Assembly (NCBI GenBank): GCA_947476875.1
Contig: CANJSG010000001.1
Coordinates: forward strand, 25,336-89,335
DNA length: 64,000 nt
Reading direction: 5' to 3'
Origin: Verrucomicrobiota bacterium
Lineage (GTDB): Bacteria > Verrucomicrobiota > Verrucomicrobiia > Limisphaerales > CANJSG01
Part shown: piece by piece, positions 1-64,000 of the stretch
Position numbering within the stretch: the stretch's first letter is position 1
Layout of the letters: the number at the start of each line of letters is the position of its first letter
Translations under genes and position numbers: made by a program
The notes under the pieces: model-generated
Databases searched by the model: none
Seen by the model: the letters and a program-made list of their open reading frames with translations, nothing else
What the model was told of the DNA's origin: nothing

Positions 1-709
1 TATTGCGAAGCGATGAAGCAAAACCCGTGGCAATTGCGTCATTGCTGGTGTAGTCGACCATCCGATACTGATACCCAATCCGCGCGGAGGTCTGCGGCTG
101 CACAAACCAGATCAGGCTTCCTGAAACCAGATGCTCCCACCGATCCAGCAAAGCCGAATAGCTACCAACCCCCGACTGCTTGAAGTCGTAGCGGTTGTTC
201 ACGTAACCAAGGTCATATCCGAAGGTCTTGGAGAAGTCCCCGCGAAACAGGATGTCAACGTTGTTACGGAAATTGTCGCCGGAGGTGCGAAGCACGTTTC
301 CAGCGCCGTTAAGCACCTCGGGATCCTGAGAAATCGAAAATGACTCTTTGACCTTCAGATTATAGCGCTCAGAGAACGAATGATCGAGGCTGAGGTCGAA
401 ATGATGGGCAAGATCCCACTGTTTGGCAGCGCGATCGTCGAAGTATTTGCCGGAGAACTCGTATCCACCCTGGATCAAGGTCTGATCAAGTGGGATGTTG
501 AATCCGATGCGGGGAGTAACCTCCAAACCAAAACTGCTCTGAGCGGTCGCACTGGACGAAGTGTTGTAGTTGTCGTCGTAGAAGCCACGGACGCCCGCTG
601 AAACAGTCCAGCCCTTGGCATCCGAGGTGGTCAAACCCGGAGCATAGACGGCGTGCAAGCTGACAGCTCCAAGTGCCAGAATCCCTACTGAAGTGGTGAT
701 GGTTTTCAT
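1..709 (-). CDS. Secreted beta-barrel-type outer-membrane protein (C-terminus beyond window edge)
   Basis: ATG at 709-707 (reverse strand) gives a signal-peptide-like MKTITTSVGILALGAVSLHA. I translated all 236 codons down to base 2 and found no stop. Gly/Tyr/Asp/Asn-rich alternating segments (GYEFSGKYFDD, GYDLGYVNNRYDF, ARIGYQYRMVDY) are typical of beta-barrel OMPs. It is absent from the ORF track because it has no stop inside the window. Confidence 0.55.
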   Translation of the reverse strand, partial: MKTITTSVGILALGAVSLHAVYAPGLTTSDAKGWTVSAGVRGFYDDNYNTSSSATAQSSFGLEVTPRIGFNIPLDQTLIQGGYEFSGKYFDDRAAKQWDLAHHFDLSLDHSFSERYNLKVKESFSISQDPEVLNGAGNVLRTSGDNFRNNVDILFRGDFSKTFGYDLGYVNNRYDFKQSGVGSYSALLDRWEHLVSGSLIWFVQPQTSARIGYQYRMVDYTSNDAIATGFASSLRN

Positions 710-829
710 ATCTGCAAATTTACCCTGCCATTATCGGCCGAAGACAAAAAGCCTTAAGGCCGCGCGTAGTTAGGTTGTCTGGAGCTGCGGTGTCAAACGT
801 GAATCTCCAATTCTGCGTCCTTGCGGTTG

Positions 830-2659
830 TCATCTTTGAGATGTCCCCCGCCAACGCTCCCAATTGCTTAACAAAAGCTGGCCTGAATCGAGAAAGCCGG
901 GTGGAACCTTTCGCAGCGGAAAACCGGTCGGGACCTCTCCACGTGAGAAAATATCCGATGCAAACCGTCCCCAACTTCGCGTCTGCTTCCACATTCCGGA
1001 GTGAAACCGGGCATCAAGAGTGCGCGGAGTGAGGTAAACGATTCCCACCGTTTTCAACGCATCATTGACGAAGTAGAAATCCTCGCTGCTATCCAAGGTG
1101 AGCCACATGGCACGCCGATCGCCATACCACGCGACGGCCCAGGGAACATCCGACATCAGCATTTCCTCGGGATGCATCCATTTGCCAATCTGACCAAAAA
1201 GAGGCGGAAAGTAAGGAGGGTATGCCACTGGATTCGTCCTTGGCGGCATGAGATGGAACATCAATGCCAAGCTGAATAGGCACACGGCGCCGCCTTGGAT
1301 GACATATCGGAGGGGCCTGAACGGTAGAATGATCTGGTCAAGGAGCACCATGAAGAAGCCCGCACCAAAAACCAAAATCATGGGAACGACGACAATGAGG
1401 AGCGCATCCCCATTGATGTCTGGATTTTCTGTCACGCGAAAGGTTCTCGAGCCTGCATGGATCAACAGGGCCACGGGAACCGCCATCAGAAGAAACCAAC
1501 GAAGCCTCCCGATCGACGGGTTCATGAAAGGCAGAAGCAGGCCCGGGAGGAAGAAGGCAATCGCCCAGGAGCTTCCCATTCCCGGGACATCCTTCTCCAC
1601 CATTCCCCTAAGATTGGTGGTGAGTTTTCGCCCCATCTCTTTGGCGATCGCTCCAAATTCCATCAGGCCGGAAACCGCCCCGTCGGTCCCTCGAACGGCC
1701 TTGAAGTCCAAACTGCGCGGCAGTGTTTCGCCGGGGAAAAGGCTGGTCTCTTCCAAAGCCGAATAAGGAGCCGAACCAAACGGATTTCCTACGACCCGGA
1801 TGTTGCGGATAGCCCAAGGCGAGAACACCAGCAGCATCGCAACCAACGCAACTGCCGGACCGGCGATGCGGACTGGCCTCGCCCAAACGACGAGGAACAC
1901 AACCACCGGAAGAACGAAAAACCCGAACGAATATCGGGTCAGCATTCCAAGCCCAAGCACAAGACCAGCGAGAAAGCATTTTAGGACCAGCGCTCCGGGC
2001 GACGATTTCGTTTCCGATGAAACTCCAGCCTCAATCTGCAGCAGCAGCCAGGTCAGGATCAGAAAAAGCAGGATTAGCAGGCTCGTATTCATCCCGGAAA
2101 CCGTGAACCGCCAGAAAACGTCGCCGCCGACGAGGAACGCCGCTGAAAGCCAGGCGGTTTGAACATCGAAGAGCTTCCTTGCGATCAAAAAAACAATGCC
2201 AACGGCTGCCGCAAATAGCAGCTGGTTGAAGATCGCAACCACCCGCTCGGGAAGGTAGGTGCTGAAGGGCTCCTTCCGGGTTTCACTGATCTCAAACATT
2301 TTCTCAGGCAGCAGCTTGAACAAACCTGCCACGATCAAAGGGTAAAGTGGCGCGTTGGAAATATCGGGAACAGCGCCCTTCAGGACCGTCTTTTCGTCCA
2401 AGCCCTGCCGTTTCATCTGTTCCTGCAGGAGGAAGACGTCGAACGGTTTGATGAAACCCGTCGTGAACCCCTTCCCAAGGGCGATGTTCCTCGCCAGTTG
2501 CGCGTTGTCCATCGCGTCGGGCGTCTCGAAATTCCGGTAGCACCGGTAGTTGAACAGCGCCCCGACACCCACGATCAGCAGAAGCGCCACCGAGATCCGG
2601 ACCCACTTGGCTCCGCCGCCCTCTTCCAGCTTGTAGATCAGCTCTTGCAGTCCCGCCAT
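830..2659 (-). CDS. Polytopic membrane glycosyltransferase, GT39/ArnT/PMT_2-like
   Basis: 609-aa ORF with about 10 or more hydrophobic helices. The first-loop motif ETPDAMDNAQLARNIALGKGF resembles the DE/DxD loop of ArnT/PMT_2 enzymes, and the C-terminal domain is soluble. The start lies 2 nt after the stop of the upstream response regulator. Confidence 0.5.
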   Translation of the reverse strand: MAGLQELIYKLEEGGGAKWVRISVALLLIVGVGALFNYRCYRNFETPDAMDNAQLARNIALGKGFTTGFIKPFDVFLLQEQMKRQGLDEKTVLKGAVPDISNAPLYPLIVAGLFKLLPEKMFEISETRKEPFSTYLPERVVAIFNQLLFAAAVGIVFLIARKLFDVQTAWLSAAFLVGGDVFWRFTVSGMNTSLLILLFLILTWLLLQIEAGVSSETKSSPGALVLKCFLAGLVLGLGMLTRYSFGFFVLPVVVFLVVWARPVRIAGPAVALVAMLLVFSPWAIRNIRVVGNPFGSAPYSALEETSLFPGETLPRSLDFKAVRGTDGAVSGLMEFGAIAKEMGRKLTTNLRGMVEKDVPGMGSSWAIAFFLPGLLLPFMNPSIGRLRWFLLMAVPVALLIHAGSRTFRVTENPDINGDALLIVVVPMILVFGAGFFMVLLDQIILPFRPLRYVIQGGAVCLFSLALMFHLMPPRTNPVAYPPYFPPLFGQIGKWMHPEEMLMSDVPWAVAWYGDRRAMWLTLDSSEDFYFVNDALKTVGIVYLTPRTLDARFHSGMWKQTRSWGRFASDIFSRGEVPTGFPLRKVPPGFLDSGQLLLSNWERWRGTSQR

Positions 2660-2661
2660 GG

Positions 2662-4050
2662 TCAGAATCCTTCCAGATGATACGTGTGCAGCTTCCGGTG
2701 CAGTGTGCGCCGGCTCATGCCAAGTTTTTGAGCCGCCAGCGTGCGGTTTCCACCGCTCTCCTGCAAGGCACGGATCATCAACTGCCGTTCCGCGTCCTTG
2801 ACCGAAAGCTCCGCGATCGGCGGTCCACCAGCTTCGGGGCTCGTCGCGGCAACACTCGGTGAAGGCACCGCGGGCGCCCGAAGGGACGCCGGCAGGTCGC
2901 GCAATGTCACCCGGTCCGCCTTCGCGAAAACCACCGCATGTTCGATCGAAGTCCGCAGCTCGCGCACGTTGCCGGGCCAGCCGTAGCGCATCATCGCTTC
3001 GAGCGCGTCGACCGTGAAATCACCGATCTTCTTGCCGTTCTCCTTGGCGAACTCCTTCAAAAACGCCGACGCCAGCAGCGGAACATCCGCTTGGCGTTCC
3101 CGCAGCGACGGCATGTGGATCTCCACCACTTTGAGGCGCCAGTAGAGGTCTTCCCGGAAAGTCCCCGCCTTCACCATTTCCTCCAGCTTCTTGTTCGTCG
3201 CAGCCACTAGACGCACGTCGGAGGTCAACGTTTTGTTCGAGCCTACCCGTTCGAAAGTCCGCTCGCCCAAAAAGCGCAGCAGCTTCACCTGGATGATCGC
3301 GTCAATCTCACCGATCTCGTCGAGAAAGAGGGTTCCGCCCTGTGCCTGCTCGACACGTCCAATGCGGCGTTCGTGGGCTCCGGTGAAGGCTCCCTTCTCG
3401 TGCCCGAAAAGTTCGCTCTCCAGCAAGGCCGCCGGCAACGCGGCACAATTGACCGTCACCAACGACGCCTTCGCCCTTGGACTGAGCTGGTGGATCGCCT
3501 TTGCAATGACCTCTTTGCCGGTGCCGCTTTCGCCCTGGATCAGCACGTTGCTCCGGCTCGGCGCCACCTGCTTGATCGTGTCGATGATCTCCACCATCTC
3601 CGGCGTCTTGCCGATGATGTTCTCCAAGCCGAAGCGCGTATCCAGTTGCTGGCGGAGCTCCGTGTTCTCCGTTTCCAGCTTCTGCCGGCGCAACGCCCTT
3701 CCGATCCGCATCTCCAACTCGTCGATCTGCAACCGCCCCTTCGCGATATAGTCGTCCGCTCCCCGCTTCATGGCCTCGACGGCGATTTCCTCGCTGCCAT
3801 AAGCCGTCATCAGAATGCAGACCGGCGGTTTGGAAAGAGCCTTGGCCCGGGCAATCAGCTTCAACCCGTCCTCATTCGGCAGGCGGAAGTCGGTCAACAT
3901 CACGTCGAAATTCTCCTGCTCCAGTAGCAGGCCCGCCGCCGCCGCATCCTCGGCCACGTAGACGTCGTAATGGTCCTCCAACGCCGCGCGGAGGCCTTCC
4001 CGCGTGGGTTTTTCGTCATCAACGATGAGAAGCATGGGCTTCGCGTCCAT
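2662..4050 (-). CDS. Sigma54-dependent response regulator (NtrC/AtoC family enhancer-binding protein)
   Basis: Receiver domain (LLIVDDE...DVMLTDFRLP), AAA+ Walker A GESGTGKE, the sigma54-contact motif GAFTGA, and a C-terminal Fis-type HTH (AAQKLGMSRRTLHRKL). Confidence 0.93.
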   Translation of the reverse strand: MDAKPMLLIVDDEKPTREGLRAALEDHYDVYVAEDAAAAGLLLEQENFDVMLTDFRLPNEDGLKLIARAKALSKPPVCILMTAYGSEEIAVEAMKRGADDYIAKGRLQIDELEMRIGRALRRQKLETENTELRQQLDTRFGLENIIGKTPEMVEIIDTIKQVAPSRSNVLIQGESGTGKEVIAKAIHQLSPRAKASLVTVNCAALPAALLESELFGHEKGAFTGAHERRIGRVEQAQGGTLFLDEIGEIDAIIQVKLLRFLGERTFERVGSNKTLTSDVRLVAATNKKLEEMVKAGTFREDLYWRLKVVEIHMPSLRERQADVPLLASAFLKEFAKENGKKIGDFTVDALEAMMRYGWPGNVRELRTSIEHAVVFAKADRVTLRDLPASLRAPAVPSPSVAATSPEAGGPPIAELSVKDAERQLMIRALQESGGNRTLAAQKLGMSRRTLHRKLHTYHLEGF

Positions 4051-4231
4051 CCGCGAAACTCAATCACAACGTTCCTCACCCGCACAACCTGAATGCCAAA
4101 GTGTCCCAGCCGATCGACCAACCCATTGAGCCTGGTTGGCAGTCGACAAACCGTCCGGGAGCCTCAGTTCAATCTGAGATCAGCAGCGCGGCAGCGTTTC
4201 CAACCACGAGATCCCGGACCCATTCACACCG

Positions 4232-5446
4232 TCAGGTCGGCCCGGCCAGCAGCTTCGGCTGCCGTTCGGCCAGCGGGAACCACAGCCGGAAGACCGTCCC
4301 CTTGCCCACGTTGCTCTCCAGCTCGATGCGGCCGCCGTGTTCCCGGACAATGCGCTGGACGATCATCAGGCCGAGCCCCGTCCCCTTGGTCTTCGTCGTG
4401 TAGAACGGCTCGAAGATGCGGTTGATCTGTTCCTGGGGAATGCCGCCGCCCGTGTCGGTCACGCTGACCCAGACGCCTTCGTTGGTTTGTCCGGTCGCCA
4501 ACGTCAGCGCGCCATCCTTGCTCATGGCCTGCATGGCGTTTTTCATCAGGTTCACCAAGGCCTGCTTGATCTGCGATACGTCCAACGGCGCCGGATCCAG
4601 CCGCCGAGCACATTTGTCGCGGACGGTGATCCCGCGGTTCTCCATCTCCGGACGAAGAAGATTCAGGGTGTCCAGAACCACGTCGTTGAGCGACGCCGGC
4701 TTGAGGTTGGGCTTCGTCGGGCGGATGGCTTGAAGGAACTGCGTAATGATGTAGTCGAGCCGGGTGATCTCGCCCTTGGCGACGTCGAGGTAGCCATCAA
4801 CCTTGTCGAGGATCTCTGCGGCATCGGCCGAAGAAGCCGGTTTGCTTCCACGCAGCAGCGCCTGACGGAGCTTCTTCGATTCCCGGGTGATGAGCTGGAG
4901 ATGGATGTGGAGCGCGTTGAGCGGATTGCCGATCTCGTGGGCAACGCTTGCCGCCAGCAACGTCAGGGCCTGGATGCGTTCGCTCTCGATCGCCTCGAAG
5001 GTCTCCTGCCGGGCTTCGGTGGCGTCGTGCAGGATGAGAGCAAGTCCGGAGCTGCCCTTGGAATCGCCGTCGAGCGGCGCCGCGTAAAGCCGGACGAACC
5101 GCGGCTCAGGATAGGAGATCTCGAATTCATGGCGGACGACCCTTGGGCCTCCCTTGATGTCGAGTTTGCTGAGCCGCTTCCAGTCGAGTTCCGGGAGGAA
5201 CTTGGTGATCGGTTCGCCATCGGCGCCGTCGGTCGGGAGGTTCAACAGGCGGACAGCCCCTTCGTTGAAGTAGAGGATGCGCCCGGCTTCATCGACCACG
5301 AGGACGCCGTCCTCGATGGTGTTGAACAGCATCTCGAGGAACGCCCGCTCGCGCGCCAACCGCTCAAGCACCGTCTGCATGCCCTGCGGATCCAGCCGTC
5401 CTATCCGGCCGAGGACGCGGTCAAGGAAGCTGGTCTTGGGAGCCAT
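4232..5446 (-). CDS. Cytoplasmic PAS-domain sensor histidine kinase (NtrB/AtoS-like)
   Basis: PAS-like N-terminus (LFNTIEDGVLVVDEAGRILYFNEGA), H-box SVAHEIGNPLNAL, N-box LVNLMKNAMQA, and G-boxes DTGGGIP and GTGLGL. No TM helix. Confidence 0.9.
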   Translation of the reverse strand: MAPKTSFLDRVLGRIGRLDPQGMQTVLERLARERAFLEMLFNTIEDGVLVVDEAGRILYFNEGAVRLLNLPTDGADGEPITKFLPELDWKRLSKLDIKGGPRVVRHEFEISYPEPRFVRLYAAPLDGDSKGSSGLALILHDATEARQETFEAIESERIQALTLLAASVAHEIGNPLNALHIHLQLITRESKKLRQALLRGSKPASSADAAEILDKVDGYLDVAKGEITRLDYIITQFLQAIRPTKPNLKPASLNDVVLDTLNLLRPEMENRGITVRDKCARRLDPAPLDVSQIKQALVNLMKNAMQAMSKDGALTLATGQTNEGVWVSVTDTGGGIPQEQINRIFEPFYTTKTKGTGLGLMIVQRIVREHGGRIELESNVGKGTVFRLWFPLAERQPKLLAGPT

Positions 5447-5549
5447 GGTTCAATTCAAAATTTGATATGAGGAGATGCAAAATGCCGGCAACGCGGCCCG
5501 CAATCCTCCGGACAGTTTTTCATCGGCCCCTTTGTCATTTTGAATCGTC

Positions 5550-6575
5550 TCAGAGCCATTTCTTCCGTTTGAACCACCAGTAGGTGATGAGGCTCGAGGC
5601 GACTGTCACGGCGATGGCGATTCCGTAGCCGTGCTTCCACTCGAGCTCGGGCATTCCCTTGAAATTCATCCCATACCAGGTCGCCACCATCATGAGGGGC
5701 GTGGTGATCAGCGTGATCAGGGTCAGCAGCTTGACGACCTCGCCGGTCTCGTTCGACGACATGTTGAGATAGACCTGCAGGATGCCGGTCAGCGAATCCG
5801 TGTAGTTCTGCGCGAGCTCGGAGATGTGGAACAGGCCGTCGTAGACGTTGCGGTAATACGGCACGAGATGGCCGCGGATCATCTTGAACTCGCCCCGGGC
5901 GAACCGTGCCAGCACCTCGCGCTGCGGGCCGATGATCTGCCGCAGGTGGAGCACTTCCTTCTTCACCTGGAGGATCTTGTTCAACGTGTCCTTCGTCGGC
6001 GAGGTCAGGGCGAGTTGCTCGAGTTCGGCGATCTCGATGGCGAGCTCCTCCAGGGCCGGCTTGTAGTTCTCGACGATCGCGTCCAGCAGGCTGTGCGCGA
6101 CCCGGTCCGGCGCGCGGGCGATGTGCTGGGTGCTCTTCACGCAGCGCTCTTCGACCAGATGCACCGACCGCAGCGGCGCCTCGTGGAAGGTCACAAGGAA
6201 GCTTTTCCCGAGGAAGAAGTTCAGCTCGCTCGTCGCGAACACCCCGTCCTTGCGGCTGTAGTCGACGGCGTGCATCACCATGAAGAGATACGGCGCAAAC
6301 CGGTCGTCCTCCTTCGGCGAATACTCCTCCACCTTCGGCGACGGGCTGACCATCACGCAGTCCTCGACCGAGAGCGGATGGAAGTGGAACACATCTTCGA
6401 GGATGAACTTGGACTCCTCGGGCGTGGCGTTCTCGAGATCCACCCAGAGGAAGAGGTTCGTGTCCGCCAGCAGCGTCGGCATCAGGAACATGTCGATGTC
6501 CCGCATGTGGAGACGGCCCTGGGTGGTGAAAGCAAACGAACGAACCATGCGGGAATGATTGGCCCGCCGACCCAT
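5550..6575 (-). CDS. corA: Magnesium/cobalt transporter CorA
   Basis: C-terminal two-TM region with the signature YGMNF (ATWYGMNFKGMPELEW). Length is about 340 aa. The true start may be an internal Met (MVRSF...), so the 5' end is uncertain by about 10 codons. Confidence 0.88.
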   Translation of the reverse strand: MGRRANHSRMVRSFAFTTQGRLHMRDIDMFLMPTLLADTNLFLWVDLENATPEESKFILEDVFHFHPLSVEDCVMVSPSPKVEEYSPKEDDRFAPYLFMVMHAVDYSRKDGVFATSELNFFLGKSFLVTFHEAPLRSVHLVEERCVKSTQHIARAPDRVAHSLLDAIVENYKPALEELAIEIAELEQLALTSPTKDTLNKILQVKKEVLHLRQIIGPQREVLARFARGEFKMIRGHLVPYYRNVYDGLFHISELAQNYTDSLTGILQVYLNMSSNETGEVVKLLTLITLITTPLMMVATWYGMNFKGMPELEWKHGYGIAIAVTVASSLITYWWFKRKKWL

Positions 6576-6606
6576 GACGGGTCAAGGCGGCGGGAATCGC
6601 GATGTT

Positions 6607-6940
6607 CTAGAGCCCGGCAATTTCCGCCAGCGGCTCGCCGGACTCGATGAGAGACATCGCCGTCTGGAAGTGCTTTCTGAGAATTTCAGCCAGCGCGGCG
6701 TCCGAAGTATTGCCGCAGGATCTGCGGCGGAGGGCCAAGCCGTTCGAGCAACGCCACGAAGTCGGAGTCCTTCGTCATGAAAATGGCACCGACCTTTCGG
6801 GCCTCGGAGAAAATATGGTCATCCTCCGCATCCCTGAGTCCAAGTTCGCGCAAGGCCAGCGCCTCGAAACCGAACTCAGCAGTGATTCGACGCGCAATCC
6901 TCGGAGAAAGGTGGGCATCGAGCCAGATGAGGCCGGTCAT
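6607..6940 (-). pseudogene. DUF5615 (PIN-like/Mut7-C) toxin-like gene, frameshifted
   Basis: MTGLIWLDAHLSPRIARRI...AIFMTKDSDFVALLERLGPPPQI matches DUF5615 proteins. After codon PQI the frame runs into a stop at 6686. The expected tail CGNTSDAALAEILRKHFQTAMSLIESGEPLAEIAGL* is present in another frame and ends at 6607. The span 6940-6607 is 334 nt, not a multiple of 3. Confidence 0.65.
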
Positions 6941-6962
6941 ACCAGACGTAGGGCCACGGAAA

Positions 6963-7193
6963 CTAGCCGACGGACGCCAAGACCGGATGATCAATCCGAC
7001 GCCTGACATAGGCGATGCAGGCGCGGACATCGGCCAACTCAAGGTCCGGAAGCTCGTCCACGATCTCCTTCTCGCCGAGTCCCGCCTCGAGGAGGTCGAG
7101 AACGTCGCTGACACGGATACGCATTCCCCGGATGCAGGGCCGTCCCCCGCACTGCTTTGGATTCACCGTGATGCGAGCAAGCAGCTTTTCCAT
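6963..7193 (-). CDS. DUF433 domain protein (antitoxin-like partner of DUF5615)
   Basis: 76 aa. ITVNPKQCGGRPCIRGMRIRVSDVLDLLEAGLGEKEIVDELPDLELADVRACIAY is the canonical DUF433 pattern. It lies 22 nt upstream of the DUF5615-like gene. Confidence 0.8.
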   Translation of the reverse strand: MEKLLARITVNPKQCGGRPCIRGMRIRVSDVLDLLEAGLGEKEIVDELPDLELADVRACIAYVRRRIDHPVLASVG

Positions 7194-7242
7194 GGACTCA
7201 ATGTCGGCGATTCGGCCCTTACCCGCAATCCTGCAATCAACC

Positions 7243-8178
7243 TCACCGATCCCGCTTCAACAGATACTCCGCGAGCGCTTCGAGCGCGACCGCCTTGCCT
7301 TTGAAGACACCCAGACTCTTGAACGCACGATCGGTCAACTGCTGCGCGATCTTCTTGGATTTTTCCAAGCCCACGACGCTCGGGTAGGTCGCCTTCTGCG
7401 CCTGGGTGTCCTTGCCGGCGGTCTTGCCGAGCTGCTCGCTCGTCTGGGTGATGTCGAGGATGTCGTCGATGATCTGGAACGCCAGCCCGACGCAGTAGCC
7501 AAACTCGGTCAGCGCCTCCAACTGCTTGGGCGTGCAGTTCGCGCTCATGCCGCCGAGACGCACGGAGCAGCAGAGCAGCGCAGAGGTCTTCCGCTCGTGG
7601 ATGTATTCCAGCTCCTGCTTGGTGAGCTTCTTGCCTTCGCCTTCGAGGTCCGCGACCTGCCCGGCGATGAGCTGGAGCGAACCCGACGCCTTGGCGATCT
7701 CCAGGATGATCTGCCGCATGTCGTAGCGCTTCCACGTGTTGCACTGGGCGGCGATCTCGAAGGCCTGGGTCAACAATGCATCGCCTGCGAGCACCGCAAT
7801 GCCTTCGCCGAAGACCTTGTGGTTCGTCAGCTTTCCGCGCCGGTAATCGTCGTTGTCCATCGCCGGAAGGTCGTCGTGGATCAGCGAATAGGTGTGGATG
7901 CACTCGACCGCGCAGGCCAGCGGCATGGCCTCGGCAATGTCGCCGCTACAGGCCTCGGCCGCGGCGAGCGTGAGCGCAGGCCGCATGCGTTTGCCGCCGG
8001 CGAAGAGCGAGTAGCGCATCGCCTTGTGGATGGTGGCGGGCTTGGTCTTTTCCGAAGGAAGAAAGCGGTCCAACGCCGCGTTCACCTGTTCGGTGCGTTC
8101 AGCGACGTAGGCTTGGAGATCGAAGCTCCGGTTGGCGTTGCGGGCTCCGGCGCGAGTGGCGGTGGACGACATCGCCAA
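7243..8178 (-). CDS. Polyprenyl diphosphate synthase (FPP/GGPP synthase family)
   Basis: First Asp-rich motif LIHDDLPAMDNDDYRRGK and second Asp-rich motif FQIIDDILD. Length 311 aa. Confidence 0.92.
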   Translation of the reverse strand: MAMSSTATRAGARNANRSFDLQAYVAERTEQVNAALDRFLPSEKTKPATIHKAMRYSLFAGGKRMRPALTLAAAEACSGDIAEAMPLACAVECIHTYSLIHDDLPAMDNDDYRRGKLTNHKVFGEGIAVLAGDALLTQAFEIAAQCNTWKRYDMRQIILEIAKASGSLQLIAGQVADLEGEGKKLTKQELEYIHERKTSALLCCSVRLGGMSANCTPKQLEALTEFGYCVGLAFQIIDDILDITQTSEQLGKTAGKDTQAQKATYPSVVGLEKSKKIAQQLTDRAFKSLGVFKGKAVALEALAEYLLKRDR

Positions 8179-8245
8179 GGTTTCTAGGGATCAACGAAAT
8201 GCCCGGCAAGGCGAGAAGATGAATCAGCCCAAGCAGAAAACCTGC

Positions 8246-8777
8246 TCAACCTTCGAGACCGTCATCCTCCCCATGATGGCGCTTGTAGTATCTCTGCCGT
8301 TCTTCAGGAGACATCCGCTCAATGGCCTGAGTTTCTCTCCATTGCATGGCCTCGGCCAACATGGTGAAGGACACGTTCATTCCTTTTGAGGAAACCAGGT
8401 CGCGGATCTTCTGAAGTGGGAGACGGAAGAATTCCTTCCGGAAGTTGATCTTGTTGATCCTCAGATCGTCGAACTCGGTGTGGAGCAGGTATTCCAGCGC
8501 GGGCGCATCCTCGCTCTGGATCATTGCGTGGACATCGAACTCGAACGGAACCGACGCGTCACCAAGCTCCTTGGGCCTGACCTTGCTCCTTGTGGACCGA
8601 GAGAAGCACCTCCAACAGGTTTTCGTGGGTTTCAACTTCAAGGCGTGCCTGTTCGAGCACGGAGAGCTTGGCCTGCTCCTTTGTTCTTCGCGCCAACTCC
8701 TTCTTCGTTTTCTGCGCCTCACGTTGCTGCCGTTTCTCGGCAGCTTCAATTGCTCGGAGTGCGGCTTTCCATCCCAT
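8246..8777 (-). pseudogene. Chimeric or truncated remnant: coiled-coil N-terminus joined out of frame to the C-terminal half of a T5orf172/MUG113 (DUF4041-associated) domain
   Basis: Frame A (8777-8559) reads MGWKAALRAIEAAEKRQQREAQK...SVHKEQGQAQGAW*. Frame B continues from about 8581 as VRPKELGDASVPFEFDVHAMIQSEDAPALEYLLHTEFDDLRINKINFRKEFFRLPLQKIRDLV, the distal half of the T5orf172 domain. The proximal GIY-YIG-like half is missing. Confidence 0.6.
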
Positions 8778-8884
8778 TGGTTTGCCGAAAGCTGGCTTGG
8801 GCTAGTGGGAGGAGCAACGCGAAACATCTGCCTCTCAAAGAGGTGCCCGCTTGGAAAGCAGGTCGCATCCAAAGGGAGAAGAGT

Positions 8885-8968
8885 TGGTGCGGACGAGAGG
8901 ACTTGAACCTCCACTCCTTACGGAACCAGATCCTAAGTCTGGCGCGTCTGCCATTTCGCCACGTCCGC
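8885..8968 (-). tRNA. tRNA-Leu(UAG): tRNA-Leu (anticodon UAG), class II with long variable arm, CCA encoded
   Basis: Reverse strand: GCGGACG-TG-GCGAAATGGCAGACGC-GCCAGA-CTTAGGA-TCTGG-TTCCGTAAGGAGT-GGAGGTTCAAGTCCTCT-CGTCCGC-A-CCA. The 7-bp acceptor stem is perfect, the anticodon loop is CT-TAG-GA, and the T-loop is TTCAAGT. Confidence 0.93.
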
Positions 8969-9650
8969 AACCTTAATCCTGAAGGCTTTACGGTTGCGTT
9001 TAGAGCCTTTCGTTGCTGCTGCTACACTTTTTGCTGCGGCGTTGCCCTTTGAAACGCACTGCAACCCAAAGCGAGACAACTTCACGACAGCGCCACTCTT
9101 ACTCCAAGGTTCTCGACCACCGCAAGCACCCGATTCGTGACCCCAGACAGCGCAATGGCTTCCACTAGGCCCGAATTACCGTGGAGGGTGAAGAGGGGCG
9201 CAAGCGGCTCTCGCGGATACCTCTGGCTGCTGAGTCCGCCGCAGAGGCCAAAACGGGACCCAGGAAGCTTCTGCCGGAGCGCGCCGAAAACCGGCTGCTC
9301 CAAGTCGGGCGTTCTCCCAGATTCGAGGAGGATCTCGCGGGAACTGATCTGCCCTTGCTGGCAGTCACCGGAACGAAGCCGGCGACGATCATCACGGAAG
9401 AAAAACACTGGCGCGTCGCCTTGGGGCATCTGAGCAACGAACACGCGCAGGCGCAGGCGGCTCGCCTGAGCTTTGGTCCATCGGTTGCCGTTTTGCCCGA
9501 CGCCCGGACAGGCTGAGCGCGGCGCAAAAAAATCCCATGGAAGGCCGGGGTCCCAACTTTCCAGAGGCAGACCGTCCCCACGGGGTCGGGGAGGCAGATT
9601 GGGGAGATACTTTTGAGGCATGGGACCCACTTTCCCAACGGCTTCGTTCC

Positions 9651-10337
9651 TTAGCCCGTCATGGGGGCGGAGAAGGCAGTTTGGAGAGCCAATCCGTGCC
9701 GGGCAGACCGTATCCCTTCCGCCGCGCAGCCAAGGCGGGCTGGATGATCATCAAGCCTAGGGTCGATCTCGCGGCCGTAGATGAGAGGCCACAGCCGACG
9801 GCAATTCCCGGTAATGTCAGTGGCCTGCTCCTCGGCAAAAGCAGGGCGGAACAGATCCACGGAAAGGCGCAGCTCCCGGATCAATTCATCCTGCGTGGGA
9901 TGGCCTGTCCGGGCGATCACCCTGCGGAAGGCCTCAATGTCTTTTTCCTCAAGCGGGTTGAGCTTGCCTATCAAAATGTCGATCGGGTCGGGCACGATGA
10001 CCGTGCAGTGGCCGATCTTGTAGGAGCGCGTGCGTTTGAACCAATCCGGGCTGGTCCTGAAGCTCACCCGCGAACTTACTTGAAAGCAGAAATCAGACTA
10101 CCCTTCCCCGAGGCCCGCCTTTCCCGCGCATGACACCAAGATTTCGTCGTCCCCATCCTCGCCGAAAATATCCACGACCGCGCTCAATAGGGAGAAATCG
10201 ACGGTCAACTGCAACGGGATCGATCCAAACAAAGTGATCGTGAACGGCCTGCCTCCCGGAGGTGCGGCCACGAGTTTCTCGATGGCTTTCCCGGCGGGCG
10301 TTTGCGCGAACTCTTCAGGCCACGAGGCCGAATCCAT
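9651..10337 (-). pseudogene. Nucleotidyltransferase-fold (DUF6036/AbiEii-like) gene interrupted by an in-frame TAG
   Basis: ORFs 10098-10337 (..FTITLFGSIPLQLTVDFSLLSAVVDIFGED..) and 9651-10067 (..IVPDPIDILIGKLNPLEEKDIEAFRRVI..) are in the same frame. They are separated only by TAG at 10100-10098 plus 10 sense codons (SDFCFQVSSR). The family assignment is tentative. Confidence 0.5.
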
Positions 10338-10836
10338 TCTGGCAGGCGCGGGTGAAATGAACGGCCTGATCCACGAGCCGGTTGGCGACGGCGGGATCGT
10401 TCCTCAATTGCTTGGGAAGGCGGTGGTCGTGGAGCGAGAAGGAGACGTTTCCGGTGCTGGTGGCCTCCGGCTGGGCGGCCAATAAAATTAAAGGGATGGT
10501 TGAGCGTGCGGCGGCTCCTTGGCAGCGGGTGGCGCTCATGCTGAAACCATTTCGCTGGCAGGACTTCTTGACCACTGTCGTCAGCCTTAACTTGCGAGGA
10601 ACGCCCGCTTTCCACTTGGAAGGCTGGAAGCGCCCATGATCCGATTCGCGCTCCGCCTCGCCACCGCACATGGGACCGTCCGCCAAAATTTCCCCGCGTG
10701 CTCGCACTTCCGTAGTGAAACCGACAACTGAAATTGCGACCGTGAAGCCGTTCAATCCCCGCTTCCCCACCGCTTCCCGCAGTTCTCCTGGGACGACTCG
10801 CGCCGTTCGGATCGGTTCCGACAAACGACCGGCCGG

Positions 10837-12054
10837 CTATTCGTAGCGCAGGGCCTCGATCGGATCGAGGTTGGAGGCCTTGAGGGCGGGGAAGAACCCG
10901 AAGCAGATTCCGATCAGCGCGCTGGAACAGAAGGCCATGATGACGGAGTTGGTCGCGATCAACGTGGGCGTCTGCATCAGGCTGGAAAGGCGTTCTGATG
11001 CGAGCCAACCAAGCAGGACGCCGATCAGCCCTCCGACGATGCTGAGAGTGACGGCTTCAATGAGGAACTGCATGAGGATGTCGCGGCCGCGGGCTCCGAC
11101 CGCGAGGCGGACGCCGATCTCCCGGGTGCGCTCGGTCACGCTGACGAGCATGATGTTCATGATGCCGATGCCGCCGACGAGGAGCGACACGCCGGCGACG
11201 GATCCGAGAAGGATCGTCAAAGTCTCCGAACTGGCCGTGGCGACCTCGCTGATCTCCTGCTGGTTCCTCGTCATGAAGTCGTCCGTCTCCTCGGTGGTGC
11301 GGTGGCGTTCTCGGAGAAGCTCGGTGATCTGCGCCTGGACGCCGTCGATGTTCTTCGGGTCTTCGACCTGGACCATGAAGGAACGGAAGGACGTGCCGCC
11401 CGCGAGCCTCTTCATCGAGCTGGTGTAGGGCATGAGGATGACGTCGTCCTGGTCGCTTCCATACATGCTCATGCCCTTGGGCGCGAGCAGCCCGACAATG
11501 GTGAAGGGGGCGCTGCCGATGCGGACGATCTGGCCGACGGGGCTCTCGCCCTCGCCGAAGAGGGCGACGGCCGTGGTCTTTCCGATGAGGGCGACCTTGC
11601 CGGCGCGCTGGACGTCGCCCTCGTTGAAGTTGTCGCCGTCCGCGAACTTCCACGCGCGGATGGTGGGATAGTCGGCGCCGACGCCCATGACGGAGACGCG
11701 GGCGTTCTTGTTGCCGACGGCCACCTGGGCGTTGTTGCGGACCTCGGGGCTGATGCCGGCGATGCCCTTCACGTCCTTCCTGATCGCGTCGTAATCCTCC
11801 TTCGTCAGCGTGCCGGCGGAACCGAAGCCCATGGAGACGCCGCCGCGGCGGGAGTTGCCCGACATGACCTGCACGACGTTCTGGCCCATGCTGGCGATGG
11901 ACGCCTCGATGCGGGCCTTGGCGCCGTTGCCGATGCTGACGACCGAGATGACCGCGGCGACGCCGATGATGATGCCGAGCATCGTCAGGAGGGAACGCAG
12001 CGTGTTCCGCTTGAGGGCGCGGAGGGCGAGCTTGAGGGCGTTTAGGACGATCAT
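10837..12054 (-). CDS. ABC transporter permease, MacB/FtsX family
   Basis: 405 aa. N-terminal TM helix, large periplasmic MacB_PCD-like domain, and a C-terminal FtsX 3-TM bundle (REIGVRLAVGARGRDILMQFLIEA). Overlaps the ATPase gene by 4 nt. Confidence 0.9.
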   Translation of the reverse strand: MIVLNALKLALRALKRNTLRSLLTMLGIIIGVAAVISVVSIGNGAKARIEASIASMGQNVVQVMSGNSRRGGVSMGFGSAGTLTKEDYDAIRKDVKGIAGISPEVRNNAQVAVGNKNARVSVMGVGADYPTIRAWKFADGDNFNEGDVQRAGKVALIGKTTAVALFGEGESPVGQIVRIGSAPFTIVGLLAPKGMSMYGSDQDDVILMPYTSSMKRLAGGTSFRSFMVQVEDPKNIDGVQAQITELLRERHRTTEETDDFMTRNQQEISEVATASSETLTILLGSVAGVSLLVGGIGIMNIMLVSVTERTREIGVRLAVGARGRDILMQFLIEAVTLSIVGGLIGVLLGWLASERLSSLMQTPTLIATNSVIMAFCSSALIGICFGFFPALKASNLDPIEALRYE

Positions 12055-12815
12055 GGTGCGAGGTTCACGGCGGCTTGTTCGCGGGTCAGCTTGCCCAGCT
12101 CCTCGGCGGCGTTGTGCCGTGGGCCGACCTGTTCGTCACGGACGATGCGGCCGTCGCGCATGACGACCATCCGCTTGGCGTAGCTGGCCACGTCAAGCTC
12201 GTGGGTCACCATCATGATGGTCATGCCCGCGTCGTTGAGCTGCTGGAAGATTCCCATGATCTCGATGCTGGTCTGGCTGTCCAGATTGCCGGTGGGCTCG
12301 TCGGCGAGGAGGAGCTTCGGATCGTTGACGAGCGCGCGGGCGATGGCGACACGCTGCTGCTGGCCGCCGGAGAGCTGGTTGGGCGTGTGGTCGAAGCGCT
12401 GTCCCAAGCCCACCTGTTCAAGCGACTTCATCGCCCGTGCCTTTTGTGCGGAAGCGGACTTCGAAGGCCGGGCGTAGAGCATCGGAAGCTCGCAGTTCTC
12501 AAGGGCGCTGGTTCTGGCGAGCAGATGGAATCCCTGGAAAACAAAGCCGATCTTCTGGTTGCGGAGGTCGGCGAGCTGGTCGCGGTCCAACTTGCTGACG
12601 TCGACACCGTCGAGCATGAAACGACCGCCGCTGGGACGGTCGAGGCAGCCGACGGTGTTCATCAGGGTGCTCTTGCCCGAGCCGGACGCTCCCATGACGG
12701 CGATGAACTCGCCGGCCTGGACGGTGAGGTTCACACCGCGGACGGCGTGGACCTGGATGTCACCCGACTGGTAGGTCTTCTTAAAGTCCTCAAGCTGGAC
12801 GATGGGCGTGGACAT
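12051..12815 (-). CDS. ABC transporter ATP-binding protein (MacB/LolD-like)
   Basis: Walker A GASGSGKST, signature LSGGQQQRVAIARAL, and Walker B LLLADEPTGNLD. Confidence 0.95.
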   Translation of the reverse strand: MSTPIVQLEDFKKTYQSGDIQVHAVRGVNLTVQAGEFIAVMGASGSGKSTLMNTVGCLDRPSGGRFMLDGVDVSKLDRDQLADLRNQKIGFVFQGFHLLARTSALENCELPMLYARPSKSASAQKARAMKSLEQVGLGQRFDHTPNQLSGGQQQRVAIARALVNDPKLLLADEPTGNLDSQTSIEIMGIFQQLNDAGMTIMMVTHELDVASYAKRMVVMRDGRIVRDEQVGPRHNAAEELGKLTREQAAVNLAP

Positions 12816-12836
12816 GGCTTGGAGGTAAATGGCTGA

Positions 12837-14339
12837 TCAACGCCCGCGGAATCCGCCGCCGCCAAACGGGCTACCGATGCCGCCGGGCGCCCCGCCGGCT
12901 GGGCGGGCTGCGGTTGCCGTCTCGGTGACGACCAAGCCGGTGATGACTTCATCGCCTTCCTTGAGCCCGTCTAGGACCTCCACGTTCGTGGCGTCCTCGA
13001 GGCCGGTCTTGATGGTGATCCTGCGAGCCATTTGCATGGGTTTCCCGTCGGGGGAGTTGGTCTTCACCAGCAGATACAGGCTCTGGGAAACCGGAGCGTC
13101 TCCGACACGAAGGCGAGGAACCGCCGCGGCGGCACCACCCGCTCCGCCGCCGCGGCCCCCGCCAAATCCGCCACCGGCACCGGCTGCCCCGCCGCCTTCG
13201 GCGAAGCGGGCGCGCATCTGGGCCATCCGGTCTTCCATAACTTTCTTCTGCTCGGGCGTGAGAGTGGCCATCCATTTCTCGCGTTCGCCAGACTCGGGGC
13301 GTCGGCCTTGCGCGGTCCAGGGCGGTATGGGCATGCCGTCGGGTCCGAGGGCGACGGGTGCGTTCGTGGCGGCCGCATCGGCGATCGCCGTGGCGTTGGT
13401 TCCGGATTCGGACTTGATGATCGATGCTTCGGGTGGCTTGACGCGGAAGGCCGTCTTAGGCACGCGGAGCACGGCTTTCTTTTGGCCGGTGATGATCGTC
13501 GCGGTGGTCGTCATGCCCGGGCGGAGCTTCAGGTCGTCGTTGGCGACGTCGATGATGGCCGAATAGTTCACCACGTTCTGGTTGGTGATCGCGGCGAAGC
13601 GCACCTGGCGGATGATTCCCTTGAAAGGCCGGCCAGGGAAGGCGTCGACCGTGAACTCCACGTTCAATCCCTCGGTCACGTTGCCGACATCGGCCTCGGA
13701 GACCATGGCGTCGATCTGCATCTTGCGAAGGTCGTTGGCGATGGTCATCAGCGTCGGGGTGTTGAGGCTGGCGGCGACGGTCTGGCCGATGTCGACGTTG
13801 CGGCTGATTACCACGCCGCTGATAGGGGCGTAGATCGTGGCGCGGGAAAGATCGACTTCGGCCGTGTCCACGGCGGCTTCACGGGTCAGGACCTGGGCCT
13901 TGGCCTGCTGGCGCTGGACACGGGTCTGGTCGTATTCGGACTGGGCGATGAGCCTGTTCTTCAGGAGTTCCTCGGAGCGTTTGAAGTTGAGTTCCGCCAG
14001 CTCGAGGCTGGCTTGGGAGTTGGCAAGATCGGCCTTGGCCGACTTCATCCGCGTCATGTAGGTGCCGGAATCGATCTCGGCGAGGAGCTGGCCTTCCTTG
14101 ACGGTGGAATTGAAGTCGACGGTGAGATTGGTGATCTGCCCGGAGATCTGGCTGCCGACGGCGACGGTCTTGATGGGGGACAACTGGCCGTTGGCGCTGA
14201 CCGACTGGGTGACGTCGCCCTTGGCCACGGCGGCGGAGCGGAACTCCACCGGCCCCGAGGTCGGGTTTTTGCTGCTCCAATACTTCCACCCGCCGAATCC
14301 GGCTGCGGCGAGCACGATCACGAGGACGATCCACTTCAT
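12837..14339 (-). CDS. Efflux periplasmic adaptor (HlyD/MacA-type membrane fusion protein) with a Gly-rich insertion
   Basis: N-terminal TM (MKWIVLVIVLAAAGFGGW), lipoyl/coiled-coil hairpin segments (SQISGQITNL, IYAPISGVVISRNV), a Gly/Ala-rich stretch (GGGAAGAGGGFGGGRGGGAGGAAAA) and a Gly-rich C-terminal tail. First gene of the ABC efflux operon. Confidence 0.88.
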   Translation of the reverse strand: MKWIVLVIVLAAAGFGGWKYWSSKNPTSGPVEFRSAAVAKGDVTQSVSANGQLSPIKTVAVGSQISGQITNLTVDFNSTVKEGQLLAEIDSGTYMTRMKSAKADLANSQASLELAELNFKRSEELLKNRLIAQSEYDQTRVQRQQAKAQVLTREAAVDTAEVDLSRATIYAPISGVVISRNVDIGQTVAASLNTPTLMTIANDLRKMQIDAMVSEADVGNVTEGLNVEFTVDAFPGRPFKGIIRQVRFAAITNQNVVNYSAIIDVANDDLKLRPGMTTTATIITGQKKAVLRVPKTAFRVKPPEASIIKSESGTNATAIADAAATNAPVALGPDGMPIPPWTAQGRRPESGEREKWMATLTPEQKKVMEDRMAQMRARFAEGGGAAGAGGGFGGGRGGGAGGAAAAVPRLRVGDAPVSQSLYLLVKTNSPDGKPMQMARRITIKTGLEDATNVEVLDGLKEGDEVITGLVVTETATAARPAGGAPGGIGSPFGGGGFRGR

Positions 14340-14416
14340 AAATCTTGGGGGCGGGTCTGAAAACGGTTCCGGGACTGGTTTCTAGAAAGTGGGCCGGCAG
14401 GAGCCCACTTGCAAGC

Positions 14417-14443
14417 GGGCCGGTGCCGGAACGGCACCGGCCC
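14417..14443 (-). terminator. GC-rich hairpin downstream of the 14465-15157 gene (possible terminator, no clear U-tract)
   Basis: gggccggtgccg-gaa-cggcaccggccc forms a 12-bp perfect stem 22 nt after the stop codon. A second, weaker hairpin (gtgggc..gcccac followed by ttt on the reverse strand) follows. Confidence 0.35.
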
Positions 14444-14464
14444 ACCTGTTAAACGGTCAATCGA

Positions 14465-15157
14465 TCAGAGCTTGGACTTGGCTTCGGCCGGGACTTCGAC
14501 CTTGGCGGTGCCGACGTCCTTGATCTCGACGGTGGTGGTGCGGGCCATCGTGCGGTCCTCGCCGTCCTGGGTGGTGATGGTCGCCTTGGACTTCAGCTCA
14601 TACTTGGCGATGACGCCGTCCTTTACCCAGAATACGGCCGAGGCAGACGCGTTTTTGGGGGCGGGCGCACCCTGACGACGGCCGCGCATCGAGGCGAGTT
14701 CGGCCGCGCCTTCCGGGCTGATTTCAACGGTGAACTTGCCGTCGGCGGCCTTCACTTCCTTGGCCTTGGCGAGGATGTTGGTCGCCTCACCACCGGCGCT
14801 GCGCTGGCTCGCGAAAAAGCGGCCAAAGTTCGGTCCACCCCCGGTGTTGGCCTCGAGTTCGGCAGACGACTTCCAGCCGTCGGGCGTCTTCACGGCGACC
14901 TTCGAATCCTTCATGACCACTTCGATCTCGTTGTCCTGCATTTTGGTCGAGATATGGGTGAAACCACCCTTCTCGGTCTTGCCGTTGACCGGCGCCGGGG
15001 TCCACTGGCCACCTTCGATCTCGGTGGTGGAGGTCCAAGCATAGCTGGACTTGTCCTGAAGTTTGGCGGCGGCGGCGGCAAGGTCGGCCTTGGGCTCAGC
15101 GGCAAGGGCGGTGAGCGAGGTGGCGGCGAGGAGGGACAGGTAGCTGAGTGCTTTCAT
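14465..15157 (-). CDS. Secreted hypothetical protein (230 aa)
   Basis: The internal ATG at 15157 gives the signal peptide MKALSYLSLLAATSLTALAAEP. The mature part is a Lys/Glu/Thr-rich soluble beta-type sequence. The longer track ORF (to 15265) has an Arg/Pro-rich, non-protein-like extension. Confidence 0.6.
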   Translation of the reverse strand: MKALSYLSLLAATSLTALAAEPKADLAAAAAKLQDKSSYAWTSTTEIEGGQWTPAPVNGKTEKGGFTHISTKMQDNEIEVVMKDSKVAVKTPDGWKSSAELEANTGGGPNFGRFFASQRSAGGEATNILAKAKEVKAADGKFTVEISPEGAAELASMRGRRQGAPAPKNASASAVFWVKDGVIAKYELKSKATITTQDGEDRTMARTTTVEIKDVGTAKVEVPAEAKSKL

Positions 15158-15388
15158 GGGGCTGGTTCTGGGTTGGTGGTTGGTCCGAGAGGAAGACCGG
15201 CGACCTCTCAGGTGGTTACACCGAATCCTGGGCGGATTCCCGGGCAAAGTCGAACACTTGGTCATTGGACACGCCGCCGGTCCGGCCTATCAAGGCACAT
15301 CATCCGTCCACCACCATCCCGAGGAGCCGTTCGGACGGGGGTTGCGGGCCTGACTAGGCTCGGAGAACGGGACTCCGGAGCATCCGCC

Positions 15389-15413
15389 GGAACATTTCGT
15401 CTAAGGATCCGTC
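15389..15413 (+). promoter_or_regulatory. ECF-type promoter candidate (GGAAC-N16-CGTC), probably autoregulatory
   Basis: ggaac (15389-15393), a 16-nt spacer, then cgtc (15410-15413), about 100 nt upstream of the ECF sigma start codon at 15514. Confidence 0.5.
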
Positions 15414-15513
15414 CGTCCGTGTGTCGTAGAGGGTGAGATGCCCCCGCTGAACGGACCAAAGAAACCGGACCGGCGCCGAACGCGATGATGCGACGCCGCC
15501 CGAGAACAAGCCG

Positions 15514-16083
15514 ATGACCGTGGCCAGTCCAGAATCCGCCAGCACCAGTCAGCCGCCCCGATCCGAGACGATCGAGGAGCTGTTCGGCGCGCTGGAATCA
15601 CCGCTCCTCAGCTACGCGCTGCGGCTCGTCGGCGACCGCGCCCAGGCGGAGGACATCGTCCAGGACGCGTTCATGAAACTTCACGCCCAGTTCGCCGAGG
15701 TCCGCGAGCCCCGCCGATGGCTTTACCGCATCGTGCACAACCTCGCCCTCAACCATCGCCGCCAATCCGGCAAGCTCGTAGCCCTGCCGGAATCGGGCGC
15801 GGCGAATCCGAATGGAACCGCCTCCGACCGCGAGACCGCCGACACCGAACCCCTGCCCGACGAACAGATCATCCGTTGGGAAGGCATCGGGCTCGTCCGC
15901 CTCAGCCTCTCGGCGCTGGACGAACGCAGCCGCGAAGTCGTCCGGCTGAAGTTCGACGACGACCTTTCCTACCAGCAGATCGCCGGACGAACCGGCCTGA
16001 GCAACGGCCACGTCGGCTACCTCCTCCACCACGCGCTCAAGACCCTCGCGGCCGAGCTCAACCGCGCGGGACTCCTGCCATGA
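15514..16083 (+). CDS. ECF (extracytoplasmic function) sigma-70 family sigma factor
   Basis: Region 2 (AEDIVQDAFMKLHAQF...WLYRIVHNLALNHRR) and region 4 HTH (LSYQQIAGRTGLSNGHVGYLLHHALKTL). 189 aa. Confidence 0.92.
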   Translation: MTVASPESASTSQPPRSETIEELFGALESPLLSYALRLVGDRAQAEDIVQDAFMKLHAQFAEVREPRRWLYRIVHNLALNHRRQSGKLVALPESGAANPNGTASDRETADTEPLPDEQIIRWEGIGLVRLSLSALDERSREVVRLKFDDDLSYQQIAGRTGLSNGHVGYLLHHALKTLAAELNRAGLLP

Positions 16084-19000
16084 ACCCATTCTCCAACGAT
16101 CCTCCCGGCCAGGACGATCCCGAGCTCCGCATCACGGCATTGCTCCTGGGCGAACTCTCCAAGACGGCCGCAGCCGACCTGCGCCAGGAAATCGCCGCCA
16201 GCGCCGCCCTGCAAAAACTCCACGACGAACTCGCCCGCACCATCGGCCTCGTCCGTGAAGCCCGCGGAGCGGCGGATGAAAAGACGGGGCCCACGGCGGA
16301 ACCGCTCACCCTGTCGTTCGATAAACGAAACCGTCTCTTTGCGGCGTTCAAAACGGTTCCCTTGCCGGTGGCCGAGAAGAAACGACGGCTGGTCGTTCCG
16401 TGGCGGGAAGCCGCGTCCGTGGCGGCCATGCTGGCCGTGCTCGCGGGTGTCACGACGCTGGTGTTGAACCGGGGCCTCCAGCCGGAAGACACGCTCTCGG
16501 ACCGGATGGCCCTCTTCTTCGGGCGTGAAAAATCCTACAAGACACCCGGCGGCGTGACTCCGTTGCCGATGGGGGAGGTGGTCACGTCGGCGGAGTCCAA
16601 GGAGATCCGCCTTTTAGCGTATGACGCGGCGAGTTCGCCGCTGGATGGACGGGCCGCCGGGGTCGAGGCCAAGTCCTCTTCGGCCCGTGGATCCGATCCG
16701 GCGTCTGCCCAGCCGCCCATGCTCAATCCGGCTGGCGAACCCGTTGTGAATGGCCGGCTCGGCGTCGGGCAGAATGGTGTCGAGCTGGAATCCGAAGCGG
16801 TGGATCCGCAATACAGGACCCGCTATGGCATCGCGCTGAACCTGCCTCTCAAAGAACCCGCCCCGGCCGCCTACGCCGACGCGGGAAACGCTTCCGGCAC
16901 ACCCGCGCTGACGGTTGCCGATTCCAGGCCGCGTCAGGAACCACAAGCGACTCGTTTTGCCATCGCTCTTCCTTCCAGCGCGGAACCAGCCAAGGCGGGC
17001 GCCGATGACTTCGCTGCCCTGAGCCGTGGTGAACGCACCGCGCTCGGGGTCGACACTCGCTGGGAGAGCAGTTCCACGGCCGCCTTCGACAAAGCTCCGG
17101 TGGCAGAAGCCTTCTTCCGGCAGACGAGTCAGCCTGAAAGCCTGGCGCGAACCGAACTTTCCCGGCGTGCCGACGCTGCCGGTGCAAAGGCCGGTTCTAC
17201 TTGGGAGTTCCGAAACTCCGGCCGCACCGAGGTCGCCCTTCAGAGCGAGAGCAAGTTCGTTGCGGCGGGTGATCTTTTGGTCGATGCCGACCGATACGCG
17301 GCCGCCGTTCCGCCGCCGGCCACGTCTCCGGCTTCGGAAGCACCCGAAGGCATGAAGGCGAATTTCGGCATCACCCTGGCAACCGCCCAGCCCTCCGGGG
17401 GCGGACTCGCAGGCGGCGGTGGGGGCGGCGGTGGACACGGACTTGAAGGCCGCGCGTATTCACGCGAGGCAGTGGATGGGTTGACGACCAAACTCGCACC
17501 GCCGTTGGTGGTCTCGGGACCGGCTCCCGCACAGGCGGCCAAGGGCAGGGCCTGGTTTGAGCAGAAGCCCGCCGCAGAAAGGGAGAAGCAGGTCTTGGCA
17601 TTCCAGGCCGTCGATCAGAAGGACTCTTTTGGGACCGAGTTGAAGTCCCGATTGGCCACCGCAGCCGGCGCCTCTGCGCCCGTGTTGACGGACGGCGGTG
17701 TGGCCTCCGCCGCCGAGTTCAACCAGCCGGCTCCGGCCCCCATGGCCGCGTATCGGGTTCCGGTTGCGGCCCGGAGTTACTTCTTCGATGCGAGCGATCC
17801 GGCGAAAGGCGCTAAGCCCGTGGACAAGGAACTCGCGGACCGACCCATACCGGCCCGTTCAGGTGGATTGTCGGACAATGCCGAATCCCGCGTGCGGCAG
17901 CTGAAGGAAGTGGAAGCGGTGAGCTTGGTTGCCCAAAGCGGCCCGGAAGAACTCTACGCCAAGGCCCAACCCGCCGCGCCGGCCCCCACCCTCGACTTGC
18001 CCACGATCAACGGCCGCGAACTGGGGCGGAAAGAGCTCAGGGCTGCAGGGGCCAACGGGGACTTTATCCTTTCGAAGTCGAAGAATCAGGTCGGAGGCAA
18101 CGTTGGGGATCCGGAAGGGATCGGAGCTCTCGAGTCCGCCGCCAAGTCGGACGCGAAGGCGGAGTCTTTGAAGCGACTCAGTAAGCTTTCGGTGGACGAA
18201 CGGATTCAGGAAACCGACGGAGAACGCTCCGTCCTCAAGCGCTCGATCGTTTTGCCCGCATCGGGAACGGGCGACTCGGGCGTCATCGTCGCCGGGAAGC
18301 CGGCCACGGCGGCGGCCTTGGACACGGCGGGCGCGGTGCGCAAGAAGATCGCGGCCGGAGGCCAAAAGCTGGCCGCGCTCAAACAGGTCGAGGAACGCGC
18401 CAAGGTCTCCAAACTCGAGGATGCGGCCACTCCCCGCACCCCCGCGCCGAACGCCGCCGTTCCCCAGCCCGAGGTGGCCACGGCGGAGAACGCTTTCTCC
18501 ACGTTCTCGCTCAACGTCGCCGACGTCAGCTTCAAGCTCGCCGCCGCCAGCCTGGAAAAGGGCGCGATGCCGGACGTGTCGACCATCCGCAGCGAGGAGT
18601 TCATCAACGCCTTCGACTATCGCGACCCCGAACCGCCGGCGGGCGTTCCCATCGCCTTCGCCACCGAACGCGCGCGGTATCCGTTCGCGCATGACCTCGA
18701 CCTCGTCCGCTTCTCTGTGAAGACGGCCGCCGTCGGACGCCAGCCTGGCAAGCCCTTCAACATCGTCCTCGCGATCGACAACTCCGGATCGATGGAACGC
18801 GCCGACCGCGTGCGCATCCTCCAGGAATGCATCCGCACCCTCGGTTCCCAGCTCCTGCCCGAGGACCGCATCAGCGTCGTGTCGTTCGCCCGGACGGCCC
18901 GTCTCTGGGTCGATGGCGTCCCGGTGGTCGAGGCCGGTGACCTCGCCGAACGCATCGGCCGTTTGACGCCCGAAGGCGGCACCAATCTCGAGGAGGCGAT

Positions 19001-19796
19001 GAACCTCGCCTACAAGACCGCGCTGCGGCACTTCGTTTCCGGCGGCGTGAACCGCGTCGTCCTCATCACCGACGGCGCGGCCAACCTCGGCGAAGTCGAA
19101 CCCGATTCCCTCAAGCAGAAGGTCGAGGCGCAGCGCAAACAGGGCATCGCCCTCGACTGTTTCGGCATCGGCTGGGACGGCTTCAACGACGACCTGCTCG
19201 AAGTCTTGTCGCGCAACGGCGACGGCCGCTACGGCTTCATCAACACGCCCGAAGCGGCCGCGACGGAGTTTGCCGGGCAGCTCGCCGGCGCGCTCAAGGT
19301 GGCCGCGTCCGACGTGAAGGTGCAGGTGGAATGGAATCCGCGCCGCGTCACCTCGTATCGCCAAATCGGCTACGCCAAACACCAGCTCAAGAAGGAGCAG
19401 TTCCGCGACAACACCGTCGACGCCGCCGAGATCGGCGCGGCCGAGGCCGGCAACGCGCTCTACACCGTGCAGGTGAATCCGGCCGGGGAAGGCCCGCTCG
19501 CCACCGTGCGCGTGCGTTTCCGCGTGCCGAACACGTCCGACTACCGCGAGCACGAATGGATCGTGCCCTACGCGACGCCCGCGCCCGCGTTGGATCAGGC
19601 GAGTTCCACGCTGCGTCTCGCGGCGACGGCGTCCGCCTTCAGCGAATGGCTGGTGGCCAGTCCGTTCGCGGCCGAGGTCACGCCCGACAAGCTGCTCGGC
19701 TATCTGCGCGGCATTCCCGAGATGCGTCCGGCCGATCCGCGGCCCAAGCAGCTCGAAACGATGATCCGCCAGGCGAAGACGATTTCGGGGCAGTGA
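16080..19796 (+). CDS. Membrane-spanning anti-sigma factor with C-terminal von Willebrand factor A domain (YfbK/DUF3520-like)
   Basis: The ATG at 16080 overlaps the sigma stop (ATGA). N-terminus PELRITALLLGELS, one TM helix (VAAMLAVLAGVTTLVL), and about 650 aa of Ala/Pro/Gly/Ser-rich linker. Then FSTFSLNVADVSF..EEFINAFDY and a vWA domain with MIDAS start VLAIDNSGSM and TPEGGTN. The track ORF start at 15717 is an out-of-context upstream extension that overlaps the sigma gene. Confidence 0.85.
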   Translation: MNPFSNDPPGQDDPELRITALLLGELSKTAAADLRQEIAASAALQKLHDELARTIGLVREARGAADEKTGPTAEPLTLSFDKRNRLFAAFKTVPLPVAEKKRRLVVPWREAASVAAMLAVLAGVTTLVLNRGLQPEDTLSDRMALFFGREKSYKTPGGVTPLPMGEVVTSAESKEIRLLAYDAASSPLDGRAAGVEAKSSSARGSDPASAQPPMLNPAGEPVVNGRLGVGQNGVELESEAVDPQYRTRYGIALNLPLKEPAPAAYADAGNASGTPALTVADSRPRQEPQATRFAIALPSSAEPAKAGADDFAALSRGERTALGVDTRWESSSTAAFDKAPVAEAFFRQTSQPESLARTELSRRADAAGAKAGSTWEFRNSGRTEVALQSESKFVAAGDLLVDADRYAAAVPPPATSPASEAPEGMKANFGITLATAQPSGGGLAGGGGGGGGHGLEGRAYSREAVDGLTTKLAPPLVVSGPAPAQAAKGRAWFEQKPAAEREKQVLAFQAVDQKDSFGTELKSRLATAAGASAPVLTDGGVASAAEFNQPAPAPMAAYRVPVAARSYFFDASDPAKGAKPVDKELADRPIPARSGGLSDNAESRVRQLKEVEAVSLVAQSGPEELYAKAQPAAPAPTLDLPTINGRELGRKELRAAGANGDFILSKSKNQVGGNVGDPEGIGALESAAKSDAKAESLKRLSKLSVDERIQETDGERSVLKRSIVLPASGTGDSGVIVAGKPATAAALDTAGAVRKKIAAGGQKLAALKQVEERAKVSKLEDAATPRTPAPNAAVPQPEVATAENAFSTFSLNVADVSFKLAAASLEKGAMPDVSTIRSEEFINAFDYRDPEPPAGVPIAFATERARYPFAHDLDLVRFSVKTAAVGRQPGKPFNIVLAIDNSGSMERADRVRILQECIRTLGSQLLPEDRISVVSFARTARLWVDGVPVVEAGDLAERIGRLTPEGGTNLEEAMNLAYKTALRHFVSGGVNRVVLITDGAANLGEVEPDSLKQKVEAQRKQGIALDCFGIGWDGFNDDLLEVLSRNGDGRYGFINTPEAAATEFAGQLAGALKVAASDVKVQVEWNPRRVTSYRQIGYAKHQLKKEQFRDNTVDAAEIGAAEAGNALYTVQVNPAGEGPLATVRVRFRVPNTSDYREHEWIVPYATPAPALDQASSTLRLAATASAFSEWLVASPFAAEVTPDKLLGYLRGIPEMRPADPRPKQLETMIRQAKTISGQ

Positions 19797-19798
19797 GG

Positions 19799-20077
19799 TT
19801 CATCCACGAAGGACACGAAGAAGCACGAAGCAGGAACCGCAGATGAGGCAGAGAATACAGAACGCAGACGACCTTGAATTGCTGGTAGGGCGAAGGCTCC
19901 CGACGAGCCGCCCTGCTGTTTTCAGAACTACAAGCACGCCACGGCGGCCGCGTCATCGGGCATCCAAGCGGGTTGGCTTCCCGCGAGAATCGTTCTGGTC
20001 AAATGTCGGTTTCGAGGCGGCTCGGCGGGAGCCTTCACCCTACCAGTCTTCCGCCCTTGGTGTCCCTTCGTGGATGA
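19799..20077. repeat. Composite palindromic repeat element, copy A
   Basis: Outer arms are tcatccacgaaggacac (19800-19816) and gtgtcccttcgtggatga (20060-20077). Inner arms are ctggtagggcgaaggctcccgacgagccgcc (19882-19912) and ggcggctcggcgggagccttcaccctaccag (20016-20046), complementary at 29 of 31 positions. Confidence 0.8.
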
Positions 20078-20104
20078 TCCCATTCCCTGCTCCGACTCCA
20101 GAGG

Positions 20105-20228
20105 AGCCGTCTGTTTATAGAATCCCGGCGACCCACAAAACGAAGCTCCGGAGGAGCGACCTGTTTGGGCCGCTCCTGCGGAGCTTGGGGAACAATCGTG
20201 AGGCCGGGCGTTCTATAAACAGGCCGGC
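20105..20228. repeat. Nested imperfect palindrome (second repeat type)
   Basis: Outer arms are ctgtttatagaa (20111-20122) and ttctataaacag (20211-20222). Inner arms are aagctccggaggagcg (20143-20158) and cgctcctgcggagctt (20171-20186), with 1 mismatch. Confidence 0.7.
20189..20212 (+). promoter_or_regulatory. Second ECF-like promoter motif (GGAAC-N15-CGTT) upstream of the giant ORF
   Basis: ggaac (20189-20193), a 15-nt spacer, then cgtt (20209-20212), 205 nt upstream of the ATG at 20417. The spacer is 1 nt shorter than at the sigma gene and the site lies inside the nested palindrome, so support is weak. Confidence 0.3.
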
Positions 20229-20416
20229 CCTCCGGGCCTGGGGAGCGACGTCGCGGACGGGGGCGTTTGCCGATGGGATGGCCTCAGTCGGCTGGCCGCA
20301 ACGCGGATGGACCTCCTGGCCGGGCGAGGACGCCCGGCCTACGGAGCCAGACACTTCTCTTACAAGCCCCAGACACATTCGCCGCGCGGCTGCGGCACAC
20401 TGCTTTAGCAATTTCC

Positions 20417-23400
20417 ATGAAACGCATCCTTACTCGGCTGGTCTTCGGAACGCTCGTTCTCGCCGTCTCGCTGCTCAGCGCGTCGGCCGCCGACACCAAG
20501 GTCGAAGCCAAGAGCATCTCGATCAACGGCGGTGCCGAAGACGGCAAGGCCAAGCTCACCATCGAGGCCAATCTGCTCGGCCACGCGGCCTCCGAGCGCG
20601 TGATCCATTCCACCACGATCCAGCACGCGCTCCAGATCACGCGCGACAAACACGCCCACACCGTCGTGGCCACGTTTGACGTTCTCCAGGGAGATCCGCG
20701 CGAACTCACGCTCGTCCTCGGCGGCGAAGGAGACATCCGCAGCGTGACTGGATCCGCTCTGCAGGACTGGGGCGTCCGGCAGGAAACAAACGGCGTGCGC
20801 ACGCTCGTCCTCCGGCCCAAGCGGGCTGATAAGCCGATCACGCAGCTCGCGGTCACGATCACCGCCGAACGCGATCTTCGGACGTGGGCCAACCCGGTGA
20901 AGCCCCTCACCTTCTCGTCGCCGCAGTCCGCCTTGGCGCAGGGGTTCCTCAAGGTCGATGTCGCGGCCGACCTGGCGGCCGAACCGATCAACCCGACCGG
21001 CCTTGTGCCGATCGACGCCAAGTTCCTTCCCGAAACCCTCCGGGGCACGAACAAGGCCGATGATCTGGAGCCGCTCGCCTTCCGCCTGCAGGGCGCGAGC
21101 TACAGCATCCCGCTGAACGTCACCACGACCGATCCCGAGGCGCGGAGCGCGGTGGTGCGCGACTTCAAGCTGGAGGGCGATCTTGCCGGAGGCGCCGCGT
21201 CGTTCATTTATTCCGCGACGGTCCGCGTGAACAACCCGCGCGGCGCCTCGTTCACCCTGCTGGCCGGTGCGGTGGCGCTGAACGAACTCGATCGCCACCC
21301 CGATTGGCGGCTGCGGTTCGTGAACGGAAACTTCATGACCGTCTTCGACAAACCCGGCGACTACGCGGTGCGCCTGCGGTTCCACGCGGCGGTGAAACCG
21401 GCGAATGGCTGGAACAGCGTCGACTTCCGCGTGGCTTCCTCGCCGCTCCAGCCGGTCACGTTGCGCGGGCTCGCGCCGGACACGCAGTTCGCCTTCGGCA
21501 ACGCCGCGCGGCCGGAACGTTCCGGCGCCGAGTTCCGCAGCTTCCTCCCGCCCGACGGCACGGTGCGTTTGGCTTGGAAGGAATCGCGGCCCGAAGCGGA
21601 GGGAAAACTTTTCTACGCGGCCGAAATGCTGGCGCAGGTGAGCGTCGGCGCCGGGCTTGTCCGCCAGAATGCGCTCATCGAAGGCAAGGTCATGCAGGGC
21701 GAGCTTAGCCGCATCGTCCTCATGCTTTCCGGCGCGGGCAACGTCACGGCCGTGCAGGGCCCGAATGTTCTTTCGTGGAAGGTCGAGCCGGTGCCGCAGA
21801 CGCAGGACCGCATGCTGGTCGTGCAGTTCAACCAGCCGCAGAAGGACGCGTTCTCGCTCCAGGTGCAGATGCAGACCGAGCTGGGCGCGTTGCCGCAGTC
21901 GGTCGAGACGATGCGCCTCAAACCCGAAGGCGCGACGCGTTTCGCCGGACACATCCGCGTCGTCAACGAAGGCGCAGTCAGACTCGAGGTCGTGAAGTCC
22001 ACCGGCCTGTCGCAGATCTCGCCCGAGCAGTTTCCCGAAACGGCGGCGACCAAGGTTTGGCTGGGCGCGAAGTCCGGCCAGCGGTTCGCGTTCCGTTTCT
22101 CCAGCACCGATTTCGCGCTGCGGATCCAGGCGGACAATGTCCTGCCTGAGCTGAGCGTGTCACAGCTCCTTGCGTATCATCTCGGCGAGACCGAGCTGGC
22201 GATCGACGGGGAGTTCGAGTTGGACATCCGTGAGGCGCCGCTGCGCGAAGTGCTGCTGCGGATCCCGAAGGGTTTCGCCATCGCGCGGGTCACCGCCTCC
22301 GGCCTGAGCGACTACTTCGTCCGCGAACCGGCCGACCAGCCCGATGCCGAACTGCGCCTCGTCTACGGCTCTCCGATCGCGGATCGCCAGGTCATCCAAC
22401 TGCGCCTGGAACGCAACGGCGCGCTCGGCCAGACGAACTGGTCCCCGCCACGCGTCGAAGTGCTGAAGGCGAAGTCCACGCGCGGCCACATCGCCGTATC
22501 GGCGGACGCCGGTTTCCGCCTGACACCCGATCGCACGGTGGGTCTGAGCGACATCGCCACGGCGTTCTTCCCGAAGAAGGTCGCGGGCATCCAGGCGGCG
22601 TTCCGGCTGGCGGAACCGAACTGGGAAGCGGCCCTGCGCGTCGAGCGTCTCCCGCAGTCGATCCAGGCGGACGTGTTCCACCTCTTCTCCATCGGCGAAG
22701 GCATCGCCTATGGCAGCAGCACGATGAACTTCTTCATTTCGGGCGCGCCCGTGTCGCAGTTTCTCGTCTCGCTGTCCGACGAATACTTCAACGTCGAGTT
22801 CACCGGGAAGGACCTCCGGAGCAACTGGCAGAAGACCACCAACGGCTACCTCGTCACGATGAACACGCCCGTCTCCGGCGCCTACACCCTGCTCGCGAGC
22901 TACGAGCGTCCGTTCAAGGCCCAGGGCGACACGTTGACCTTCACCGGTGCGCGGCCCGTCGATGCCCAGAACGAACAGGGCCACACGCTCGTGGTCAGCG
23001 CGTATCAGTTCCAGGTGAAGCCCTCCAACGTGTCGTCCAACCTGCTCGAACTGGAGACCGCGGAAGTGCCCGCCGAATACCGCCTGTTCTTCGACGCGCC
23101 GATCCTCAAGGCCTACCGCTACGCCTCGCGGCCGTTCAACCTGCAGCTCACGTTGAGTCCGTTGGTCCAGGGCGAGACCCTCAGCCTGGTCGTCGACCGC
23201 GCCGCGTTGACCACCCGCATCTCGAAGGATGGCGACGTCATCACCGACGCGCGTTATTTCGTGAAGAACCGCGGCAATCCGCATCTCAAGCTGACCCTTC
23301 CCGCCGACACGAAGCTTTGGTCGGTCACGGTCAACGGCGCGACCGTCGTGCCGGTCAAGGACGGTGCGTCCGACCTCATTCCGCTGCCGCAGCGCGGGGA

Positions 23401-26400
23401 TCCGAACACCGTGCAGACTCTGGATCTCAAGCTCGCGACCCGTTCCAAGAATCCGGCCCGGGTGACCGCCGCCGCGCCCATCGTCTCGGCGCCGGTGCTG
23501 CTGGCCGATTGGAACCTGGAACCCGATGCCGGACAGAAGCTCGTCTATCGCAGCGGCTCGCTCGCGCCGGTCGGCGGCTTGCCGGATGTCTCGGGCTTCG
23601 CCGCGTTGGCGCGGATCTTCAGCCACTCGGGCGATGCCTGGCTGAAGCTGGGTCTTGCCGGCGGGGTTCTTCTCTTTGGGTTGTGGGCCTGGAAATGGGC
23701 GTCGGGGAACGGCTCCCATCGCTTCGGTGTCCGGCATTTGGGTGGTGCCGTCGTCGGGGCGGTCGGAGTTCTCCTCGCGGCCGTGGTCTTGGTCGACCTC
23801 GCCGAGAGGGCTTCCAGCCAGCGCATCACGATGTCCGACTCCATCACGCTCCTCGCGCCCGTGCAGCAGGGCGGAAGCGCGTTGACCATCGAGGTCGCCA
23901 ACGTGGCCAACGACGCCAGCGGTGACTCGTTCATCGGCCGTGCGTGGCCGGTGGTCCTCGCTTTGTTCGTCTGGGGTTACGCGTTCCTTGGCGGCCGCGA
24001 TGACTCCAAGCGGCTGCTCGTGATGTTGGGATGGACGTGCATGGCGTGGGCCGTCCTGCGCCTGTCGAACAGCTCGGGAACGTTCTTCCTTCTTGTCGCC
24101 CTTTTCCTGCTCATCCACCTGGTCGTGCCGGCCGGCCGGGCCCTCTTCAACGTGCCCCCGGCGCCGCCGCGCAACGACGATCCGGCTTCGTCCGCCACGG
24201 CCACCATAGTCAGCCTGCTCCTGCTGCTAGGCGTGACGCCGCTGGCCGGATCGGCCCAGGCCGCGCCGGCCGGTAGGGCGAAGGCTCCCGCCGAGCCGCC
24301 TAAAAGCCTCCGTCAAGTTGACGGTTCCAGCGGCACCGGTTCGGCTTCCCTCGATGGGCCCGAAGGTTCTGCCAACACCACAAGGCGGCTCGGCGGGAGC
24401 CTTCGCCCTACCGGCGTTTCGTCGATCCGCAGCCGTGAAGGCGCCATCGCCGACTCGGTGATCCAGGAAGTGCGGATCGACGAGAAGTTCGCCCTTGTCA
24501 CCGCGAAAATCCGGTGGACGGCCGGGCAAGGCCAGATGCTGCCCATCCTGCTCGACCCCGGGGTGCTCACGAAGATCGTGTTCCCGTCGAACTCCGTGCG
24601 CCATGTCCAGACGATCCTCAGCGGCAAACGCACCCACCAGCTTGTTGCCCTTGCGGACGGCCCATCCGAGATCGAATTGCAGTATCAGCTCCAGGTCGGT
24701 CAACGCGCCGGAGAGAGCGGATTCGAGTTGGCGACCCCGCATGGCCTGGTCAACCGGATCAGCGTCACGTTGCCGGAGATGGACGTCGATGTGGGCGCGA
24801 CCAACGCCGTGTCCGTCGTGCGCAGCACCGGCGGAACGAACACCACCGTCGCCACGCTCGTGCTCGAGCCGGTGACCCGTTCATGGATCTCCTGGAAGCC
24901 CCGGAGCCGCGACGTGCGCAAGGAGAAGCCCGTGTTCTACGCCGAAGTCTTCCAGCTCTATGCACCCGTCGGCGGTGTGATCGAAGGCGTGCATCAGGTC
25001 CAGATCCGTCCCGCCCAAGGCGAACTCGGTGAACTTGTTTTCGACGTGCCCATGGGCGCGACCATCACGGACGTCGTGACCCCGGTGCCGCCAGAGTCCG
25101 CCAACCGGCTGGGCTTCATCCCGAACATCGTTTCGCTTTGGCGCTTCGATCCCGATACGCGGAAACTGCGCGTCACGCTCAGCCCGCAGCAGTCGAAGCC
25201 GTTCACGCTGGTCGTCCGCTCACAGGTCGCGACGGGGCCGCTTCCCTTCGAGCAGAAGGCCGGACTGCTCGGCGTCGTGGGTGCGGCCGGCCAACTGGGA
25301 TCCGTCGGCGTCGCCACGGGCTCCGAAGTGCAGCTCGACAATGTGACGACCGAATCGCTCTCCGCGATCAACCTCGAGGATTTCCCGGTCTCCGTGCTCC
25401 AGCCGCTGCGCAGCCAGATCGCCGGACTCACGCTGCGCCGCGCGTTCCGCCACGCGGACGCCAAGGGCACCTTGACCGTGAAGGCCTCGGCCGTGGAACC
25501 CGACGTGCGTGTCGAAACCCAAGAGACCCTTTCGCTCGGCGACGACCGGTCGCTGCTCGCGGTCAACGCTGCGTTGACCATCACCCGCGCCGGCATCTTC
25601 CGCGTCAGCTTCGCCCTGCCGGCCGGACTCGACGTCGAGTCGATCAGCGGCGGCGCGCTCAGCCATTGGACGGAGCTGAAGTCCGCCGAAGGAAGGATCA
25701 TCACGCTTCATCTCAAGGGCCGCACCGAAGGCCAGACGCAGTTCGCGGTGAACCTTGCCGGACCCGGCACGAAGTCCGCGAAGAACGTGGCGGTGCCCCG
25801 GCTGACCTTTCGCGAAGCCGGCAAACAACGCGGCCAACTCGTCATCGTTCCGGAACAGGGGATGCGCCTGCAGGTGGCCACGCGCGACGGTGTCACCCAG
25901 CTTGACCCGCAGAAGTCCGGCATCCGGCAGAAGGGTGTGCTCGCCTTCCGCCTGCTCCAGCCCGACTGGGCGCTCGCGCTCGACGTCGAACAGGTCGACG
26001 CCTGGGTGCAGGTCACCGGCCTACAGCACCTGACCGTCACCGAAGCCCAGCTCAAGGCCACGGCGAACCTCCAGTATCAGATCGAAAACACCGGCTTGAA
26101 GGCCCTCCACATCCGCGTCCCGGCCAATGCCGAAGGCGTGCGGTTCCGGGGCGAACAAGTCGCGGACTTCCTGCCCGTCGCCGGCTCGGTCACCAACGGC
26201 CTCCAGACCTGGGAAGTGAAGCTGCATCGCCGCATCATCGGGAAGTATCTGCTCCAGGCCACCTGGCAGACGCCGCTCGCCGAAGCCTCGACCAACGCGC
26301 TGGCCATCGGCATCCAGGCCGATGAGGCCAACCTCCAACGCGGCTTCGTGACCGTGCAGTCCAGCGGACGCCTGCAGCTCCGCATCGGTGCGCTGCCCGC

Positions 26401-27646
26401 GGCTTTGCAGCCGACCGAATGGCAGGGCATCCCGCGCACGTTGTTGCAGGACATCCCCGACACCGCGGCGAACTTCACCTATCGCCTGGTCGAACCCGCC
26501 TTCCAGTTTGCGATGCAGTTGGACCGCCGTGAAGCCACCAAACTTCTCCCGGCCCGCGTCAGTTCCGTGAAACTCACCAGCGTCGTCTCCGATGACGGCG
26601 TCATGCTCACCCAGGTCCGTCTCGACCTCGTGCCCGGCGACAAGCGCCTGCTCAACCTCACGCTTCCGGCCGAGGCGCGCTTCTGGTTCGCCTTCGTCAA
26701 CCAGAACGGCGTCTGGCCTTGGCGCGACCAGGACAAAATCCTGATCCCGCTCGAACAGCAGTCGCGCGCCGACAAACCCACGACCGTCGAATTCTTCTAC
26801 TCCAGCCGCATCGGCAAAGGCGGCTCGGGTTCGGTGAACCTCGCGTTGCTCGGGCCGAAGTTCGATCTGCCGCTCGAAAACATCTCGTGGCAGGTCTACC
26901 TGAACGACCGTTGGAAAGTGACCAAGTGGGCCGGCTCGCTCCAGCTGCAGGACAATGTCCGCGCCGTCGCGCCCGTGTCCGTCGACGTGCAGTCTTATCT
27001 CGCGAACGAGGTGAGCCTGAACAAGGAGAAGACCAAGGCCGCCGAACAGATGCTGACGCTCGGCAACACGCTCCTTGAACGCGGCGACGCCGGCCAGGCG
27101 CGCTGGGCCTTCCAGAACGCCTTCGGACTGAGCCAGCACGACAACGCCTTCAACGAGGACGCCCGCGTCCAGCTGCACAACCTGAAGCTCCAGCAGGCCT
27201 TGATCGGCTTGAACGTGCGGCAATCCGCCGCCGGCGGTGAAGCCGCTTCGACAAAAGGGAACCTCCAGCAGCTCCGCAGCCAGAACACCGTGGCCTACAC
27301 CCAGCAGCAGGCGAAGCAGCTCATCGACGCCAACACGGCCGACGACAACGCCTCGCTCATGAAACTCGCCGAACGCATCATCCAGCAGCAGGACGCCGCC
27401 GTGCCCGCGCCCGCCGCGATCCGCGCTGCGATCCCGCAACAGGGCCGGCTTCTGACCTTCAGCCGCACCGTGCAGGTCGACACCTCGGCCGACCTCGACA
27501 TCCGCCTGACCGCATCGGTCGAGAATGAGGCCTCCTTCGGCACCCGGTTGGGCATCCTGTTCACCGTCTTCGCCGGGTTTGGATTGATGGTGTGGCTTGG
27601 TGGAAAACTTCGTCGAGACAACGCTGAACCGGCCTTGGGCAACTAG
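20417..27646 (+). CDS. Giant (2,409-aa) secreted/membrane-anchored protein built from two paralogous halves; no recognisable named domain
   Basis: The ATG at 20417 gives the signal peptide MKRILTRLVFGTLVLAVSLLSASA. The frame is uninterrupted to 27646. Each half has three (R/Q)G-x-h-x-V...P modules and an LxLTLPA..W..VN...LIPL motif. There is a cluster of about 5 TM helices at about 23630-24260, and a final TM helix LGILFTVFAGFGLMVWLGG near the C-terminus. This may have been two genes originally (see findings). Confidence 0.75.
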   Translation: MKRILTRLVFGTLVLAVSLLSASAADTKVEAKSISINGGAEDGKAKLTIEANLLGHAASERVIHSTTIQHALQITRDKHAHTVVATFDVLQGDPRELTLVLGGEGDIRSVTGSALQDWGVRQETNGVRTLVLRPKRADKPITQLAVTITAERDLRTWANPVKPLTFSSPQSALAQGFLKVDVAADLAAEPINPTGLVPIDAKFLPETLRGTNKADDLEPLAFRLQGASYSIPLNVTTTDPEARSAVVRDFKLEGDLAGGAASFIYSATVRVNNPRGASFTLLAGAVALNELDRHPDWRLRFVNGNFMTVFDKPGDYAVRLRFHAAVKPANGWNSVDFRVASSPLQPVTLRGLAPDTQFAFGNAARPERSGAEFRSFLPPDGTVRLAWKESRPEAEGKLFYAAEMLAQVSVGAGLVRQNALIEGKVMQGELSRIVLMLSGAGNVTAVQGPNVLSWKVEPVPQTQDRMLVVQFNQPQKDAFSLQVQMQTELGALPQSVETMRLKPEGATRFAGHIRVVNEGAVRLEVVKSTGLSQISPEQFPETAATKVWLGAKSGQRFAFRFSSTDFALRIQADNVLPELSVSQLLAYHLGETELAIDGEFELDIREAPLREVLLRIPKGFAIARVTASGLSDYFVREPADQPDAELRLVYGSPIADRQVIQLRLERNGALGQTNWSPPRVEVLKAKSTRGHIAVSADAGFRLTPDRTVGLSDIATAFFPKKVAGIQAAFRLAEPNWEAALRVERLPQSIQADVFHLFSIGEGIAYGSSTMNFFISGAPVSQFLVSLSDEYFNVEFTGKDLRSNWQKTTNGYLVTMNTPVSGAYTLLASYERPFKAQGDTLTFTGARPVDAQNEQGHTLVVSAYQFQVKPSNVSSNLLELETAEVPAEYRLFFDAPILKAYRYASRPFNLQLTLSPLVQGETLSLVVDRAALTTRISKDGDVITDARYFVKNRGNPHLKLTLPADTKLWSVTVNGATVVPVKDGASDLIPLPQRGDPNTVQTLDLKLATRSKNPARVTAAAPIVSAPVLLADWNLEPDAGQKLVYRSGSLAPVGGLPDVSGFAALARIFSHSGDAWLKLGLAGGVLLFGLWAWKWASGNGSHRFGVRHLGGAVVGAVGVLLAAVVLVDLAERASSQRITMSDSITLLAPVQQGGSALTIEVANVANDASGDSFIGRAWPVVLALFVWGYAFLGGRDDSKRLLVMLGWTCMAWAVLRLSNSSGTFFLLVALFLLIHLVVPAGRALFNVPPAPPRNDDPASSATATIVSLLLLLGVTPLAGSAQAAPAGRAKAPAEPPKSLRQVDGSSGTGSASLDGPEGSANTTRRLGGSLRPTGVSSIRSREGAIADSVIQEVRIDEKFALVTAKIRWTAGQGQMLPILLDPGVLTKIVFPSNSVRHVQTILSGKRTHQLVALADGPSEIELQYQLQVGQRAGESGFELATPHGLVNRISVTLPEMDVDVGATNAVSVVRSTGGTNTTVATLVLEPVTRSWISWKPRSRDVRKEKPVFYAEVFQLYAPVGGVIEGVHQVQIRPAQGELGELVFDVPMGATITDVVTPVPPESANRLGFIPNIVSLWRFDPDTRKLRVTLSPQQSKPFTLVVRSQVATGPLPFEQKAGLLGVVGAAGQLGSVGVATGSEVQLDNVTTESLSAINLEDFPVSVLQPLRSQIAGLTLRRAFRHADAKGTLTVKASAVEPDVRVETQETLSLGDDRSLLAVNAALTITRAGIFRVSFALPAGLDVESISGGALSHWTELKSAEGRIITLHLKGRTEGQTQFAVNLAGPGTKSAKNVAVPRLTFREAGKQRGQLVIVPEQGMRLQVATRDGVTQLDPQKSGIRQKGVLAFRLLQPDWALALDVEQVDAWVQVTGLQHLTVTEAQLKATANLQYQIENTGLKALHIRVPANAEGVRFRGEQVADFLPVAGSVTNGLQTWEVKLHRRIIGKYLLQATWQTPLAEASTNALAIGIQADEANLQRGFVTVQSSGRLQLRIGALPAALQPTEWQGIPRTLLQDIPDTAANFTYRLVEPAFQFAMQLDRREATKLLPARVSSVKLTSVVSDDGVMLTQVRLDLVPGDKRLLNLTLPAEARFWFAFVNQNGVWPWRDQDKILIPLEQQSRADKPTTVEFFYSSRIGKGGSGSVNLALLGPKFDLPLENISWQVYLNDRWKVTKWAGSLQLQDNVRAVAPVSVDVQSYLANEVSLNKEKTKAAEQMLTLGNTLLERGDAGQARWAFQNAFGLSQHDNAFNEDARVQLHNLKLQQALIGLNVRQSAAGGEAASTKGNLQQLRSQNTVAYTQQQAKQLIDANTADDNASLMKLAERIIQQQDAAVPAPAAIRAAIPQQGRLLTFSRTVQVDTSADLDIRLTASVENEASFGTRLGILFTVFAGFGLMVWLGGKLRRDNAEPALGN
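24269..24415. repeat. Inverted-repeat element copy B, inserted in frame inside the giant ORF
   Basis: Left arm ccggtagggcgaaggctcccgccgagccgcc (24270-24300) and right arm ggcggctcggcgggagccttcgccctaccgg (24384-24414) are perfect reverse complements, 32 bp if the flanking g/c pair is included. The total is 147 bp, or 49 codons, with no stop in the host frame. Confidence 0.85.
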
Positions 27647-27709
27647 GGCGTGTCTGCAGGCCGTGCACGCATCCCGAACGTGCCCGTGACGAGGGATGAA
27701 GTCGGGGGA

Positions 27710-27870
27710 GGCAGGGCGCAGGCTCCCGCCAAGCCGCCTCGAAACTTTCTCGAACCAAGGTCCGCCACGGCGGCCATGCAGGACAACCGCCGCCGCTGAT
27801 GGGCTCCCCGGAATAGCCTGCCCGGTCTTCGCAAGCCACAAGGCGGCTCGGCCGGAGCCGTCGCCCTACC
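27710..27870. repeat. Inverted-repeat element copy C (diverged arms)
   Basis: ggcagggcgcaggctcccgccaagccgcc (27710-27738) pairs with aggcggctcggccggagccgtcgccctacc (27841-27870), about 25 of 30 positions complementary. Lies immediately downstream of the giant ORF stop. Confidence 0.7.
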
Positions 27871-27938
27871 TGGGCGCGCACGCCCGGCCGCGCGATCCCG
27901 CTCTTCACTTCGGCCCGGCTGGTCCGCAGTCTTCGCCC

Positions 27939-28718
27939 GTGGAACTTGTCTGGCTTTGTGGATTCGCCTTTCTCGCCGGGCTGGTGGATTCGCTGGTCGG
28001 TGGCGGCGGGTTGATCCAGCTCCCGGCGTTGTTCGTCCTGCTGCCCAAGGATGTCGCCACGCAGGTCGCAACGGTCTTCGGCACGAACAAACTCTCCTCC
28101 CTCTGCGGCACGACGATCGCCGTGGTGCAGTATGCGCGACGGGTTCCAATCCGGTGGGCGACCATCCTGCCGGCCACGATTGCGGCGTTTATCTTTTCGT
28201 TCCTTGGCGCGCGGGCGGTGACCGGCTTCAAGACAGACGCCTTCAAACCGGTCATCCTCGTCCTGCTCATGGCGGTGGCGCTCTACACCTACTGGAACAA
28301 GAACCTCGGCGGGGAACATCGGCCGAAGTTCTCCGCGAACCGCGAACTGCTCTGGGGTGTGCTGACGGGAATGGTGATCGGATTTTATGACGGGTTCTTC
28401 GGGCCGGGCACGGGCAGTTTCCTGATCTTTATCTTCATCGGCTGGTTCGGCTTGGATTTCCTCAACGCGTCGGCCAGCGCCAAGGTGGTCAACTTCGCGA
28501 CCAACCTTTCCGCCGTGCTCTACTTCGCCGCGACGGACCACATCCTCTACGCCTACGCCCTGCCGATGGGCGCGTGCAACGTGCTCGGATCGCTCGTCGG
28601 AACGCGTCTCGCGATCCTCAAGGGGAATCGCTTTATCCGCTGGTTCTTCCTCTTCGTCGTGGGCGCGATGATCATGCGGTTCGGTTGGGAAGTGCTTTCC
28701 GGCGGGGTGGGGAAATGA
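27939..28718 (+). CDS. TSUP (TauE/SafE, DUF81) family anion exporter
   Basis: A GTG start at 27939 gives VELVWLCGFAFLAGLVDSLVGGGGLIQLPALF, the canonical TSUP N-terminus. About 259 aa with about 8 TM helices. The upstream part of the track ORF (from 27696) overlaps repeat copy C and is not protein-like. Confidence 0.8.
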   Translation: MELVWLCGFAFLAGLVDSLVGGGGLIQLPALFVLLPKDVATQVATVFGTNKLSSLCGTTIAVVQYARRVPIRWATILPATIAAFIFSFLGARAVTGFKTDAFKPVILVLLMAVALYTYWNKNLGGEHRPKFSANRELLWGVLTGMVIGFYDGFFGPGTGSFLIFIFIGWFGLDFLNASASAKVVNFATNLSAVLYFAATDHILYAYALPMGACNVLGSLVGTRLAILKGNRFIRWFFLFVVGAMIMRFGWEVLSGGVGK

Positions 28719-28813
28719 CTCAGGCTGATTGGATCCACGCCGGTGATCGCAGGCCGTGAATTTTTGGGTGGATTGCAGATGGCGTCGGAAAAAAGTCGCG
28801 GTAGAAGTTACCC

Positions 28814-29965
28814 ATGCCTTCGCGAGTCGCAGTCGCATTCACTCGAGCCGCACTGGCCCTGCGGTTGCTGGCGGGGTTGCTACTGCCGCTCATGGCGCAG
28901 GCGGATCCGGGCCCGGCGAACGACAATTTTGCCAACGCCGTCGTCATCGACGGGGCGCTGGAGACCAACGTGGTTTTGAGCGCGTCCAACGTCGGGGCCA
29001 CCTTCGAGCCGGGTGAACCGTTCCATGCCGAAAGCCCTTCCGGACGTTCCGTGTGGTGGACCTGGACCGCCACGGTCAACGGCAGCGTCTCGATCTCCAC
29101 GGCCGGGAGCAGCTTCGACACGCTGCTGGGCATCTACACCGGGTCCTCGGTCAGCGGGCTCGTGTCCGTCATCAGCAGCGACGATGAAGTGGGAAAGAAG
29201 ACCAGCCGGGTGCTGTTCCGGGCGATTGGCGGTGAGACTTATCGCATCGCCGTGGACGGCTTTCAGGGCGAGTCGGGGAGTATCGTTCTGACCGTCGCCA
29301 AGGCCGGCATTCCGTATGTGCCCGGCTGGGCCCTCAGTGACATCGATGGAAACACGATCCAGTCCAGCGACTACCGGAACAAGGTCCTGCTCGTCGACTT
29401 CTGGTCGGTGACCTGCGCCGGCTGCATCGAGGAGATGCCCGGCTTCGTCAACCTTCAGACCAACCTCCACGCCCTCGGATTCCAGGTCGTCGGTCTCTAC
29501 AAGACGACCCAACTCTACGAGGTCCGGGGAATCGTCGAGTCGCAGCACATCAACTTCCCGATGGCCGAGCTGACCCCGGAAGTGGAGGCGAAACTCGCGC
29601 CGCTCCAGACCTTGCCGTCCTCCACCATCCTCGCATTTCCCACCACGTTCGTCTTCGACCGGGAAGGCCGGTTGGTCGCGCGGGTGGCCGACGGTGGAAA
29701 GGACCTGCGATTCTTTCAGGATCTCATTCGTCCGCTGATGAGATTTTCGAGCGGGGGCAGGCTGCAGACGCAATGGCAGGGCAACAGCCTGAAGCTGACG
29801 TGGCCCGGGGCCGAGGACGGGGACATCATCGAGTCCTCGACGAATCTGACTTCGGGGGCGTGGACGCCTGCGCTCACCCTCTTCGGCCACACCAGCCTCA
29901 CGCTGCCCGCCGGGGCGGAGAACCGGTTCTACCGGCTGAGGAAGCCGGTGCCGGCGGGGCAGTAA
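28814..29965 (+). CDS. Secreted three-domain protein: PPC-like beta-sandwich, TlpA/redoxin thioredoxin-fold domain (CxxC) and a C-terminal beta domain
   Basis: Signal peptide (LLAGLLLPLMAQA). Then PANDNFANAVVI...GEPFHA...SVWWTWTA...FDTLLGIYTG, a pre-peptidase-C-terminal-like domain. Then LLVDFWSVTCAGCIEEMP, a TlpA/ResA-type CxxC. The C-terminus ends ...AENRFYRLRKP. Confidence 0.75.
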   Translation: MPSRVAVAFTRAALALRLLAGLLLPLMAQADPGPANDNFANAVVIDGALETNVVLSASNVGATFEPGEPFHAESPSGRSVWWTWTATVNGSVSISTAGSSFDTLLGIYTGSSVSGLVSVISSDDEVGKKTSRVLFRAIGGETYRIAVDGFQGESGSIVLTVAKAGIPYVPGWALSDIDGNTIQSSDYRNKVLLVDFWSVTCAGCIEEMPGFVNLQTNLHALGFQVVGLYKTTQLYEVRGIVESQHINFPMAELTPEVEAKLAPLQTLPSSTILAFPTTFVFDREGRLVARVADGGKDLRFFQDLIRPLMRFSSGGRLQTQWQGNSLKLTWPGAEDGDIIESSTNLTSGAWTPALTLFGHTSLTLPAGAENRFYRLRKPVPAGQ

Positions 29966-30016
29966 TGATCTGGATTCGAATAGCTATCTGGTGAACGAGG
30001 TGGCCAATTTTTCAGA

Positions 30017-30286
30017 ATGAACAAGCGAACAGTTTGGATATGGTTGGCGATTGTCGCCGGACTGGTTCTTCAGATTGGGTTCGGGTATCTGGGAAGGCGC
30101 AGTTCAAACCCAGCTAACGCGAATACATGGCTGGGAATGACCGGCACAATTCTTCTGCTCATCGGCTGTGCCGCCTATTCGGAGAAGAAAGGATACTCTC
30201 GAAACTACGGGGCGCTTGCCCTCTTGAGCGTATTCGGGGTCGTCTTTTTGATTTTATTGCCCCGTCGCGGTGGGAGTTCTTCTTAA
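30017..30286 (+). CDS. Small membrane protein (89 aa, 3 predicted TM helices)
   Basis: ATG start and three hydrophobic helices (VWIWLAIVAGLVLQIGFGYL, GMTGTILLLIGCAAY, ALALLSVFGVVFLILL). The local sequence looks less GC-rich than its neighbours. I recognise no family. Confidence 0.45.
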   Translation: MNKRTVWIWLAIVAGLVLQIGFGYLGRRSSNPANANTWLGMTGTILLLIGCAAYSEKKGYSRNYGALALLSVFGVVFLILLPRRGGSSS

Positions 30287-30359
30287 CGGCTCTGCTCACG
30301 AAGGTCACTCGCCGCATGCCCTCCCTTCGGATGTCAGGGTTTCGTCCGAGATGCCTCCT

Positions 30360-31520
30360 TCACAGCTTCAACACCAACTGCCGCAGCTCTCCTTCCGTCA
30401 GGCCGCTGACGCCGAGACCGAGGAGGCGGAGCGGGCGGTTCACCAGTCGTTCGCGGCCGAGGAGCCAGCAGCCGAGGCGGTAGATCTCCCGGGCTTCCGT
30501 CATCGGGTCCTCGACGGAGATCTGGCGTGTCAACGTGCTGAAGTCCCCGTAGCGCACCTTGACCTGAATGGTGTGAGCGGCGAGGCGGCGGCGCTGGAGT
30601 TTTCCGGCGATGTCGTCGGCCTGTTCGCGGAGGCAGGCGCGCAAGGTCGGACGATCGTCGGTGTCGTGGTGGAAGGTGTTCTCCGCGCTGATGCTCTTCA
30701 CCTCGTCGCCGAGATCAAGCGGCCGGTCGTCGTCGCCTACGGCGTAGCGTTTGAGCTGCGGGCCCCACGAACCGACCACGCTCCGCAGATCGCCCGGGTA
30801 ATCCTGAAGATCTGCGACGGTCTTCAACCCGACGCGGACAAGCTCGGCTTCCGTCACCTTGCCGATGCCGTGGATGGCGCGCACGGGCAACGGGCGGAGG
30901 AAGGCGACCTTCTCCGATTCGAGGACGAGCGTGAGGCCGTCGGGCTTCTGGAAATCGCTGGCCAGCTTGGCGAGGAGCTTGTTCGGCGCGACGCCGATGC
31001 TGGCAGTCAGACGGCGCTGCTGCTGGATAGTCGCCTTCATCTCGCGGGCCAGCGGCAGCGCCCGGCGCAACATCGAATCCGCGTCGCCGGCGCCGGCAAA
31101 CCGGTCGGTGACGTCCACGTAGGCCTCGTCGACGGACACCTGCTGGATCAAACCCCCGGCGAACTTCTGGACGAGCGCCATGATCTCGTGCGACTCGGCG
31201 CGATAGGCCTCCATGCGCGGCCGGATGAACACGCCATGGGGACACAGCTTTCCCGCCGTCGAGCTGGGCATGGCCGAACGGACGCCGAACTTCCGCGCCT
31301 CATAGCTCGCCGCGCAGACAACGCCACGTTGCTGCGGCGACGAGCCGACGATGACCGGCTGGCCGCGCAACGCCGGGTTGTCCCGCTGCTCCACGGACGC
31401 GTAGAAGGCGTCCATGTCGAGATGGAGGATGACACGCGGCACGGGGCGAAAGGTGGGGGGCCGGACGTGAAAGGTGAAGGGAGGAAGCAACGGCGGATGC
31501 CGGATAACCGAATCAACCAA
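30360..31520 (-). CDS. dinB: DNA polymerase IV (Y-family translesion polymerase)
   Basis: ILHLDMDAFYASVEQRDNPALRGQPVIVG, SYEARKFGVRSAMP, VSVDEAYVDVT and GIGKVTEAEL motifs. The true start may lie a few codons downstream of 31520. Confidence 0.93.
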   Translation of the reverse strand: MVDSVIRHPPLLPPFTFHVRPPTFRPVPRVILHLDMDAFYASVEQRDNPALRGQPVIVGSSPQQRGVVCAASYEARKFGVRSAMPSSTAGKLCPHGVFIRPRMEAYRAESHEIMALVQKFAGGLIQQVSVDEAYVDVTDRFAGAGDADSMLRRALPLAREMKATIQQQRRLTASIGVAPNKLLAKLASDFQKPDGLTLVLESEKVAFLRPLPVRAIHGIGKVTEAELVRVGLKTVADLQDYPGDLRSVVGSWGPQLKRYAVGDDDRPLDLGDEVKSISAENTFHHDTDDRPTLRACLREQADDIAGKLQRRRLAAHTIQVKVRYGDFSTLTRQISVEDPMTEAREIYRLGCWLLGRERLVNRPLRLLGLGVSGLTEGELRQLVLKL

Positions 31521-31544
31521 TCAGGGATCAGGGATCAGGGATCC
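31521..31544. repeat. Heptanucleotide tandem repeat (CAGGGAT)x3
   Basis: t-cagggat-cagggat-cagggat-cc lies directly upstream of the dinB ORF start, in the divergent intergenic region with the dienelactone hydrolase gene. Confidence 0.85.
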
Positions 31545-31598
31545 GCTTCCCCTCATCACGCTTCTCAACGCAGGCTCGCTCGCTACGCTCGCTCCACC

Positions 31599-32387
31599 AT
31601 GACGATCAAAGACAGCGAGATGGCCGAACTCTCCACGCCCACGGGTCCGATGCGGGTCCACCTCTTCCGGCCGCAGGCGCCGGGCAAATATCCCGGCGTG
31701 GTGCTCTACTCCGAGATCTTCCAGGCGACCCAGCCGATCCGGCGCACGGCGGCGTTTCTCGCGGGGCATGGTTATGTCGTGGTCGTGCCGGAGATCTGGC
31801 ACGAGTTTGAACCCGCCGGCCGCATCCTCGCCTACGACCAGGCCGGCGCCGATCGCGGCAATGCGTTGAAACTGGAAAAGGAACTTCGCGGCCTCGACGG
31901 CGATTCGCGCGCCAGCCTCGATTTCCTCAAGGCGCATCCCAACTGCACCGGCAAGCTCGGTGTCGTGGGCATCTGCATCGGCGGCCACCTGAGTTTCCGT
32001 GCGGCGGCGAAGAATCCCGACGTGCTCGCAGCCGTCTGCTTCTACGCCACCGACATCCACAAGGGTTCCCTCAGCAAGACCGGCGACGACACGCTGGCCT
32101 GCGCCAAGGACATCAAGGGCGAGTTGCTGATGTTCTGGGGCCGGCAGGACCCGCACGTGCCGTTGGAAGGACGGAAGAAAATCTACAACGCGCTCTGCGA
32201 ACTGAACGTGAACTTCACCTGGCACGAGTTCAACGGACAGCACGCCTTCCTGCGCGACGAAGGCCCCCGCCATGATCCCGCACTCGCGCTCCAATGCCAG
32301 TTGATGACCCTGGAGCTGCTCCACCGGCGGCTGGGTGAAGGCGACCAGCCCGTGGCTCCGGCCGGTCCGGCTGAATCCAAGCACTGA
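31599..32387 (+). CDS. Dienelactone hydrolase family protein (carboxymethylenebutenolidase-like)
   Basis: MTIKDSEMAELSTPTGPMRVHLFRPQAPGKYPGVVLYSEIF..., nucleophile region GVVGICIGGHLSF, and C-terminal ..FNGQHAFLRDEG. Only the last 262 aa of track ORF 30270-32387 are credible; the remainder is antisense to dinB. Confidence 0.85.
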   Translation: MTIKDSEMAELSTPTGPMRVHLFRPQAPGKYPGVVLYSEIFQATQPIRRTAAFLAGHGYVVVVPEIWHEFEPAGRILAYDQAGADRGNALKLEKELRGLDGDSRASLDFLKAHPNCTGKLGVVGICIGGHLSFRAAAKNPDVLAAVCFYATDIHKGSLSKTGDDTLACAKDIKGELLMFWGRQDPHVPLEGRKKIYNALCELNVNFTWHEFNGQHAFLRDEGPRHDPALALQCQLMTLELLHRRLGEGDQPVAPAGPAESKH

Positions 32388-32395
32388 CCGGGGCG

Positions 32396-33229
32396 TTACA
32401 GCTCCAATAGGCCCTTCACGCGTTCGAGCGCCTTGACGGTCGCGGCGTTCAGCTTCGGAAGATCGGCCGGCCCAAGGCCAAGGGAGAGAAAGGCCCGGCC
32501 TGCCGAGGCGGTCAGGGGAAGCGGTTTGTCCCCTTCAAATCCGTGCGCGATCCAGTCCGCGAGGTGGATGATCGCGGCCATCTTCGCATGCTCTCCGGCG
32601 AGGCTCGGATCGTGATGATGCCGGACGGCCGAGTAGACCTCGGACGGGAGATTCCATCGCTCCAACAACAGGCCTCCGATCGCGGCGTGGTTGGTTCCAA
32701 TGGCGCTTTGCTCCGCCTGCCAGTGGGGAGTTCCCGCCTGGTTGGCCTTCTCCAGCAGTTCGCCGTATCGGTAGCGATCAGCCGATGCGATGACGAGCTT
32801 GCCGATGTCGTGCAGGAGTCCGGCGGTGAAGGCGGAACCCTGGGGATGGTCTGTCTTGATCGCGAGAGTCGACGCGGCCACGGCCGTGAACACGGTGTGT
32901 TTCCATAGCTTGGCCGAGTCGATCGCGTTGCCGACTCCCGGCATGGCCTTTGTCTTGGCGCCGAAGAGGGCGACGACCATGCAATAGACCTCGTAGAATC
33001 CGATGCGGGAGACGGCTTCGAACATGTCCGAAGCGGGCGCGCCGCCGAAGAAGGCCCCATTGCACTTCCTCAGGATCTCGGCGGTGAGCGAGGGATCGTG
33101 GCTCAGGAGTTCGACCACGCGGTCGATGTCGCGGTCGGGATCCCGGAAGAGCCCGAGAAGTTCGTTGAGCAACGTGGGCGCGGGCGGCAGGTGGGTCACC
33201 CGCGAGATGTATGATTCGGCTCGGTCCAT
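32396..33229 (-). CDS. HDOD domain signalling protein
   Basis: PPAPTLLNELLGLFRDPDRDIDRVVELLSHDPSLTAEILRKCN... and LLHDIGKLV, typical of HDOD. I prefer the ATG at 33229 (MDRAESY...) to the track start at 33376. Confidence 0.8.
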   Translation of the reverse strand: MDRAESYISRVTHLPPAPTLLNELLGLFRDPDRDIDRVVELLSHDPSLTAEILRKCNGAFFGGAPASDMFEAVSRIGFYEVYCMVVALFGAKTKAMPGVGNAIDSAKLWKHTVFTAVAASTLAIKTDHPQGSAFTAGLLHDIGKLVIASADRYRYGELLEKANQAGTPHWQAEQSAIGTNHAAIGGLLLERWNLPSEVYSAVRHHHDPSLAGEHAKMAAIIHLADWIAHGFEGDKPLPLTASAGRAFLSLGLGPADLPKLNAATVKALERVKGLLEL

Positions 33230-33450
33230 ATCGTGCCCGGGTCCGCTTGAAACTGATCGTTTCAAAATAGCCGGTCCGGTCTGAGAGGGATCGTCACACG
33301 CCAACGGTTCTTGAGCGGGAGCTTGCCCTGCTTCGAGCCTTTTCTTGCTCTTGAGAACCCTGTGGTTCGATTCCAAGGCGTTGAGTGCCCCACCATGGGG
33401 CGATACGGCCCGGATTGCGCCGGTGAACGCCGCGGAGCGAGTGGTTGGAA

Positions 33451-34767
33451 TCAGCGCGCGCCGACGTGGCGGACGTGGTTGGACGCCACTTCCACGAATG
33501 AACGGGCCATCCGTTCCACCGAGAAGATCGACTGGGCCGCCGCCGCCGCGGAACGACCGAGGCTTCGCGCACGCGCCGAGTCCACCAGAAGCGATTCAAT
33601 CGCGTCGGCCGTGGCCGGGATATTGCCCGGCTCGACGAGGATTCCGCCGCCGCCGGGCTCCACGAGTTCCGGAAACCCGGCGTGGCGCGGTTGGACGACG
33701 GGCAGGCCGGAAGCCATGGCTTCGATGACGTAGAGGCCGAAGGCTTCTCCGTAGAGCGCGGGCGTGCAGAACACGTCGCAACCCGCGAAAAAGGCGAGTT
33801 TGGCCTCGCGATCCACGTTCGGGAACCACTCGACGTCACCCAGAACTCCCGCGTGCCGCAGCCGTTCCTTTTGTTGGGCGACGAACGCCATGTCACCCGG
33901 CCCGCAACCACCGCCGACGTGGAGTTTCAGCGTGCGCGCTCCGAGGCGTTTCTTCAGTTCGAGGAACGTGCTCACGGCCCCGTCGAGCCCCTTCTGCTGG
34001 CACATGCGGGCGAAGTAGCCGAGGACGGGCGGACTCTTCAGCGATTCGCCGCGCGCTGTGGCGACGTCGCCATAGCCGTCCAGCTTGATGCCGTTGGCGA
34101 CGACATGGACGCGGTCGGCGCGGAGGCCGAGGCGTTTGGCCATCAGATCGCCGAAGTAGCGGGTGGGCGCGACGAAGTAGTCGCAGTCGCGCGCGCGGTC
34201 CCGCATGGCGTTCCAAGCCCGGGTGCGCAGCAGCTCGGGCATGGAATCGAGAAACGTGTCCTCGCCTTGGAGGACACAGGCGATGGGGCACTTCAGCTCT
34301 TGGCGGAGCCGACGCGCGAATCCGGCCAGAAGGGCGTTCGACAGGCACACGACATCCGGCTTGGGCTGCGTTTTCAGCCAGGCGACGAGGTCTTCCAGTT
34401 CGCGGGCCTGGTGGCCTTCCTCGCCGAGGATCATCGAGATGGCGATCTCGCCGACATCCTCCGGGCGGGTCTTGCCGGCGTGTTTGCCGGCGATCTTCAA
34501 CAGCGCGGGCGAGGTGAAGATCTTGTGCAGCCACTTGGGCGCGCGCCGATACCACGCGGACTTCTGCTCGAAGTAGACGTTGATGCCGCTGAAGAACGTG
34601 GGCGTCCCGACCGTCTGGTCCGCCTCGTCGAGGGTGAGCGGCAGATAGAGCGGGACCATCAGGGTCTGGTGGCCCTGGCGGCGCAGTTCCGTGACGAGGG
34701 CGTTGTCGCGGAAGCAGCCGCCGCAGAACATGCCGCCGGCTCCGGGTGTGATCTGGACGAGGTTCAT
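33451..34767 (-). CDS. Glycosyltransferase family 1 (GT-B fold) with Cys-rich N-terminal motif
   Basis: N-terminus MNLVQITPGAGGMFCGGCFRDNALV. C-terminal GT1 signature region (CTPALYGEAFGLYVIEAMASGLPVVQPRHAGFPELV). Confidence 0.85.
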   Translation of the reverse strand: MNLVQITPGAGGMFCGGCFRDNALVTELRRQGHQTLMVPLYLPLTLDEADQTVGTPTFFSGINVYFEQKSAWYRRAPKWLHKIFTSPALLKIAGKHAGKTRPEDVGEIAISMILGEEGHQARELEDLVAWLKTQPKPDVVCLSNALLAGFARRLRQELKCPIACVLQGEDTFLDSMPELLRTRAWNAMRDRARDCDYFVAPTRYFGDLMAKRLGLRADRVHVVANGIKLDGYGDVATARGESLKSPPVLGYFARMCQQKGLDGAVSTFLELKKRLGARTLKLHVGGGCGPGDMAFVAQQKERLRHAGVLGDVEWFPNVDREAKLAFFAGCDVFCTPALYGEAFGLYVIEAMASGLPVVQPRHAGFPELVEPGGGGILVEPGNIPATADAIESLLVDSARARSLGRSAAAAAQSIFSVERMARSFVEVASNHVRHVGAR

Positions 34768-34824
34768 CGTGACTGGGCGGGAAGCTGGCCCACACCCGGC
34801 TTCTTCGCAACGTGCCTGTTCCGG

Positions 34825-36096
34825 TCAGGCCGCCACGGCTCTAGGGGTGGAGATCTTGGGCGCGCCGTAGGGCATTTCCGCCGGCACTTCCGTCACTTCG
34901 GCGAAACGGCTGAAGAGTTCGGTGAAGTCCTTGTTCACGTCGCCGGAGAGCGCGTCGGTGATCTGGTCCTTCATCTCGGGATACTTGTCCGTCACGTCGC
35001 GGAAGGTGATGGCCGGGTCGTAGAAGGCGTAGATCAGCTTCCGCATGTTCTCGATCCCCTGCCGCATCGTGTCGCTGTAGCCGGTGAAACGCTGGGCCGA
35101 GACGTCGCCGGCCACGAGGGCTTCATGCACGGCGTCCGCGCTGAGCATGCCGCTCTTGAGCGCGAGCATCACGCCGGAGGAGAAGACGGGATCAAGGAAG
35201 CCGAAGGCGTCGCCCAGCAGCAGCAGGCCGTCCCGGCCGCAGAATTCGGAGCGGAAGGTGTATTCGCTCGTGATCCAGAACTCGCCGGTGCAGGTGCCTT
35301 GGGACAGGTATTCCTTGATCCAGGCGTTGTTCCCGACCTCGCGGTGGAACATCTCCCCGGGATCCTTCACGCCGTCGCGCGCCAGGTATTTGCCCTCGGC
35401 CACGACGCCCACGCTGACCATGTCGTTGTGCTGCGGGATATACCAGAACCAGCCCTTGTCCGGCAGGAAGGCCACGGTGGTGCCGCCCTCGGCGATCCCG
35501 GAATCGCGTTTGGCGCCCTTGTAGTAGGTCCAGACGGCGACCTTGTTCAGCTTCGGATCCTTGCGGCGCCAGTTGAATTTCACGGCGGAGAACGACTCTT
35601 TGCCCGAGCAGTCGAGCGTCATCTTGGCGTGGATCTCGTGCTCCACTCCGCCGCTGTCCCGGCCCTTCACACCCACGACGGCTTCGCCGTCCATGAGCAG
35701 GTCGGTCACGGTGAATTCCTCCCAGACTTCCGCGCCCTTCTCCTTGGCCGTCTCCATCAGCATCAGGTCGAACTCCGAGCGCAGCACCTGCCAGGTCTGG
35801 GAGATGTCCTCGTTGTAACGGGTGTTGAAGTAGAAAGGCTGCGAAGCGCGTCCGTTCTGCCCGACGAATTGGACGGAATGCTTCTTCATGAAGTGCGACT
35901 TGCGCAGGCGCTTGTCCAAACCGAGGCGTTGGAGGGGGAAGAAATTGAACGGCAGGAGCGACTCCCCGATGTGGTAGCGCGGGAACTTCTCCCGCTCGAG
36001 CAGGAGGACCTTGTGCCCCTTTTCCGCGAGCAGGGCCGCTGCGGAACTGCCGGAAGGTCCGGCCCCGATCACCACCACGTCATAGTTCGACTTCAT
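34825..36096 (-). CDS. FAD-dependent oxidoreductase of the flavin-dependent halogenase-like family
   Basis: The ATG at 36096 gives MKSNYDVVVIGAGPSGSSAA (GxGxxG). HIGESLLP, GWFWYIP (WxWxIP motif) and FLDPVFSSGV (FxxPxxSxG motif) are present. Confidence 0.75.
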   Translation of the reverse strand: MKSNYDVVVIGAGPSGSSAAALLAEKGHKVLLLEREKFPRYHIGESLLPFNFFPLQRLGLDKRLRKSHFMKKHSVQFVGQNGRASQPFYFNTRYNEDISQTWQVLRSEFDLMLMETAKEKGAEVWEEFTVTDLLMDGEAVVGVKGRDSGGVEHEIHAKMTLDCSGKESFSAVKFNWRRKDPKLNKVAVWTYYKGAKRDSGIAEGGTTVAFLPDKGWFWYIPQHNDMVSVGVVAEGKYLARDGVKDPGEMFHREVGNNAWIKEYLSQGTCTGEFWITSEYTFRSEFCGRDGLLLLGDAFGFLDPVFSSGVMLALKSGMLSADAVHEALVAGDVSAQRFTGYSDTMRQGIENMRKLIYAFYDPAITFRDVTDKYPEMKDQITDALSGDVNKDFTELFSRFAEVTEVPAEMPYGAPKISTPRAVAA

Positions 36097-36292
36097 ACGT
36101 TTCTCCGGTTGCACCCCTCCACCCTTCCGGGGTCTTGAGGCTTCATTGCGACAGATAGTATGTATGCGTATCAGTTTTGCAAGGGCGGGTCCCGCTAGAT
36201 TCGGCAGGCCTCGCTCAAGTCGGACTGTTGGCCGGTCGATTCCTAGAAAGGCCCACAATCTCACACCGACCACATCCCGCTCCGGAGCCAAC

Positions 36293-36481
36293 ATGAAACT
36301 TGTCCAACTAATCTACACCAGCCGGGCCAAGAGTCCCGTCACTCTCGACCTCGTCCGGGACATCATTCAAACGGCGGTAAAGCACAACCAGGCGGCCGCC
36401 AACACCCTCGTCGCCGCCCAGGAACTCGCCCGCCTCGCCGCCGAACTCAAGGCCGTCGTCGACCGAGCGAACATCAAGTAG
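36293..36481 (+). CDS. 62-aa ORF whose first ~35 residues resemble the start of a BLUF domain (probable truncated remnant)
   Basis: MKLVQLIYTSRAKSPVTLDLVRDIIQTAVKHNQ resembles a BLUF N-terminus (..LIYxSxA.....L..I......N). The remainder (AAANTLVAAQELARLAAELKAVVDRANIK) is not BLUF-like. A strong terminator follows. Confidence 0.35.
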   Translation: MKLVQLIYTSRAKSPVTLDLVRDIIQTAVKHNQAAANTLVAAQELARLAAELKAVVDRANIK

Positions 36482-36510
36482 CCCGCTGCGGCCGATCATT
36501 CGAATTGCAA

Positions 36511-36539
36511 AGGCCCGGACGCGAGTCCGGGCCTTTTTC
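36511..36539 (+). terminator. Rho-independent terminator
   Basis: aggcccggac-gcga-gtccgggcct followed by ttttt, 30 nt after the stop at 36481. Confidence 0.8.
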
Positions 36540-36632
36540 GTGGACTCGTTTCAGCCGCGAAGCGCGTCAAGGAACGCGAAGAGATCAACCACAGACGCCG
36601 GCGACCAAGCCGGAAGGAAACGAGGCGTGGGG

Positions 36633-36787
36633 CTGGTAGGGCGAAGGCTCCCGCCGATCCGCCTTGGGTTTTATGGACGCAAGGCAGGCTTCTCGCGGGA
36701 AGACGGGGATGCTCCAAATTGCGGCTGCTGCCTGCTTCAACAACGCAGCCTGATGACGCGGCTCGGCCGGAGCCATCGCCCTACCCA
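36633..36787. repeat. Inverted-repeat element copy D
   Basis: ctggtagggcgaaggctcccgccgatccgcc (36633-36663) pairs with gcggctcggccggagccatcgccctaccca (36758-36787). Lies between the terminator and the MFS gene. Confidence 0.7.
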
Positions 36788-37010
36788 CCACCCAACCACG
36801 CAGCCGCCGATGTGAATCGGCGCTGCTGTTTCGGCGACCCGGCGCAGTCTCGGGCCGCCTCGGCGTCTTCCTCTTGGCGGGCCTGAACAAATCCGTCCAG
36901 CGGATCGAGGTCGCCGCGAAAGGCGAATCGGAAGCGGCATCCCATCCCGGCGGTTTTGGTTGCGTGCGGCACTGGATTCCCGTTTGGCCGTCTGCCACGC
37001 TATCCGGACG

Positions 37011-38246
37011 ATGCGTGAGCGGAAGCCGGCCCTGATCTTCATCTTCTTCACCCTGTTCCTCGATATCCTCGGGATCGGGCTGATCATCCCGATCCTGCCC
37101 AAGCTGGTGGAGAAACTCCAAGGCGGCGACGTGGCGGCGGCGGCCCACACCGTCGGCATTCTTTCCGCGCTCTACGCCGCCATGCAGTTCGTCTTCGCAC
37201 CGATCCTCGGGAGCCTCTCGGATCGTTACGGTCGCCGCCCGGTCATCCTCGGTTCGCTCTTCGGCTCCGGGCTCGACTACATCCTGCTGGCCTTCGCGCC
37301 GACCCTTTCGTTGTTCTACGTCGGCCGCATCGTCGCCGGGATCACCGGGGCCAACATCACCGCCGCCAGCGCCTACATCGCCGATGTGAGCCCGCCGGAG
37401 AAACGCGCGGCCAACTTCGGCATCATCGGCGCCGCGTTCGGCCTCGGGTTCATCGCCGGGCCGGCGCTCGGGGGATTCCTCGGGAGCAAGGATCTGCGGC
37501 TGCCGTTTCTCGTCGCGGCCGGACTGACCATGGCCAACTGGCTCTACGGCTACTTCGTCCTGCCGGAATCCTTGGCGAAGGAGAACCGGCGGAACTTTTC
37601 ATGGCGCCGGGCCAATCCGATCGGATCGCTCGCGGCCTTGCGGCGTTATCCCGTCGTCGCCGGACTCGCCGGCACGTCCTTCCTGCTGAACCTCTCGCAG
37701 TTCTCCCTGCACGCGACGTGGGTGCTCTACACGGGCCACCGCTACGGCTGGAATCCCGGACAAGTCGGCTGGTCCCTTGCGACCGTCGGCATCATGGCGG
37801 CCGTGGTCCAGGGCGGCCTCACGCGGCGGATCATCCCCGCGATCGGCGAGAAGAAGGCGCTGACCATCGGCCTGATGCTCGGGGCCTTCAGCATGTTCGG
37901 CTACGGGCTGGCGACGGAGGGTTGGATGATCTACGTGATCCTCCTGGTCGGAAGCACCGGCGGCATCGCGGGGCCGGCGTCGCAGGGGCTCATCTCGCGC
38001 AACGTGGCGGACAACGAACAGGGCGCGGTGCAGGGCGCGCTCACCAGCCTGTCGAGCATCGCGGGCATCTTCGGCCCTCTCATCGGCACGTCGCTCTTCG
38101 GATACTTCATCAGCCCAGGTGCGCCGGTCCAACTGCCCGGTGCGCCGTTCCTTGTCGGCGGCGTGCTCACGCTGGTCGCGCTCTTCCTCGCGCTGCGAAC
38201 TTTGGCCAGACACCCAAGCGCGGCGAAGCCGGCGAACGTCGTCTGA
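37011..38246 (+). CDS. MFS efflux transporter, TetA/TCR (tetracycline-resistance-like) family
   Basis: [33 protein letters not shown], motif [15 protein letters not shown], and 12 predicted TM helices. The ATG at 37011 is preferred. Confidence 0.85.
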
Positions 38247-38328
38247 ACAGAGGAGCTTCGGTCCGTGATCAGGCGGGTCGGTCGGGCATGACCCGTATCC
38301 TGGCGAGGCAGGCCAGGGATCCGGCGGA

Positions 38329-38430
38329 TCACTTCGTGGGAGCGGCGAGCAGCTTCTCGGCCTTTTCCAACAACCGCGCGCGGGCTTTGCGGTCGGCGAG
38401 TTTCCCGTCTTTGCCAAGAAGCGGCTTCAT
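38329..38430 (-). CDS. Possible 33-aa basic peptide translationally coupled to folK
   Basis: Its ATG overlaps the folK stop (ATGA at 38430-38427). Product is MKPLLGKDGKLADRKARARLLEKAEKLLAAPTK. Support comes only from the coupling geometry and a protein-like composition. Confidence 0.3.
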   Translation of the reverse strand: MKPLLGKDGKLADRKARARLLEKAEKLLAAPTK

Positions 38431-39020
38431 GGGGGATCTTCGTGGGATTGAATCAAACCCGGGCCGCCCGGCTGCTCGAGTCGCCGGATCTCTTCGTCGG
38501 TGCGCAGGTCCGCGAGAAGCGTTGCCACCAGCTGCCCCGTGCCAGGCCAGGCGAATTCCGGCGCGATCTCGGCCAGTGGCCGCAGCACGAACTGCCGCCC
38601 GGTCGCGCGCGGATGCGGCAGGGTGAGCTCCGGCGTCGACCTCGTTTCGTTGCCCCAGGCGATCAGATCCAGGTCCAATGGCCGGGGTTCGTTCAAAACG
38701 GACTTCGGCCGGCGTCCGAACTCGCGTTCGATCTCCTGGAGTTTGCTGAGCAACGATTCCGGCGTTTCGTCGACCAACGGCGTCAACGCCACCACCGCGT
38801 TGACGAACGGCGGCGAGCCCGGCGGGCAATCCACCGGTGAAGTGCTCCACAGCGACGAGCGCCGGACGCGGCCCGTCGACAATACCCCGAGTCGCTCCAT
38901 GGCTTCCGCCAGGATCGACGCGGAGTCACCGAGGTTGGAGCCCAGCGCCACGAACACGGAATGCGGAGTCGCGATTTCCTTCACGCCATGAGCTTCGCTC
39001 CGACGCCGGAAGATTTCCAC
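38427..39020 (-). CDS. folK: 2-amino-4-hydroxy-6-hydroxymethyldihydropteridine diphosphokinase (HPPK)
   Basis: VFVALGSNLGD..., RSSLWSTSPV, RPLDLDLI, and LTLPHPRATGRQFVLRPLAEI, the canonical HPPK motifs. Confidence 0.92.
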   Translation of the reverse strand: MEIFRRRSEAHGVKEIATPHSVFVALGSNLGDSASILAEAMERLGVLSTGRVRRSSLWSTSPVDCPPGSPPFVNAVVALTPLVDETPESLLSKLQEIEREFGRRPKSVLNEPRPLDLDLIAWGNETRSTPELTLPHPRATGRQFVLRPLAEIAPEFAWPGTGQLVATLLADLRTDEEIRRLEQPGGPGLIQSHEDPP

Positions 39021-39122
39021 TGGCGGATTGAACGCCGCCGATCGACCAAGGTCTTAACCCCGTCTACGGAGAAGCAATTTCCGGCCGCATGAGGGTGCGG
39101 TTGGTTGGGTAGTGGATAGGGG

Positions 39123-39159
39123 CCCGGAGGCTGGCAACAGTCTCCGGGTTTCTCATTTT
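39123..39159 (+). promoter_or_regulatory. Terminator-like hairpin plus T-tract in the leader of the metal-efflux cluster
   Basis: cccggag-gctggcaacagt-ctccggg followed by tttctcatttt, about 100 nt upstream of the ATG at 39257, in a divergent intergenic region. No upstream same-strand gene exists for it to terminate. Confidence 0.3.
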
Positions 39160-39256
39160 CAAAATCAGGCCACCCTGCCGGCCAAAAAATATTTGAGTGC
39201 GGGAGGCCTGTTCACGGTCCATATTCCCGACTGTAGACCGTCTTCATCCACCCATC

Positions 39257-39535
39257 ATGAAATCGATCCTGACACTTACCGCCGCCGCCCTGGTCCTCGG
39301 GTTCACTTCGGTCCAAGCCGCTGACAAGAAGGCCGAGGCCAAGGCAAAACCCTACAAACTCGATGTCTGCATCGTCTCCGACGAGAAGCTCGGCGAGATG
39401 GGAAAACCGGTTGTCTTCGAATACAAAGGCCAGGAGATCCAGCTCTGCTGCAAGTCCTGCCGCAAGGACTTCGACAAGGACCCGGCCAAGTTCGCCAAGA
39501 AGCTCGCCGAAGCCGAAGCCAAGGCTAAGAAGTAA
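39257..39535 (+). CDS. Secreted YHS/TRASH-like small metal-binding protein
   Basis: Signal peptide MKSILTLTAAALVLGFTSVQA. Then CIVSDEKLGEMGKPVVFEYKGQEIQLCCKSCRKDFDKDP, which matches the YHS/TRASH pattern (C...Y.G....CC..C...F...P). Confidence 0.7.
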   Translation: MKSILTLTAAALVLGFTSVQAADKKAEAKAKPYKLDVCIVSDEKLGEMGKPVVFEYKGQEIQLCCKSCRKDFDKDPAKFAKKLAEAEAKAKK

Positions 39536-39570
39536 GCTCCGGTCGGCTTTCCGCCGATCCCATATAAGTC

Positions 39571-39918
39571 ATGAACCACGCCGTTGCCATCCTCTTCAGC
39601 CTGCTGCTGATGCTCGGTGACGGCGTGTTCTCGCGTCCCGTCTCCGCGGCCGGGGACCATGCCTGCGGCATGTCCGGGAAGGCGGCCTGCGCCAGGTGCG
39701 CCTGCTGCGTAGCTCCGACCAGCAGCAGCGCCACACCCGTCCGCGAATCAAGCCCGGCACCGTCCGGCAACGAACGCCTGCAGATTCCTGCGAGCGCCTT
39801 GACCGTCCTCTACGAACTGTCGCCCGACAGTCCGTGCCTCTCCCGCTCGGCGCTGACCGAGCCCTCTTCCAGTCAGCCGGTGCCGCTGTTCCTGCGCCAC
39901 TGTCTGCTCCTTATCTGA
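39571..39918 (+). CDS. Small secreted Cys-rich hypothetical protein
   Basis: N-terminal hydrophobic segment (AVAILFSLLLMLG), then the Cys cluster HACGMSGKAACARCACC. Sits between the YHS-like gene and the outer-membrane factor gene on the same strand. Confidence 0.4.
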   Translation: MNHAVAILFSLLLMLGDGVFSRPVSAAGDHACGMSGKAACARCACCVAPTSSSATPVRESSPAPSGNERLQIPASALTVLYELSPDSPCLSRSALTEPSSSQPVPLFLRHCLLLI

Positions 39919-40064
39919 GAACAGGCCCGCACGCCTGAAGTGTCCCTGCGGCGGTCGTTGACATCCTTCATCGTGCCCAAGTCGTCCCGCCGACTGGCTT
40001 AGCCAGACAGCGGATCCCGTTCCTGACTTGTTTCCTAGCCGGCAACCTCCGGCCTCCTGTTCCC

Positions 40065-41429
40065 ATGAAAAACTCCATCCTGTTTCCTGGCGCGGCCGTC
40101 ATTCGACGTTTGATGTTGGCCACCGCCAGTTCGTGGTTCGCCCTGACCACGATGGCGGCGCCCGACACCAACCACCTCAAGCTGACCTCCGCCGTTCTTG
40201 GCTCCTACACGGAGGAGCTCCGGACCAATTCGCCCGCGATCAAGGCGGCCCAGGCACGCCGCAGCGCCGCGGAATCCCGAGTCGACGGGGTTCGCACGTG
40301 GGCCAATCCCGAGGTCTCGTTGGGCGTATCCATCGCCTCACGCCAGATGCGCGAGGACAACGGCGACCTCGTCTATGGAGTCTCACAGAGCCTGCCCTTG
40401 TGGGGGCGTGCGGCGGCGGAACGAGGCATCGCGGAATCCTCGATCCTGGCGGCATCGGCCGGCGTGGACTACCGGTTCCAGCAGCTACGGCTCGAACTCG
40501 TCCGTCAGTTGCTCCGCACCGCCCTCGCCGACCGGACCGTCGCCGTCATGGCGGAAGACCTGCGCTGGCTCGGTTCCTTGATCGACTTCGCCCGGCAACG
40601 GGCCGCAACCGGCTCGGGCACGACCGCCGAACTCCTGCGTCTCCAGAACGAGCACGACCTCCAGTCCACACGGCTTGCGTCGGAACAGGAGCTCGCCGGG
40701 CAATCCCGCTCCCAGCTCAACCGCCTCCTCGGACGCCAGGACTCCGCCGCGTGGCCGCAATTGGATCTGCCGGACCTCGGTCCCGAGCTCCGGTTCAACG
40801 ACCGTTTCCGCAGGCTGACACTCCGCAACGAGGCGAAGCTCAAACTGCTTCATCGCGCCGCGGAAACCGCGGAAGCCGAGACCGCCCTCGCCAAACGCGC
40901 CGGCAAACCCGACGTGAAAATCTTCGGCGAACTCCGCCAGTTCTCCGGCAACGGCGAAGCGCGCGAGGGTCTCCTCGGCGTCGCGATGTCGGTGCCGTGG
41001 TTCAACCGCAGCCGCTACCGGGCCGATGTGGCCCGCGCCGAGGCCGACGCCCAGGCGGCCCGGTTCGATGCCGCCGACTACGAACGGTTCGTCCCGGTGG
41101 AGGCGCATCGCGTCGCCACGCTGGCCGGCAACGCGCGTCGCGAGGTGCTCGCCTACCGCGACCGGATCCTCCCACGGACCACACAGATGCTCGAAGCCCT
41201 GCGCAGCAGCTGGGTTTCGGGCAGTGGCGATCTCGTTCCGCTCTTCGACCTCCGGCGACAGTGGCTCGATGGCCAGCGCATGATGGCCATCGCGACCGCC
41301 GAGCAATGGCAGATGCTGGCCGAGATCACCCTCTGCTGCGGACTTGCCGACCTCGAAGCGATCGAGGCGCTGAACGACCCGGCCGCCGACGCCGGATCGC
41401 ACACTCCGGATGCCGGCTCCAAACCCTGA
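40065..41429 (+). CDS. Outer-membrane efflux factor (TolC/CusC/CzcC family)
   Basis: 454 aa with a signal peptide and two OEP-type repeats (IKAAQARRSAAESRVDG..., LRLELVRQLLRTALAD..., NEAKLKLLHRAAETAEAE...). Confidence 0.85.
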   Translation: MKNSILFPGAAVIRRLMLATASSWFALTTMAAPDTNHLKLTSAVLGSYTEELRTNSPAIKAAQARRSAAESRVDGVRTWANPEVSLGVSIASRQMREDNGDLVYGVSQSLPLWGRAAAERGIAESSILAASAGVDYRFQQLRLELVRQLLRTALADRTVAVMAEDLRWLGSLIDFARQRAATGSGTTAELLRLQNEHDLQSTRLASEQELAGQSRSQLNRLLGRQDSAAWPQLDLPDLGPELRFNDRFRRLTLRNEAKLKLLHRAAETAEAETALAKRAGKPDVKIFGELRQFSGNGEAREGLLGVAMSVPWFNRSRYRADVARAEADAQAARFDAADYERFVPVEAHRVATLAGNARREVLAYRDRILPRTTQMLEALRSSWVSGSGDLVPLFDLRRQWLDGQRMMAIATAEQWQMLAEITLCCGLADLEAIEALNDPAADAGSHTPDAGSKP

Positions 41430-41441
41430 TTCTTTCCTCGA

Positions 41442-43187
41442 ATGAAACGTCTCTTCCTCTCTTTGACCGTTGTTTGCCTCGCCGTCCTTGCGGGTTGGTT
41501 CCTACGCGGCGTCTGGCATCCGGAATCTGGAATCCGGAATCCATCCCAAGCCTCCACATCCGGCGCCCCGCTCTTCTACCAGTCGCCGATGCATCCGTGG
41601 ATCAAGTCGGACAAACCCGGCAAGTGCACCATCTGCGGCATGGATCTGGCACCCGTCTTCGGTGCCGATAAGGGCCTGGATTCCGGAGCCGGACAGGGCC
41701 TCGTGACGCTGGGCACCAACTCCGTCCAGGCGATCCACGTGGCGACGTCCGAGGCGGCTCGCCGACCGCTGACCCACACGCTGCGCTTCGCCGGCACGAT
41801 CGACGACGACGACACGCGCCATCGCATTCTCTCGGCCTACGTCGACGCGCGCATCGAGCGGCTCCACGTGAACTATCAGGGCGCCGAAGTGACCGAAGGC
41901 CAGCCATTGGCCACGATCTACAGCCCGATGCTTCTCAACGCAGCGCGGGAGTTTCTCACCTTCCGCCGTTCCATGCTTTCGCCGGCGGACGCCGCGACCG
42001 GACATGGGATGGATGCGGCCACGGCCCGGCTACGGGCGCTGGGACTCTCCGCACTGCAGGTCGCGCAACTGCCGAACACCTTCTCGGAAACGAATCTCCT
42101 GTTCGAAATCCTCGCCCCCATGACCGGCACCGTCGTCGCCCGAAACGTCTACGAAGGGCAGTCGGTCAAGGAGGGCGAAAAGATGTTCGAGCTGGCCGAC
42201 TTCACGACCATGTGGCTCAAGCTTGAAGCCTATGAACGCGACCTCGGTTGGCTGCGGCAGGGACAGGTGGTCGAAGTGACTTCCGCCGCATTGCCCGGCC
42301 GCACGTTGTCCGGCCGCGTCGCCTTCATCGACCCGAACTTCGACGAGAAGACCCGCTCCACCAAGGTCCGCGTGGAGATTCCCAATCCACTCATCGAAAC
42401 CGGCGGCGTGCGTCGCCGCGAGATCAGCCACCGCCTGCTGGCCGACGCCCGCGTGACCTCGGTCGCGCCCGAAGTCCTGGCCATCCCGCGCAGTTCCGTC
42501 CTCAACGCCGGCGGCGCTCCAATCGTCTATGTGGAGAAGGGCCCGGCCGCCTACGAGCAACGACGCGTCACGCTCGGCCGTTCGGGGGATGACCTGGTCG
42601 AAGTGCTCGCCGGCGTTTCCGCCGGCGAACGGGTCGTGACCCGGGGCAACCTGCTCATCGACGCGCAGGCGCAGCTCAACTCGGGCGCGGGAACGCCGGA
42701 AAAAACCAAACCGTCCGTTCCGTCCGCGTCCCTCAACGCGGAACAAACGAGCGCCCTGCAAGGCGTGTTCGCAGCTGCGGACAATCTCGCACGCGCGCTC
42801 GCCGCAGACGACCTCACCGCCTTCCAAGCCCACAGCGCAGCTCTCCACACCGTCGTGCCCGCAGCGGCCGACGTCCTGAAAACCATTCCAAGCCTTGCCG
42901 CGCACATCGACGCGGCCAACCGAGCCGCCCACTGGTCGCCGCCCAGTGACATCGCCACCGCCCGCGCCCGCTTCCACGCGTTCGTCACGCCCGTGGTCGA
43001 ACTGGCCAAGCTGACCAGATCGACCGGCGGAACTTCCGCGCCGCGGATCTTCCAGTGTCCGATGACGAAGAAGTCGTTCCCCACCGCTCCCGCCAACGCG
43101 TTCTGGCTCCAACTCGGCGAGGGAACAATCCGCAATCCCTACTTCGGCGCCGAGATGCTCGACTGCGGAACGGAGGTGAAACCGTGA
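41442..43187 (+). CDS. RND periplasmic adaptor, CusB/CzcB-like, with N-terminal heavy-metal-binding domain and DUF3347-like C-terminal extension
   Basis: YQSPMHPWIKSDKPGKCTICGMDL (HMBD), the MFP core (IYSPMLLNAAREF.., ILAPMTGTVVARNV, FIDPNFDEKTRSTKVRVEI), and a C-terminal FQCPMTKK...NPYFGAEMLDCG. Confidence 0.88.
   Translation: MKRLFLSLTVVCLAVLAGWFLRGVWHPESGIRNPSQASTSGAPLFYQSPMHPWIKSDKPGKCTICGMDLAPVFGADKGLDSGAGQGLVTLGTNSVQAIHVATSEAARRPLTHTLRFAGTIDDDDTRHRILSAYVDARIERLHVNYQGAEVTEGQPLATIYSPMLLNAAREFLTFRRSMLSPADAATGHGMDAATARLRALGLSALQVAQLPNTFSETNLLFEILAPMTGTVVARNVYEGQSVKEGEKMFELADFTTMWLKLEAYERDLGWLRQGQVVEVTSAALPGRTLSGRVAFIDPNFDEKTRSTKVRVEIPNPLIETGGVRRREISHRLLADARVTSVAPEVLAIPRSSVLNAGGAPIVYVEKGPAAYEQRRVTLGRSGDDLVEVLAGVSAGERVVTRGNLLIDAQAQLNSGAGTPEKTKPSVPSASLNAEQTSALQGVFAAADNLARALAADDLTAFQAHSAALHTVVPAAADVLKTIPSLAAHIDAANRAAHWSPPSDIATARARFHAFVTPVVELAKLTRSTGGTSAPRIFQCPMTKKSFPTAPANAFWLQLGEGTIRNPYFGAEMLDCGTEVKP
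41520..41542. repeat. Heptanucleotide tandem repeat (CYGGAAT)x3 inside the 5' end of the adaptor gene
   Basis: ccggaat-ctggaat-ccggaat-cc encodes PESGIRNP. At 21 nt, the reading frame is preserved. Confidence 0.8.
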
Positions 43188-46100
43188 TCGCCCGCATCAT
43201 CGAATGGTCGCTCCGGAACCGCTTCCTCGTCGTTTGCGCGACCCTGATCGTGGCGGCGTGGGGCGTGAAGGCGCTCCGCTCCACACCCATCGACGCGATT
43301 CCGGACCTGAGCGAAAACCAGGTCATCGTCTTTGCAGATTGGCCGGGCCGCAGTCCGCAGGAGGTCGAGGACCAGGTGACGTATCCGCTGTCCGTGAACC
43401 TCCAGGGCCTCTCCGGCGTGAAGACGGTGCGGGCGAACTCCATGTTCGGCTTCTCGCTCGTGACCGTGATCTTCGAGGACAAGATCGACAACTATTTCGC
43501 CCGGTCGCGTGTGCTGGAGCGTTTGAACTACCTCGGCAACCTCATGCCGGCCGGAGTGACACCGCTCCTCGGACCGGACGCCACCGGTCTCGGCTGGATC
43601 TACCAGTATTCTCTCGCCGTTGATCCAAGCCTCGCGTTGTCGGGAGGCTATGACCTTGGACAGCTCCGGGCCTTGCAGGACTACTTCGTCCGCTACCAAC
43701 TCCAGAGCGTTCCCGGGGTCGCGGAGGTCGCGAGCGTGGGCGGCTTTGTGAAGCAGTATCAGGTGGAAGTGTCCTCGACGAAGATGCGCGCGGCCGGCGT
43801 GTCCTTGCAGCGCGTGATGGAGGCGGTGAGCCAGGCCAACCTGAACGTGGGCGGCAAGGTCATCGAAGAAAACGGCATGGAGTTCGTCGTGCGCGGCGTC
43901 GGCCTCATCACCAACGCGACGGACATCGAATTGATCGCGGTGGCCGAACGGAACAACACGCCAATCTATCTCCGCGACATCGCCAACATCGAGATCGGCG
44001 GCGACTTCCGGCGGGGTGCGCTCGATGTGGACGGCCAGGAAGCCGTCGGCGGGATCGTGGTCATGCGCACAGGCGAGAACGCCAAGCAGGTGATTGATGC
44101 GGTGAAGGAAAAGATCCGGCAGATCAGCCCCAGCCTGCCGCCCGGCGTGAGCATCAAATCGTTCTACGACCGGTCGGATCTCATCGGCCGGACGATCGAC
44201 ACGCTCCGGGTGGCGCTCGTCGAGGAGATCATCCTCGTGACGCTGGCGCACATCATCTTCCTCTTCCACTTCCGCAGCATCCTCATCGTCACCATCCCGC
44301 TGCCGGTCTCGATCTTGGTGTCGTTCATCCTGATGAACCACTTCGGCATCTCGTCGAACATCATGTCGCTTTCCGGCATCGCCATCGCCATCGGCGTGCT
44401 CGTCGACGCGGGAATCGTGATGACGGAAAACGTCATCCGTCACTGCGAACGGGCGGAGGAAGAAAAAGCGAGCAGGTGGGCAAGGGAGAAAGTGGGCATG
44501 GAAAAAAGTGGGGAGGGCAGCGCGGGAGAAATCCCACCTGCCCGGCTCACCGCCGCCGAAACCTGGCAGATCACCCTCGCCGCCGCCCAGCAGGTCGGCC
44601 GCCCGATCTTCTTCGCGATGGCCATCGTGATCCTGGCTTTCGTGCCCGTGTTCGTGATGGGCGGCCAGGAAGGCAAACTCTTCCACCCGCTCGCGTGGAC
44701 GAAGACCTTCGCGCTCGTCGGCGCCACGTTGATGGCCGTGACCATCGTGCCGGTGCTGTGCTCGCTGCTCGTGCGTGGGCCGTTCCACAGCGAGGACCGC
44801 AACTGGATCATCCGTTTCCTGCTAAAAATCTATGAGCCCGTCCTCGACTGGGCGCTGCGGCGGCGCAAGACCGTGCTGACCCTGGCGGCAGCGATCCTCG
44901 TGTTTTCCCAGGCCATGGCGTGGGGCCTGCCGAAGAGCTGGTTTTCGTCATTGGGCCTGAGTCCCTCGTCACTGCCTGCGCGGCTGTTCGCCGGCTTCGG
45001 CCGCGAATTCATGCCCACGCTGAACGAAGGGTCGCTGCTCTTCATGCCGGTGCTGCTGCCGAGCACGTCGTTGACCGAGGTGAAGCGCATCATGTCGTGG
45101 CAGGACCGCGTCATCCGCGACACGCCCGAGGTGGAGTCCGTCGCCGGCAAACTCGGCCGCGCGGAGACCGCGACCGACCCCGCGCCCGTCGAGATGATCG
45201 AGACGACGATCATGTTGAAGCCCGAATACCTCGCCGATGGTTGGCGCGTGAAACGCAACCCCGCCTGGCGCGACGGCATGACCATCCAGATGCTCAAGGC
45301 CGAACTGGCGCAGAAGCTGACAACCGTGCCCGGCTACGTCCCGGGGTTCCTCCAGCCTATCGAAAACCGCATTCTCATGATCAGCACCGGCATCCGCGCG
45401 CAGGTCGGCGTGAAGATCCTCGGCGACAATCCCGCCGCGCTCCAGGCCAAGGCCTTCGAGGTCGAGAAAGTGGTCCGCGACGTCCGCGGCGCCCTTGGTG
45501 TCGCGGCGTCGCGCGTGCAGGGAAAACCCTACGTCGAGATCCACCTCAAACGTGAAGCCATGGCGCGCTTCGGCCTTTCCGCGCAGGGCGTGCTCGACAT
45601 CGTCGAAGCGGGCATGGGCGGCAAGAACGTCTCCACCACGATCCAGGGCCGGGAACGATTCCCCATCCAGGTGCGGCTCGAACGCAGCGAACGCGACGAC
45701 ATCGAACGGCTGGGCGACGTGCTCGTGACCGCGCCCAACGGCCAGGTGATCCCCCTCGGCCAAGTGGCCGAGATCCGGCGCGTTCTCGGCCCGAGCGAGA
45801 TCGCCAGCGAGAACGGGCGGCTCCGCGTCTTCGTCCAATCCAACGTGCAGGACCGCGACCTCGGCGGCTTCGTCGACGAGGTGAAGGCGCGGCTCAAGCG
45901 CGAGATCGAGCCGGGCCTGATCGGCACGGGAATGACGCTCGAATACAGCGGCCAGTATGAAAACCAGCTCCACGCCGAGAAGACGCTTCTCCTGATCATC
46001 CCCGTCGTTTTGCTGATCATCTTTCTCCTCCTCTACATCACCTACCAGTCCTTCAGCGAAGCCGCCCACGTGCTGCTCGCGGTCCCGTTCGCGCTCAGCG

Positions 46101-46528
46101 GCGGCGTCTTCCTGCAATGGTGGCTGGGCTACAACTTCAGCGTGGCCGTGTGGGTCGGCTACATCGCGCTCTTCGGTATCGCCATCCAGACGGGTGTCGT
46201 GATGGTCGTGTTTCTGGAGGAGATGTTGGCCAAGAAGAAGGCCGAACGCGGCGACGCCTTCAACTCCGCCGACCTCATCCAGGCCGTGAAGGACGGCGCC
46301 CGCCTCCGGCTGCGGCCCAAGGTCATGACCGTGGCCACGACCATTGCCAGCCTGTTGCCAATCATGTGGAGCAGTCGCGCTGGTTCGGAAGTCATGCAAC
46401 CCTTGGCCACGCCCGTGATCGGCGGCGTCCTTAGCAGCCTCGTCCATATCCTCATCGTCACGCCGGTGATCTTCGCGTGGCTACGGGAACGGGAGCTGAA
46501 GAAGAAGCCAACGGTGCCGCTGACTTAA
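43184..46528 (+). CDS. Heavy-metal efflux RND pump, CusA/CzcA family
   Basis: The GTG at 43184 overlaps the adaptor stop (GTGA). N-terminus VIARIIEWSLRNRFLVVCATLIVAAWG..IDAIPDLSENQVIVFADWPGRSPQEVEDQVTYPL. 12 TM helices, about 1,114 aa. Confidence 0.93.
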   Translation: MIARIIEWSLRNRFLVVCATLIVAAWGVKALRSTPIDAIPDLSENQVIVFADWPGRSPQEVEDQVTYPLSVNLQGLSGVKTVRANSMFGFSLVTVIFEDKIDNYFARSRVLERLNYLGNLMPAGVTPLLGPDATGLGWIYQYSLAVDPSLALSGGYDLGQLRALQDYFVRYQLQSVPGVAEVASVGGFVKQYQVEVSSTKMRAAGVSLQRVMEAVSQANLNVGGKVIEENGMEFVVRGVGLITNATDIELIAVAERNNTPIYLRDIANIEIGGDFRRGALDVDGQEAVGGIVVMRTGENAKQVIDAVKEKIRQISPSLPPGVSIKSFYDRSDLIGRTIDTLRVALVEEIILVTLAHIIFLFHFRSILIVTIPLPVSILVSFILMNHFGISSNIMSLSGIAIAIGVLVDAGIVMTENVIRHCERAEEEKASRWAREKVGMEKSGEGSAGEIPPARLTAAETWQITLAAAQQVGRPIFFAMAIVILAFVPVFVMGGQEGKLFHPLAWTKTFALVGATLMAVTIVPVLCSLLVRGPFHSEDRNWIIRFLLKIYEPVLDWALRRRKTVLTLAAAILVFSQAMAWGLPKSWFSSLGLSPSSLPARLFAGFGREFMPTLNEGSLLFMPVLLPSTSLTEVKRIMSWQDRVIRDTPEVESVAGKLGRAETATDPAPVEMIETTIMLKPEYLADGWRVKRNPAWRDGMTIQMLKAELAQKLTTVPGYVPGFLQPIENRILMISTGIRAQVGVKILGDNPAALQAKAFEVEKVVRDVRGALGVAASRVQGKPYVEIHLKREAMARFGLSAQGVLDIVEAGMGGKNVSTTIQGRERFPIQVRLERSERDDIERLGDVLVTAPNGQVIPLGQVAEIRRVLGPSEIASENGRLRVFVQSNVQDRDLGGFVDEVKARLKREIEPGLIGTGMTLEYSGQYENQLHAEKTLLLIIPVVLLIIFLLLYITYQSFSEAAHVLLAVPFALSGGVFLQWWLGYNFSVAVWVGYIALFGIAIQTGVVMVVFLEEMLAKKKAERGDAFNSADLIQAVKDGARLRLRPKVMTVATTIASLLPIMWSSRAGSEVMQPLATPVIGGVLSSLVHILIVTPVIFAWLRERELKKKPTVPLT

Positions 46529-46561
46529 CCATCCGCATCGCCACCTCGGCGCTCTGCCGGA

Positions 46562-47449
46562 TCAGTAGGAGCCGCTCAGGCCGAGCCGCACGTAGGGCGC
46601 TCCGTCGCCGTTGAACTGGAGTTTGCGGTCGTCGTAGACAAACCGGCGGTCGATGACCCAGCCGCCCTCGACTTCAAGCCGGAGCGCCTTCGAAAAGTCA
46701 TAACGCACTCCGCCACCGGCGCGGATCTCACGGTAGGTCAGGCGTTCGCCGTTGAGCGAAGGATCGCCCACGCGCGTGCCGAAGTTGTCGCCCACGGTGT
46801 AGGCGCCACCGGTGAGTTCACCCCCGACGAAGACCGACAGCTTGTCGTCGAACGCATAGGTGACGCTCGGACGCGGCAGGATGAGCGAGACGTTCCATTT
46901 GTCGTCCGGCTTCCACACGGCGCCAATCGCCGGGAGGACGGGGATGTCGCGGCCGGACTGGAAGTTGGCCCCGAACATCAGCTGGAGTTTCGGATTCACA
47001 TCATAGCTGAACACGACGGACACCGGGACGCTGACGTCGTCGCCGGTGATCTCGTCGAAGTCGGAGTAGAGGCCGGGCCGGGCCGACACGGCGACGGCCC
47101 ATTTGTCGGCGAATTTCCAGCGGTTCCCAAACACGAGCGAGACGCCCTGGAGCGTGTTCGGCACCTGCAGGCCCGGAGCGAGGCCGAAGCCCCAACGTTC
47201 GTAGTCGAGGCCGATGCTGTAGGAGTAGGATTCGCTGACCTGGAACCGCGCGCTGTAGCGGAGGCTGAACTCGACCGCATCCATCTCGCCGAGGTTTGCC
47301 GTCCCTCGGGAGATATCGGCGGGTGCGCTGTAGCTGAAGCGGGCACTGTAGGCGCCACCATATGTGGACCCCGGCCCTTCGGCCACCGCCTCGAAGGCCA
47401 GAGTGGAAAGGACGGAGGCGCAGAGCAGCTGTTGGGGGACTCGGTTCAT
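46562..47449 (-). CDS. Outer-membrane beta-barrel protein (DUF6268-like)
   Basis: The ATG at 47449 gives the signal peptide MNRVPQQLLCASVLSTLAFEAVA. The body has an alternating aromatic beta-strand pattern and the C-terminus is ..RLGLSGSY. The upstream part of the track ORF is Arg/Pro-rich and not protein-like. Confidence 0.7.
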   Translation of the reverse strand: MNRVPQQLLCASVLSTLAFEAVAEGPGSTYGGAYSARFSYSAPADISRGTANLGEMDAVEFSLRYSARFQVSESYSYSIGLDYERWGFGLAPGLQVPNTLQGVSLVFGNRWKFADKWAVAVSARPGLYSDFDEITGDDVSVPVSVVFSYDVNPKLQLMFGANFQSGRDIPVLPAIGAVWKPDDKWNVSLILPRPSVTYAFDDKLSVFVGGELTGGAYTVGDNFGTRVGDPSLNGERLTYREIRAGGGVRYDFSKALRLEVEGGWVIDRRFVYDDRKLQFNGDGAPYVRLGLSGSY

Positions 47450-47523
47450 GTGCACGCAAAATGAACCAGGCCGCCGCTCTTGCAAGCGACGGCCTGTAGA
47501 TCGTGCCGGGATTCCTTGGTCGG

Positions 47524-49335
47524 TCAGGCGACGGTGATCGAGTCGATGCGGAGGTTGCGCGTCGTGCCGCCGATCTCGAAGGGGACCACTTCGCCGGCCT
47601 TGCGGTTGAGGAGGGCCTGGCCCATCGGGGTGAGGTAGCTGATGAGGTTCTTGTCCGGATCGCCGTCCCAAGCGCCGAGGATCGAGTAGACTTCGGGGAG
47701 GTTGTTGGCCGTGTCCGTCACGTTGACCTTGGTGCCAAGGCCCACGCTGTCGGTCTTGACGTTGGCGAAGTCGGATCCCTTGGCGCGGGCCAGGTCGATC
47801 TCGAGCTCGGCCTTGCGCCGCATGAGGACGCGCTGCTGTTCCTTGGCCGCCTTGTATTCGTGGTTCTCGCGGAGATCGCCGTAGTCGCGCGCGATGGCGA
47901 TCTCCTCGCGGTTTGCCGGGATCGCCTTCTGCACAAGGGTCGTATACTCGTTCTTGCGGCGTTCAAGGCTCGTCCAAGAGACTTGGATGCTGTTGTCGTG
48001 ACGGGTCTGTTCGCCGGAGATGAGCGACTGGATGGCCGGGTAGGCCTTGACGATGCGGCCGAGGAGCGAGCGCTTGTCCATGTCGTCGAACACGGGTGAA
48101 AGCTGGAGCGAACGGGTGAGGTCCTTGATGACTTCAAGGTCCGAGGAGCCGATCAGGTCGACGATCAGTTCCTGGTCGCTGAGGATGTAGTCGCGGAGCT
48201 TGTTGGAGCGCTTCTCCATGAACTGGTCGCGCTCGATCGCGGTCAGCATGGCGCGGAAGACCTCGGCGTTGAGGATGTCGGCGTAGGAATCGGAGCGTTC
48301 CTTGGCCAGCCAAAGCAGCAGGTCGGAGCTGGCCGAGTGCTGGCTGATGAGGCGGTTCAGGTCGGCCTTGAAGTAGTTGCCCCGATCATGGGCGATCAGC
48401 GTGTAGCCGATTTCACCGGCCAGCTTGGTGGAGACGTTGTTCAGGATCCCGAGGAGCGCCTCCGACCAGACGGGGGTGGATGCCTTGAAGGACAGGAGGG
48501 CCTTGCGCTGCTTGGCGGCGGTGATGTCTTCCAACAGGGAGGCGACGCGGATGGTGTCCTGTTGCCAGAGCGCGGTGGCGGAAAGCTCGCCTTCGGCGGG
48601 GCTGAGCTTGGCGGCCAGAGCGAGTTCGTCGCGGACGAAGATGGCTTCCAACGCGATGGCGGGTTGGGTGCGCTGATGGCTGGTGATGTCCGCGTTGAGC
48701 GAGGCGATGATCTCGGTGGCGAGATCCACTTTGCCGTCGACGTCGTCGAAGCTCTTCAAGGCTTCGGTGACCACGCCCACCCGGATCTTGAGCCCTTTCG
48801 CGGCCTTGAAATCGGCGAGGATGCGGCTGCCAAGAGTCGATTCGCCGGCAGTATAGGTGATCGGGTCGGTCTTTTTGCTGGAGAGCGTGAAGTGGCCGTC
48901 CTTCTTCATCTCGCGCTTGGCGGCTTCCCACCATTTCTTCCAATCGTCGCGGATGACGTCGGGAACGAGCGCCTGCATGACCTGGTCGGGCGTGGCCTTC
49001 CCGCCGTAGCTGTTGAGGACCAGTTTGACGAGGTCGAGGTGGTTCTGCGCGGCGAGCCGGCGGAGGGATTCGATGTCGGAAAGTTTACGGGCGAGGATGT
49101 GGTCGGCGGCGATGGCCTTGAGGGAATCGGCCGCGAAGCTCAGATCCATCGCGTGCCCGGCCTTGCCCTGGAAATCGATCGTGAAGCGCGCGAACACCAG
49201 GTCGACCTCGCTGATGCGGCCGAAACCCCAGCTCTTGTGGACGCAGAAACGCTGCTCCGTCAGCGCGACAAGAGGTTCCACGTGATGCGGCTTGATCTTG
49301 CCGCTTGCCGCCAGTTTCTCAAATTCGTCTCTCAT
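47524..49335 (-). CDS. GreA/GreB-family transcript-cleavage-factor homologue with a ~450-aa N-terminal extension
   Basis: The C-terminal ~150 aa carry the GreA coiled coil and globular domain (IAIARDYGDLRENHEYKAAKEQQRVLMRRKAELE...LISYLTPMGQALLNRKAGEVV). The N-terminal extension begins MRDEFEKLAASGKI..VHKSWGFGRI. Confidence 0.8.
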   Translation of the reverse strand: MRDEFEKLAASGKIKPHHVEPLVALTEQRFCVHKSWGFGRISEVDLVFARFTIDFQGKAGHAMDLSFAADSLKAIAADHILARKLSDIESLRRLAAQNHLDLVKLVLNSYGGKATPDQVMQALVPDVIRDDWKKWWEAAKREMKKDGHFTLSSKKTDPITYTAGESTLGSRILADFKAAKGLKIRVGVVTEALKSFDDVDGKVDLATEIIASLNADITSHQRTQPAIALEAIFVRDELALAAKLSPAEGELSATALWQQDTIRVASLLEDITAAKQRKALLSFKASTPVWSEALLGILNNVSTKLAGEIGYTLIAHDRGNYFKADLNRLISQHSASSDLLLWLAKERSDSYADILNAEVFRAMLTAIERDQFMEKRSNKLRDYILSDQELIVDLIGSSDLEVIKDLTRSLQLSPVFDDMDKRSLLGRIVKAYPAIQSLISGEQTRHDNSIQVSWTSLERRKNEYTTLVQKAIPANREEIAIARDYGDLRENHEYKAAKEQQRVLMRRKAELEIDLARAKGSDFANVKTDSVGLGTKVNVTDTANNLPEVYSILGAWDGDPDKNLISYLTPMGQALLNRKAGEVVPFEIGGTTRNLRIDSITVA

Positions 49336-49388
49336 TGTGCCAAAAATCAAATCTCGCGTTGAACGTCCGGTCTTTAGGTAATACCCGT

Positions 49389-50684
49389 GTGATCGGACAA
49401 AGACCAAGAGAAATTGCCCTGCGCACGCTCCTCGAAGCCCGCGATGGTGGGTTCATCGAGGACGTTCTGGAGACGCATCTGGCGGCGGCGGACCTGCCTG
49501 ACCATGACCGCGGGCTCTGCCGCGAGCTGGTCTTCGGCACCGTCCGGTGGCGCGCCACACTCGACTGGCTCATCTCCCGCCGCACCCAGCACCGGCCCCA
49601 GAAGGCTGCCTTGGAGGAGCTTCTCCGCCTGGGCCTCTACCAGATCTTCTGGCTCGACCGCGTGCCCGATCACGCAGCCGTGCACGAAACGGTCAACCTT
49701 TCGAAGGCAATGGGCCTCGTGTCGCAGGCGGGATTCATCAACGCCGTCCTCCGAGCCAGCCTGCGCGATGGCGAAATCATCCGCGCAGAATTGGCCCGCC
49801 TCCGCAACGAGCAGCCCGCTCTCGGCTGGTCCCAACCCGCATGGCTCGTCGATCGTTGGCTCACGCGCTGGGGTGCGGAAAAGACGGCCGTGCTCCTCGC
49901 CTGGAACAACACGGCCCCCTCCACCTTCGCCCGGCGCAACGCCGTCCATTTCACCGCCGCGGATCTTGAGGAACAGTGGACGGAGGAGGGCGTGAAGGCG
50001 TTGCCGAAGTCGTATCCGTGGGTTGAAGACCAGCTCGTCTACGAACTGGCCAGCCACCCGCCGCTGAGCGAATTGCAGAGCTTCCTCAAGGGCGGCTTCT
50101 ACGTGCAGGACCCGAGCACGCTCCTCGCCGTGGCGGAACTCGATCCCCAGCCCGGCGAACGCATCCTCGACGCCTGCGCCGCGCCCGGCGGCAAGGCCAC
50201 CTACATCGCCCAACGCATGCAGGACAAAGGCGAAGTCATCGCCGAGGACAGCGCCCAAGGACGCCTGGAAACGGTGAAGCAGAACTTCATGCGGCTCGGC
50301 CTCGGCAGCATCACCGCCGTCTGGGCGGATCCGCTGCAAGAAGCGCCCGCAGGCGCACTCTTCGACCGCATTCTCATCGACGCCCCCTGCTCCAACACCG
50401 GCGTCCTTCGCCGTCGTGTGCAGCTGCGTTGGCGCGTGCGGCCGGACGAGATCCTCCGCCTCCGCACAGACCAGCTGCAGATCCTGGAACGTTGTGCGCC
50501 CCGGCTCAGGCCCGGCGGCATCCTCGTCTACAGCACGTGCAGTCTGGAGTCCGAGGAGAACGAAGAGGTGGTCGCGGAGTTCCTCGCCAAACACCCGGAG
50601 TTCACGCTCGAGAACCAACGCGCCCTCACCCCGATGACCGATGGCGTGGACGGCGCCTTCGTGGCGCGGCTGAAAAAGTCGTAG
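49389..50684 (+). CDS. rsmB: 16S rRNA (cytosine-C5)-methyltransferase RsmB/Sun family
   Basis: NusB-like N-terminal domain (REIALRTLLEARDGGFIEDVL). Methyltransferase core (ILDACAAPGGKATYIAQ, ILIDAPCSNTGVLRRR, LVYSTCSLESEENEEVV). I prefer the GTG at 49389 because the track start at 49305 overlaps the divergent GreA-like gene. Confidence 0.88.
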   Translation: MIGQRPREIALRTLLEARDGGFIEDVLETHLAAADLPDHDRGLCRELVFGTVRWRATLDWLISRRTQHRPQKAALEELLRLGLYQIFWLDRVPDHAAVHETVNLSKAMGLVSQAGFINAVLRASLRDGEIIRAELARLRNEQPALGWSQPAWLVDRWLTRWGAEKTAVLLAWNNTAPSTFARRNAVHFTAADLEEQWTEEGVKALPKSYPWVEDQLVYELASHPPLSELQSFLKGGFYVQDPSTLLAVAELDPQPGERILDACAAPGGKATYIAQRMQDKGEVIAEDSAQGRLETVKQNFMRLGLGSITAVWADPLQEAPAGALFDRILIDAPCSNTGVLRRRVQLRWRVRPDEILRLRTDQLQILERCAPRLRPGGILVYSTCSLESEENEEVVAEFLAKHPEFTLENQRALTPMTDGVDGAFVARLKKS

Positions 50685-50699
50685 GCCGGGCGATGGGTG

Positions 50700-50735
50700 G
50701 CACCCCTCGGGCCCGCCCGGTGGGTGCTTTCTTCC
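50700..50735 (+). terminator. Rho-independent terminator after rsmB
   Basis: gcacccctcgggc-cc-gcccggtgggtgc (imperfect 13-bp stem) followed by tttcttcc, 16 nt after the stop. Confidence 0.6.
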
Positions 50736-50933
50736 ATGAAAGAAGCGAACAGCACGCAGACGAGGGCGATTGTTCCGTCGCTCAGATTGCCAATCTGCCT
50801 CATCGCCGAATGGCATTCACCCGGGCCCGTGCGGCTGTGACGCCACATGACGGAGCGCGGCCCTCCGGGCATTGTTTGCGTCGGATTCCTCACGGCCATT
50901 GATCCGCCGTTTCCGTGACGTCACACTGTCCCG

Positions 50934-52748
50934 GTGGCCGGCCTTGTTTCAGAGAACACCATCGAGCAGATCCGTCAGGCGAGCGACATCGTCGACGTGG
51001 TCGGCGGCTACATTCCGCTCAAGAAGGCCGGGACCAATTTCCGCGCGCTCTGCCCGTTCCACCGCGAGAAGAGCCCGAGCTTCAACGTCGTTCCCGCCAA
51101 GCAGATCTTCCACTGCTTCGGCTGTGGCAAGGGCGGCGACGTCTTCCGCTTCGTGCAGGACTACGAGGGGTTGAACTTCATCGAGGCCGTGCGGCGGCTG
51201 GCGGAACGCGCGCGCATCCCGCTGGAGATGGACAACGATCCGGCCCGGCAACAGACGCGCGCGCTCAAGGACACGCTGCTCCTGATCCATGAACAGATCT
51301 GCCAACGTTGGCAGGCGGCCTTGAACCAGCAGGGCGGCGAGATCGCCCGCGACTACCTCGAGAAGCGGGCCGTGTCGCCGGAAGCCGTGCAGCTCTTCCG
51401 CATCGGCTACGCTCCCGAGGCCTGGGACGACACGGTGAACTGGGCGAAGAGCAAGGACTTCGACCTCGCGCTCGTCGAGCAGGCCGGGCTCATCATCCGC
51501 AAGGAAGGCACGGACCGGCACTACGACCGGTTCCGCGGCCGGCTTATGTTCCCCATCTGCGACGAACAGGACCGCGTGATCGGCTTCAGCGGACGCATCC
51601 TTCAAGGCGACGAAAAGTCGGCGAAATACGTCAACTCGCCCGAGACGCCGATCTTCAGCAAGGGGCGCGTGATCTTCGGACTCAACAAGTCGAAGCGCGC
51701 CTTGCTCGAAACAAAGACGGCTGTCGTCTGCGAAGGCCAGCTCGACCTGATCGCGTGTTTCATGGGCGGCGTGACCAACGTCGTCGCACCCCAGGGAACG
51801 GCCTTCACGCCGGAGCACGCGCGCGTCCTCAAACGCTACGCCGAGGAGGTCGTGCTTTGTTTTGATGCGGACAATGCCGGGCAGAACGCCGCCGTGCGTG
51901 CGCTGGATGCGTTGCTCGGCGCCGGCCTGACCGTGCGCGTGGCCTCCGTGCCGAACGGCAAGGACCCGGATGAATTCATCAAACAGAACGGCGGCGAGGC
52001 CTTTGCTGAAGTGATCAAACACGCGCCGGGATTCTTCGACTGGTATCTCGACCGTCTGACCGCGACGAACGATGCGAACTCGGACAAGGGCCGCGTGACC
52101 ATCTCGCGTTCGATGGCCGAGGCGCTGGCCAAAGCCGGCAACGACGTCGTCGTCGACAAATATGTGCAGAAGACCGCGCTCAAGCTGGGCGTTTCCTCGG
52201 ACGCGGTCCGTGCGGATTTCAAGAAGCTGATGAAGGCCGCTCCGGCGCCGATGGAGGAGGAATACGACATGCCTCCGCCGACCGATGAAGTGGCCTATCC
52301 GAAACCAACGCCCGGCGAGAGCATGCTGCTGCAGCTCCTGTTGGAGAACGAAGACGTGGTGGCGCAGGTCGCGGGCGTGCTCGCCCCGGAGTGGATGACC
52401 CACGAGCTCGTCCGCCGCGCCGTGGAGCGGAGGCTGGAGGCGCACCAGAACAGTTCATGGCCGGGGTTAGCCTCGTGGGTCGGCGCGTTGGAGGACATCG
52501 CGACGCAGCGGATGATCACCGAGGCCCTGGCCACGCCGCATCACATCGCGGATGCGGCCGGCGTCCTCTTCGGCACTCCGACGAAGTCGGGGTTGCTGCC
52601 GTTGTTGCGGGACAAATGGGTCGATGCCCAGATCGCCGCCGTGAACCAGCGTCTAGCCGATCCCGACCTTCCCGAGGAAGACGGCAACCATCTCCTCGGC
52701 CGCAAACAGGAACTCCGGCTGCTCAAAGGCAAGCCGCTGCTGCCGTAG
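50934..52748 (+). CDS. dnaG: DNA primase
   Basis: CHC2 zinc finger CPFHREKSPSFNVVPAKQIFHCFGCGKGGDVFRF, the RNA polymerase core, and a Toprim domain (VCEGQLDLI...CFDADNAGQNAA). GTG start. Confidence 0.95.
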   Translation: MAGLVSENTIEQIRQASDIVDVVGGYIPLKKAGTNFRALCPFHREKSPSFNVVPAKQIFHCFGCGKGGDVFRFVQDYEGLNFIEAVRRLAERARIPLEMDNDPARQQTRALKDTLLLIHEQICQRWQAALNQQGGEIARDYLEKRAVSPEAVQLFRIGYAPEAWDDTVNWAKSKDFDLALVEQAGLIIRKEGTDRHYDRFRGRLMFPICDEQDRVIGFSGRILQGDEKSAKYVNSPETPIFSKGRVIFGLNKSKRALLETKTAVVCEGQLDLIACFMGGVTNVVAPQGTAFTPEHARVLKRYAEEVVLCFDADNAGQNAAVRALDALLGAGLTVRVASVPNGKDPDEFIKQNGGEAFAEVIKHAPGFFDWYLDRLTATNDANSDKGRVTISRSMAEALAKAGNDVVVDKYVQKTALKLGVSSDAVRADFKKLMKAAPAPMEEEYDMPPPTDEVAYPKPTPGESMLLQLLLENEDVVAQVAGVLAPEWMTHELVRRAVERRLEAHQNSSWPGLASWVGALEDIATQRMITEALATPHHIADAAGVLFGTPTKSGLLPLLRDKWVDAQIAAVNQRLADPDLPEEDGNHLLGRKQELRLLKGKPLLP

Positions 52749-52835
52749 GCCAGGCATCCCTGCCCAGCCAGTGGGTGTTCCTTGTGACGACAGAATCGCA
52801 GCACCTCCCGGCCGCGCGCGGACGCGCGGCCTACC

Positions 52836-52924
52836 AAGGCTCGGCGGGAGCCTTCGCCCTACCAGTCGGGACGACTGCCGCCGTCTTGTCTTCTTCGTGC
52901 CCCTTCGTGTTATTCGTGGATGAA
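52836..52924. repeat. Half copy (E) of the composite palindromic element
   Basis: aaggctcggcgggagccttcgccctaccag (52836-52865) matches the right inner arm of copies A and B. cttcttcgtgccccttcgtgttattcgtggatgaa (52890-52924) resembles the right outer arm of copy A. I found no left-arm partner. Confidence 0.65.
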
Positions 52925-53984
52925 TTCGCTTCCCCGGTTTAGCACTTCCGCGATGAGTCTTGCCGCCGTCGACTGGAAAGCATTGCAACGCCTGCGCGCC
53001 GCCTTTCTGGCGGGCACGGCAGGCCGGGCGGCCTACTGGCAATCGGAGCGCGACCTCGCCAGCTACGACGCCACCTTCGCCGCCCGTATCGGTTGGAAGT
53101 GGGACCACGTTCTCGACGAACTCGCCCGCCTCGGGTGGTCGCCTCCGTCTGGGCCGGTGCTGGATTGGGGCTGTGGATCCGGCATCGCGGCGCGGCGTTT
53201 CCTGGCGCACTTCCCGCCGCCGTCCTTGGCGGAAGTATGGTTCAGCGACCAGTCGAGCCTGGCCGTCAGCTTCGCGACGCAACGGGCGCGTTCGGCGTTT
53301 CCGGAAGTGTCCGTGCGCGCCGGCCAACCGGCCCGTGTCGGCACGCTCTTGATCAGCCATGTGTTGACTGAGCTCGAGGCCCGCGAGGTCGATGAGCTCC
53401 TCGATCTCGTGTCCTCGGCCGAAGCGGTCGTCTGGGTCGAACCGGGCACGCACGAGACGAGCCGTCGCCTGATTGCCCTCCGCGAGAAACTCCTCGCGAG
53501 ATCCGCCGCCGCCTTGAACGTGATCGCGCCGTGCACCCACTTGAAGGCCTGCGGCATGTTGGCGAAGGGCAACGAACCGCATTGGTGCCATCATTTCGCG
53601 TCGCCGCCGGCCGAAGTGTTCATGGACGCAGATTGGACGCGGTTCAGCGACGAAATGGGCATTGATCTGAGGAGCCTTCCGTTGAGCTATCTTGTCCTTG
53701 ATCGTCGCCCCCGGCCCCCGCTGCCCGAAGGCGCAGCCCGGCTCATCGGTCGCCCCCGCGTCTACAAACCCAATGCGCTCGTCTATGCCTGCGACGCGTC
53801 GGGCGTGGCCGAACGCTCCATCACCAAACGCGCCTTGCCCGCCGAGTATCGCCTCGCGAAGAAGGACCGCTTGGAACCGCTGCAAGTGTGGCGTTGCGAC
53901 GGCGCTGTGGTGACGGAGATGAAGCCGTTGCTTCCGCCTGTGGAGACTGAGGACGACGAAACCGAAGCGGTTTCAAGCCCGTAG
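52920..53984 (+). CDS. Rsm22-like SAM-dependent methyltransferase
   Basis: VLDWGCGSGIAARRF (SAM motif I), ISHVLTEL, and a C-terminal Cys cluster (APCTHLKACGM...HWCHHF) typical of the Rsm22 family. The ATG at 52920 lies inside repeat E, so the true start may be the ATG at 52953 (MSLAAVDW). Confidence 0.7.
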   Translation: MNSLPRFSTSAMSLAAVDWKALQRLRAAFLAGTAGRAAYWQSERDLASYDATFAARIGWKWDHVLDELARLGWSPPSGPVLDWGCGSGIAARRFLAHFPPPSLAEVWFSDQSSLAVSFATQRARSAFPEVSVRAGQPARVGTLLISHVLTELEAREVDELLDLVSSAEAVVWVEPGTHETSRRLIALREKLLARSAAALNVIAPCTHLKACGMLAKGNEPHWCHHFASPPAEVFMDADWTRFSDEMGIDLRSLPLSYLVLDRRPRPPLPEGAARLIGRPRVYKPNALVYACDASGVAERSITKRALPAEYRLAKKDRLEPLQVWRCDGAVVTEMKPLLPPVETEDDETEAVSSP

Positions 53985-54015
53985 GACCGTTCTGTTTGTA
54001 GGAACCGTTCCCGCC

Positions 54016-56526
54016 TCAATGCCGCCGGAAATTCAGCTTGTGGTCCAGGCGGCGGGTCTGGCTGAACTCGAGCTTCGGCAGGTCGGTGAGCGTGGGGGAT
54101 TCGGTTTCGTTCAGGATGGTTTTCGCCAGGGCCTTCAGCTCGTTCCAGCGCGGCCATTCGAGCGCGGGCGAATGCACGACCTGCCGGAGCGTGCTGCGCC
54201 ATTCGATGATCACGCGGTCGATGTCGCCGGGGCCGGTCCACTCGGTTACGAAGGCGTGTTTGGCGTCGGGGTTGCGATGGACGCTGCGGACCACTTCCTC
54301 CGCGCCAAATCCGTAGCTGGGCGGAATGCCGTCCTCCAGGTAGCCGGTAATCGTCTGGCTGCCGAAGAGCCGCCGACACGCGTAGGCCAGACGACCGTCG
54401 AACCGCGCCTCACCGCCGCTGAAGCGGTAGCCGGCATCGAGATTGGCGAGGTCATAGACGAGTTCCTCCAGCGCCGCCGCGAGCGCGAGACCGTCGCCCT
54501 GGTGGAAGAAGCTGACGACCTGGCCGCGTCGTGTCGGGACGCCGCCCGCGTTCACTAGGCCGAGACGTCGCCACAGGAGCGCAACGCCGCTGGCGGCGGG
54601 CAGGCCCATGCAGGTTTCGACAAGGGAACAGCGGGCGCAGTTGACGGAAACGGTTTCACGCTCGGGCGGACGCCACAACGCGACACCATGCCGGTCGATG
54701 GCGACGCGGAGCGGGAGATCGCCGACATCGAGATGGACCATGAGCCGCATCTCCTCCTCGACGACGCGGACGACGGGCGTGTGCTGGGCGGCGAGATGAG
54801 CCTGAAGCGCGGGCAGAACGGTTTGTTCCCACTCCTGCTGCTCCAGTTCGCGGCGCTGCCAGTTGGTTGCGCGACGAACCCACTTGGCCAGCACGAGCCG
54901 GCCGTCGGCCAGACGATCCGCGACGGTGCTGGACCTTCCGAAGAGCGGCCGGCCCTCAGATTCCCCCACCACGACGATCAAACCCTGGCCGACCTTCTCG
55001 ATCGCCTTCATCAAGGTGAGCGCGGGGATCAAGACGGGCGCTCCATCGCGGGCTGGGGACGCGTCTTCTTCGATCAGTTTTACGTCCTTCACCGGGACAC
55101 CCTTCATCTGGCCGAGGCGTTCCCACTCGCCGCGACTGTTGAAGAACTCGCGGACCATCGTGCGGACATAGCGGGCGCGTTCGGCATCGGTCTGGAGGCC
55201 GCAGGGAACGTCCGGATGCTTCAGCGATTCCTCGACGCCGAGGATGATCGGCTTGGTGGTGTAGAGCCGCTGCTGCACGCGCACCGCTTCCTCGAACGGC
55301 CGCCGCCCCAGGACCGACGCGGCGTGCATGAGGCCGAGCAGCGCGTTCCAGTCGATCATGCCGCTGCGCGACAACCAGGCGGGCCGGCCATCGGCCAGGC
55401 GCAGGCCGTTCTGCGAGACGAGCACGTAGCCGCATTCGTCCAAACCACGGCGTCCGGCGCGGCCGAACATCTGGAGGATTTCGTCGGCCTTGATCGCGTG
55501 CTCAACGTTGTCGCGCCGGTAGGAATCGCCCGCGAGGACGACGCTGCGGAGGGAGAAGTTAATGCCGGCGGCGAGGCCCATCGTCGCGACGACGACCCGG
55601 AGTTGGCCGGCCTTGGCCAACGGTTCGATCACGCCGGCGCGCGTCGTGTAGCTCAGGCCGCTGTGGTGGTAGGTCACGCGCGACTTGAGCATCCGGGCCA
55701 TCTTCTCGCCGACGACCTGCTTCTGCTCGGCGGTGAGCTGGAGCGGATTCGGGTTGGGCAGATAACGCGCGAGTTCGGCCGCGAGCGCTTCCGTGGCGCG
55801 GCGCTGCGGGGCGAAGACAAGGACCGGCCCCAGGTTTTCGGCGAGGGCCTTGGCCACGAACCGTGGCCAGTAGCCCTTGATCTCGGACGGGACGAAGTAG
55901 TTCAGGCTGTTGCCATCGATCTCCTCCAACGGCACGGGACGTTCCTCATGGCGGACGAGCACGGCGCGGCGGCCGAGGCGTGTGAGCCATTTCACGATGT
56001 GCTCGGGATTGGCCACGCTACCGCTGAGAAGGAGCAACTGCGTCTGCGGCGGCGCCAGCGCGATGGCCAGCTCGTAGTTCAGCCCGCGATCGGCGTCCCC
56101 GATCATCTGATATTCGTCGACCACGAGCAGCGTGGGACCGTCGCCACGGATGAGCCGGTTCTTCTGCGTCTCCAACGTCGCGACGATGACGGGTGCTTCC
56201 AAGTTCTCGGCGAGGTCGCCAGTGGCGATGCCGACGTTCCAGCCGCGCGCACGCCATTCGGCGAGCTTGTCGTTGGCCAACGCGCGCGTCGGCACGGTGT
56301 AGATGGCCTGGCCCTTGTTCTTGCCGTGGTTCGACCACAGCTCAAACACGAGGGTCTTGCCCGCGCCCGTGGGCGCATGGACGACGACGTCCTGTCCGTC
56401 GCGCAACGCGGCCACGGCCTGCTGCTGCCAGAGGTCCGGCACGGCCACCTGGTTCAACGCGGCGGCCGCCGGATCACCGAGGCGACTGTGGTGGACGCGC
56501 TCAAAGCTGTCGCCAATGGTATTCAT
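54016..56526 (-). CDS. Superfamily 2 DEAD/DEAH-box helicase (Ski2/HelY-like core) with a long uncharacterised C-terminal region
   Basis: Motif I HAPTGAGKT, motif II VVDEYQ, motif III LSGS, and motif VI FGRAGRRG. The helicase core occupies about aa 30-400. The remaining ~430 aa contain nothing I recognise. Confidence 0.85.
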   Translation of the reverse strand: MNTIGDSFERVHHSRLGDPAAAALNQVAVPDLWQQQAVAALRDGQDVVVHAPTGAGKTLVFELWSNHGKNKGQAIYTVPTRALANDKLAEWRARGWNVGIATGDLAENLEAPVIVATLETQKNRLIRGDGPTLLVVDEYQMIGDADRGLNYELAIALAPPQTQLLLLSGSVANPEHIVKWLTRLGRRAVLVRHEERPVPLEEIDGNSLNYFVPSEIKGYWPRFVAKALAENLGPVLVFAPQRRATEALAAELARYLPNPNPLQLTAEQKQVVGEKMARMLKSRVTYHHSGLSYTTRAGVIEPLAKAGQLRVVVATMGLAAGINFSLRSVVLAGDSYRRDNVEHAIKADEILQMFGRAGRRGLDECGYVLVSQNGLRLADGRPAWLSRSGMIDWNALLGLMHAASVLGRRPFEEAVRVQQRLYTTKPIILGVEESLKHPDVPCGLQTDAERARYVRTMVREFFNSRGEWERLGQMKGVPVKDVKLIEEDASPARDGAPVLIPALTLMKAIEKVGQGLIVVVGESEGRPLFGRSSTVADRLADGRLVLAKWVRRATNWQRRELEQQEWEQTVLPALQAHLAAQHTPVVRVVEEEMRLMVHLDVGDLPLRVAIDRHGVALWRPPERETVSVNCARCSLVETCMGLPAASGVALLWRRLGLVNAGGVPTRRGQVVSFFHQGDGLALAAALEELVYDLANLDAGYRFSGGEARFDGRLAYACRRLFGSQTITGYLEDGIPPSYGFGAEEVVRSVHRNPDAKHAFVTEWTGPGDIDRVIIEWRSTLRQVVHSPALEWPRWNELKALAKTILNETESPTLTDLPKLEFSQTRRLDHKLNFRRH

Positions 56527-56604
56527 GCGAGGACGACGCGACGGCGCCGTTGATGGGGGAAGGTGGCTGACGAAACGGGAACCGCCAGTGCCTGGGATGC
56601 GAAA

Positions 56605-56883
56605 CTATTTCCGGCCGTGGACGCGTTCCTTCTTCTCCTCCCACTCGGTCTGCAGGGCCTTGCGTTCGCGGGCGAGCTCGACCTCAAGTTCCTGCTGCTT
56701 GTCGAAGTCGCCGGCCTGCGCGGCCTCGCTGATGCGGTCCTTCAGCAGGATCTCGCGCTCGGCGATCTTGGCGGCGTATTTGGAATCGATCTCGGCGATC
56801 TCGGCCTTCTGGCGTTCGTTGAGCTTGGCCATGGGCTGGGACTTGTTCAGCCGTTCCATCGCGAGTTCGTAGGCGGACTTCAT
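56605..56883 (-). CDS. Small coiled-coil hypothetical protein (92 aa)
   Basis: ATG start and a charged heptad-like sequence (MKSAYELAMERLNK...EVELARERKALQTEWEEKKE). Lies downstream of the helicase gene on the same strand. Confidence 0.5.
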   Translation of the reverse strand: MKSAYELAMERLNKSQPMAKLNERQKAEIAEIDSKYAAKIAEREILLKDRISEAAQAGDFDKQQELEVELARERKALQTEWEEKKERVHGRK

Positions 56884-56932
56884 GGAGGAAGGATGAGCTC
56901 GAAGCGGGCAAGTGCAAAGGGAGGAAACGCGT

Positions 56933-56980
56933 GATGCCAGATGCCAGATGCCAGATGCCAGATGCCGGGATCAGGGATCG
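56933..56980. repeat. Heptanucleotide tandem repeat (GATGCCA)x4-5 followed by GGGATCAGGGATC
   Basis: gatgcca occurs 4 times (56933-56960) plus gatgccg (56961-56967), then ggatcagggatcg (56968-56980). Lies in the divergent region between the 92-aa ORF and comB. Confidence 0.85.
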
Positions 56981-57019
56981 CGACTTCCCGAAACGATTCC
57001 CCCTCTTCACGCTCCCCAC

Positions 57020-57790
57020 ATGTCCATCGGCAAATCATGCGAAGTGTTGTTCAGTCCGGCGGAGTTCATGGCGCTGCAAAAGCGCGACCTGTCGCGGGCC
57101 GTGTGCGTCGTGTTCGACATCCTGCGCGCGACGACATCCATGACCGTCGCTTTGGACAATGGGGCGGCTGCGGTTCTGCCGGCGAACGACATTCCCGACG
57201 CGCTGGCATTGCGGGCGAGATTCCCCGATGCGTTGCTCGCCGGCGAACGGCACGGGCTCCGCATCGGTGCGGACCTGACCGGCGGCGTGGAGTTCGATCT
57301 GGGCAATTCGCCCCGCGAGTTCACCCGCGAGAAAGTCGCCGGACGCACGCTGATCATGACGACGACCAACGGGACCCGAGCACTTCAGGCCTGCGCCGGA
57401 GCCAAGCGGGTGTTCGTCGGTTCGTTTCCCAACCTCGCGGCTACAGCCCGCGCCGTCCTCGCGGAGAAGCCCGGGCAGCTGTTCCTCGTCTGCGCCGGCA
57501 CCTACGAGGAGGCCGCCTACGAAGACACGCTCGCCGCCGGGGCGATGGCGGATCTCGTCTGGGACTTCTTCGACGAATCCGCCGTGGCGGATTCCGTCGC
57601 GATCGCGCGGAACCTCTGGCTGGGCGCCAAGGCCGATCTCGTCGGAGCGATCCGCCATTCACGCAATGGCCGCAGGCTTCTGACGCATCCCGATCTCAAG
57701 GACGATGTCGCGATCTGCTTCCAACGCGACACGGCGACCATCGTGGCGACGATGGTCGATGGGGCCGTCAGGGTTCCAAGTCCTGGCTGA
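57020..57790 (+). CDS. comB: 2-phosphosulfolactate phosphatase family protein
   Basis: VCVVFDILRATTSMTVAL, LLAGERHG, MTTTNGTRAL and FLVCAG match ComB family blocks. ATG at 57020. Confidence 0.78.
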   Translation: MSIGKSCEVLFSPAEFMALQKRDLSRAVCVVFDILRATTSMTVALDNGAAAVLPANDIPDALALRARFPDALLAGERHGLRIGADLTGGVEFDLGNSPREFTREKVAGRTLIMTTTNGTRALQACAGAKRVFVGSFPNLAATARAVLAEKPGQLFLVCAGTYEEAAYEDTLAAGAMADLVWDFFDESAVADSVAIARNLWLGAKADLVGAIRHSRNGRRLLTHPDLKDDVAICFQRDTATIVATMVDGAVRVPSPG

Positions 57791-57843
57791 GCGGAATTGG
57801 ATCGGCAGGCCGCGAAGGGCCGTGTTACTCCACGGGTATTCCC

Positions 57844-59715
57844 ATGCGCATGCCTTCTTTCTTCGCGGCGGTTCCGCTCCTTGCGGTCGGGCTCTTGTTC
57901 GCGGCATCGGCCTCTGCCGCCGAGCGCGCGAAGCCCAACATCCTCTGGTTGGTGAACGAGGACCACGGGCCCCACGTCGGCTCCTACGGCGACGCTTTTG
58001 CCACCACTCCAACCTTTGATGCGCTCGCCAAACGCGGTCTGCGTTACACGAAGGCCTGGTCCTGCGCCCCGGTGTGTGCCCCGGCCCGGACGACCCTGAT
58101 CAGCGGGCTCTACGCCACGTCGACGGGCGGGGAACAGATGCGCAGCATGGTGGGCTATCCGGCCGGCCTGAAGATGTATCCGCAGCTCATGCGCGAAGCC
58201 GGCTACTACTGCTCGAACAACGCGAAGGAGGACTACAACGTGGCCAACCCGGGCAAGGTCTGGGACGCATCGGCGAAGACGGCCCACTGGCGAAAACGGC
58301 CGGCGGGAACGCCCTTCCTCGCCGTCTTCAACTCGGAGAAGAGCCACGAGAGCCAGATCCGCAAACAACCCCACGTCGCCGTCCACGATCCGGCCAAGGT
58401 CCGAGTTCCCGCCTACCACCCGGACATCCCCGAGGTGCGCAAGGACTGGGCCCAATACTACGACCAGGTGACCGCGGCCGATGCCGATTCGGGCGCAAGG
58501 CTGAAGGAATTGGAAGAGGCCGGGCTGGCCGAGGACACGATCGTCTTCTACTACGCCGACCACGGTTCCGGTATGCCGCGCAGCAAACGCTGGCCCTACA
58601 ACTCGGGCCTGCACGTGCCGCTGATCGTCTACATCCCGGAAAAGTTCAAAAACCTCCGTCCCGCCGACTACCAGGCGGGCGGAACGTCGGATCGGCTCGT
58701 GAGCTTCGTGGACTTCGCTCCGACGCTTCTCAGCCTGGCAGGCGTGAAGCCGCCCGAATGGCTCCAGGGCAGTGCGTTCCTCGGCAAGTTCATCGGACCG
58801 GCGCCGAAGTTTCTCCATGGTTTCCGCGGACGGATGGACGAACGGCTCGACCTCGTGCGCAGCGTGACGGACGGACGCTTCGTCTACATCCGCAATTACC
58901 TTCCCCATTTGATCTACGGCCAGCACATCGACTACATGTTCCAGACTCCGACCACGCCCGCGTGGAAAAAACTCCACGACGAAGGCCGGCTCAATCCGCA
59001 GCAGGATGCGTTCTGGCAGGAGAAGGCGCCCGAGGAACTCTACGATCTCAAAGCCGATCCCGACGAAGTGAAGAACCTCGCCGGTTCGCCCGTGCATCAG
59101 GAGATCAAGGCCGCCCTCCGCAAGGCGCAGCAGGAACACATCGTCCGCATCCGCGACGTCGGATTCATCCCGGAGGGCGTGCGGTTCGAACTCGCCAAAG
59201 GCGGATCGCCCTACGATGTCGGGCACGATCCGGCCAAGTATGACCTGGCCCGCGTCGTCGCCGCGGCGGAGCTCGCATCCATGCGCGACCCGAAGGCGGC
59301 GCCGGAGTTGGCCAAACTCCTCACGGATGCCGATCCGTCGATCCGCTACTGGGCCGCACTCGGCCTCTCCATGCGCGGACAACCGGCGGTCCAGCCGGCC
59401 GAGACCGCCTTGAAGGCCGCGCTCGCGGACCAGGAATCCATCGTCCGGGTCCACGCCGCGCATGGCCTCGCGCAGTTCGGCGAAGGTGCGACCGCGAAGC
59501 AGGGCCTCGCCGCCCTCGTCGAACTCGCGCATGGCGACCGCAACAACTACTTCACCGCGATGGCGGCGTTGAACGCCCTCGATCAACTCGGCGACAAGGC
59601 CGCATCGCAGGCGGCCGCCATTCGCGCGCTGCCCGGACGCGTCCAGGCCCCCGCCGCCCGCTACGCGGAATATCTTCCGCGCCTCGTCATGGATCTGCAG
59701 AAGCGGTTTCAGTGA
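57844..59715 (+). CDS. Secreted sulfatase (formylglycine-dependent) with C-terminal HEAT repeats
   Basis: Signal peptide MRMPSFFAAVPLLAVGLLFAASASA, then PNILWLVNEDHG and the sulfatase signature CAPARTTLISG (CxPxR). The C-terminal repeats are HEAT-like (DPSIRYWAALGL, ESIVRVHAAHGL). Confidence 0.88.
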   Translation: MRMPSFFAAVPLLAVGLLFAASASAAERAKPNILWLVNEDHGPHVGSYGDAFATTPTFDALAKRGLRYTKAWSCAPVCAPARTTLISGLYATSTGGEQMRSMVGYPAGLKMYPQLMREAGYYCSNNAKEDYNVANPGKVWDASAKTAHWRKRPAGTPFLAVFNSEKSHESQIRKQPHVAVHDPAKVRVPAYHPDIPEVRKDWAQYYDQVTAADADSGARLKELEEAGLAEDTIVFYYADHGSGMPRSKRWPYNSGLHVPLIVYIPEKFKNLRPADYQAGGTSDRLVSFVDFAPTLLSLAGVKPPEWLQGSAFLGKFIGPAPKFLHGFRGRMDERLDLVRSVTDGRFVYIRNYLPHLIYGQHIDYMFQTPTTPAWKKLHDEGRLNPQQDAFWQEKAPEELYDLKADPDEVKNLAGSPVHQEIKAALRKAQQEHIVRIRDVGFIPEGVRFELAKGGSPYDVGHDPAKYDLARVVAAAELASMRDPKAAPELAKLLTDADPSIRYWAALGLSMRGQPAVQPAETALKAALADQESIVRVHAAHGLAQFGEGATAKQGLAALVELAHGDRNNYFTAMAALNALDQLGDKAASQAAAIRALPGRVQAPAARYAEYLPRLVMDLQKRFQ

Positions 59716-59743
59716 GCCGGGTCGGTGTCGGGCGACGCAGCTC

Positions 59744-59931
59744 GTGGTAGGGCGGGCTTCCAGCCTGCCCCGATCGGACAGAGGCCCCGAGTCGACGACC
59801 TTCCTGAATGGCTCGCGCGTTTGATGGTGGGCCTTCAAAGCCGCGACGGATCGGCGGAGGCACTTTACCGGGGTCGGGCCAGCCGCGCTGCGGCTGGCCG
59901 GCGGGTCGCAGCGCGACCCGCCCCACCTGCC
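59744..59931. repeat. Possible degenerate relative of the inverted-repeat elements
   Basis: gtggtagggcgggcttcc (59744-59761) pairs with the reverse complement of gcgcgacccgccccacct (about 59914-59931), sharing ggtRgggcggg. An internal ccgatcgg..cggatcgg pair is also present. The match is weak. Confidence 0.3.
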
Positions 59932-59944
59932 TTTGGCTCGCGGG

Positions 59945-59983
59945 CAAAGAAAACCCCGGACAGCCGAGGCCGTCCGGGGTTTC
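59945..59983 (-). terminator. Rho-independent terminator for the 60006-61841 gene (hairpin shared with the convergent sulfatase gene)
   Basis: aaaccccggac-agccgaggc-cgtccggggttt. On the reverse strand the hairpin is followed by ttttctttg, 23 nt after the stop at 60006. Confidence 0.7.
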
Positions 59984-60005
59984 GTGAAGGGATCTCGGGC
60001 TCCGA

Positions 60006-61841
60006 TCAGGGCAGCGGAGTCACCGTGTAGAAGCTGGTCGAGTTGGTGATGCCAGCGTCGGTGAACCGGGTGACGGTCGCAGTTGCCAGGATGTTCGTGA
60101 CGGTCACGGGGATGTTTGTCACTCCCTCGCTCCGGCCTATGCGGTAGGTCCTGCCGGGCACGGACGAGAAGATCACCTGCGGCACCGTGCGGATGCTCAG
60201 GGCGAAACCCGAGAGCGGATCCAGCGGGTTTGTTCCGGCCTGATACTCCTCGATGTTGGTCCTGCCATCGTTGTCGGGGTCCTGACCGGCTCCAACGCGG
60301 GGATCGGAGAGGTAACCGGCGCCAAAGAACTGGAAACGCCATGCGTTGGGCACCCCGTCGTCCACGGCGTAGAGCTTCAGGTAGGTCTGGCTGTAGACGG
60401 ACGAGATGTCGAAGCCGTTGAAGTAGGCCTGCGCCCGGATGGTCGCGTTGGTCGTCAGATTGATCGGACCGGCGTAGAGCAGGGACGTCGCCGACGGACT
60501 CGACCCGTCGATCGTGTAGCGGACCTGCCCGAACCCGAGGGCGTTGGACAGGGTCACGGAGACCGAGTTGGTGTAGAGTCCGCCGTTCGGAAAGAACGCG
60601 ATGTCAGGATTGACCGGGGGCTGAGGAGCGGCCACCGGCTCGATCAGGAGGTCAGAGTTCAGATATGAAGCGAAATTGCTGTTGTCCGCGCCCCGGCCTA
60701 ACGCGATTTCGACCGTATCGCCGGTGGAAAGAGCCACTTCATTGGTGTAACCAAACCGAGCCGAGCCCGCCAGGAAGGCCCCCTTGACCAAGACTCCGTT
60801 CACAATGACATGGAAGTCGGTATCGCCCTGCCCGGATGGAAACGAAGGGCTCGCCCATGCTGTGACCCGATAGTTGCTGTTGCTTGGAACAACGAACCGG
60901 GCAACGGCATAGTTGTCCGGATTTCCAGAAGGGCCGGGGTTGAGGGTGACTCCTCCCACCGGGATGACCGCCTGCACCGAATAGGGAGAGGGCCCGGTAT
61001 TCTGCCGAACCAAGGACTCGCTTCCCTGAACTCTCATCCAGCCGAGGAAAAACGAGTTTCCGTCTGCCGCGGAATATCGCTCACCGTAGGGAACAAACCC
61101 ACCATTGGTGGTGGATTTGTAGCCCAGCGTCCACCTGTTGGAGGGGTTTGTCGCAATTGGAAACTGTTGGGAAAGCTGGTAGCTCGGGCTGGCTGCCGCG
61201 TTGGCGGAAATAATCGCGCCAATCTTCAAGCCCGATCCCGATAGGTTGTTGTCCGCGCCGCGGCCCGAAGCGAAATCGATCGTCCCGCCAGCCGAAAGAT
61301 TGGTCGTGAAAGTGTAACTTGTGGCGACCGTCGCCGGAAGAGCATTGGAGAGGAAAGCCCCGCCATTGATGCGGATGTGGAAATCGGTGTCGCCGGAACT
61401 CGCCCCGTTCAAGTAGTTGGTGACTCCCACAGTTACTGAGTAAACGCCTCCAGTCGGGGCGGTAAAACGAATGGCTCCATAGTCGGCCGAAGTGTTTGCG
61501 AAGCCGCCGAAGATCAGAACGGTTCCAGGTGGGTAGACCCCTTGCCCTCCATCCGAAGTTCCGGTGTTGAAGTAGAACTTAACAACCTCGGGGAGAGAAT
61601 CGGCCACGCGGTTCCAACGCATTTCTGCTGCACCGTTGCCATAGTCGACACGTTGAAGATTCGAGAACTGGACGAACTTTGAAGTGATGTTCGTCAGGTA
61701 TCCGTGCGCCCAGACACCCGATGGGTTCTGGTTGGTCGAATAGTCCGCGGACAGGTTGTAGGTCGCAAGCTGGGCGCTCGCGCCAATTACGGTTCCGAAC
61801 ACCGCAACCCCAGCGATAATGATTTCCATGAGTCGTTTCAT
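60006..61841 (-). CDS. Secreted protein with internal duplication, CHB_HEX_C-like domain and thrombospondin-type-3-like Asp motif
   Basis: Signal peptide (MKRLMEIIIAGVAVFGTVIGASA). Two ~200-aa repeats (..GDTDFHIRINGG...TIDFASGRGADNN.. and ..GDTDFHVIVNGV...TVEIALGRGADNS..). Then YTNSVSVTLS...VRYTIDGSSP, and QDPDNDGRTNIEEYQAGTNPLDP. Confidence 0.75.
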   Translation of the reverse strand: MKRLMEIIIAGVAVFGTVIGASAQLATYNLSADYSTNQNPSGVWAHGYLTNITSKFVQFSNLQRVDYGNGAAEMRWNRVADSLPEVVKFYFNTGTSDGGQGVYPPGTVLIFGGFANTSADYGAIRFTAPTGGVYSVTVGVTNYLNGASSGDTDFHIRINGGAFLSNALPATVATSYTFTTNLSAGGTIDFASGRGADNNLSGSGLKIGAIISANAAASPSYQLSQQFPIATNPSNRWTLGYKSTTNGGFVPYGERYSAADGNSFFLGWMRVQGSESLVRQNTGPSPYSVQAVIPVGGVTLNPGPSGNPDNYAVARFVVPSNSNYRVTAWASPSFPSGQGDTDFHVIVNGVLVKGAFLAGSARFGYTNEVALSTGDTVEIALGRGADNSNFASYLNSDLLIEPVAAPQPPVNPDIAFFPNGGLYTNSVSVTLSNALGFGQVRYTIDGSSPSATSLLYAGPINLTTNATIRAQAYFNGFDISSVYSQTYLKLYAVDDGVPNAWRFQFFGAGYLSDPRVGAGQDPDNDGRTNIEEYQAGTNPLDPLSGFALSIRTVPQVIFSSVPGRTYRIGRSEGVTNIPVTVTNILATATVTRFTDAGITNSTSFYTVTPLP

Positions 61842-61999
61842 ACATTTTTTCTCCTAATGGCACACGCGGGATACCCAACGGCCGGTTTGGAGGCAAGTGA
61901 CGAATCTGCATTCTGGACAAATGTGCTCCAGATCGGAACCAGCCACTGAAGCTGCAATAGGAACCGACGGCCAGCGGGAGAATTCTGGCCCCTAGTGGG

Positions 62000-62824
62000 T
62001 CAGAAAGCTGCACCAATGCCATCACCCGGCCACCAGTGACGATCCGGCTGGTCCTGGAAGTAGAGAAACTTGCGGCCGGTCTTCTCGGCAAATTTGGCCA
62101 ACATGACCGACTGCTGCGAATTGTCGCTGAGGACGATGGAACCCGGGTGCAGGCAATGCTCGATGGCGAGGAACTCGGCCCACTCGTATTCCGGCCGGTG
62201 GTCGCTGTCGTGGAGGAAGAGGTCCACCGGTTGGCTGAACTTCTTGAGAGTCTCCACGGAATCGCCCAGGACGATCTCGCCAACATCGCGGTATTCCGGA
62301 AGGAACAGATGGCCGCAGTCCGCGATGATGTCGGTGGCGTAGACACGTCCCGGAGATCCTTCGGCCGCATTCCTCTTGAGCGCGGCGGCGATGACCACCG
62401 TGCCGAGGCCGCGGTCGACGCCGGTTTCCACGATCACCTTGGGCTTCAACGCGCGGACGAGCGCATACCACCCGATGCGCCGGCCGTAGCGCGGCTCGGT
62501 GTCGGAGTTGTGGCGATCGGGCGAGGCCAGGGTGGCGGCGACGAGCCTGTCGTGCAGGGTCCGGTCCTCCTCCAGTTCGCGGCAGTAGCCTTCGATCTCC
62601 TGCCAAGGCCGGCCGGCCACGACGGCGGTGAACTCGGCGAGGTAGCGGCGGTTCAACGGCGTGAGGTGGTAGGTGTGGTTGTAATACTCCTTGGACGTGA
62701 AGGCCCATGAGGCCATGCGCCCGGCCTGCTTGAGGGCTTGGAGCCACGCCCAGCCGAGGCGGAACGGGATCAACGCCAACCTGCCGGCGGCGGTGTGGCG
62801 GACAAAGCTGCGAAGTGAGCTCAT
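62000..62824 (-). CDS. Class I SAM-dependent methyltransferase (Methyltransf_24-like)
   Basis: VIVETGVDRGLGTVVIA (motif I-like) and DLFLHDSDHRPEYEWAEF. 274 aa. Abuts the TylF-like gene with no intergenic gap. Confidence 0.65.
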   Translation of the reverse strand: MSSLRSFVRHTAAGRLALIPFRLGWAWLQALKQAGRMASWAFTSKEYYNHTYHLTPLNRRYLAEFTAVVAGRPWQEIEGYCRELEEDRTLHDRLVAATLASPDRHNSDTEPRYGRRIGWYALVRALKPKVIVETGVDRGLGTVVIAAALKRNAAEGSPGRVYATDIIADCGHLFLPEYRDVGEIVLGDSVETLKKFSQPVDLFLHDSDHRPEYEWAEFLAIEHCLHPGSIVLSDNSQQSVMLAKFAEKTGRKFLYFQDQPDRHWWPGDGIGAAF

Positions 62825-63580
62825 TTAGGCCGAGGGCTTGATGGCGAGGCGGCCGGTGTAGTCGAGCCGGCTCAGGAACGGACGGGGTTTGAGCTTCGCA
62901 AAGTATTCATCAACGGCCCGCTTGGCGCCTTCCCAGTGGCCGTAATCGTCGATGATCAGGGGTCCGCCGGGCGCAAGCAGGGGGTAGAGATGGACCAACT
63001 CGTGGACCGTGGATTCATACCAGTCCGTATCGAGCCGCAGGAGGGCGATCCTTTCCGGCAACGTCTTGGGAATCGAGTCCTCGACCTTGCCTTTCACAAA
63101 ATGCATCCGCTCCATCGGATACCCGGTGAGTGCCATGTTCCGGCGGACGAACTCGACGCCGGCATAACACCAGTAGTTCTCGACGCCCTCCTTCTTGTCC
63201 GCTTCATCCAGCACGGCTTCGGCCTTGGTGCCGTCGAACATGACGTCGGCGTCGGTCGGGGCCGACATGCCCTCGAACGTGTCGTAGAGATAGAGGTCGC
63301 GGGAGGTGTCGCCGAGGTCCTTCAGGAGTTTGGCGGCGATCATCATGCTGCCGCCGCGCCACACACCGCATTCGACGATGGCGCCGGGGATCCCGTTTTC
63401 GTGGACGTAGCGGACCGCATCGAGCATCCCGAGATTGCGGCCGAGGCTGGCGGCGGTGTGGGGTTTGGCCAGGTCGATTGTGGCCGCCTCTTCCGGCCGG
63501 AGGCCCGTGCTCATCCGGATGATCTCAAATCCGCGCTTGTTGAAGAACCGCTGAACGATCGGCTTGAGTTGTTCTATCAT
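62825..63580 (-). CDS. TylF/MycF family (macrocin-type) O-methyltransferase
   Basis: IPGAIVECGVWRGGSMMIAA, LYLYDTFEGM, LLRLDTDWYESTVHEL and LIIDDYGHWEGAKRAVDEY are the canonical TylF blocks. Confidence 0.88.
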   Translation of the reverse strand: MIEQLKPIVQRFFNKRGFEIIRMSTGLRPEEAATIDLAKPHTAASLGRNLGMLDAVRYVHENGIPGAIVECGVWRGGSMMIAAKLLKDLGDTSRDLYLYDTFEGMSAPTDADVMFDGTKAEAVLDEADKKEGVENYWCYAGVEFVRRNMALTGYPMERMHFVKGKVEDSIPKTLPERIALLRLDTDWYESTVHELVHLYPLLAPGGPLIIDDYGHWEGAKRAVDEYFAKLKPRPFLSRLDYTGRLAIKPSA

Positions 63581-63592
63581 CGCAAAATTGTC

Positions 63593-64000
63593 TCAGGGTT
63601 TCTTGGCAACCTTGAACCGCACCCGGTTCCGCAGGCTCTGCCGATGAAGCAGGGTCAGGCCGTTCTTCGCGACATTGAAGACGCGGGCCAACCCGGGCAT
63701 GACCCTGGAAAGCGGGCTTCGATCCGGTTTGTAGTCGACCTCGGGTTTGATCGCCGGGTCCCAGCGCGGCGTGTAGTCGCTCTGCTGGGGCGCCGCCTCG
63801 AAGATGGACTTCACCTCGACGCGGCGGGCTTCTACCCAAAGATGCAGCGGCAGCGTGTTAACCACCTCGACCCGCTGCCGGATCTTCTCCGGATCGGCGA
63901 CCTCATACCAGCGGCCGTAGGGCCCGACGATGTGCGCGACCATGCGTTCCACGACAAAGCCATTGGGCGCCGACAAGGCCTGGTAGAACAACTCCGGACT
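63593..64000 (-). CDS. Hypothetical protein, N-terminus beyond window edge
   Basis: The frame is open from base 64000 to the stop at 63593 (..SPELFYQALSAPNGFVVERMVAHIVGPYGRWYEVADPEKIRQ...). It lies 12 nt upstream of the TylF-like gene on the same strand. I recognise no family. Confidence 0.45.
   Translation of the reverse strand, partial: SPELFYQALSAPNGFVVERMVAHIVGPYGRWYEVADPEKIRQRVEVVNTLPLHLWVEARRVEVKSIFEAAPQQSDYTPRWDPAIKPEVDYKPDRSPLSRVMPGLARVFNVAKNGLTLLHRQSLRNRVRFKVAKKP

Follow-up and report, generated by a model that had tools for sequence, protein, structure and literature searches.

A conserved ECF sigma factor, vWA anti-sigma factor and giant membrane protein of Verrucomicrobiota that probably form one autoregulated operon

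The window, a stretch of 64,000 nucleotides of Verrucomicrobiota DNA, contains three real ORFs which encode an ECF sigma factor (15514-16083), an anti-sigma factor of 1,238 aa (16080-19796) and a giant protein (20417-27646), and we consider it probable (roughly 0.6) that they form a single autoregulated sigma/anti-sigma operon with the giant protein as its conserved cargo. The order sigma, anti-sigma, giant was kept in every one of the 46 related genome loci whose upstream DNA was long enough to show it, in agreement with the self-contained unit proposed in a first-pass annotation of this DNA, and the scattering of giant homologues away from ECF/vWA pairs, which that annotation had set against its own proposal, was not what we found. 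The genes flanking the trio vary among loci and are kept in the closest relatives only. The unit is real and strongly conserved across deep divergence, as a module of Verrucomicrobiota and part of Kiritimatiellia. Among seven very distant relatives of the giant protein (~25% identical) the sigma/anti-sigma pair adjoins in four, including Kiritimatiellia, with no adjoining pair in the other three, which indicates that the giant protein can exist without the pair nearby. The features of the window are as follows.

15376..15428, + strand: conserved promoter-like element upstream of sigma (GGAGCA, CGTCTAAGGA, GTGTC, then GTA)
15514..16083, + strand: ECF (group IV) sigma factor, 189 aa, with Sigma70_r2, r4_2 and r4 domains (TIGR02937)
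16080..16394, + strand: cytoplasmic anti-sigma domain, aa 1-105, zinc ligands lost, beginning in an ATGA overlap with the sigma stop codon
16407..16478, + strand: single TM helix, aa 110-133 (hydropathy scan; position conserved in the alignment)
16479..18473, + strand: Ala/Pro/Gly/Ser-rich periplasmic linker, aa 134-798 (from the translation)
18474..19700, + strand: periplasmic sensor head, vWF_A + VWA(MIDAS) + YfbK_C/DUF3520 (Pfam matches above cut-offs)
18474-18710, + strand: vWF_A, aa 799-877 (PF12450, 50.4 bits, cut-off 25)
18759-19256, + strand: VWA, aa 894-1059 (PF00092, 49.5 bits, cut-off 23.8)
18777-18791, + strand: MIDAS DNSGS within the VWA domain
19290-19700, + strand: YfbK_C/DUF3520, aa 1071-1207 (PF12034, 100.2 bits, cut-off 25)
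19797..20416, no strand: unusually long anti-sigma-to-giant intergenic gap, enlarged by two inverted-repeat insertions
19884-20044, strand not given: REP/MITE-like element in the gap (inverted repeat)
20098-20235, strand not given: second inverted-repeat pair in the gap
20417-27646, + strand: giant protein, 2,409 aa (stop codon 27644-27646)
20417..20494, + strand: signal peptide, aa 1-26, MKRILTRLVFGTLVLAVSLLSASA and then AD (hydropathy scan; N-terminus conserved in the alignment)
20495..23638, + strand: half 1 periplasmic beta-sandwich array, aa 27-1074 (AlphaFold model)
23639..24262, + strand: six-helix membrane bundle closing half 1, aa 1075-1282 (hydropathy scan and AlphaFold)
24272..24412, + strand: REP/MITE-like palindromic element, in frame, 47 codons, in the linker before half 2
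24443..26935, + strand: half 2 periplasmic beta-sandwich array, aa 1343-2173 (AlphaFold pLDDT 85.6)
26987..27400, + strand: periplasmic helical bundle, aa 2191-2328 (helices at model residues 909-1046), with the AFNEDARVQLHNLK motif
27536..27610, + strand: C-terminal TM anchor, aa 2374-2398, followed by a short cytoplasmic tail (hydropathy scan and model)

By sequence the first gene product is a standard group IV sigma factor, scoring 79.9 bits with the TIGR02937 sigma70-ECF model (cut-off 42.9) and matching PF04542 and PF08281/PF04545, with no match for region 3. Its NCBIfam subfamily matches all fell under their cut-offs, and its orthologues were 49-85% identical across loci. The second product can be assigned by orthology as a single-pass anti-sigma factor with a degenerate zf-HC2-type cytoplasmic domain. 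Its N-terminal domain carries the conserved pattern E.RLTALLLGEL...LH.RL...LVREA, and a continuous alignment joins it with orthologues that match PF13490 zf-HC2, as do 28 of 32 aligned N-termini (best E 6e-13), the window copy itself giving no match to this model even at E<=1. The H-x3-C-x2-C zinc ligands are absent from the window protein, which has IAASAALQKL where the Kiritimatiellia orthologue retains HLDKCGDC. As the first-pass annotation had described, the two genes overlap by ATGA, hydropathy gave one TM helix, and a periplasmic vWA domain with an intact MIDAS site and a YfbK/DUF3520-like tail was recovered as three Pfam domains, with the MIDAS residues D-S-S-T-D invariant in 56/56 orthologues; all peptide strings quoted there were also found in the translations. 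Between loci the head keeps 61-93% identity (56-93% counting cut partial matches), while the linker is hypervariable, giving orthologue totals of 797-1,717 aa (median 1,206) with both ends conserved.

The pairing of an ECF sigma factor with a vWA+DUF3520 anti-sigma factor is not new, having been catalogued as ECF289, whose anti-sigma factor, at position +1, joins a von Willebrand domain to DUF3520 (YfbK_C) (Casas-Pastor et al. 2021; PMC7826278). The window anti-sigma likewise lies directly downstream of its sigma gene and has the same periplasmic architecture; unlike ECF289, the Verrucomicrobial anti-sigmas have lost their zinc ligands, and their linker is 200-1,100 aa long. The main text of that study names no conserved giant +2 gene and describes no ECF289 member as experimentally studied (PMC7826278). 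A further likeness is to the single-pass class I (zf-HC2/RsrA-ChrR-type) proteins RseA and RsiW, which similarly combine an N-terminal anti-sigma domain, one TM helix and an extracytoplasmic sensor, and the window anti-sigma gene is likewise translationally coupled to its sigma gene. However, its vWA/MIDAS sensor is carried on a very long tether and, in contrast to class I zf-HC2 anti-sigmas, the window copy is without the ligand motif and fails to reach the Pfam model alone. The same vWF_A + VWA + YfbK_C head with an intact MIDAS occurs in YfbK and inter-alpha-trypsin-inhibitor-like bacterial vWA proteins, but here it shares one polypeptide with an anti-sigma domain and a TM helix; we found no paper that gives YfbK a function. 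ECF sigma/anti-sigma pairs are a well understood switch, and the new part is a conserved giant membrane-protein partner, from a family tied to that switch across Verrucomicrobiota and into Kiritimatiellia. Definition of this unit, together with its likely promoter and candidate exported-protein regulon, offers a concrete way into the cell envelope of a phylum that is abundant in soil and fresh water, where little envelope biology has been tested so far, and a testable case for asking what an anti-sigma factor can detect with a MIDAS-type sensor.

Comparison of sequences and of structural models indicates that the giant protein consists of two paralogous membrane proteins fused in tandem. Its signal peptide and its two halves of like architecture had both been noted at first pass, and both were recovered here, the former by hydropathy scan and the latter by BLASTP, which aligned aa 385-1009 with aa 1491-2131 at 24% identity (E 1e-32), and by hhalign, which paired the halves domain by domain (D2-D2, D3-D3, D4-D4, D5-D5) at 95-97.5% probability. 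No homology was detectable at profile level among the three 'modules' described inside each half. Each half comprises a leader or signal helix, ~1,050 aa of periplasmic-side beta-sandwich domains and a membrane anchor, and in the AlphaFold model of aa 200-1290 (pLDDT 85.8) five all-beta domains are seen. The anchors differ, half 1 closing in a six-helix bundle and half 2 in a helical bundle plus one TM helix. That half 1 ends in TM helices had been predicted correctly, but their number, given as about five, is six by both hydropathy scan and model. The last of these helices is signal-peptide-like (LLLLLGVTPLAGSAQA) and seems to have been the leader of half 2 when this was still a gene of its own, marking an old gene junction; half-1-only proteins that stop after the six-helix bundle occur among the representative proteins (P0198, P0251 and P0263). 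In half 2, AFNEDARVQLHNLK is one of two peptide patterns chosen as most conserved, with most of its residues invariant within the alignment and N-E-D-A-R..Q conserved at 90% or more in the full set of 70 sequences.

The giant family (~2,100-2,450 aa) comprises ~2,970 representative clusters at 50% identity and occurs in 374 species genomes, and we found no paper on it. Searches of Pfam, NCBIfam and PDB sequences placed neither half in a named domain or characterised family, as had been anticipated: the protein has no Pfam or NCBIfam match, and a profile of 37 full-length homologues gave no match to PDB chains at E<=1. Neither a catalytic motif nor a domain with a known signal-transduction role was detected in it. 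Using Foldseek, the best matches of both halves were integrin alpha legs, ribophorin I/Ost1 and PIG-T (E 1e-7 to 1e-10), but with low TM-scores (0.08-0.34) and 6-13% identity, and the likeness is one of fold in general rather than homology of the entire architecture. Bacterial alpha-2-macroglobulins, which are periplasmic, inner-membrane-anchored and built of MG-domain arrays, are likewise large periplasmic beta-sandwich proteins; however, the MG2, bait-region and thioester domains of that type have no Pfam match in the giant protein, and Foldseek matched it to C5 and CD109 with a probability of only 0.35-0.44.

We found a conserved promoter-like element upstream of the sigma gene, laid out in the window as GGAGCA (15376-15381), N16, CGTCTAAGGA (15398-15407), N13 and GTGTC (15421-15425), with the consensus GGAGCA-N16-CGTCTAAGRA-N13-GTGTC, within which the assignment of -35 and -10 is ambiguous. 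Its TCTAAG-N15-[G/T]TGTC core was present in 35 sequences (34 related loci and the window) in a constant place, ~105-150 bp ahead of the sigma alignment, compared with at most 7/46 in shuffled controls. A PWM scan of 1.7 Mb placed the element almost exclusively upstream of sigma, with one copy in the window, none before the giant gene in any syntenic locus, and no recognisable copy in 9/46 loci, mostly Chthoniobacterales-like. In one locus (L032) the element stands ~160 bp before the giant gene, and the sigma and anti-sigma genes are absent from the 780 bp of contig upstream. The first-pass annotation had instead proposed two ECF-type promoters of a GGAAC pattern, one before sigma and one before the giant gene. 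Both strings exist (15389-15413 and 20189-20212), but we reject them as promoters, since the pattern turns up seven times in the window where chance alone would give 4.1, it is found in 0/45 orthologous sigma upstream regions, and the second of the two strings sits within a lineage-specific inverted-repeat insertion.

With the conserved element upstream of sigma only, a separate ECF promoter before the giant gene is not borne out and the giant gene is probably co-transcribed with sigma and anti-sigma. The 620-bp gap noted before the giant ORF was confirmed, although roughly half of the orthologous loci have a gap of <200 bp and most have one of <450 bp; together with the position of the element, these mostly short gaps fit one autoregulated operon. 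Within the window gap we found no terminator-like site on the + strand, no sigma-70-like promoter and no Rfam match, and we assume that transcription continues across its two hairpin-forming insertions. Sigma-dependent expression of the giant gene is plausible. In the proposed autoregulated operon, sigma would be held at the inner membrane by the anti-sigma factor in the resting state, and a periplasmic or envelope cue read via the MIDAS site of the vWA head would release it to transcribe its own operon, hence the giant gene, from the conserved element. The giant protein would most likely serve as a non-enzymatic, inner-membrane-anchored scaffold that extends through the periplasm and helps to maintain or defend the envelope.

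Sigma may also, in some genomes at least, transcribe unlinked genes with exported products, one of them a homologue of alpha-2-macroglobulin. When metagenomes were scanned for the element, 77/110 usable matches preceded an orthologous sigma gene, and where these had enough DNA the anti-sigma gene came next in 44/45. About 20 further matches had matching flanks; among the 23 best-flanked, a callable downstream ORF was present in 16, of which 13 had a signal-peptide-like hydrophobic start, and an alpha-2-macroglobulin family and a ~150-aa secreted protein recurred across contigs. These candidate regulon members come from short contigs not tied to genomes carrying the window-type sigma, and a paralogous sigma of the same specificity could drive them.

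The first-pass annotation read the locus as a closed assembly feedback loop, in which a separate ECF promoter in the gap drives the giant gene and the vWA/MIDAS head binds or monitors its product. The strict linkage and high conservation of head and giant, the invariant MIDAS site and a long flexible tether that could let the head reach along a periplasm-spanning protein are all consistent with such contact, as, by loose analogy only, is the construction of the giant from integrin-leg-like beta-sandwich domains. We nonetheless find this reading doubtful, as the proposed GGAAC-N15-CGTT promoter is at chance level and unconserved, the conserved element precedes the giant gene in no syntenic locus, some distant giant homologues have no vWA anti-sigma next to them, and the candidate additional targets argue against a purely self-contained loop. 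The giant protein might alternatively be a co-sensor that passes an envelope signal to the anti-sigma factor, as outer-membrane receptors do to FecR-type regulators, with the outputs lying elsewhere. The conserved six-helix bundle and the near-invariant membrane-proximal helical motif could transmit such a signal, and the unlinked exported-protein genes behind the element in metagenomes could be the outputs, but the lack of a detectable signal-transduction domain and the element before the L032 giant gene itself, as a target would have, make this unlikely; a place downstream of sigma and anti-sigma is typical of targets and accessory factors alike and does not discriminate.

A broader scheme, in which a periplasm-spanning complex of the giant and the tethered vWA anti-sigma, integrin-like in pairing beta-sandwich 'legs' with a MIDAS head, senses the mechanical or chemical integrity of the PVC envelope and switches on a defence regulon of alpha-2-macroglobulin and other exported proteins, is speculative and in our view improbable. 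Bat operons also place a membrane-anchored vWA protein beside a large membrane protein, here one rich in beta-sandwiches, and a Bat/aerotolerance-type or MoxR-vWA system, with vWA proteins and a BatD-like membrane protein acting together, had been suggested by analogy. This is contradicted by gene content and we give it almost no credence: no MoxR ATPase, DUF58, BatA-E or TPR partner gene was found in the window neighbourhood or at any locus examined, the giant protein and 15 distant relatives match neither BatD (at E<=1) nor any other Pfam model, and the vWA protein is fused to an anti-sigma domain that Bat proteins do not have.

The preferred reading, one autoregulated operon with the giant protein as cargo, applies to a window copy that also carries repeat elements. 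The in-frame REP/MITE-like element of the giant ORF and the intergenic copy have 29-nt arms in common. The in-frame insertion is limited to the window giant and its 85%-identical relative P0003, and its region has low pLDDT in the AlphaFold model.

A sigma gene, an anti-sigma gene and the gene for a giant membrane protein together form a real and strongly conserved module, whose mode of regulation is a familiar one with an anti-sigma factor of a type already catalogued, and whose giant partner belongs to an unannotated family. In the window all three are + strand ORFs with high third-position GC, as in real genes, and we recovered them in the layout described by the first-pass annotation, with every peptide string quoted there present in the translations:

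15514-16083, + strand: ECF sigma factor of 189 aa, containing sigma-70 regions 2 and 4
16080-19796, + strand: anti-sigma factor of 1,238 aa, with its ATG overlapped by the sigma stop codon
20417-27646, + strand: giant protein of 2,409 aa, with a signal peptide at its start, lying 620 bp after the anti-sigma gene

The sigma factor scored 79.9 bits against the NCBIfam ECF superfamily model, passing the cut-off of 42.9. Using tblastn we searched 82 related loci with the window's sigma factor, anti-sigma N-terminus, anti-sigma head and giant protein ends, as a check for giant homologues that are scattered and unlinked. Order and strand of the three genes were kept wherever upstream DNA sufficed, with the other two present in 46 of the 46 sigma-positive loci, and among seven distant relatives of the giant protein the trio was kept in four and absent in three, so the linkage proposed at first pass reflects a real module. 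Conservation is higher in the C-terminal vWA head of the anti-sigma factor, at 61–93% identity across loci, than over the N-terminal portion of the giant protein. Of the genes around the trio, those for MacAB-like efflux, TauE, redoxin and dienelactone hydrolase were common only to the two closest relatives and therefore lie outside the module. Divergent from sigma (10837-15265, - strand) are genes for a 266-aa protein that matches no Pfam model and for an efflux set of MacAB type, made up of HlyD-family adaptor, ABC ATPase and MacB/FtsX permease; all of these are kept in none but the closest relatives and likewise fall outside the module. In two loci (L001, 9508-9996; L049, 9140-9409) a small gene of 162 aa, hydrophobic in its N-terminal segment, separates the anti-sigma gene from the giant gene, and as it is carried by these two alone and missing from the window, we rejected it as a module member.

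Among the matches listed, near-full-length homologues of the giant protein are about 2,300–2,450 aa long and 57–94% identical, come nearly all from Verrucomicrobiota MAGs, and are all named hypothetical. At E<=1e-3 an exhaustive search with half 1, the first of its two paralogous parts, returned 2,972 representative clusters, of which most span 2,100–2,400 aa with two matched stretches, and with one genome searched per species a relative was encoded in 374 stretches. Kiritimatiellia are found among the more distant relatives, at about 25% identity.

Examination of the anti-sigma factor bore out the proposed one-helix layout with a vWA domain and a YfbK/DUF3520-like tail, as it has a single hydrophobic helix (aa 110-133), a long Ala/Pro/Gly/Ser-rich stretch, and three Pfam domains above cut-off:

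aa 799-877, + strand gene: vWF_A
aa 894-1059, + strand gene: VWA
aa 1071-1207, + strand gene: YfbK_C (DUF3520)

The MIDAS residues of this head, among them D900, S902 and S904 of the window's copy, are the same in all 56 of the 56 orthologues. Taken alone, the N-terminus in the window falls below recognition by the zf-HC2 model (PF13490), and it aligns unbroken to orthologues, 28 of 32 of which match zf-HC2 (best E 6e-13); the H-x3-C-x2-C motif is retained by the Kiritimatiellia copy and lost from the Verrucomicrobial ones. Orthologues measure between 797 and 1,717 aa overall, which makes the linker a variable tether. Some orthologues (L001, 6016-9495; L002, 6376-9771; L088, 2660-6331) have recognisable linker domains, either PATR autotransporter-associated repeats or a T2SSG pseudopilin-like segment, whereas the window's linker is low-complexity sequence only. 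A vWA plus DUF3520 anti-sigma architecture is already catalogued for ECF289, where the entry describes a fusion of DUF3520 with a von Willebrand domain (Casas-Pastor et al. 2021, PMC7826278), and the likeness is one of anti-sigma architecture. This entry was the sole relevant find in the literature searched on vWA anti-sigma factors, YfbK and ECF factors in Verrucomicrobia.

The giant protein gave zero matches to Pfam and NCBIfam, as did a profile of 37 homologues against the PDB sequence set, in keeping with the earlier remark that no named domain was recognised in either half; Pfam run at E<=1 on 15 distant relatives yielded scattered noise only (TgpA_N in 2/15, TPR in 1/15), and no paper on the family was found in the literature searched. 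That the protein consists of two related halves was upheld by BLASTP, in which aa 385-1009 aligned with aa 1491-2131 at 24% identity (E 1e-32), and by profile comparison, in which the domains numbered within each half paired one to one, D2-D2 through D5-D5, at 95–97.5% probability. Between successive domains inside one half hhalign detected zero similarity, and we rejected three homologous modules per half for want of its support. AlphaFold models of aa 200-1290 and aa 1283-2409, made with 70 sequences each (mean pLDDT 85.8 and 85.6, respectively), show both halves as strings of all-beta sandwich domains. Half 1 terminates in membrane helices as first described, numbering six rather than about five, the sixth (…LLLLLGVTPLAGSAQA) being signal-peptide-like, and half 2 is modelled to end in a helical bundle (aa 2191-2328), which bears a near-invariant AFNEDARVQLHNLK motif, a beta hairpin and a single membrane helix. 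With six helices mid-protein, both beta arrays would lie on the periplasmic side. Foldseek of both models against the PDB returned generic beta-sandwich matches (ribophorin I/Ost1, integrin alpha legs, PIG-T and mu-homology domains) with low TM-scores and 6–13% identity, from which we made no family assignment. Three distant representatives of 1,208–1,273 aa (P0198, P0251 and P0263) have the half-1 architecture alone, with leader, ectodomain and helix bundle and then a stop, which suggests that unfused two-gene versions exist. The existence of such half-1-only proteins indicates that the giant protein is a fusion of two formerly separate paralogous genes.

We then considered how the three genes are transcribed. 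The first-pass annotation had placed promoters at GGAAC-N16-CGTC before sigma and at GGAAC-N15-CGTT before the giant gene, and although both strings are present, they do not stand as promoters, as the window holds 7 instances of the pattern GGAAC-N15/16-CGTY where chance predicts 4.1, and the pattern is present in 0 of 45 orthologous sigma upstream regions. A different promoter-like element, GG(A/G)GCA-N16-TTTCGTCTAAGAAA-N13-GTGTC-TA, lies at 15376-15425 and is conserved at a fixed distance before sigma in 34 related loci as well as the window, with shuffles reaching at most 7/46. A matrix scan of 1.7 Mb placed this element almost exclusively before sigma, and before the giant gene in zero syntenic loci. 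The anti-sigma-to-giant gap is <200 bp in about half of loci and <450 bp in most, and the window's 620-bp gap holds no + strand terminator-like site. A sigma-70 promoter scan found none, terminator-like sites were no commoner than in shuffles, and an Rfam scan of 15000-28000 gave zero matches. A single autoregulated operon is the simplest reading of the promoter, gap and terminator results. In one MAG contig (L032), an informative exception, the giant gene has neither sigma nor anti-sigma gene in the 780 bp upstream (contig 1-780), and there the element lies about 160 bp before the giant ATG, with a short - strand ORF alongside that looks by eye like a putative IS200/REP-associated transposase.

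The window's gap is unusually long because it contains two inverted-repeat insertions. One is a REP/MITE-like palindromic element with 29–31-nt terminal inverted arms (GGTAGGGCGAAGGCTCCCG.CGAGCCGCC) around a variable core of 83–105 nt, whose arms have six matches in the window against zero expected; the other is an unrelated pair:

19884-20044: REP/MITE-like copy
20098-20235: second, unrelated inverted-repeat pair with 25-nt arms, 80% complementary, unique in the window
24272-24412: complete REP/MITE-like copy inside the giant ORF
27842-27870: solo REP/MITE-like arm
36635-about 36780: REP/MITE-like copy

The unrelated pair encloses a GC-rich hairpin (20143-20186), and the GGAAC-N15-CGTT string falls within it. 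The copy inside the giant ORF is in frame and adds 47 codons in a disordered linker before half 2, with arms translated to GRAKAPAEPP and RRLGGSLRPT, and is found only in the window and in the 85%-identical P0003, the closest relative checked.

Beyond the domains, synteny and promoter conservation observed here, we infer that the MIDAS head most likely reads a periplasmic cue on which the anti-sigma factor lets sigma go, and that freed sigma would transcribe its own operon and perhaps also other exported-protein genes. The giant protein would most likely be a periplasm-spanning scaffold, to which the vWA head may possibly bind. The analogy drawn earlier with Bat/aerotolerance operons was not supported.

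Scanning metagenome contigs for exact CGTCTAAGAAA-N12-GTGTC gave at least 120 loci. Among the matches listed, 110 were followed by sufficient DNA, and in 77 of these an orthologous sigma gene came directly downstream; the anti-sigma gene continued after it in 44 of 45 long-enough contigs, and about 20 non-sigma matches had common flanking features. Also among the matches listed, an ORF could be called downstream of 16 of the 23 best-flanked non-sigma sites, and 13 of these ORFs have a signal-peptide-like hydrophobic start. Such sites suggest a candidate wider regulon of exported proteins, a lead rather than a result, as they come from short contigs without a tie to a sigma-bearing genome. Those listed include an alpha-2-macroglobulin homologue (MG2, bMG6 and A2M_BRD) in four contigs at 84–99% identity (L122, 610-4582; L128; L135; L095; L154 is added solely on the likeness of its upstream DNA). 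The DNA flanking the element has diverged among these contigs. A conserved secreted protein of about 150 aa without a Pfam match (MK..STPIGRDI.FPKDYDPQKA...) follows the element in four more of the listed matches (L106, 445-1000; L120; L150; L159), with a CarboxypepD_reg protein at one further site (L110) and other signal-peptide proteins at L142 and L139.

The Verrucomicrobial operon also occurs in MAG contigs titled Akkermansia muciniphila, Bifidobacteriaceae, Candidatus Acidoferrum, Candidatus Angelobacter and Limnocylindrales (loci with discordant titles: L008, L043, L069, L021, L038, L060, L027, L047, L052 and L063), and these titles are probably binning or taxonomy-label errors.

Follow-up and report, generated by a model that had tools for sequence, protein, structure and literature searches.

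An in-frame REP-doublet, REPIN-like element in the linker of a giant two-domain envelope protein gene of a freshwater Verrucomicrobiota genus

The stretch of DNA analysed here (the window, 64,000 nucleotides of one strand from a Verrucomicrobiota bacterium, GCA_947476875.1) contains a long gene whose product is predicted to be an envelope protein. The protein would begin with a signal peptide, followed by a first large domain, about six hydrophobic helices, a linker, a second large domain and a C-terminal helix. The two large domains are paralogous, the halves of the protein sharing 24% identity over 654 residues (E value 1e-32), and neither half had a match in a Pfam search. Within the linker, downstream of the last helix of the membrane cluster, lies a short element framed by inverted repeats. 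It belongs to a repeat family that is also represented elsewhere in the window. The coordinates of these features are collected in Table 1.

Table 1. Features of the host gene, the genic element and the related copies, with positions counted from the first nucleotide of the window
Feature	Position	Strand	Remarks
Host gene, envelope protein of ~2,409 aa	20417..27646	+	Likely start ATG at 20417, in ORF 20267-27646
Last hydrophobic helix of the cluster (IVSLLLLLGVTPLAGSAQA)	24206..24262	+	Internal, signal-anchor-like; conserved in all orthologues aligned
REP-doublet (REPIN-like) element, GGTAGGG...CCCTACC	24272..24412	+	141 bp; 47 in-frame codons = GRAKAPAEPPKSLRQVDGSSGTGSASLDGPEGSANTTRRLGGSLRPT
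Left arm, GTAG-tagged REP unit	24269..24301	+	Repeat search; the perfect inverted repeat reaches 3 nt into host sequence
Interior spacer	24302..24382	+	Family motifs GCGGC and CTTCCC; approximately neutral rate, 68% identity between G000 and G004
Right arm, same REP unit inverted	24383..24415	-	30/30 identical between G000 and G004, flanking gene ~72% nucleotide identity
Family copy, intergenic, upstream of host gene	19884..20044	+	Orthologous in G001, G003 and G004; arms 28/29, interior 56-69%
Family copy, intergenic, 64 nt after host-gene stop codon	27710..27870	+	Absent at this place in G003 and G004
Family copy, intergenic, 151-nt size class	36635..36785	-	Arm search and alignment
Solo arm	52835..52863	-	Arm search

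The first-pass annotation of this DNA had suggested that the element fused or bridged two formerly separate paralogous genes, the hydrophobic segment in front of it being the signal peptide of the second paralogue and the codon before that segment lying one change away from ATG. The paralogy of the halves and the position of the element, directly after a segment resembling a signal peptide, are in keeping with such a history, and the codon in question is indeed ATA (24206-24208). However, more than 80 orthologues that do not carry the element keep one frame of ~2,400 aa running through the hydrophobic segment, and no stop/start pair was found at their junction. Moreover, the three closest relatives have no ATG around the position of the ATA, but ACA, CTG or ACG codons. 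Wherever the contig was long enough, a single open frame (~2,100-2,700 aa) covers both halves, in 25 of 41 genomes from the order as well as at 80 loci of named Verrucomicrobiota MAGs (uncultured, Limisphaerales-type); almost all of these orthologous loci are without the 47 codons. On these alignments the fusion idea is refuted, and we leave it practically no probability. The host gene, as judged from the same comparison, is an ancient single-ORF gene that is conserved across Verrucomicrobiota. The hydrophobic segment is best read not as a second signal peptide but as the sixth helix of the internal membrane cluster, which would re-export domain 2. In many orthologues the last helix is followed by a small-x-small motif (AQA, AHA, ASA or the like); signal-peptidase cleavage after the AQA motif is conceivable, as is the helix topology assumed here.

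The perfect in-frame inverted repeat that had been noticed at this locus was recovered by a repeat search, with arms of 33 nt each that are 100% complementary and 81 nt apart. The 141-nt core is codon-aligned with the host ORF, the frame of which is stop-free across the element. Translation reproduced both this absence of a stop and the peptide previously given, GRAKAPAEPP...RRLGGSLRPT, which adds 47 residues to the protein. As RNA, the element folds at -111.4 kcal/mol (z = -9.1 against shuffles). With up to 3 mismatches allowed, the window contains nine occurrences of its 29-nt arm, where 0 are expected. No terminator-like site was found within 23900-24800; the stem is followed by GGCGTTTCGTCG, with no terminator-like T-run. 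A known RNA family was also considered for the element, and at gathering thresholds Rfam returned only a tRNA in the window.

An assembly artefact had been named as one possible source of the arms. They are not such an artefact, since the insertion is also present in two independent MAGs of other species, each with its own substitutions. Furthermore, contigs from four public DNA runs (k=31 Logan contigs) span both flank-to-arm junctions without a mismatch; these contigs break in the arms and do not recover the 81-nt unique interior, so that the agreement concerns the two junctions only. The runs that contain sequence of the window are lake-water or freshwater metagenomes. Two weak metatranscriptome runs gave only fragments of a relative of ~92% identity and contigs with arms of other family copies.

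In the home genome, a 4.17-Mb MAG of 317 contigs with a completeness of 85.5%, a search allowing 3 mismatches found 68 arms and one allowing 5 found 74, among them 27 pairs, and the family has a copy number of ~35-50 per genome. All seven genomes of the genus contain it (22-102 arms each), and a search of 34 other genera of the order yielded one stray match and otherwise no arms. The repeat family is genus-specific. Each unit consists of two REP units of ~29 nt placed head to head, with a spacer of ~80-100 nt. Most units of the home genome are 159-163 nt long, five copies have 151 nt, and 141 nt is the size of the genic copy only, which is the shortest among 26 aligned paired copies and is missing ~20 nt of spacer relative to the main class. 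After correction for orientation, the alignment shows one family in both orientations, with arms that are almost invariant and a spacer that is far more diverged, keeping the short motifs GCGGC and CTTCCCGCGAGAAGCC. A division into two subfamilies, considered from the diversity of the spacers, was rejected after this re-alignment. A recurrent double variant of the arm, G13C plus C20G, keeps a small local dyad. With gene positions approximated from ORF length and GC3, most copies in the home genome are located 20-140 nt beyond the end of a gene, and clear long coding frames contain two of 26 paired copies. The other copies in the window had been described as intergenic and more diverged in their arms, which is true of the three that are listed with both arms in Table 1.

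The classification of the element as a dispersed palindrome of MITE or REP type is supported by its many copies, the GTAG tag and the head-to-head arrangement of its arms. The arm ends read G-GTAG-GGCG..., with the tag at the outer end of each unit, and at a nearly clean empty site in a pectate lyase gene (G000 compared with G004) the host sequence ends directly before GTAG. Alternatively, the element might be a classical MITE and not of the REP/RAYT type, its 30-nt terminal inverted repeats being recognised by a DDE transposase that moves it; the long repeats, the unit size of 140-163 bp and the fact that no RAYT flanked by arms was found would agree with this. We regard this origin as unlikely, since neither the 26 aligned copies nor the pectate-lyase empty site has a target-site duplication and the home genome, a draft assembly, contains no pair of arms 0.7-3 kb apart that could enclose a transposase. 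The terminal GTAG, the conserved arms around a diverged spacer and the position just downstream of genes are, moreover, traits of REPs and REPINs.

No RAYT or other transposase with the arms on its flanks was found among 29 Y1-transposase (PF01797) loci in the seven draft genomes of the genus (78-93% complete); those of the Y1 genes that were looked at in detail, L013-L015 and L121, carry unrelated long terminal inverted repeats. The stem-loop that a single arm could form is weak (-6.4 kcal/mol; z = -0.2 against shuffles) and leaves the GTAG unpaired. Because of the missing arm-flanked RAYT and the weak single-arm stem-loop, the element is called REPIN-like only: it resembles REPINs in its manner of working, and membership among them is unproven without a RAYT. 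Its mobilisation is likewise unproven, as no arm-flanked RAYT or other transposase was found.

The GTAG tag defines a REP superfamily that is dominated by head-to-head dimers and has been reported in the PVC superphylum, including a Verrucomicrobium (PMC3733652). The same study (Di Nocera, De Gregorio and Rocco 2013, PMC3733652) documents GTAG REPs and dimers that lie entirely within ORFs for unrelated proteins, in the reading frame, and reports that related species can have different REPs at nearly the same place in a gene. The present family shares with them the tag, the head-to-head dimers, the location of most copies downstream of genes, the occurrence of some copies in frame within ORFs and the use of one gene site by different repeats in related species. 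It departs from typical REP dimers in its longer arms (~29 nt) and much longer spacer (~80-100 nt), and from the GTAG REPs of that study in the weak stem-loop of the single arm, in that no REPtron was found and in its uncultured lineage. Beyond the precedent set by that work (PMC3733652), the present case documents the age of a copy (a divergence of 69% protein identity), its in-frame loss and the constraint on its arms inside a coding region. By definition, a REPIN is a pair of inverted REPs with a spacer between them (Bertels and Rainey 2011, PMC3116915; PMC3337134). Like those of Pseudomonas and Enterobacteria, the element forms a long hairpin, is present in tens of copies per genome and has arms that are more conserved than the spacer; like REPINs, it is inherited vertically and persists over long times (compare bioRxiv 10.1101/2021.07.10.451892). 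In contrast, REPINs were defined together with a single-copy RAYT flanked by REPs, which was not found here, and they are described as extragenic, whereas several copies of the present family are genic.

In the latter respect the element recalls another group of repeats. The Rickettsia palindromic elements (RPE; Ogata et al. 2000), which are also discussed in PMC3733652, are reportedly ~100-150 bp long. They are inserted in frame in numerous genes for unrelated proteins, where they lengthen the product at sites that permit it and do not destroy the host protein. No dedicated transposase is known for them. The present family is likewise an in-frame palindrome in genes for unrelated proteins, which is a likeness of working and not of membership: the tag of RPE is CGTC (PMC3733652) whereas the arms here have GTAG, the sequences are unrelated and the hosts of RPE are obligate intracellular Alphaproteobacteria.

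A recent origin had been suggested for the genic copy, which is contradicted by the presence of the same 141-bp variant at the orthologous position in three species (G000, G001 and G004), down to 69% protein identity. The element of G001, with 90% nucleotide identity in the flanks, differs by 8 substitutions. In G004 (71-74% nucleotide and 69% protein identity) the same 141-nt variant is found at the same codon and in the same frame. An independent insertion in G004 had been considered while the locus was unoriented, and was rejected when the oriented protein and codon alignments showed the same 141-bp insertion. In G003, with 89-90% nucleotide identity, the element is absent and a 33-nt linker is found instead; the sequence GGT-CCTTC at this place, considered as a remnant of arm ends and hence a footprint of deletion, is too short to be used as evidence. 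From the protein without the element's residues, maximum likelihood gave a rooted tree of topology (G004+,(G000+,(G001+,G003-))), where the signs denote presence and absence of the element, with support values of 100/100, 100/100 and 98/97. Because this tree nests the element-free G003 among carriers, one gain before the split of these lineages and a later in-frame deletion in G003 are indicated. By this phylogenetic comparison, the genic copy is old, and dispensable in at least one lineage, G003, in which the gene is intact.

The conservation of the copy is very uneven. Between G000 and G004, 57 of 60 arm positions are identical, compared with 68% in the interior and 71-74% in the flanks (52-55% at third codon positions). 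Against a flank identity of ~72%, the excess in the arms is significant over all sites (binomial P=9e-6), and third codon positions within the arms are identical in 18 of 20 cases against 54% (P=6e-4). Since the third positions are conserved too, selection at the protein level is ruled out as the cause of the constraint on the arms. The intergenic orthologue upstream of the host gene has the same pattern, with 28/29 and 28/29 identical arm positions in G001 and G003, an interior of 56-69% and flanks of ~70%. The constraint is therefore family-wide and gives no evidence of a function in the host gene. As to the earlier suggestion that the hairpin is under selection, the arms are indeed constrained at the nucleotide level, but not at this locus in particular. 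The constraint would be accounted for by conversion between family copies, by an enzyme or host factor that recognises the arms, or by both. One comparison differs between the two sites: from G000 to G001 the interior of the genic copy is 91% identical and that of the intergenic orthologue 56%, which may reflect coding constraint or something more.

A hairpin of -111 kcal/mol with arms conserved far above the neutral level, even at third codon positions, invites the idea that it is kept at this site for an action on the mRNA. RNase III or another processing activity could cut there, or ribosomes could pause just past the internal signal-anchor helix, a delay that would assist membrane insertion or uncouple the two halves. 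In at least five further lineages the same linker is occupied by strong palindromes that belong to other families, which agrees with this. The arms of the orthologous intergenic copy are, however, equally conserved, the element has been deleted from an intact gene in G003, and about 70 of the 80 orthologues have no palindrome at the linker. Cleavage would also yield a 5' half that has no stop codon and a 3' half that has no start, and the stem has no T-run of the kind a terminator would need. Taken together, these results make an mRNA function at this site very unlikely.

The linker itself is poorly conserved, rich in Gly, Ser, Pro and Ala, and varies from ~30 to 271 aa among full-length loci. 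Measured from FNVPP... to ...IADSVIQEV, it typically has 45-60 aa in orthologues and 100 aa here. In one locus (L082) it holds a LamG domain. Palindromes of other families are present in frame in the same linker in L030, L042, L047, L084 and L091. Those of L030, L042 and L047 are of a GTAGCGCAGA...-type, with a stem of ~35 bp in L030, and those of L091 (two copies) and L084 of a CCCTCTCCCC/GGGGAGAGGG-type. Conversely, the present family is also found in frame in other genes, namely those for HrpA, LpxB, pectate lyase, a PSCyt2-LamG-PSD1 protein and an NHL-repeat protein. The HrpA copy is shared by G000 and G001, and different palindromes occupy that site in G003, G004, G006 and G002. The LpxB copy is found in G002, and a different, small palindrome at the same site in G000. 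The recurrence of palindromes in the linker and at the HrpA and LpxB sites could point to targeting or selection rather than tolerance. In particular, the repeated capture of strong palindromes directly behind the signal-anchor helix, from the present family here and from two or more further families elsewhere among the Verrucomicrobial lineages, and the near-invariance of their arms within coding sequence over deep divergence might be read as selection for a hairpin, in mRNA or DNA, by which translation or membrane insertion would be paced or the long mRNA processed; we give this reading slightly less credence still than the locus-specific function discussed above.

Four of 25 family copies have a length of 3n, and 39% of the family's frames are stop-free, compared with 30% of shuffles. 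Pre-adaptation of the family for coding was considered on this basis, and the difference is not a strong signal. From the scarcity of 3n lengths and the share of open frames, it follows that the genic copies are survivors filtered by selection. Most of them are read in the same arm frame, giving GRAKAPAEPP. This shared frame, together with the retention of the element in three species, could be taken to mean that the 47-residue peptide has itself acquired a use, be it as a tag for recognition or as a spacer that must have a certain length. The frame bias is otherwise explained, as one frame contains a TAG stop and the other open frame gives a peptide rich in Arg and Leu. Furthermore, G000 and G004 share only ~52% of the residues of the interior peptide (by hand count), less than in the flanking protein, third codon positions of the interior are no more variable than the others, and G003 has lost the element altogether. 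We therefore consider co-option of the peptide highly improbable.

We favour, with a probability of roughly three in four, the reading that the element is a selfish or commensal REP doublet which sits in a flexible linker, preserves the frame, is translated as extra linker and has its arms maintained by processes at the level of the family. One copy would have entered the linker after the last membrane helix in the common ancestor of G000, G001, G003 and G004. It would have survived because its 141 nt are a multiple of three and are read in a stop-free frame, the flexible linker merely becoming 47 residues longer, a change presumably neutral at the protein level. Thereafter the copy would have been inherited vertically, with an in-frame deletion in the lineage of G003. 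What keeps the arms near-invariant would be a constraint on the nucleotides, whether conversion between the 35-50 copies that each genome carries, binding of a cognate enzyme or a host factor, or both, and not a role in expressing the host gene. Toleration in a disordered linker was among the possibilities raised in the first-pass annotation, and it fits all the evidence. By analogy with the intragenic REPs and RPE-like repeats already described in other bacteria, the element is best read as a tolerated passenger of this kind.

These results remove the story of gene fusion by a mobile element and show the giant two-domain ORF to be an ancient single gene. For annotation they carry a warning that the peptides GRAKAPAEPP, RRLGGSLRPT and AARREPSPY are derived from repeats and are not domains. 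If selection for hairpins at the linker were real, REP-type elements would have been recruited as regulatory modules within ORFs and would not be mere passengers. In an uncultured freshwater genus of Verrucomicrobiota, a family of REP doublets is documented here whose behaviour resembles that of the Rickettsia palindromic elements. Its copies are found in frame inside essential and conserved genes (LpxB, HrpA), persist through speciation and can be cleanly lost, and their arms stay fixed at the nucleotide level while neighbouring codons drift. The genic copies are natural experiments that can indicate where proteins accept insertions of 50 residues and how REP arms persist, whether by conversion or by selection.

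Members of the genus-specific REP-doublet family that lie in frame within genes are found in the home genome (G000) and in other genomes of the genus, and most of these genic copies are read in the frame in which the arm encodes GRAKAPAEPP. The Pfam match is broken into two pieces by the insert in both LpxB of G002 and the pectate lyase of G004.

In-frame genic copies of the REP-doublet family (C, contig)
Location	Host gene	Remarks
G000:C45:7660-7810 (locus L099, outside the window)	HrpA-type DEAH helicase	151-nt class
G002:C156	LpxB	
G004:C168	pectate lyase	
G002:C271	PSCyt2-LamG-PSD1 protein	
G006:C745	NHL protein	

The HrpA copy, which is the second in-frame genic copy noted for G000, separates the HA2 domain from the OB domain and is common to G000 and G001. 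This position is occupied in G003, G004 and G006 by another palindrome, of the GGGCGTCC..GGACGCCC type, and in G002 by an element of the CCCTCTCCCC/GGGGAGAGGG type. The G000 helicase includes another insert of about 55 residues between helicase motifs, around '...EEDEGRWIESRCDSTASRSAAGPTSPASPGEDARPTALAASPE...', and this peptide looks repeat-derived. A similar peptide, RWAESRCDSAGSRSAAAA, is found in LpxB of G000 at the site that holds the REPIN in G002. Together, the two peptides probably represent a further small palindromic family located in frame in genes.

The linker of the envelope protein, in which the reference copy resides, also receives different elements in other Verrucomicrobiota. 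Across five orthologues (L030, L042, L047, L084 and L091), two or more families of palindromic repeats distinct from this one are inserted in frame in the homologous linker; two repeat copies are in tandem in L091, and both families are present, as one copy each, in L084. In a further orthologue, L082, the linker sequence includes an inserted segment of about 200 residues (…LSIYNRALAAAEIQAIY…) that, judged from its sequence, appears to be Laminin-G/concanavalin-like.

Upstream of the host gene, the spacer of the intergenic copy at 19884-20044 shares only 56% identity between G000 and G001, as compared with 78% at third codon positions nearby, and may be subject to replacement or conversion in a copy whose arms remain unchanged. 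The G004 orthologue of this copy has a 24-nt insert of another palindrome nested in its left arm. Genome-wide, a recurrent arm variant is altered jointly at two mirrored positions, G13C with C20G (GAAGCCTCCCGGCG; e.g., G000:C10:4347 and C168:7454, and G004:C87 and C102), and often has a canonical arm as its partner on the opposite side. The double change keeps a small local dyad, not the long hairpin. In a freshwater sediment metatranscriptome (run X22), several RNA-derived contigs contain the arm sequence (window 24378-24412) with other flanks, which indicates transcription of some members of the family, or of the family of a relative.

Three Y1 (IS200/IS605-type) transposase genes, L014 (G000:C187), L015 (G000:C27) and L121 (G001:C163), are flanked on both sides by long TIRs of 32–52 nt that are themselves partly palindromic, a layout that corresponds to the 'TIRYT' arrangement (PMC3733652). 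These TIRs have no relation to the REP-doublet arms.

Directly past the point where the internal membrane cluster of the envelope protein ends with its final helix (window 24251-24271), a small-x-small motif (AQA, AHA, ASA, AMA and others) is found in many orthologues. If signal peptidase cut at this motif, the paralogous halves of the protein would be separated post-translationally.
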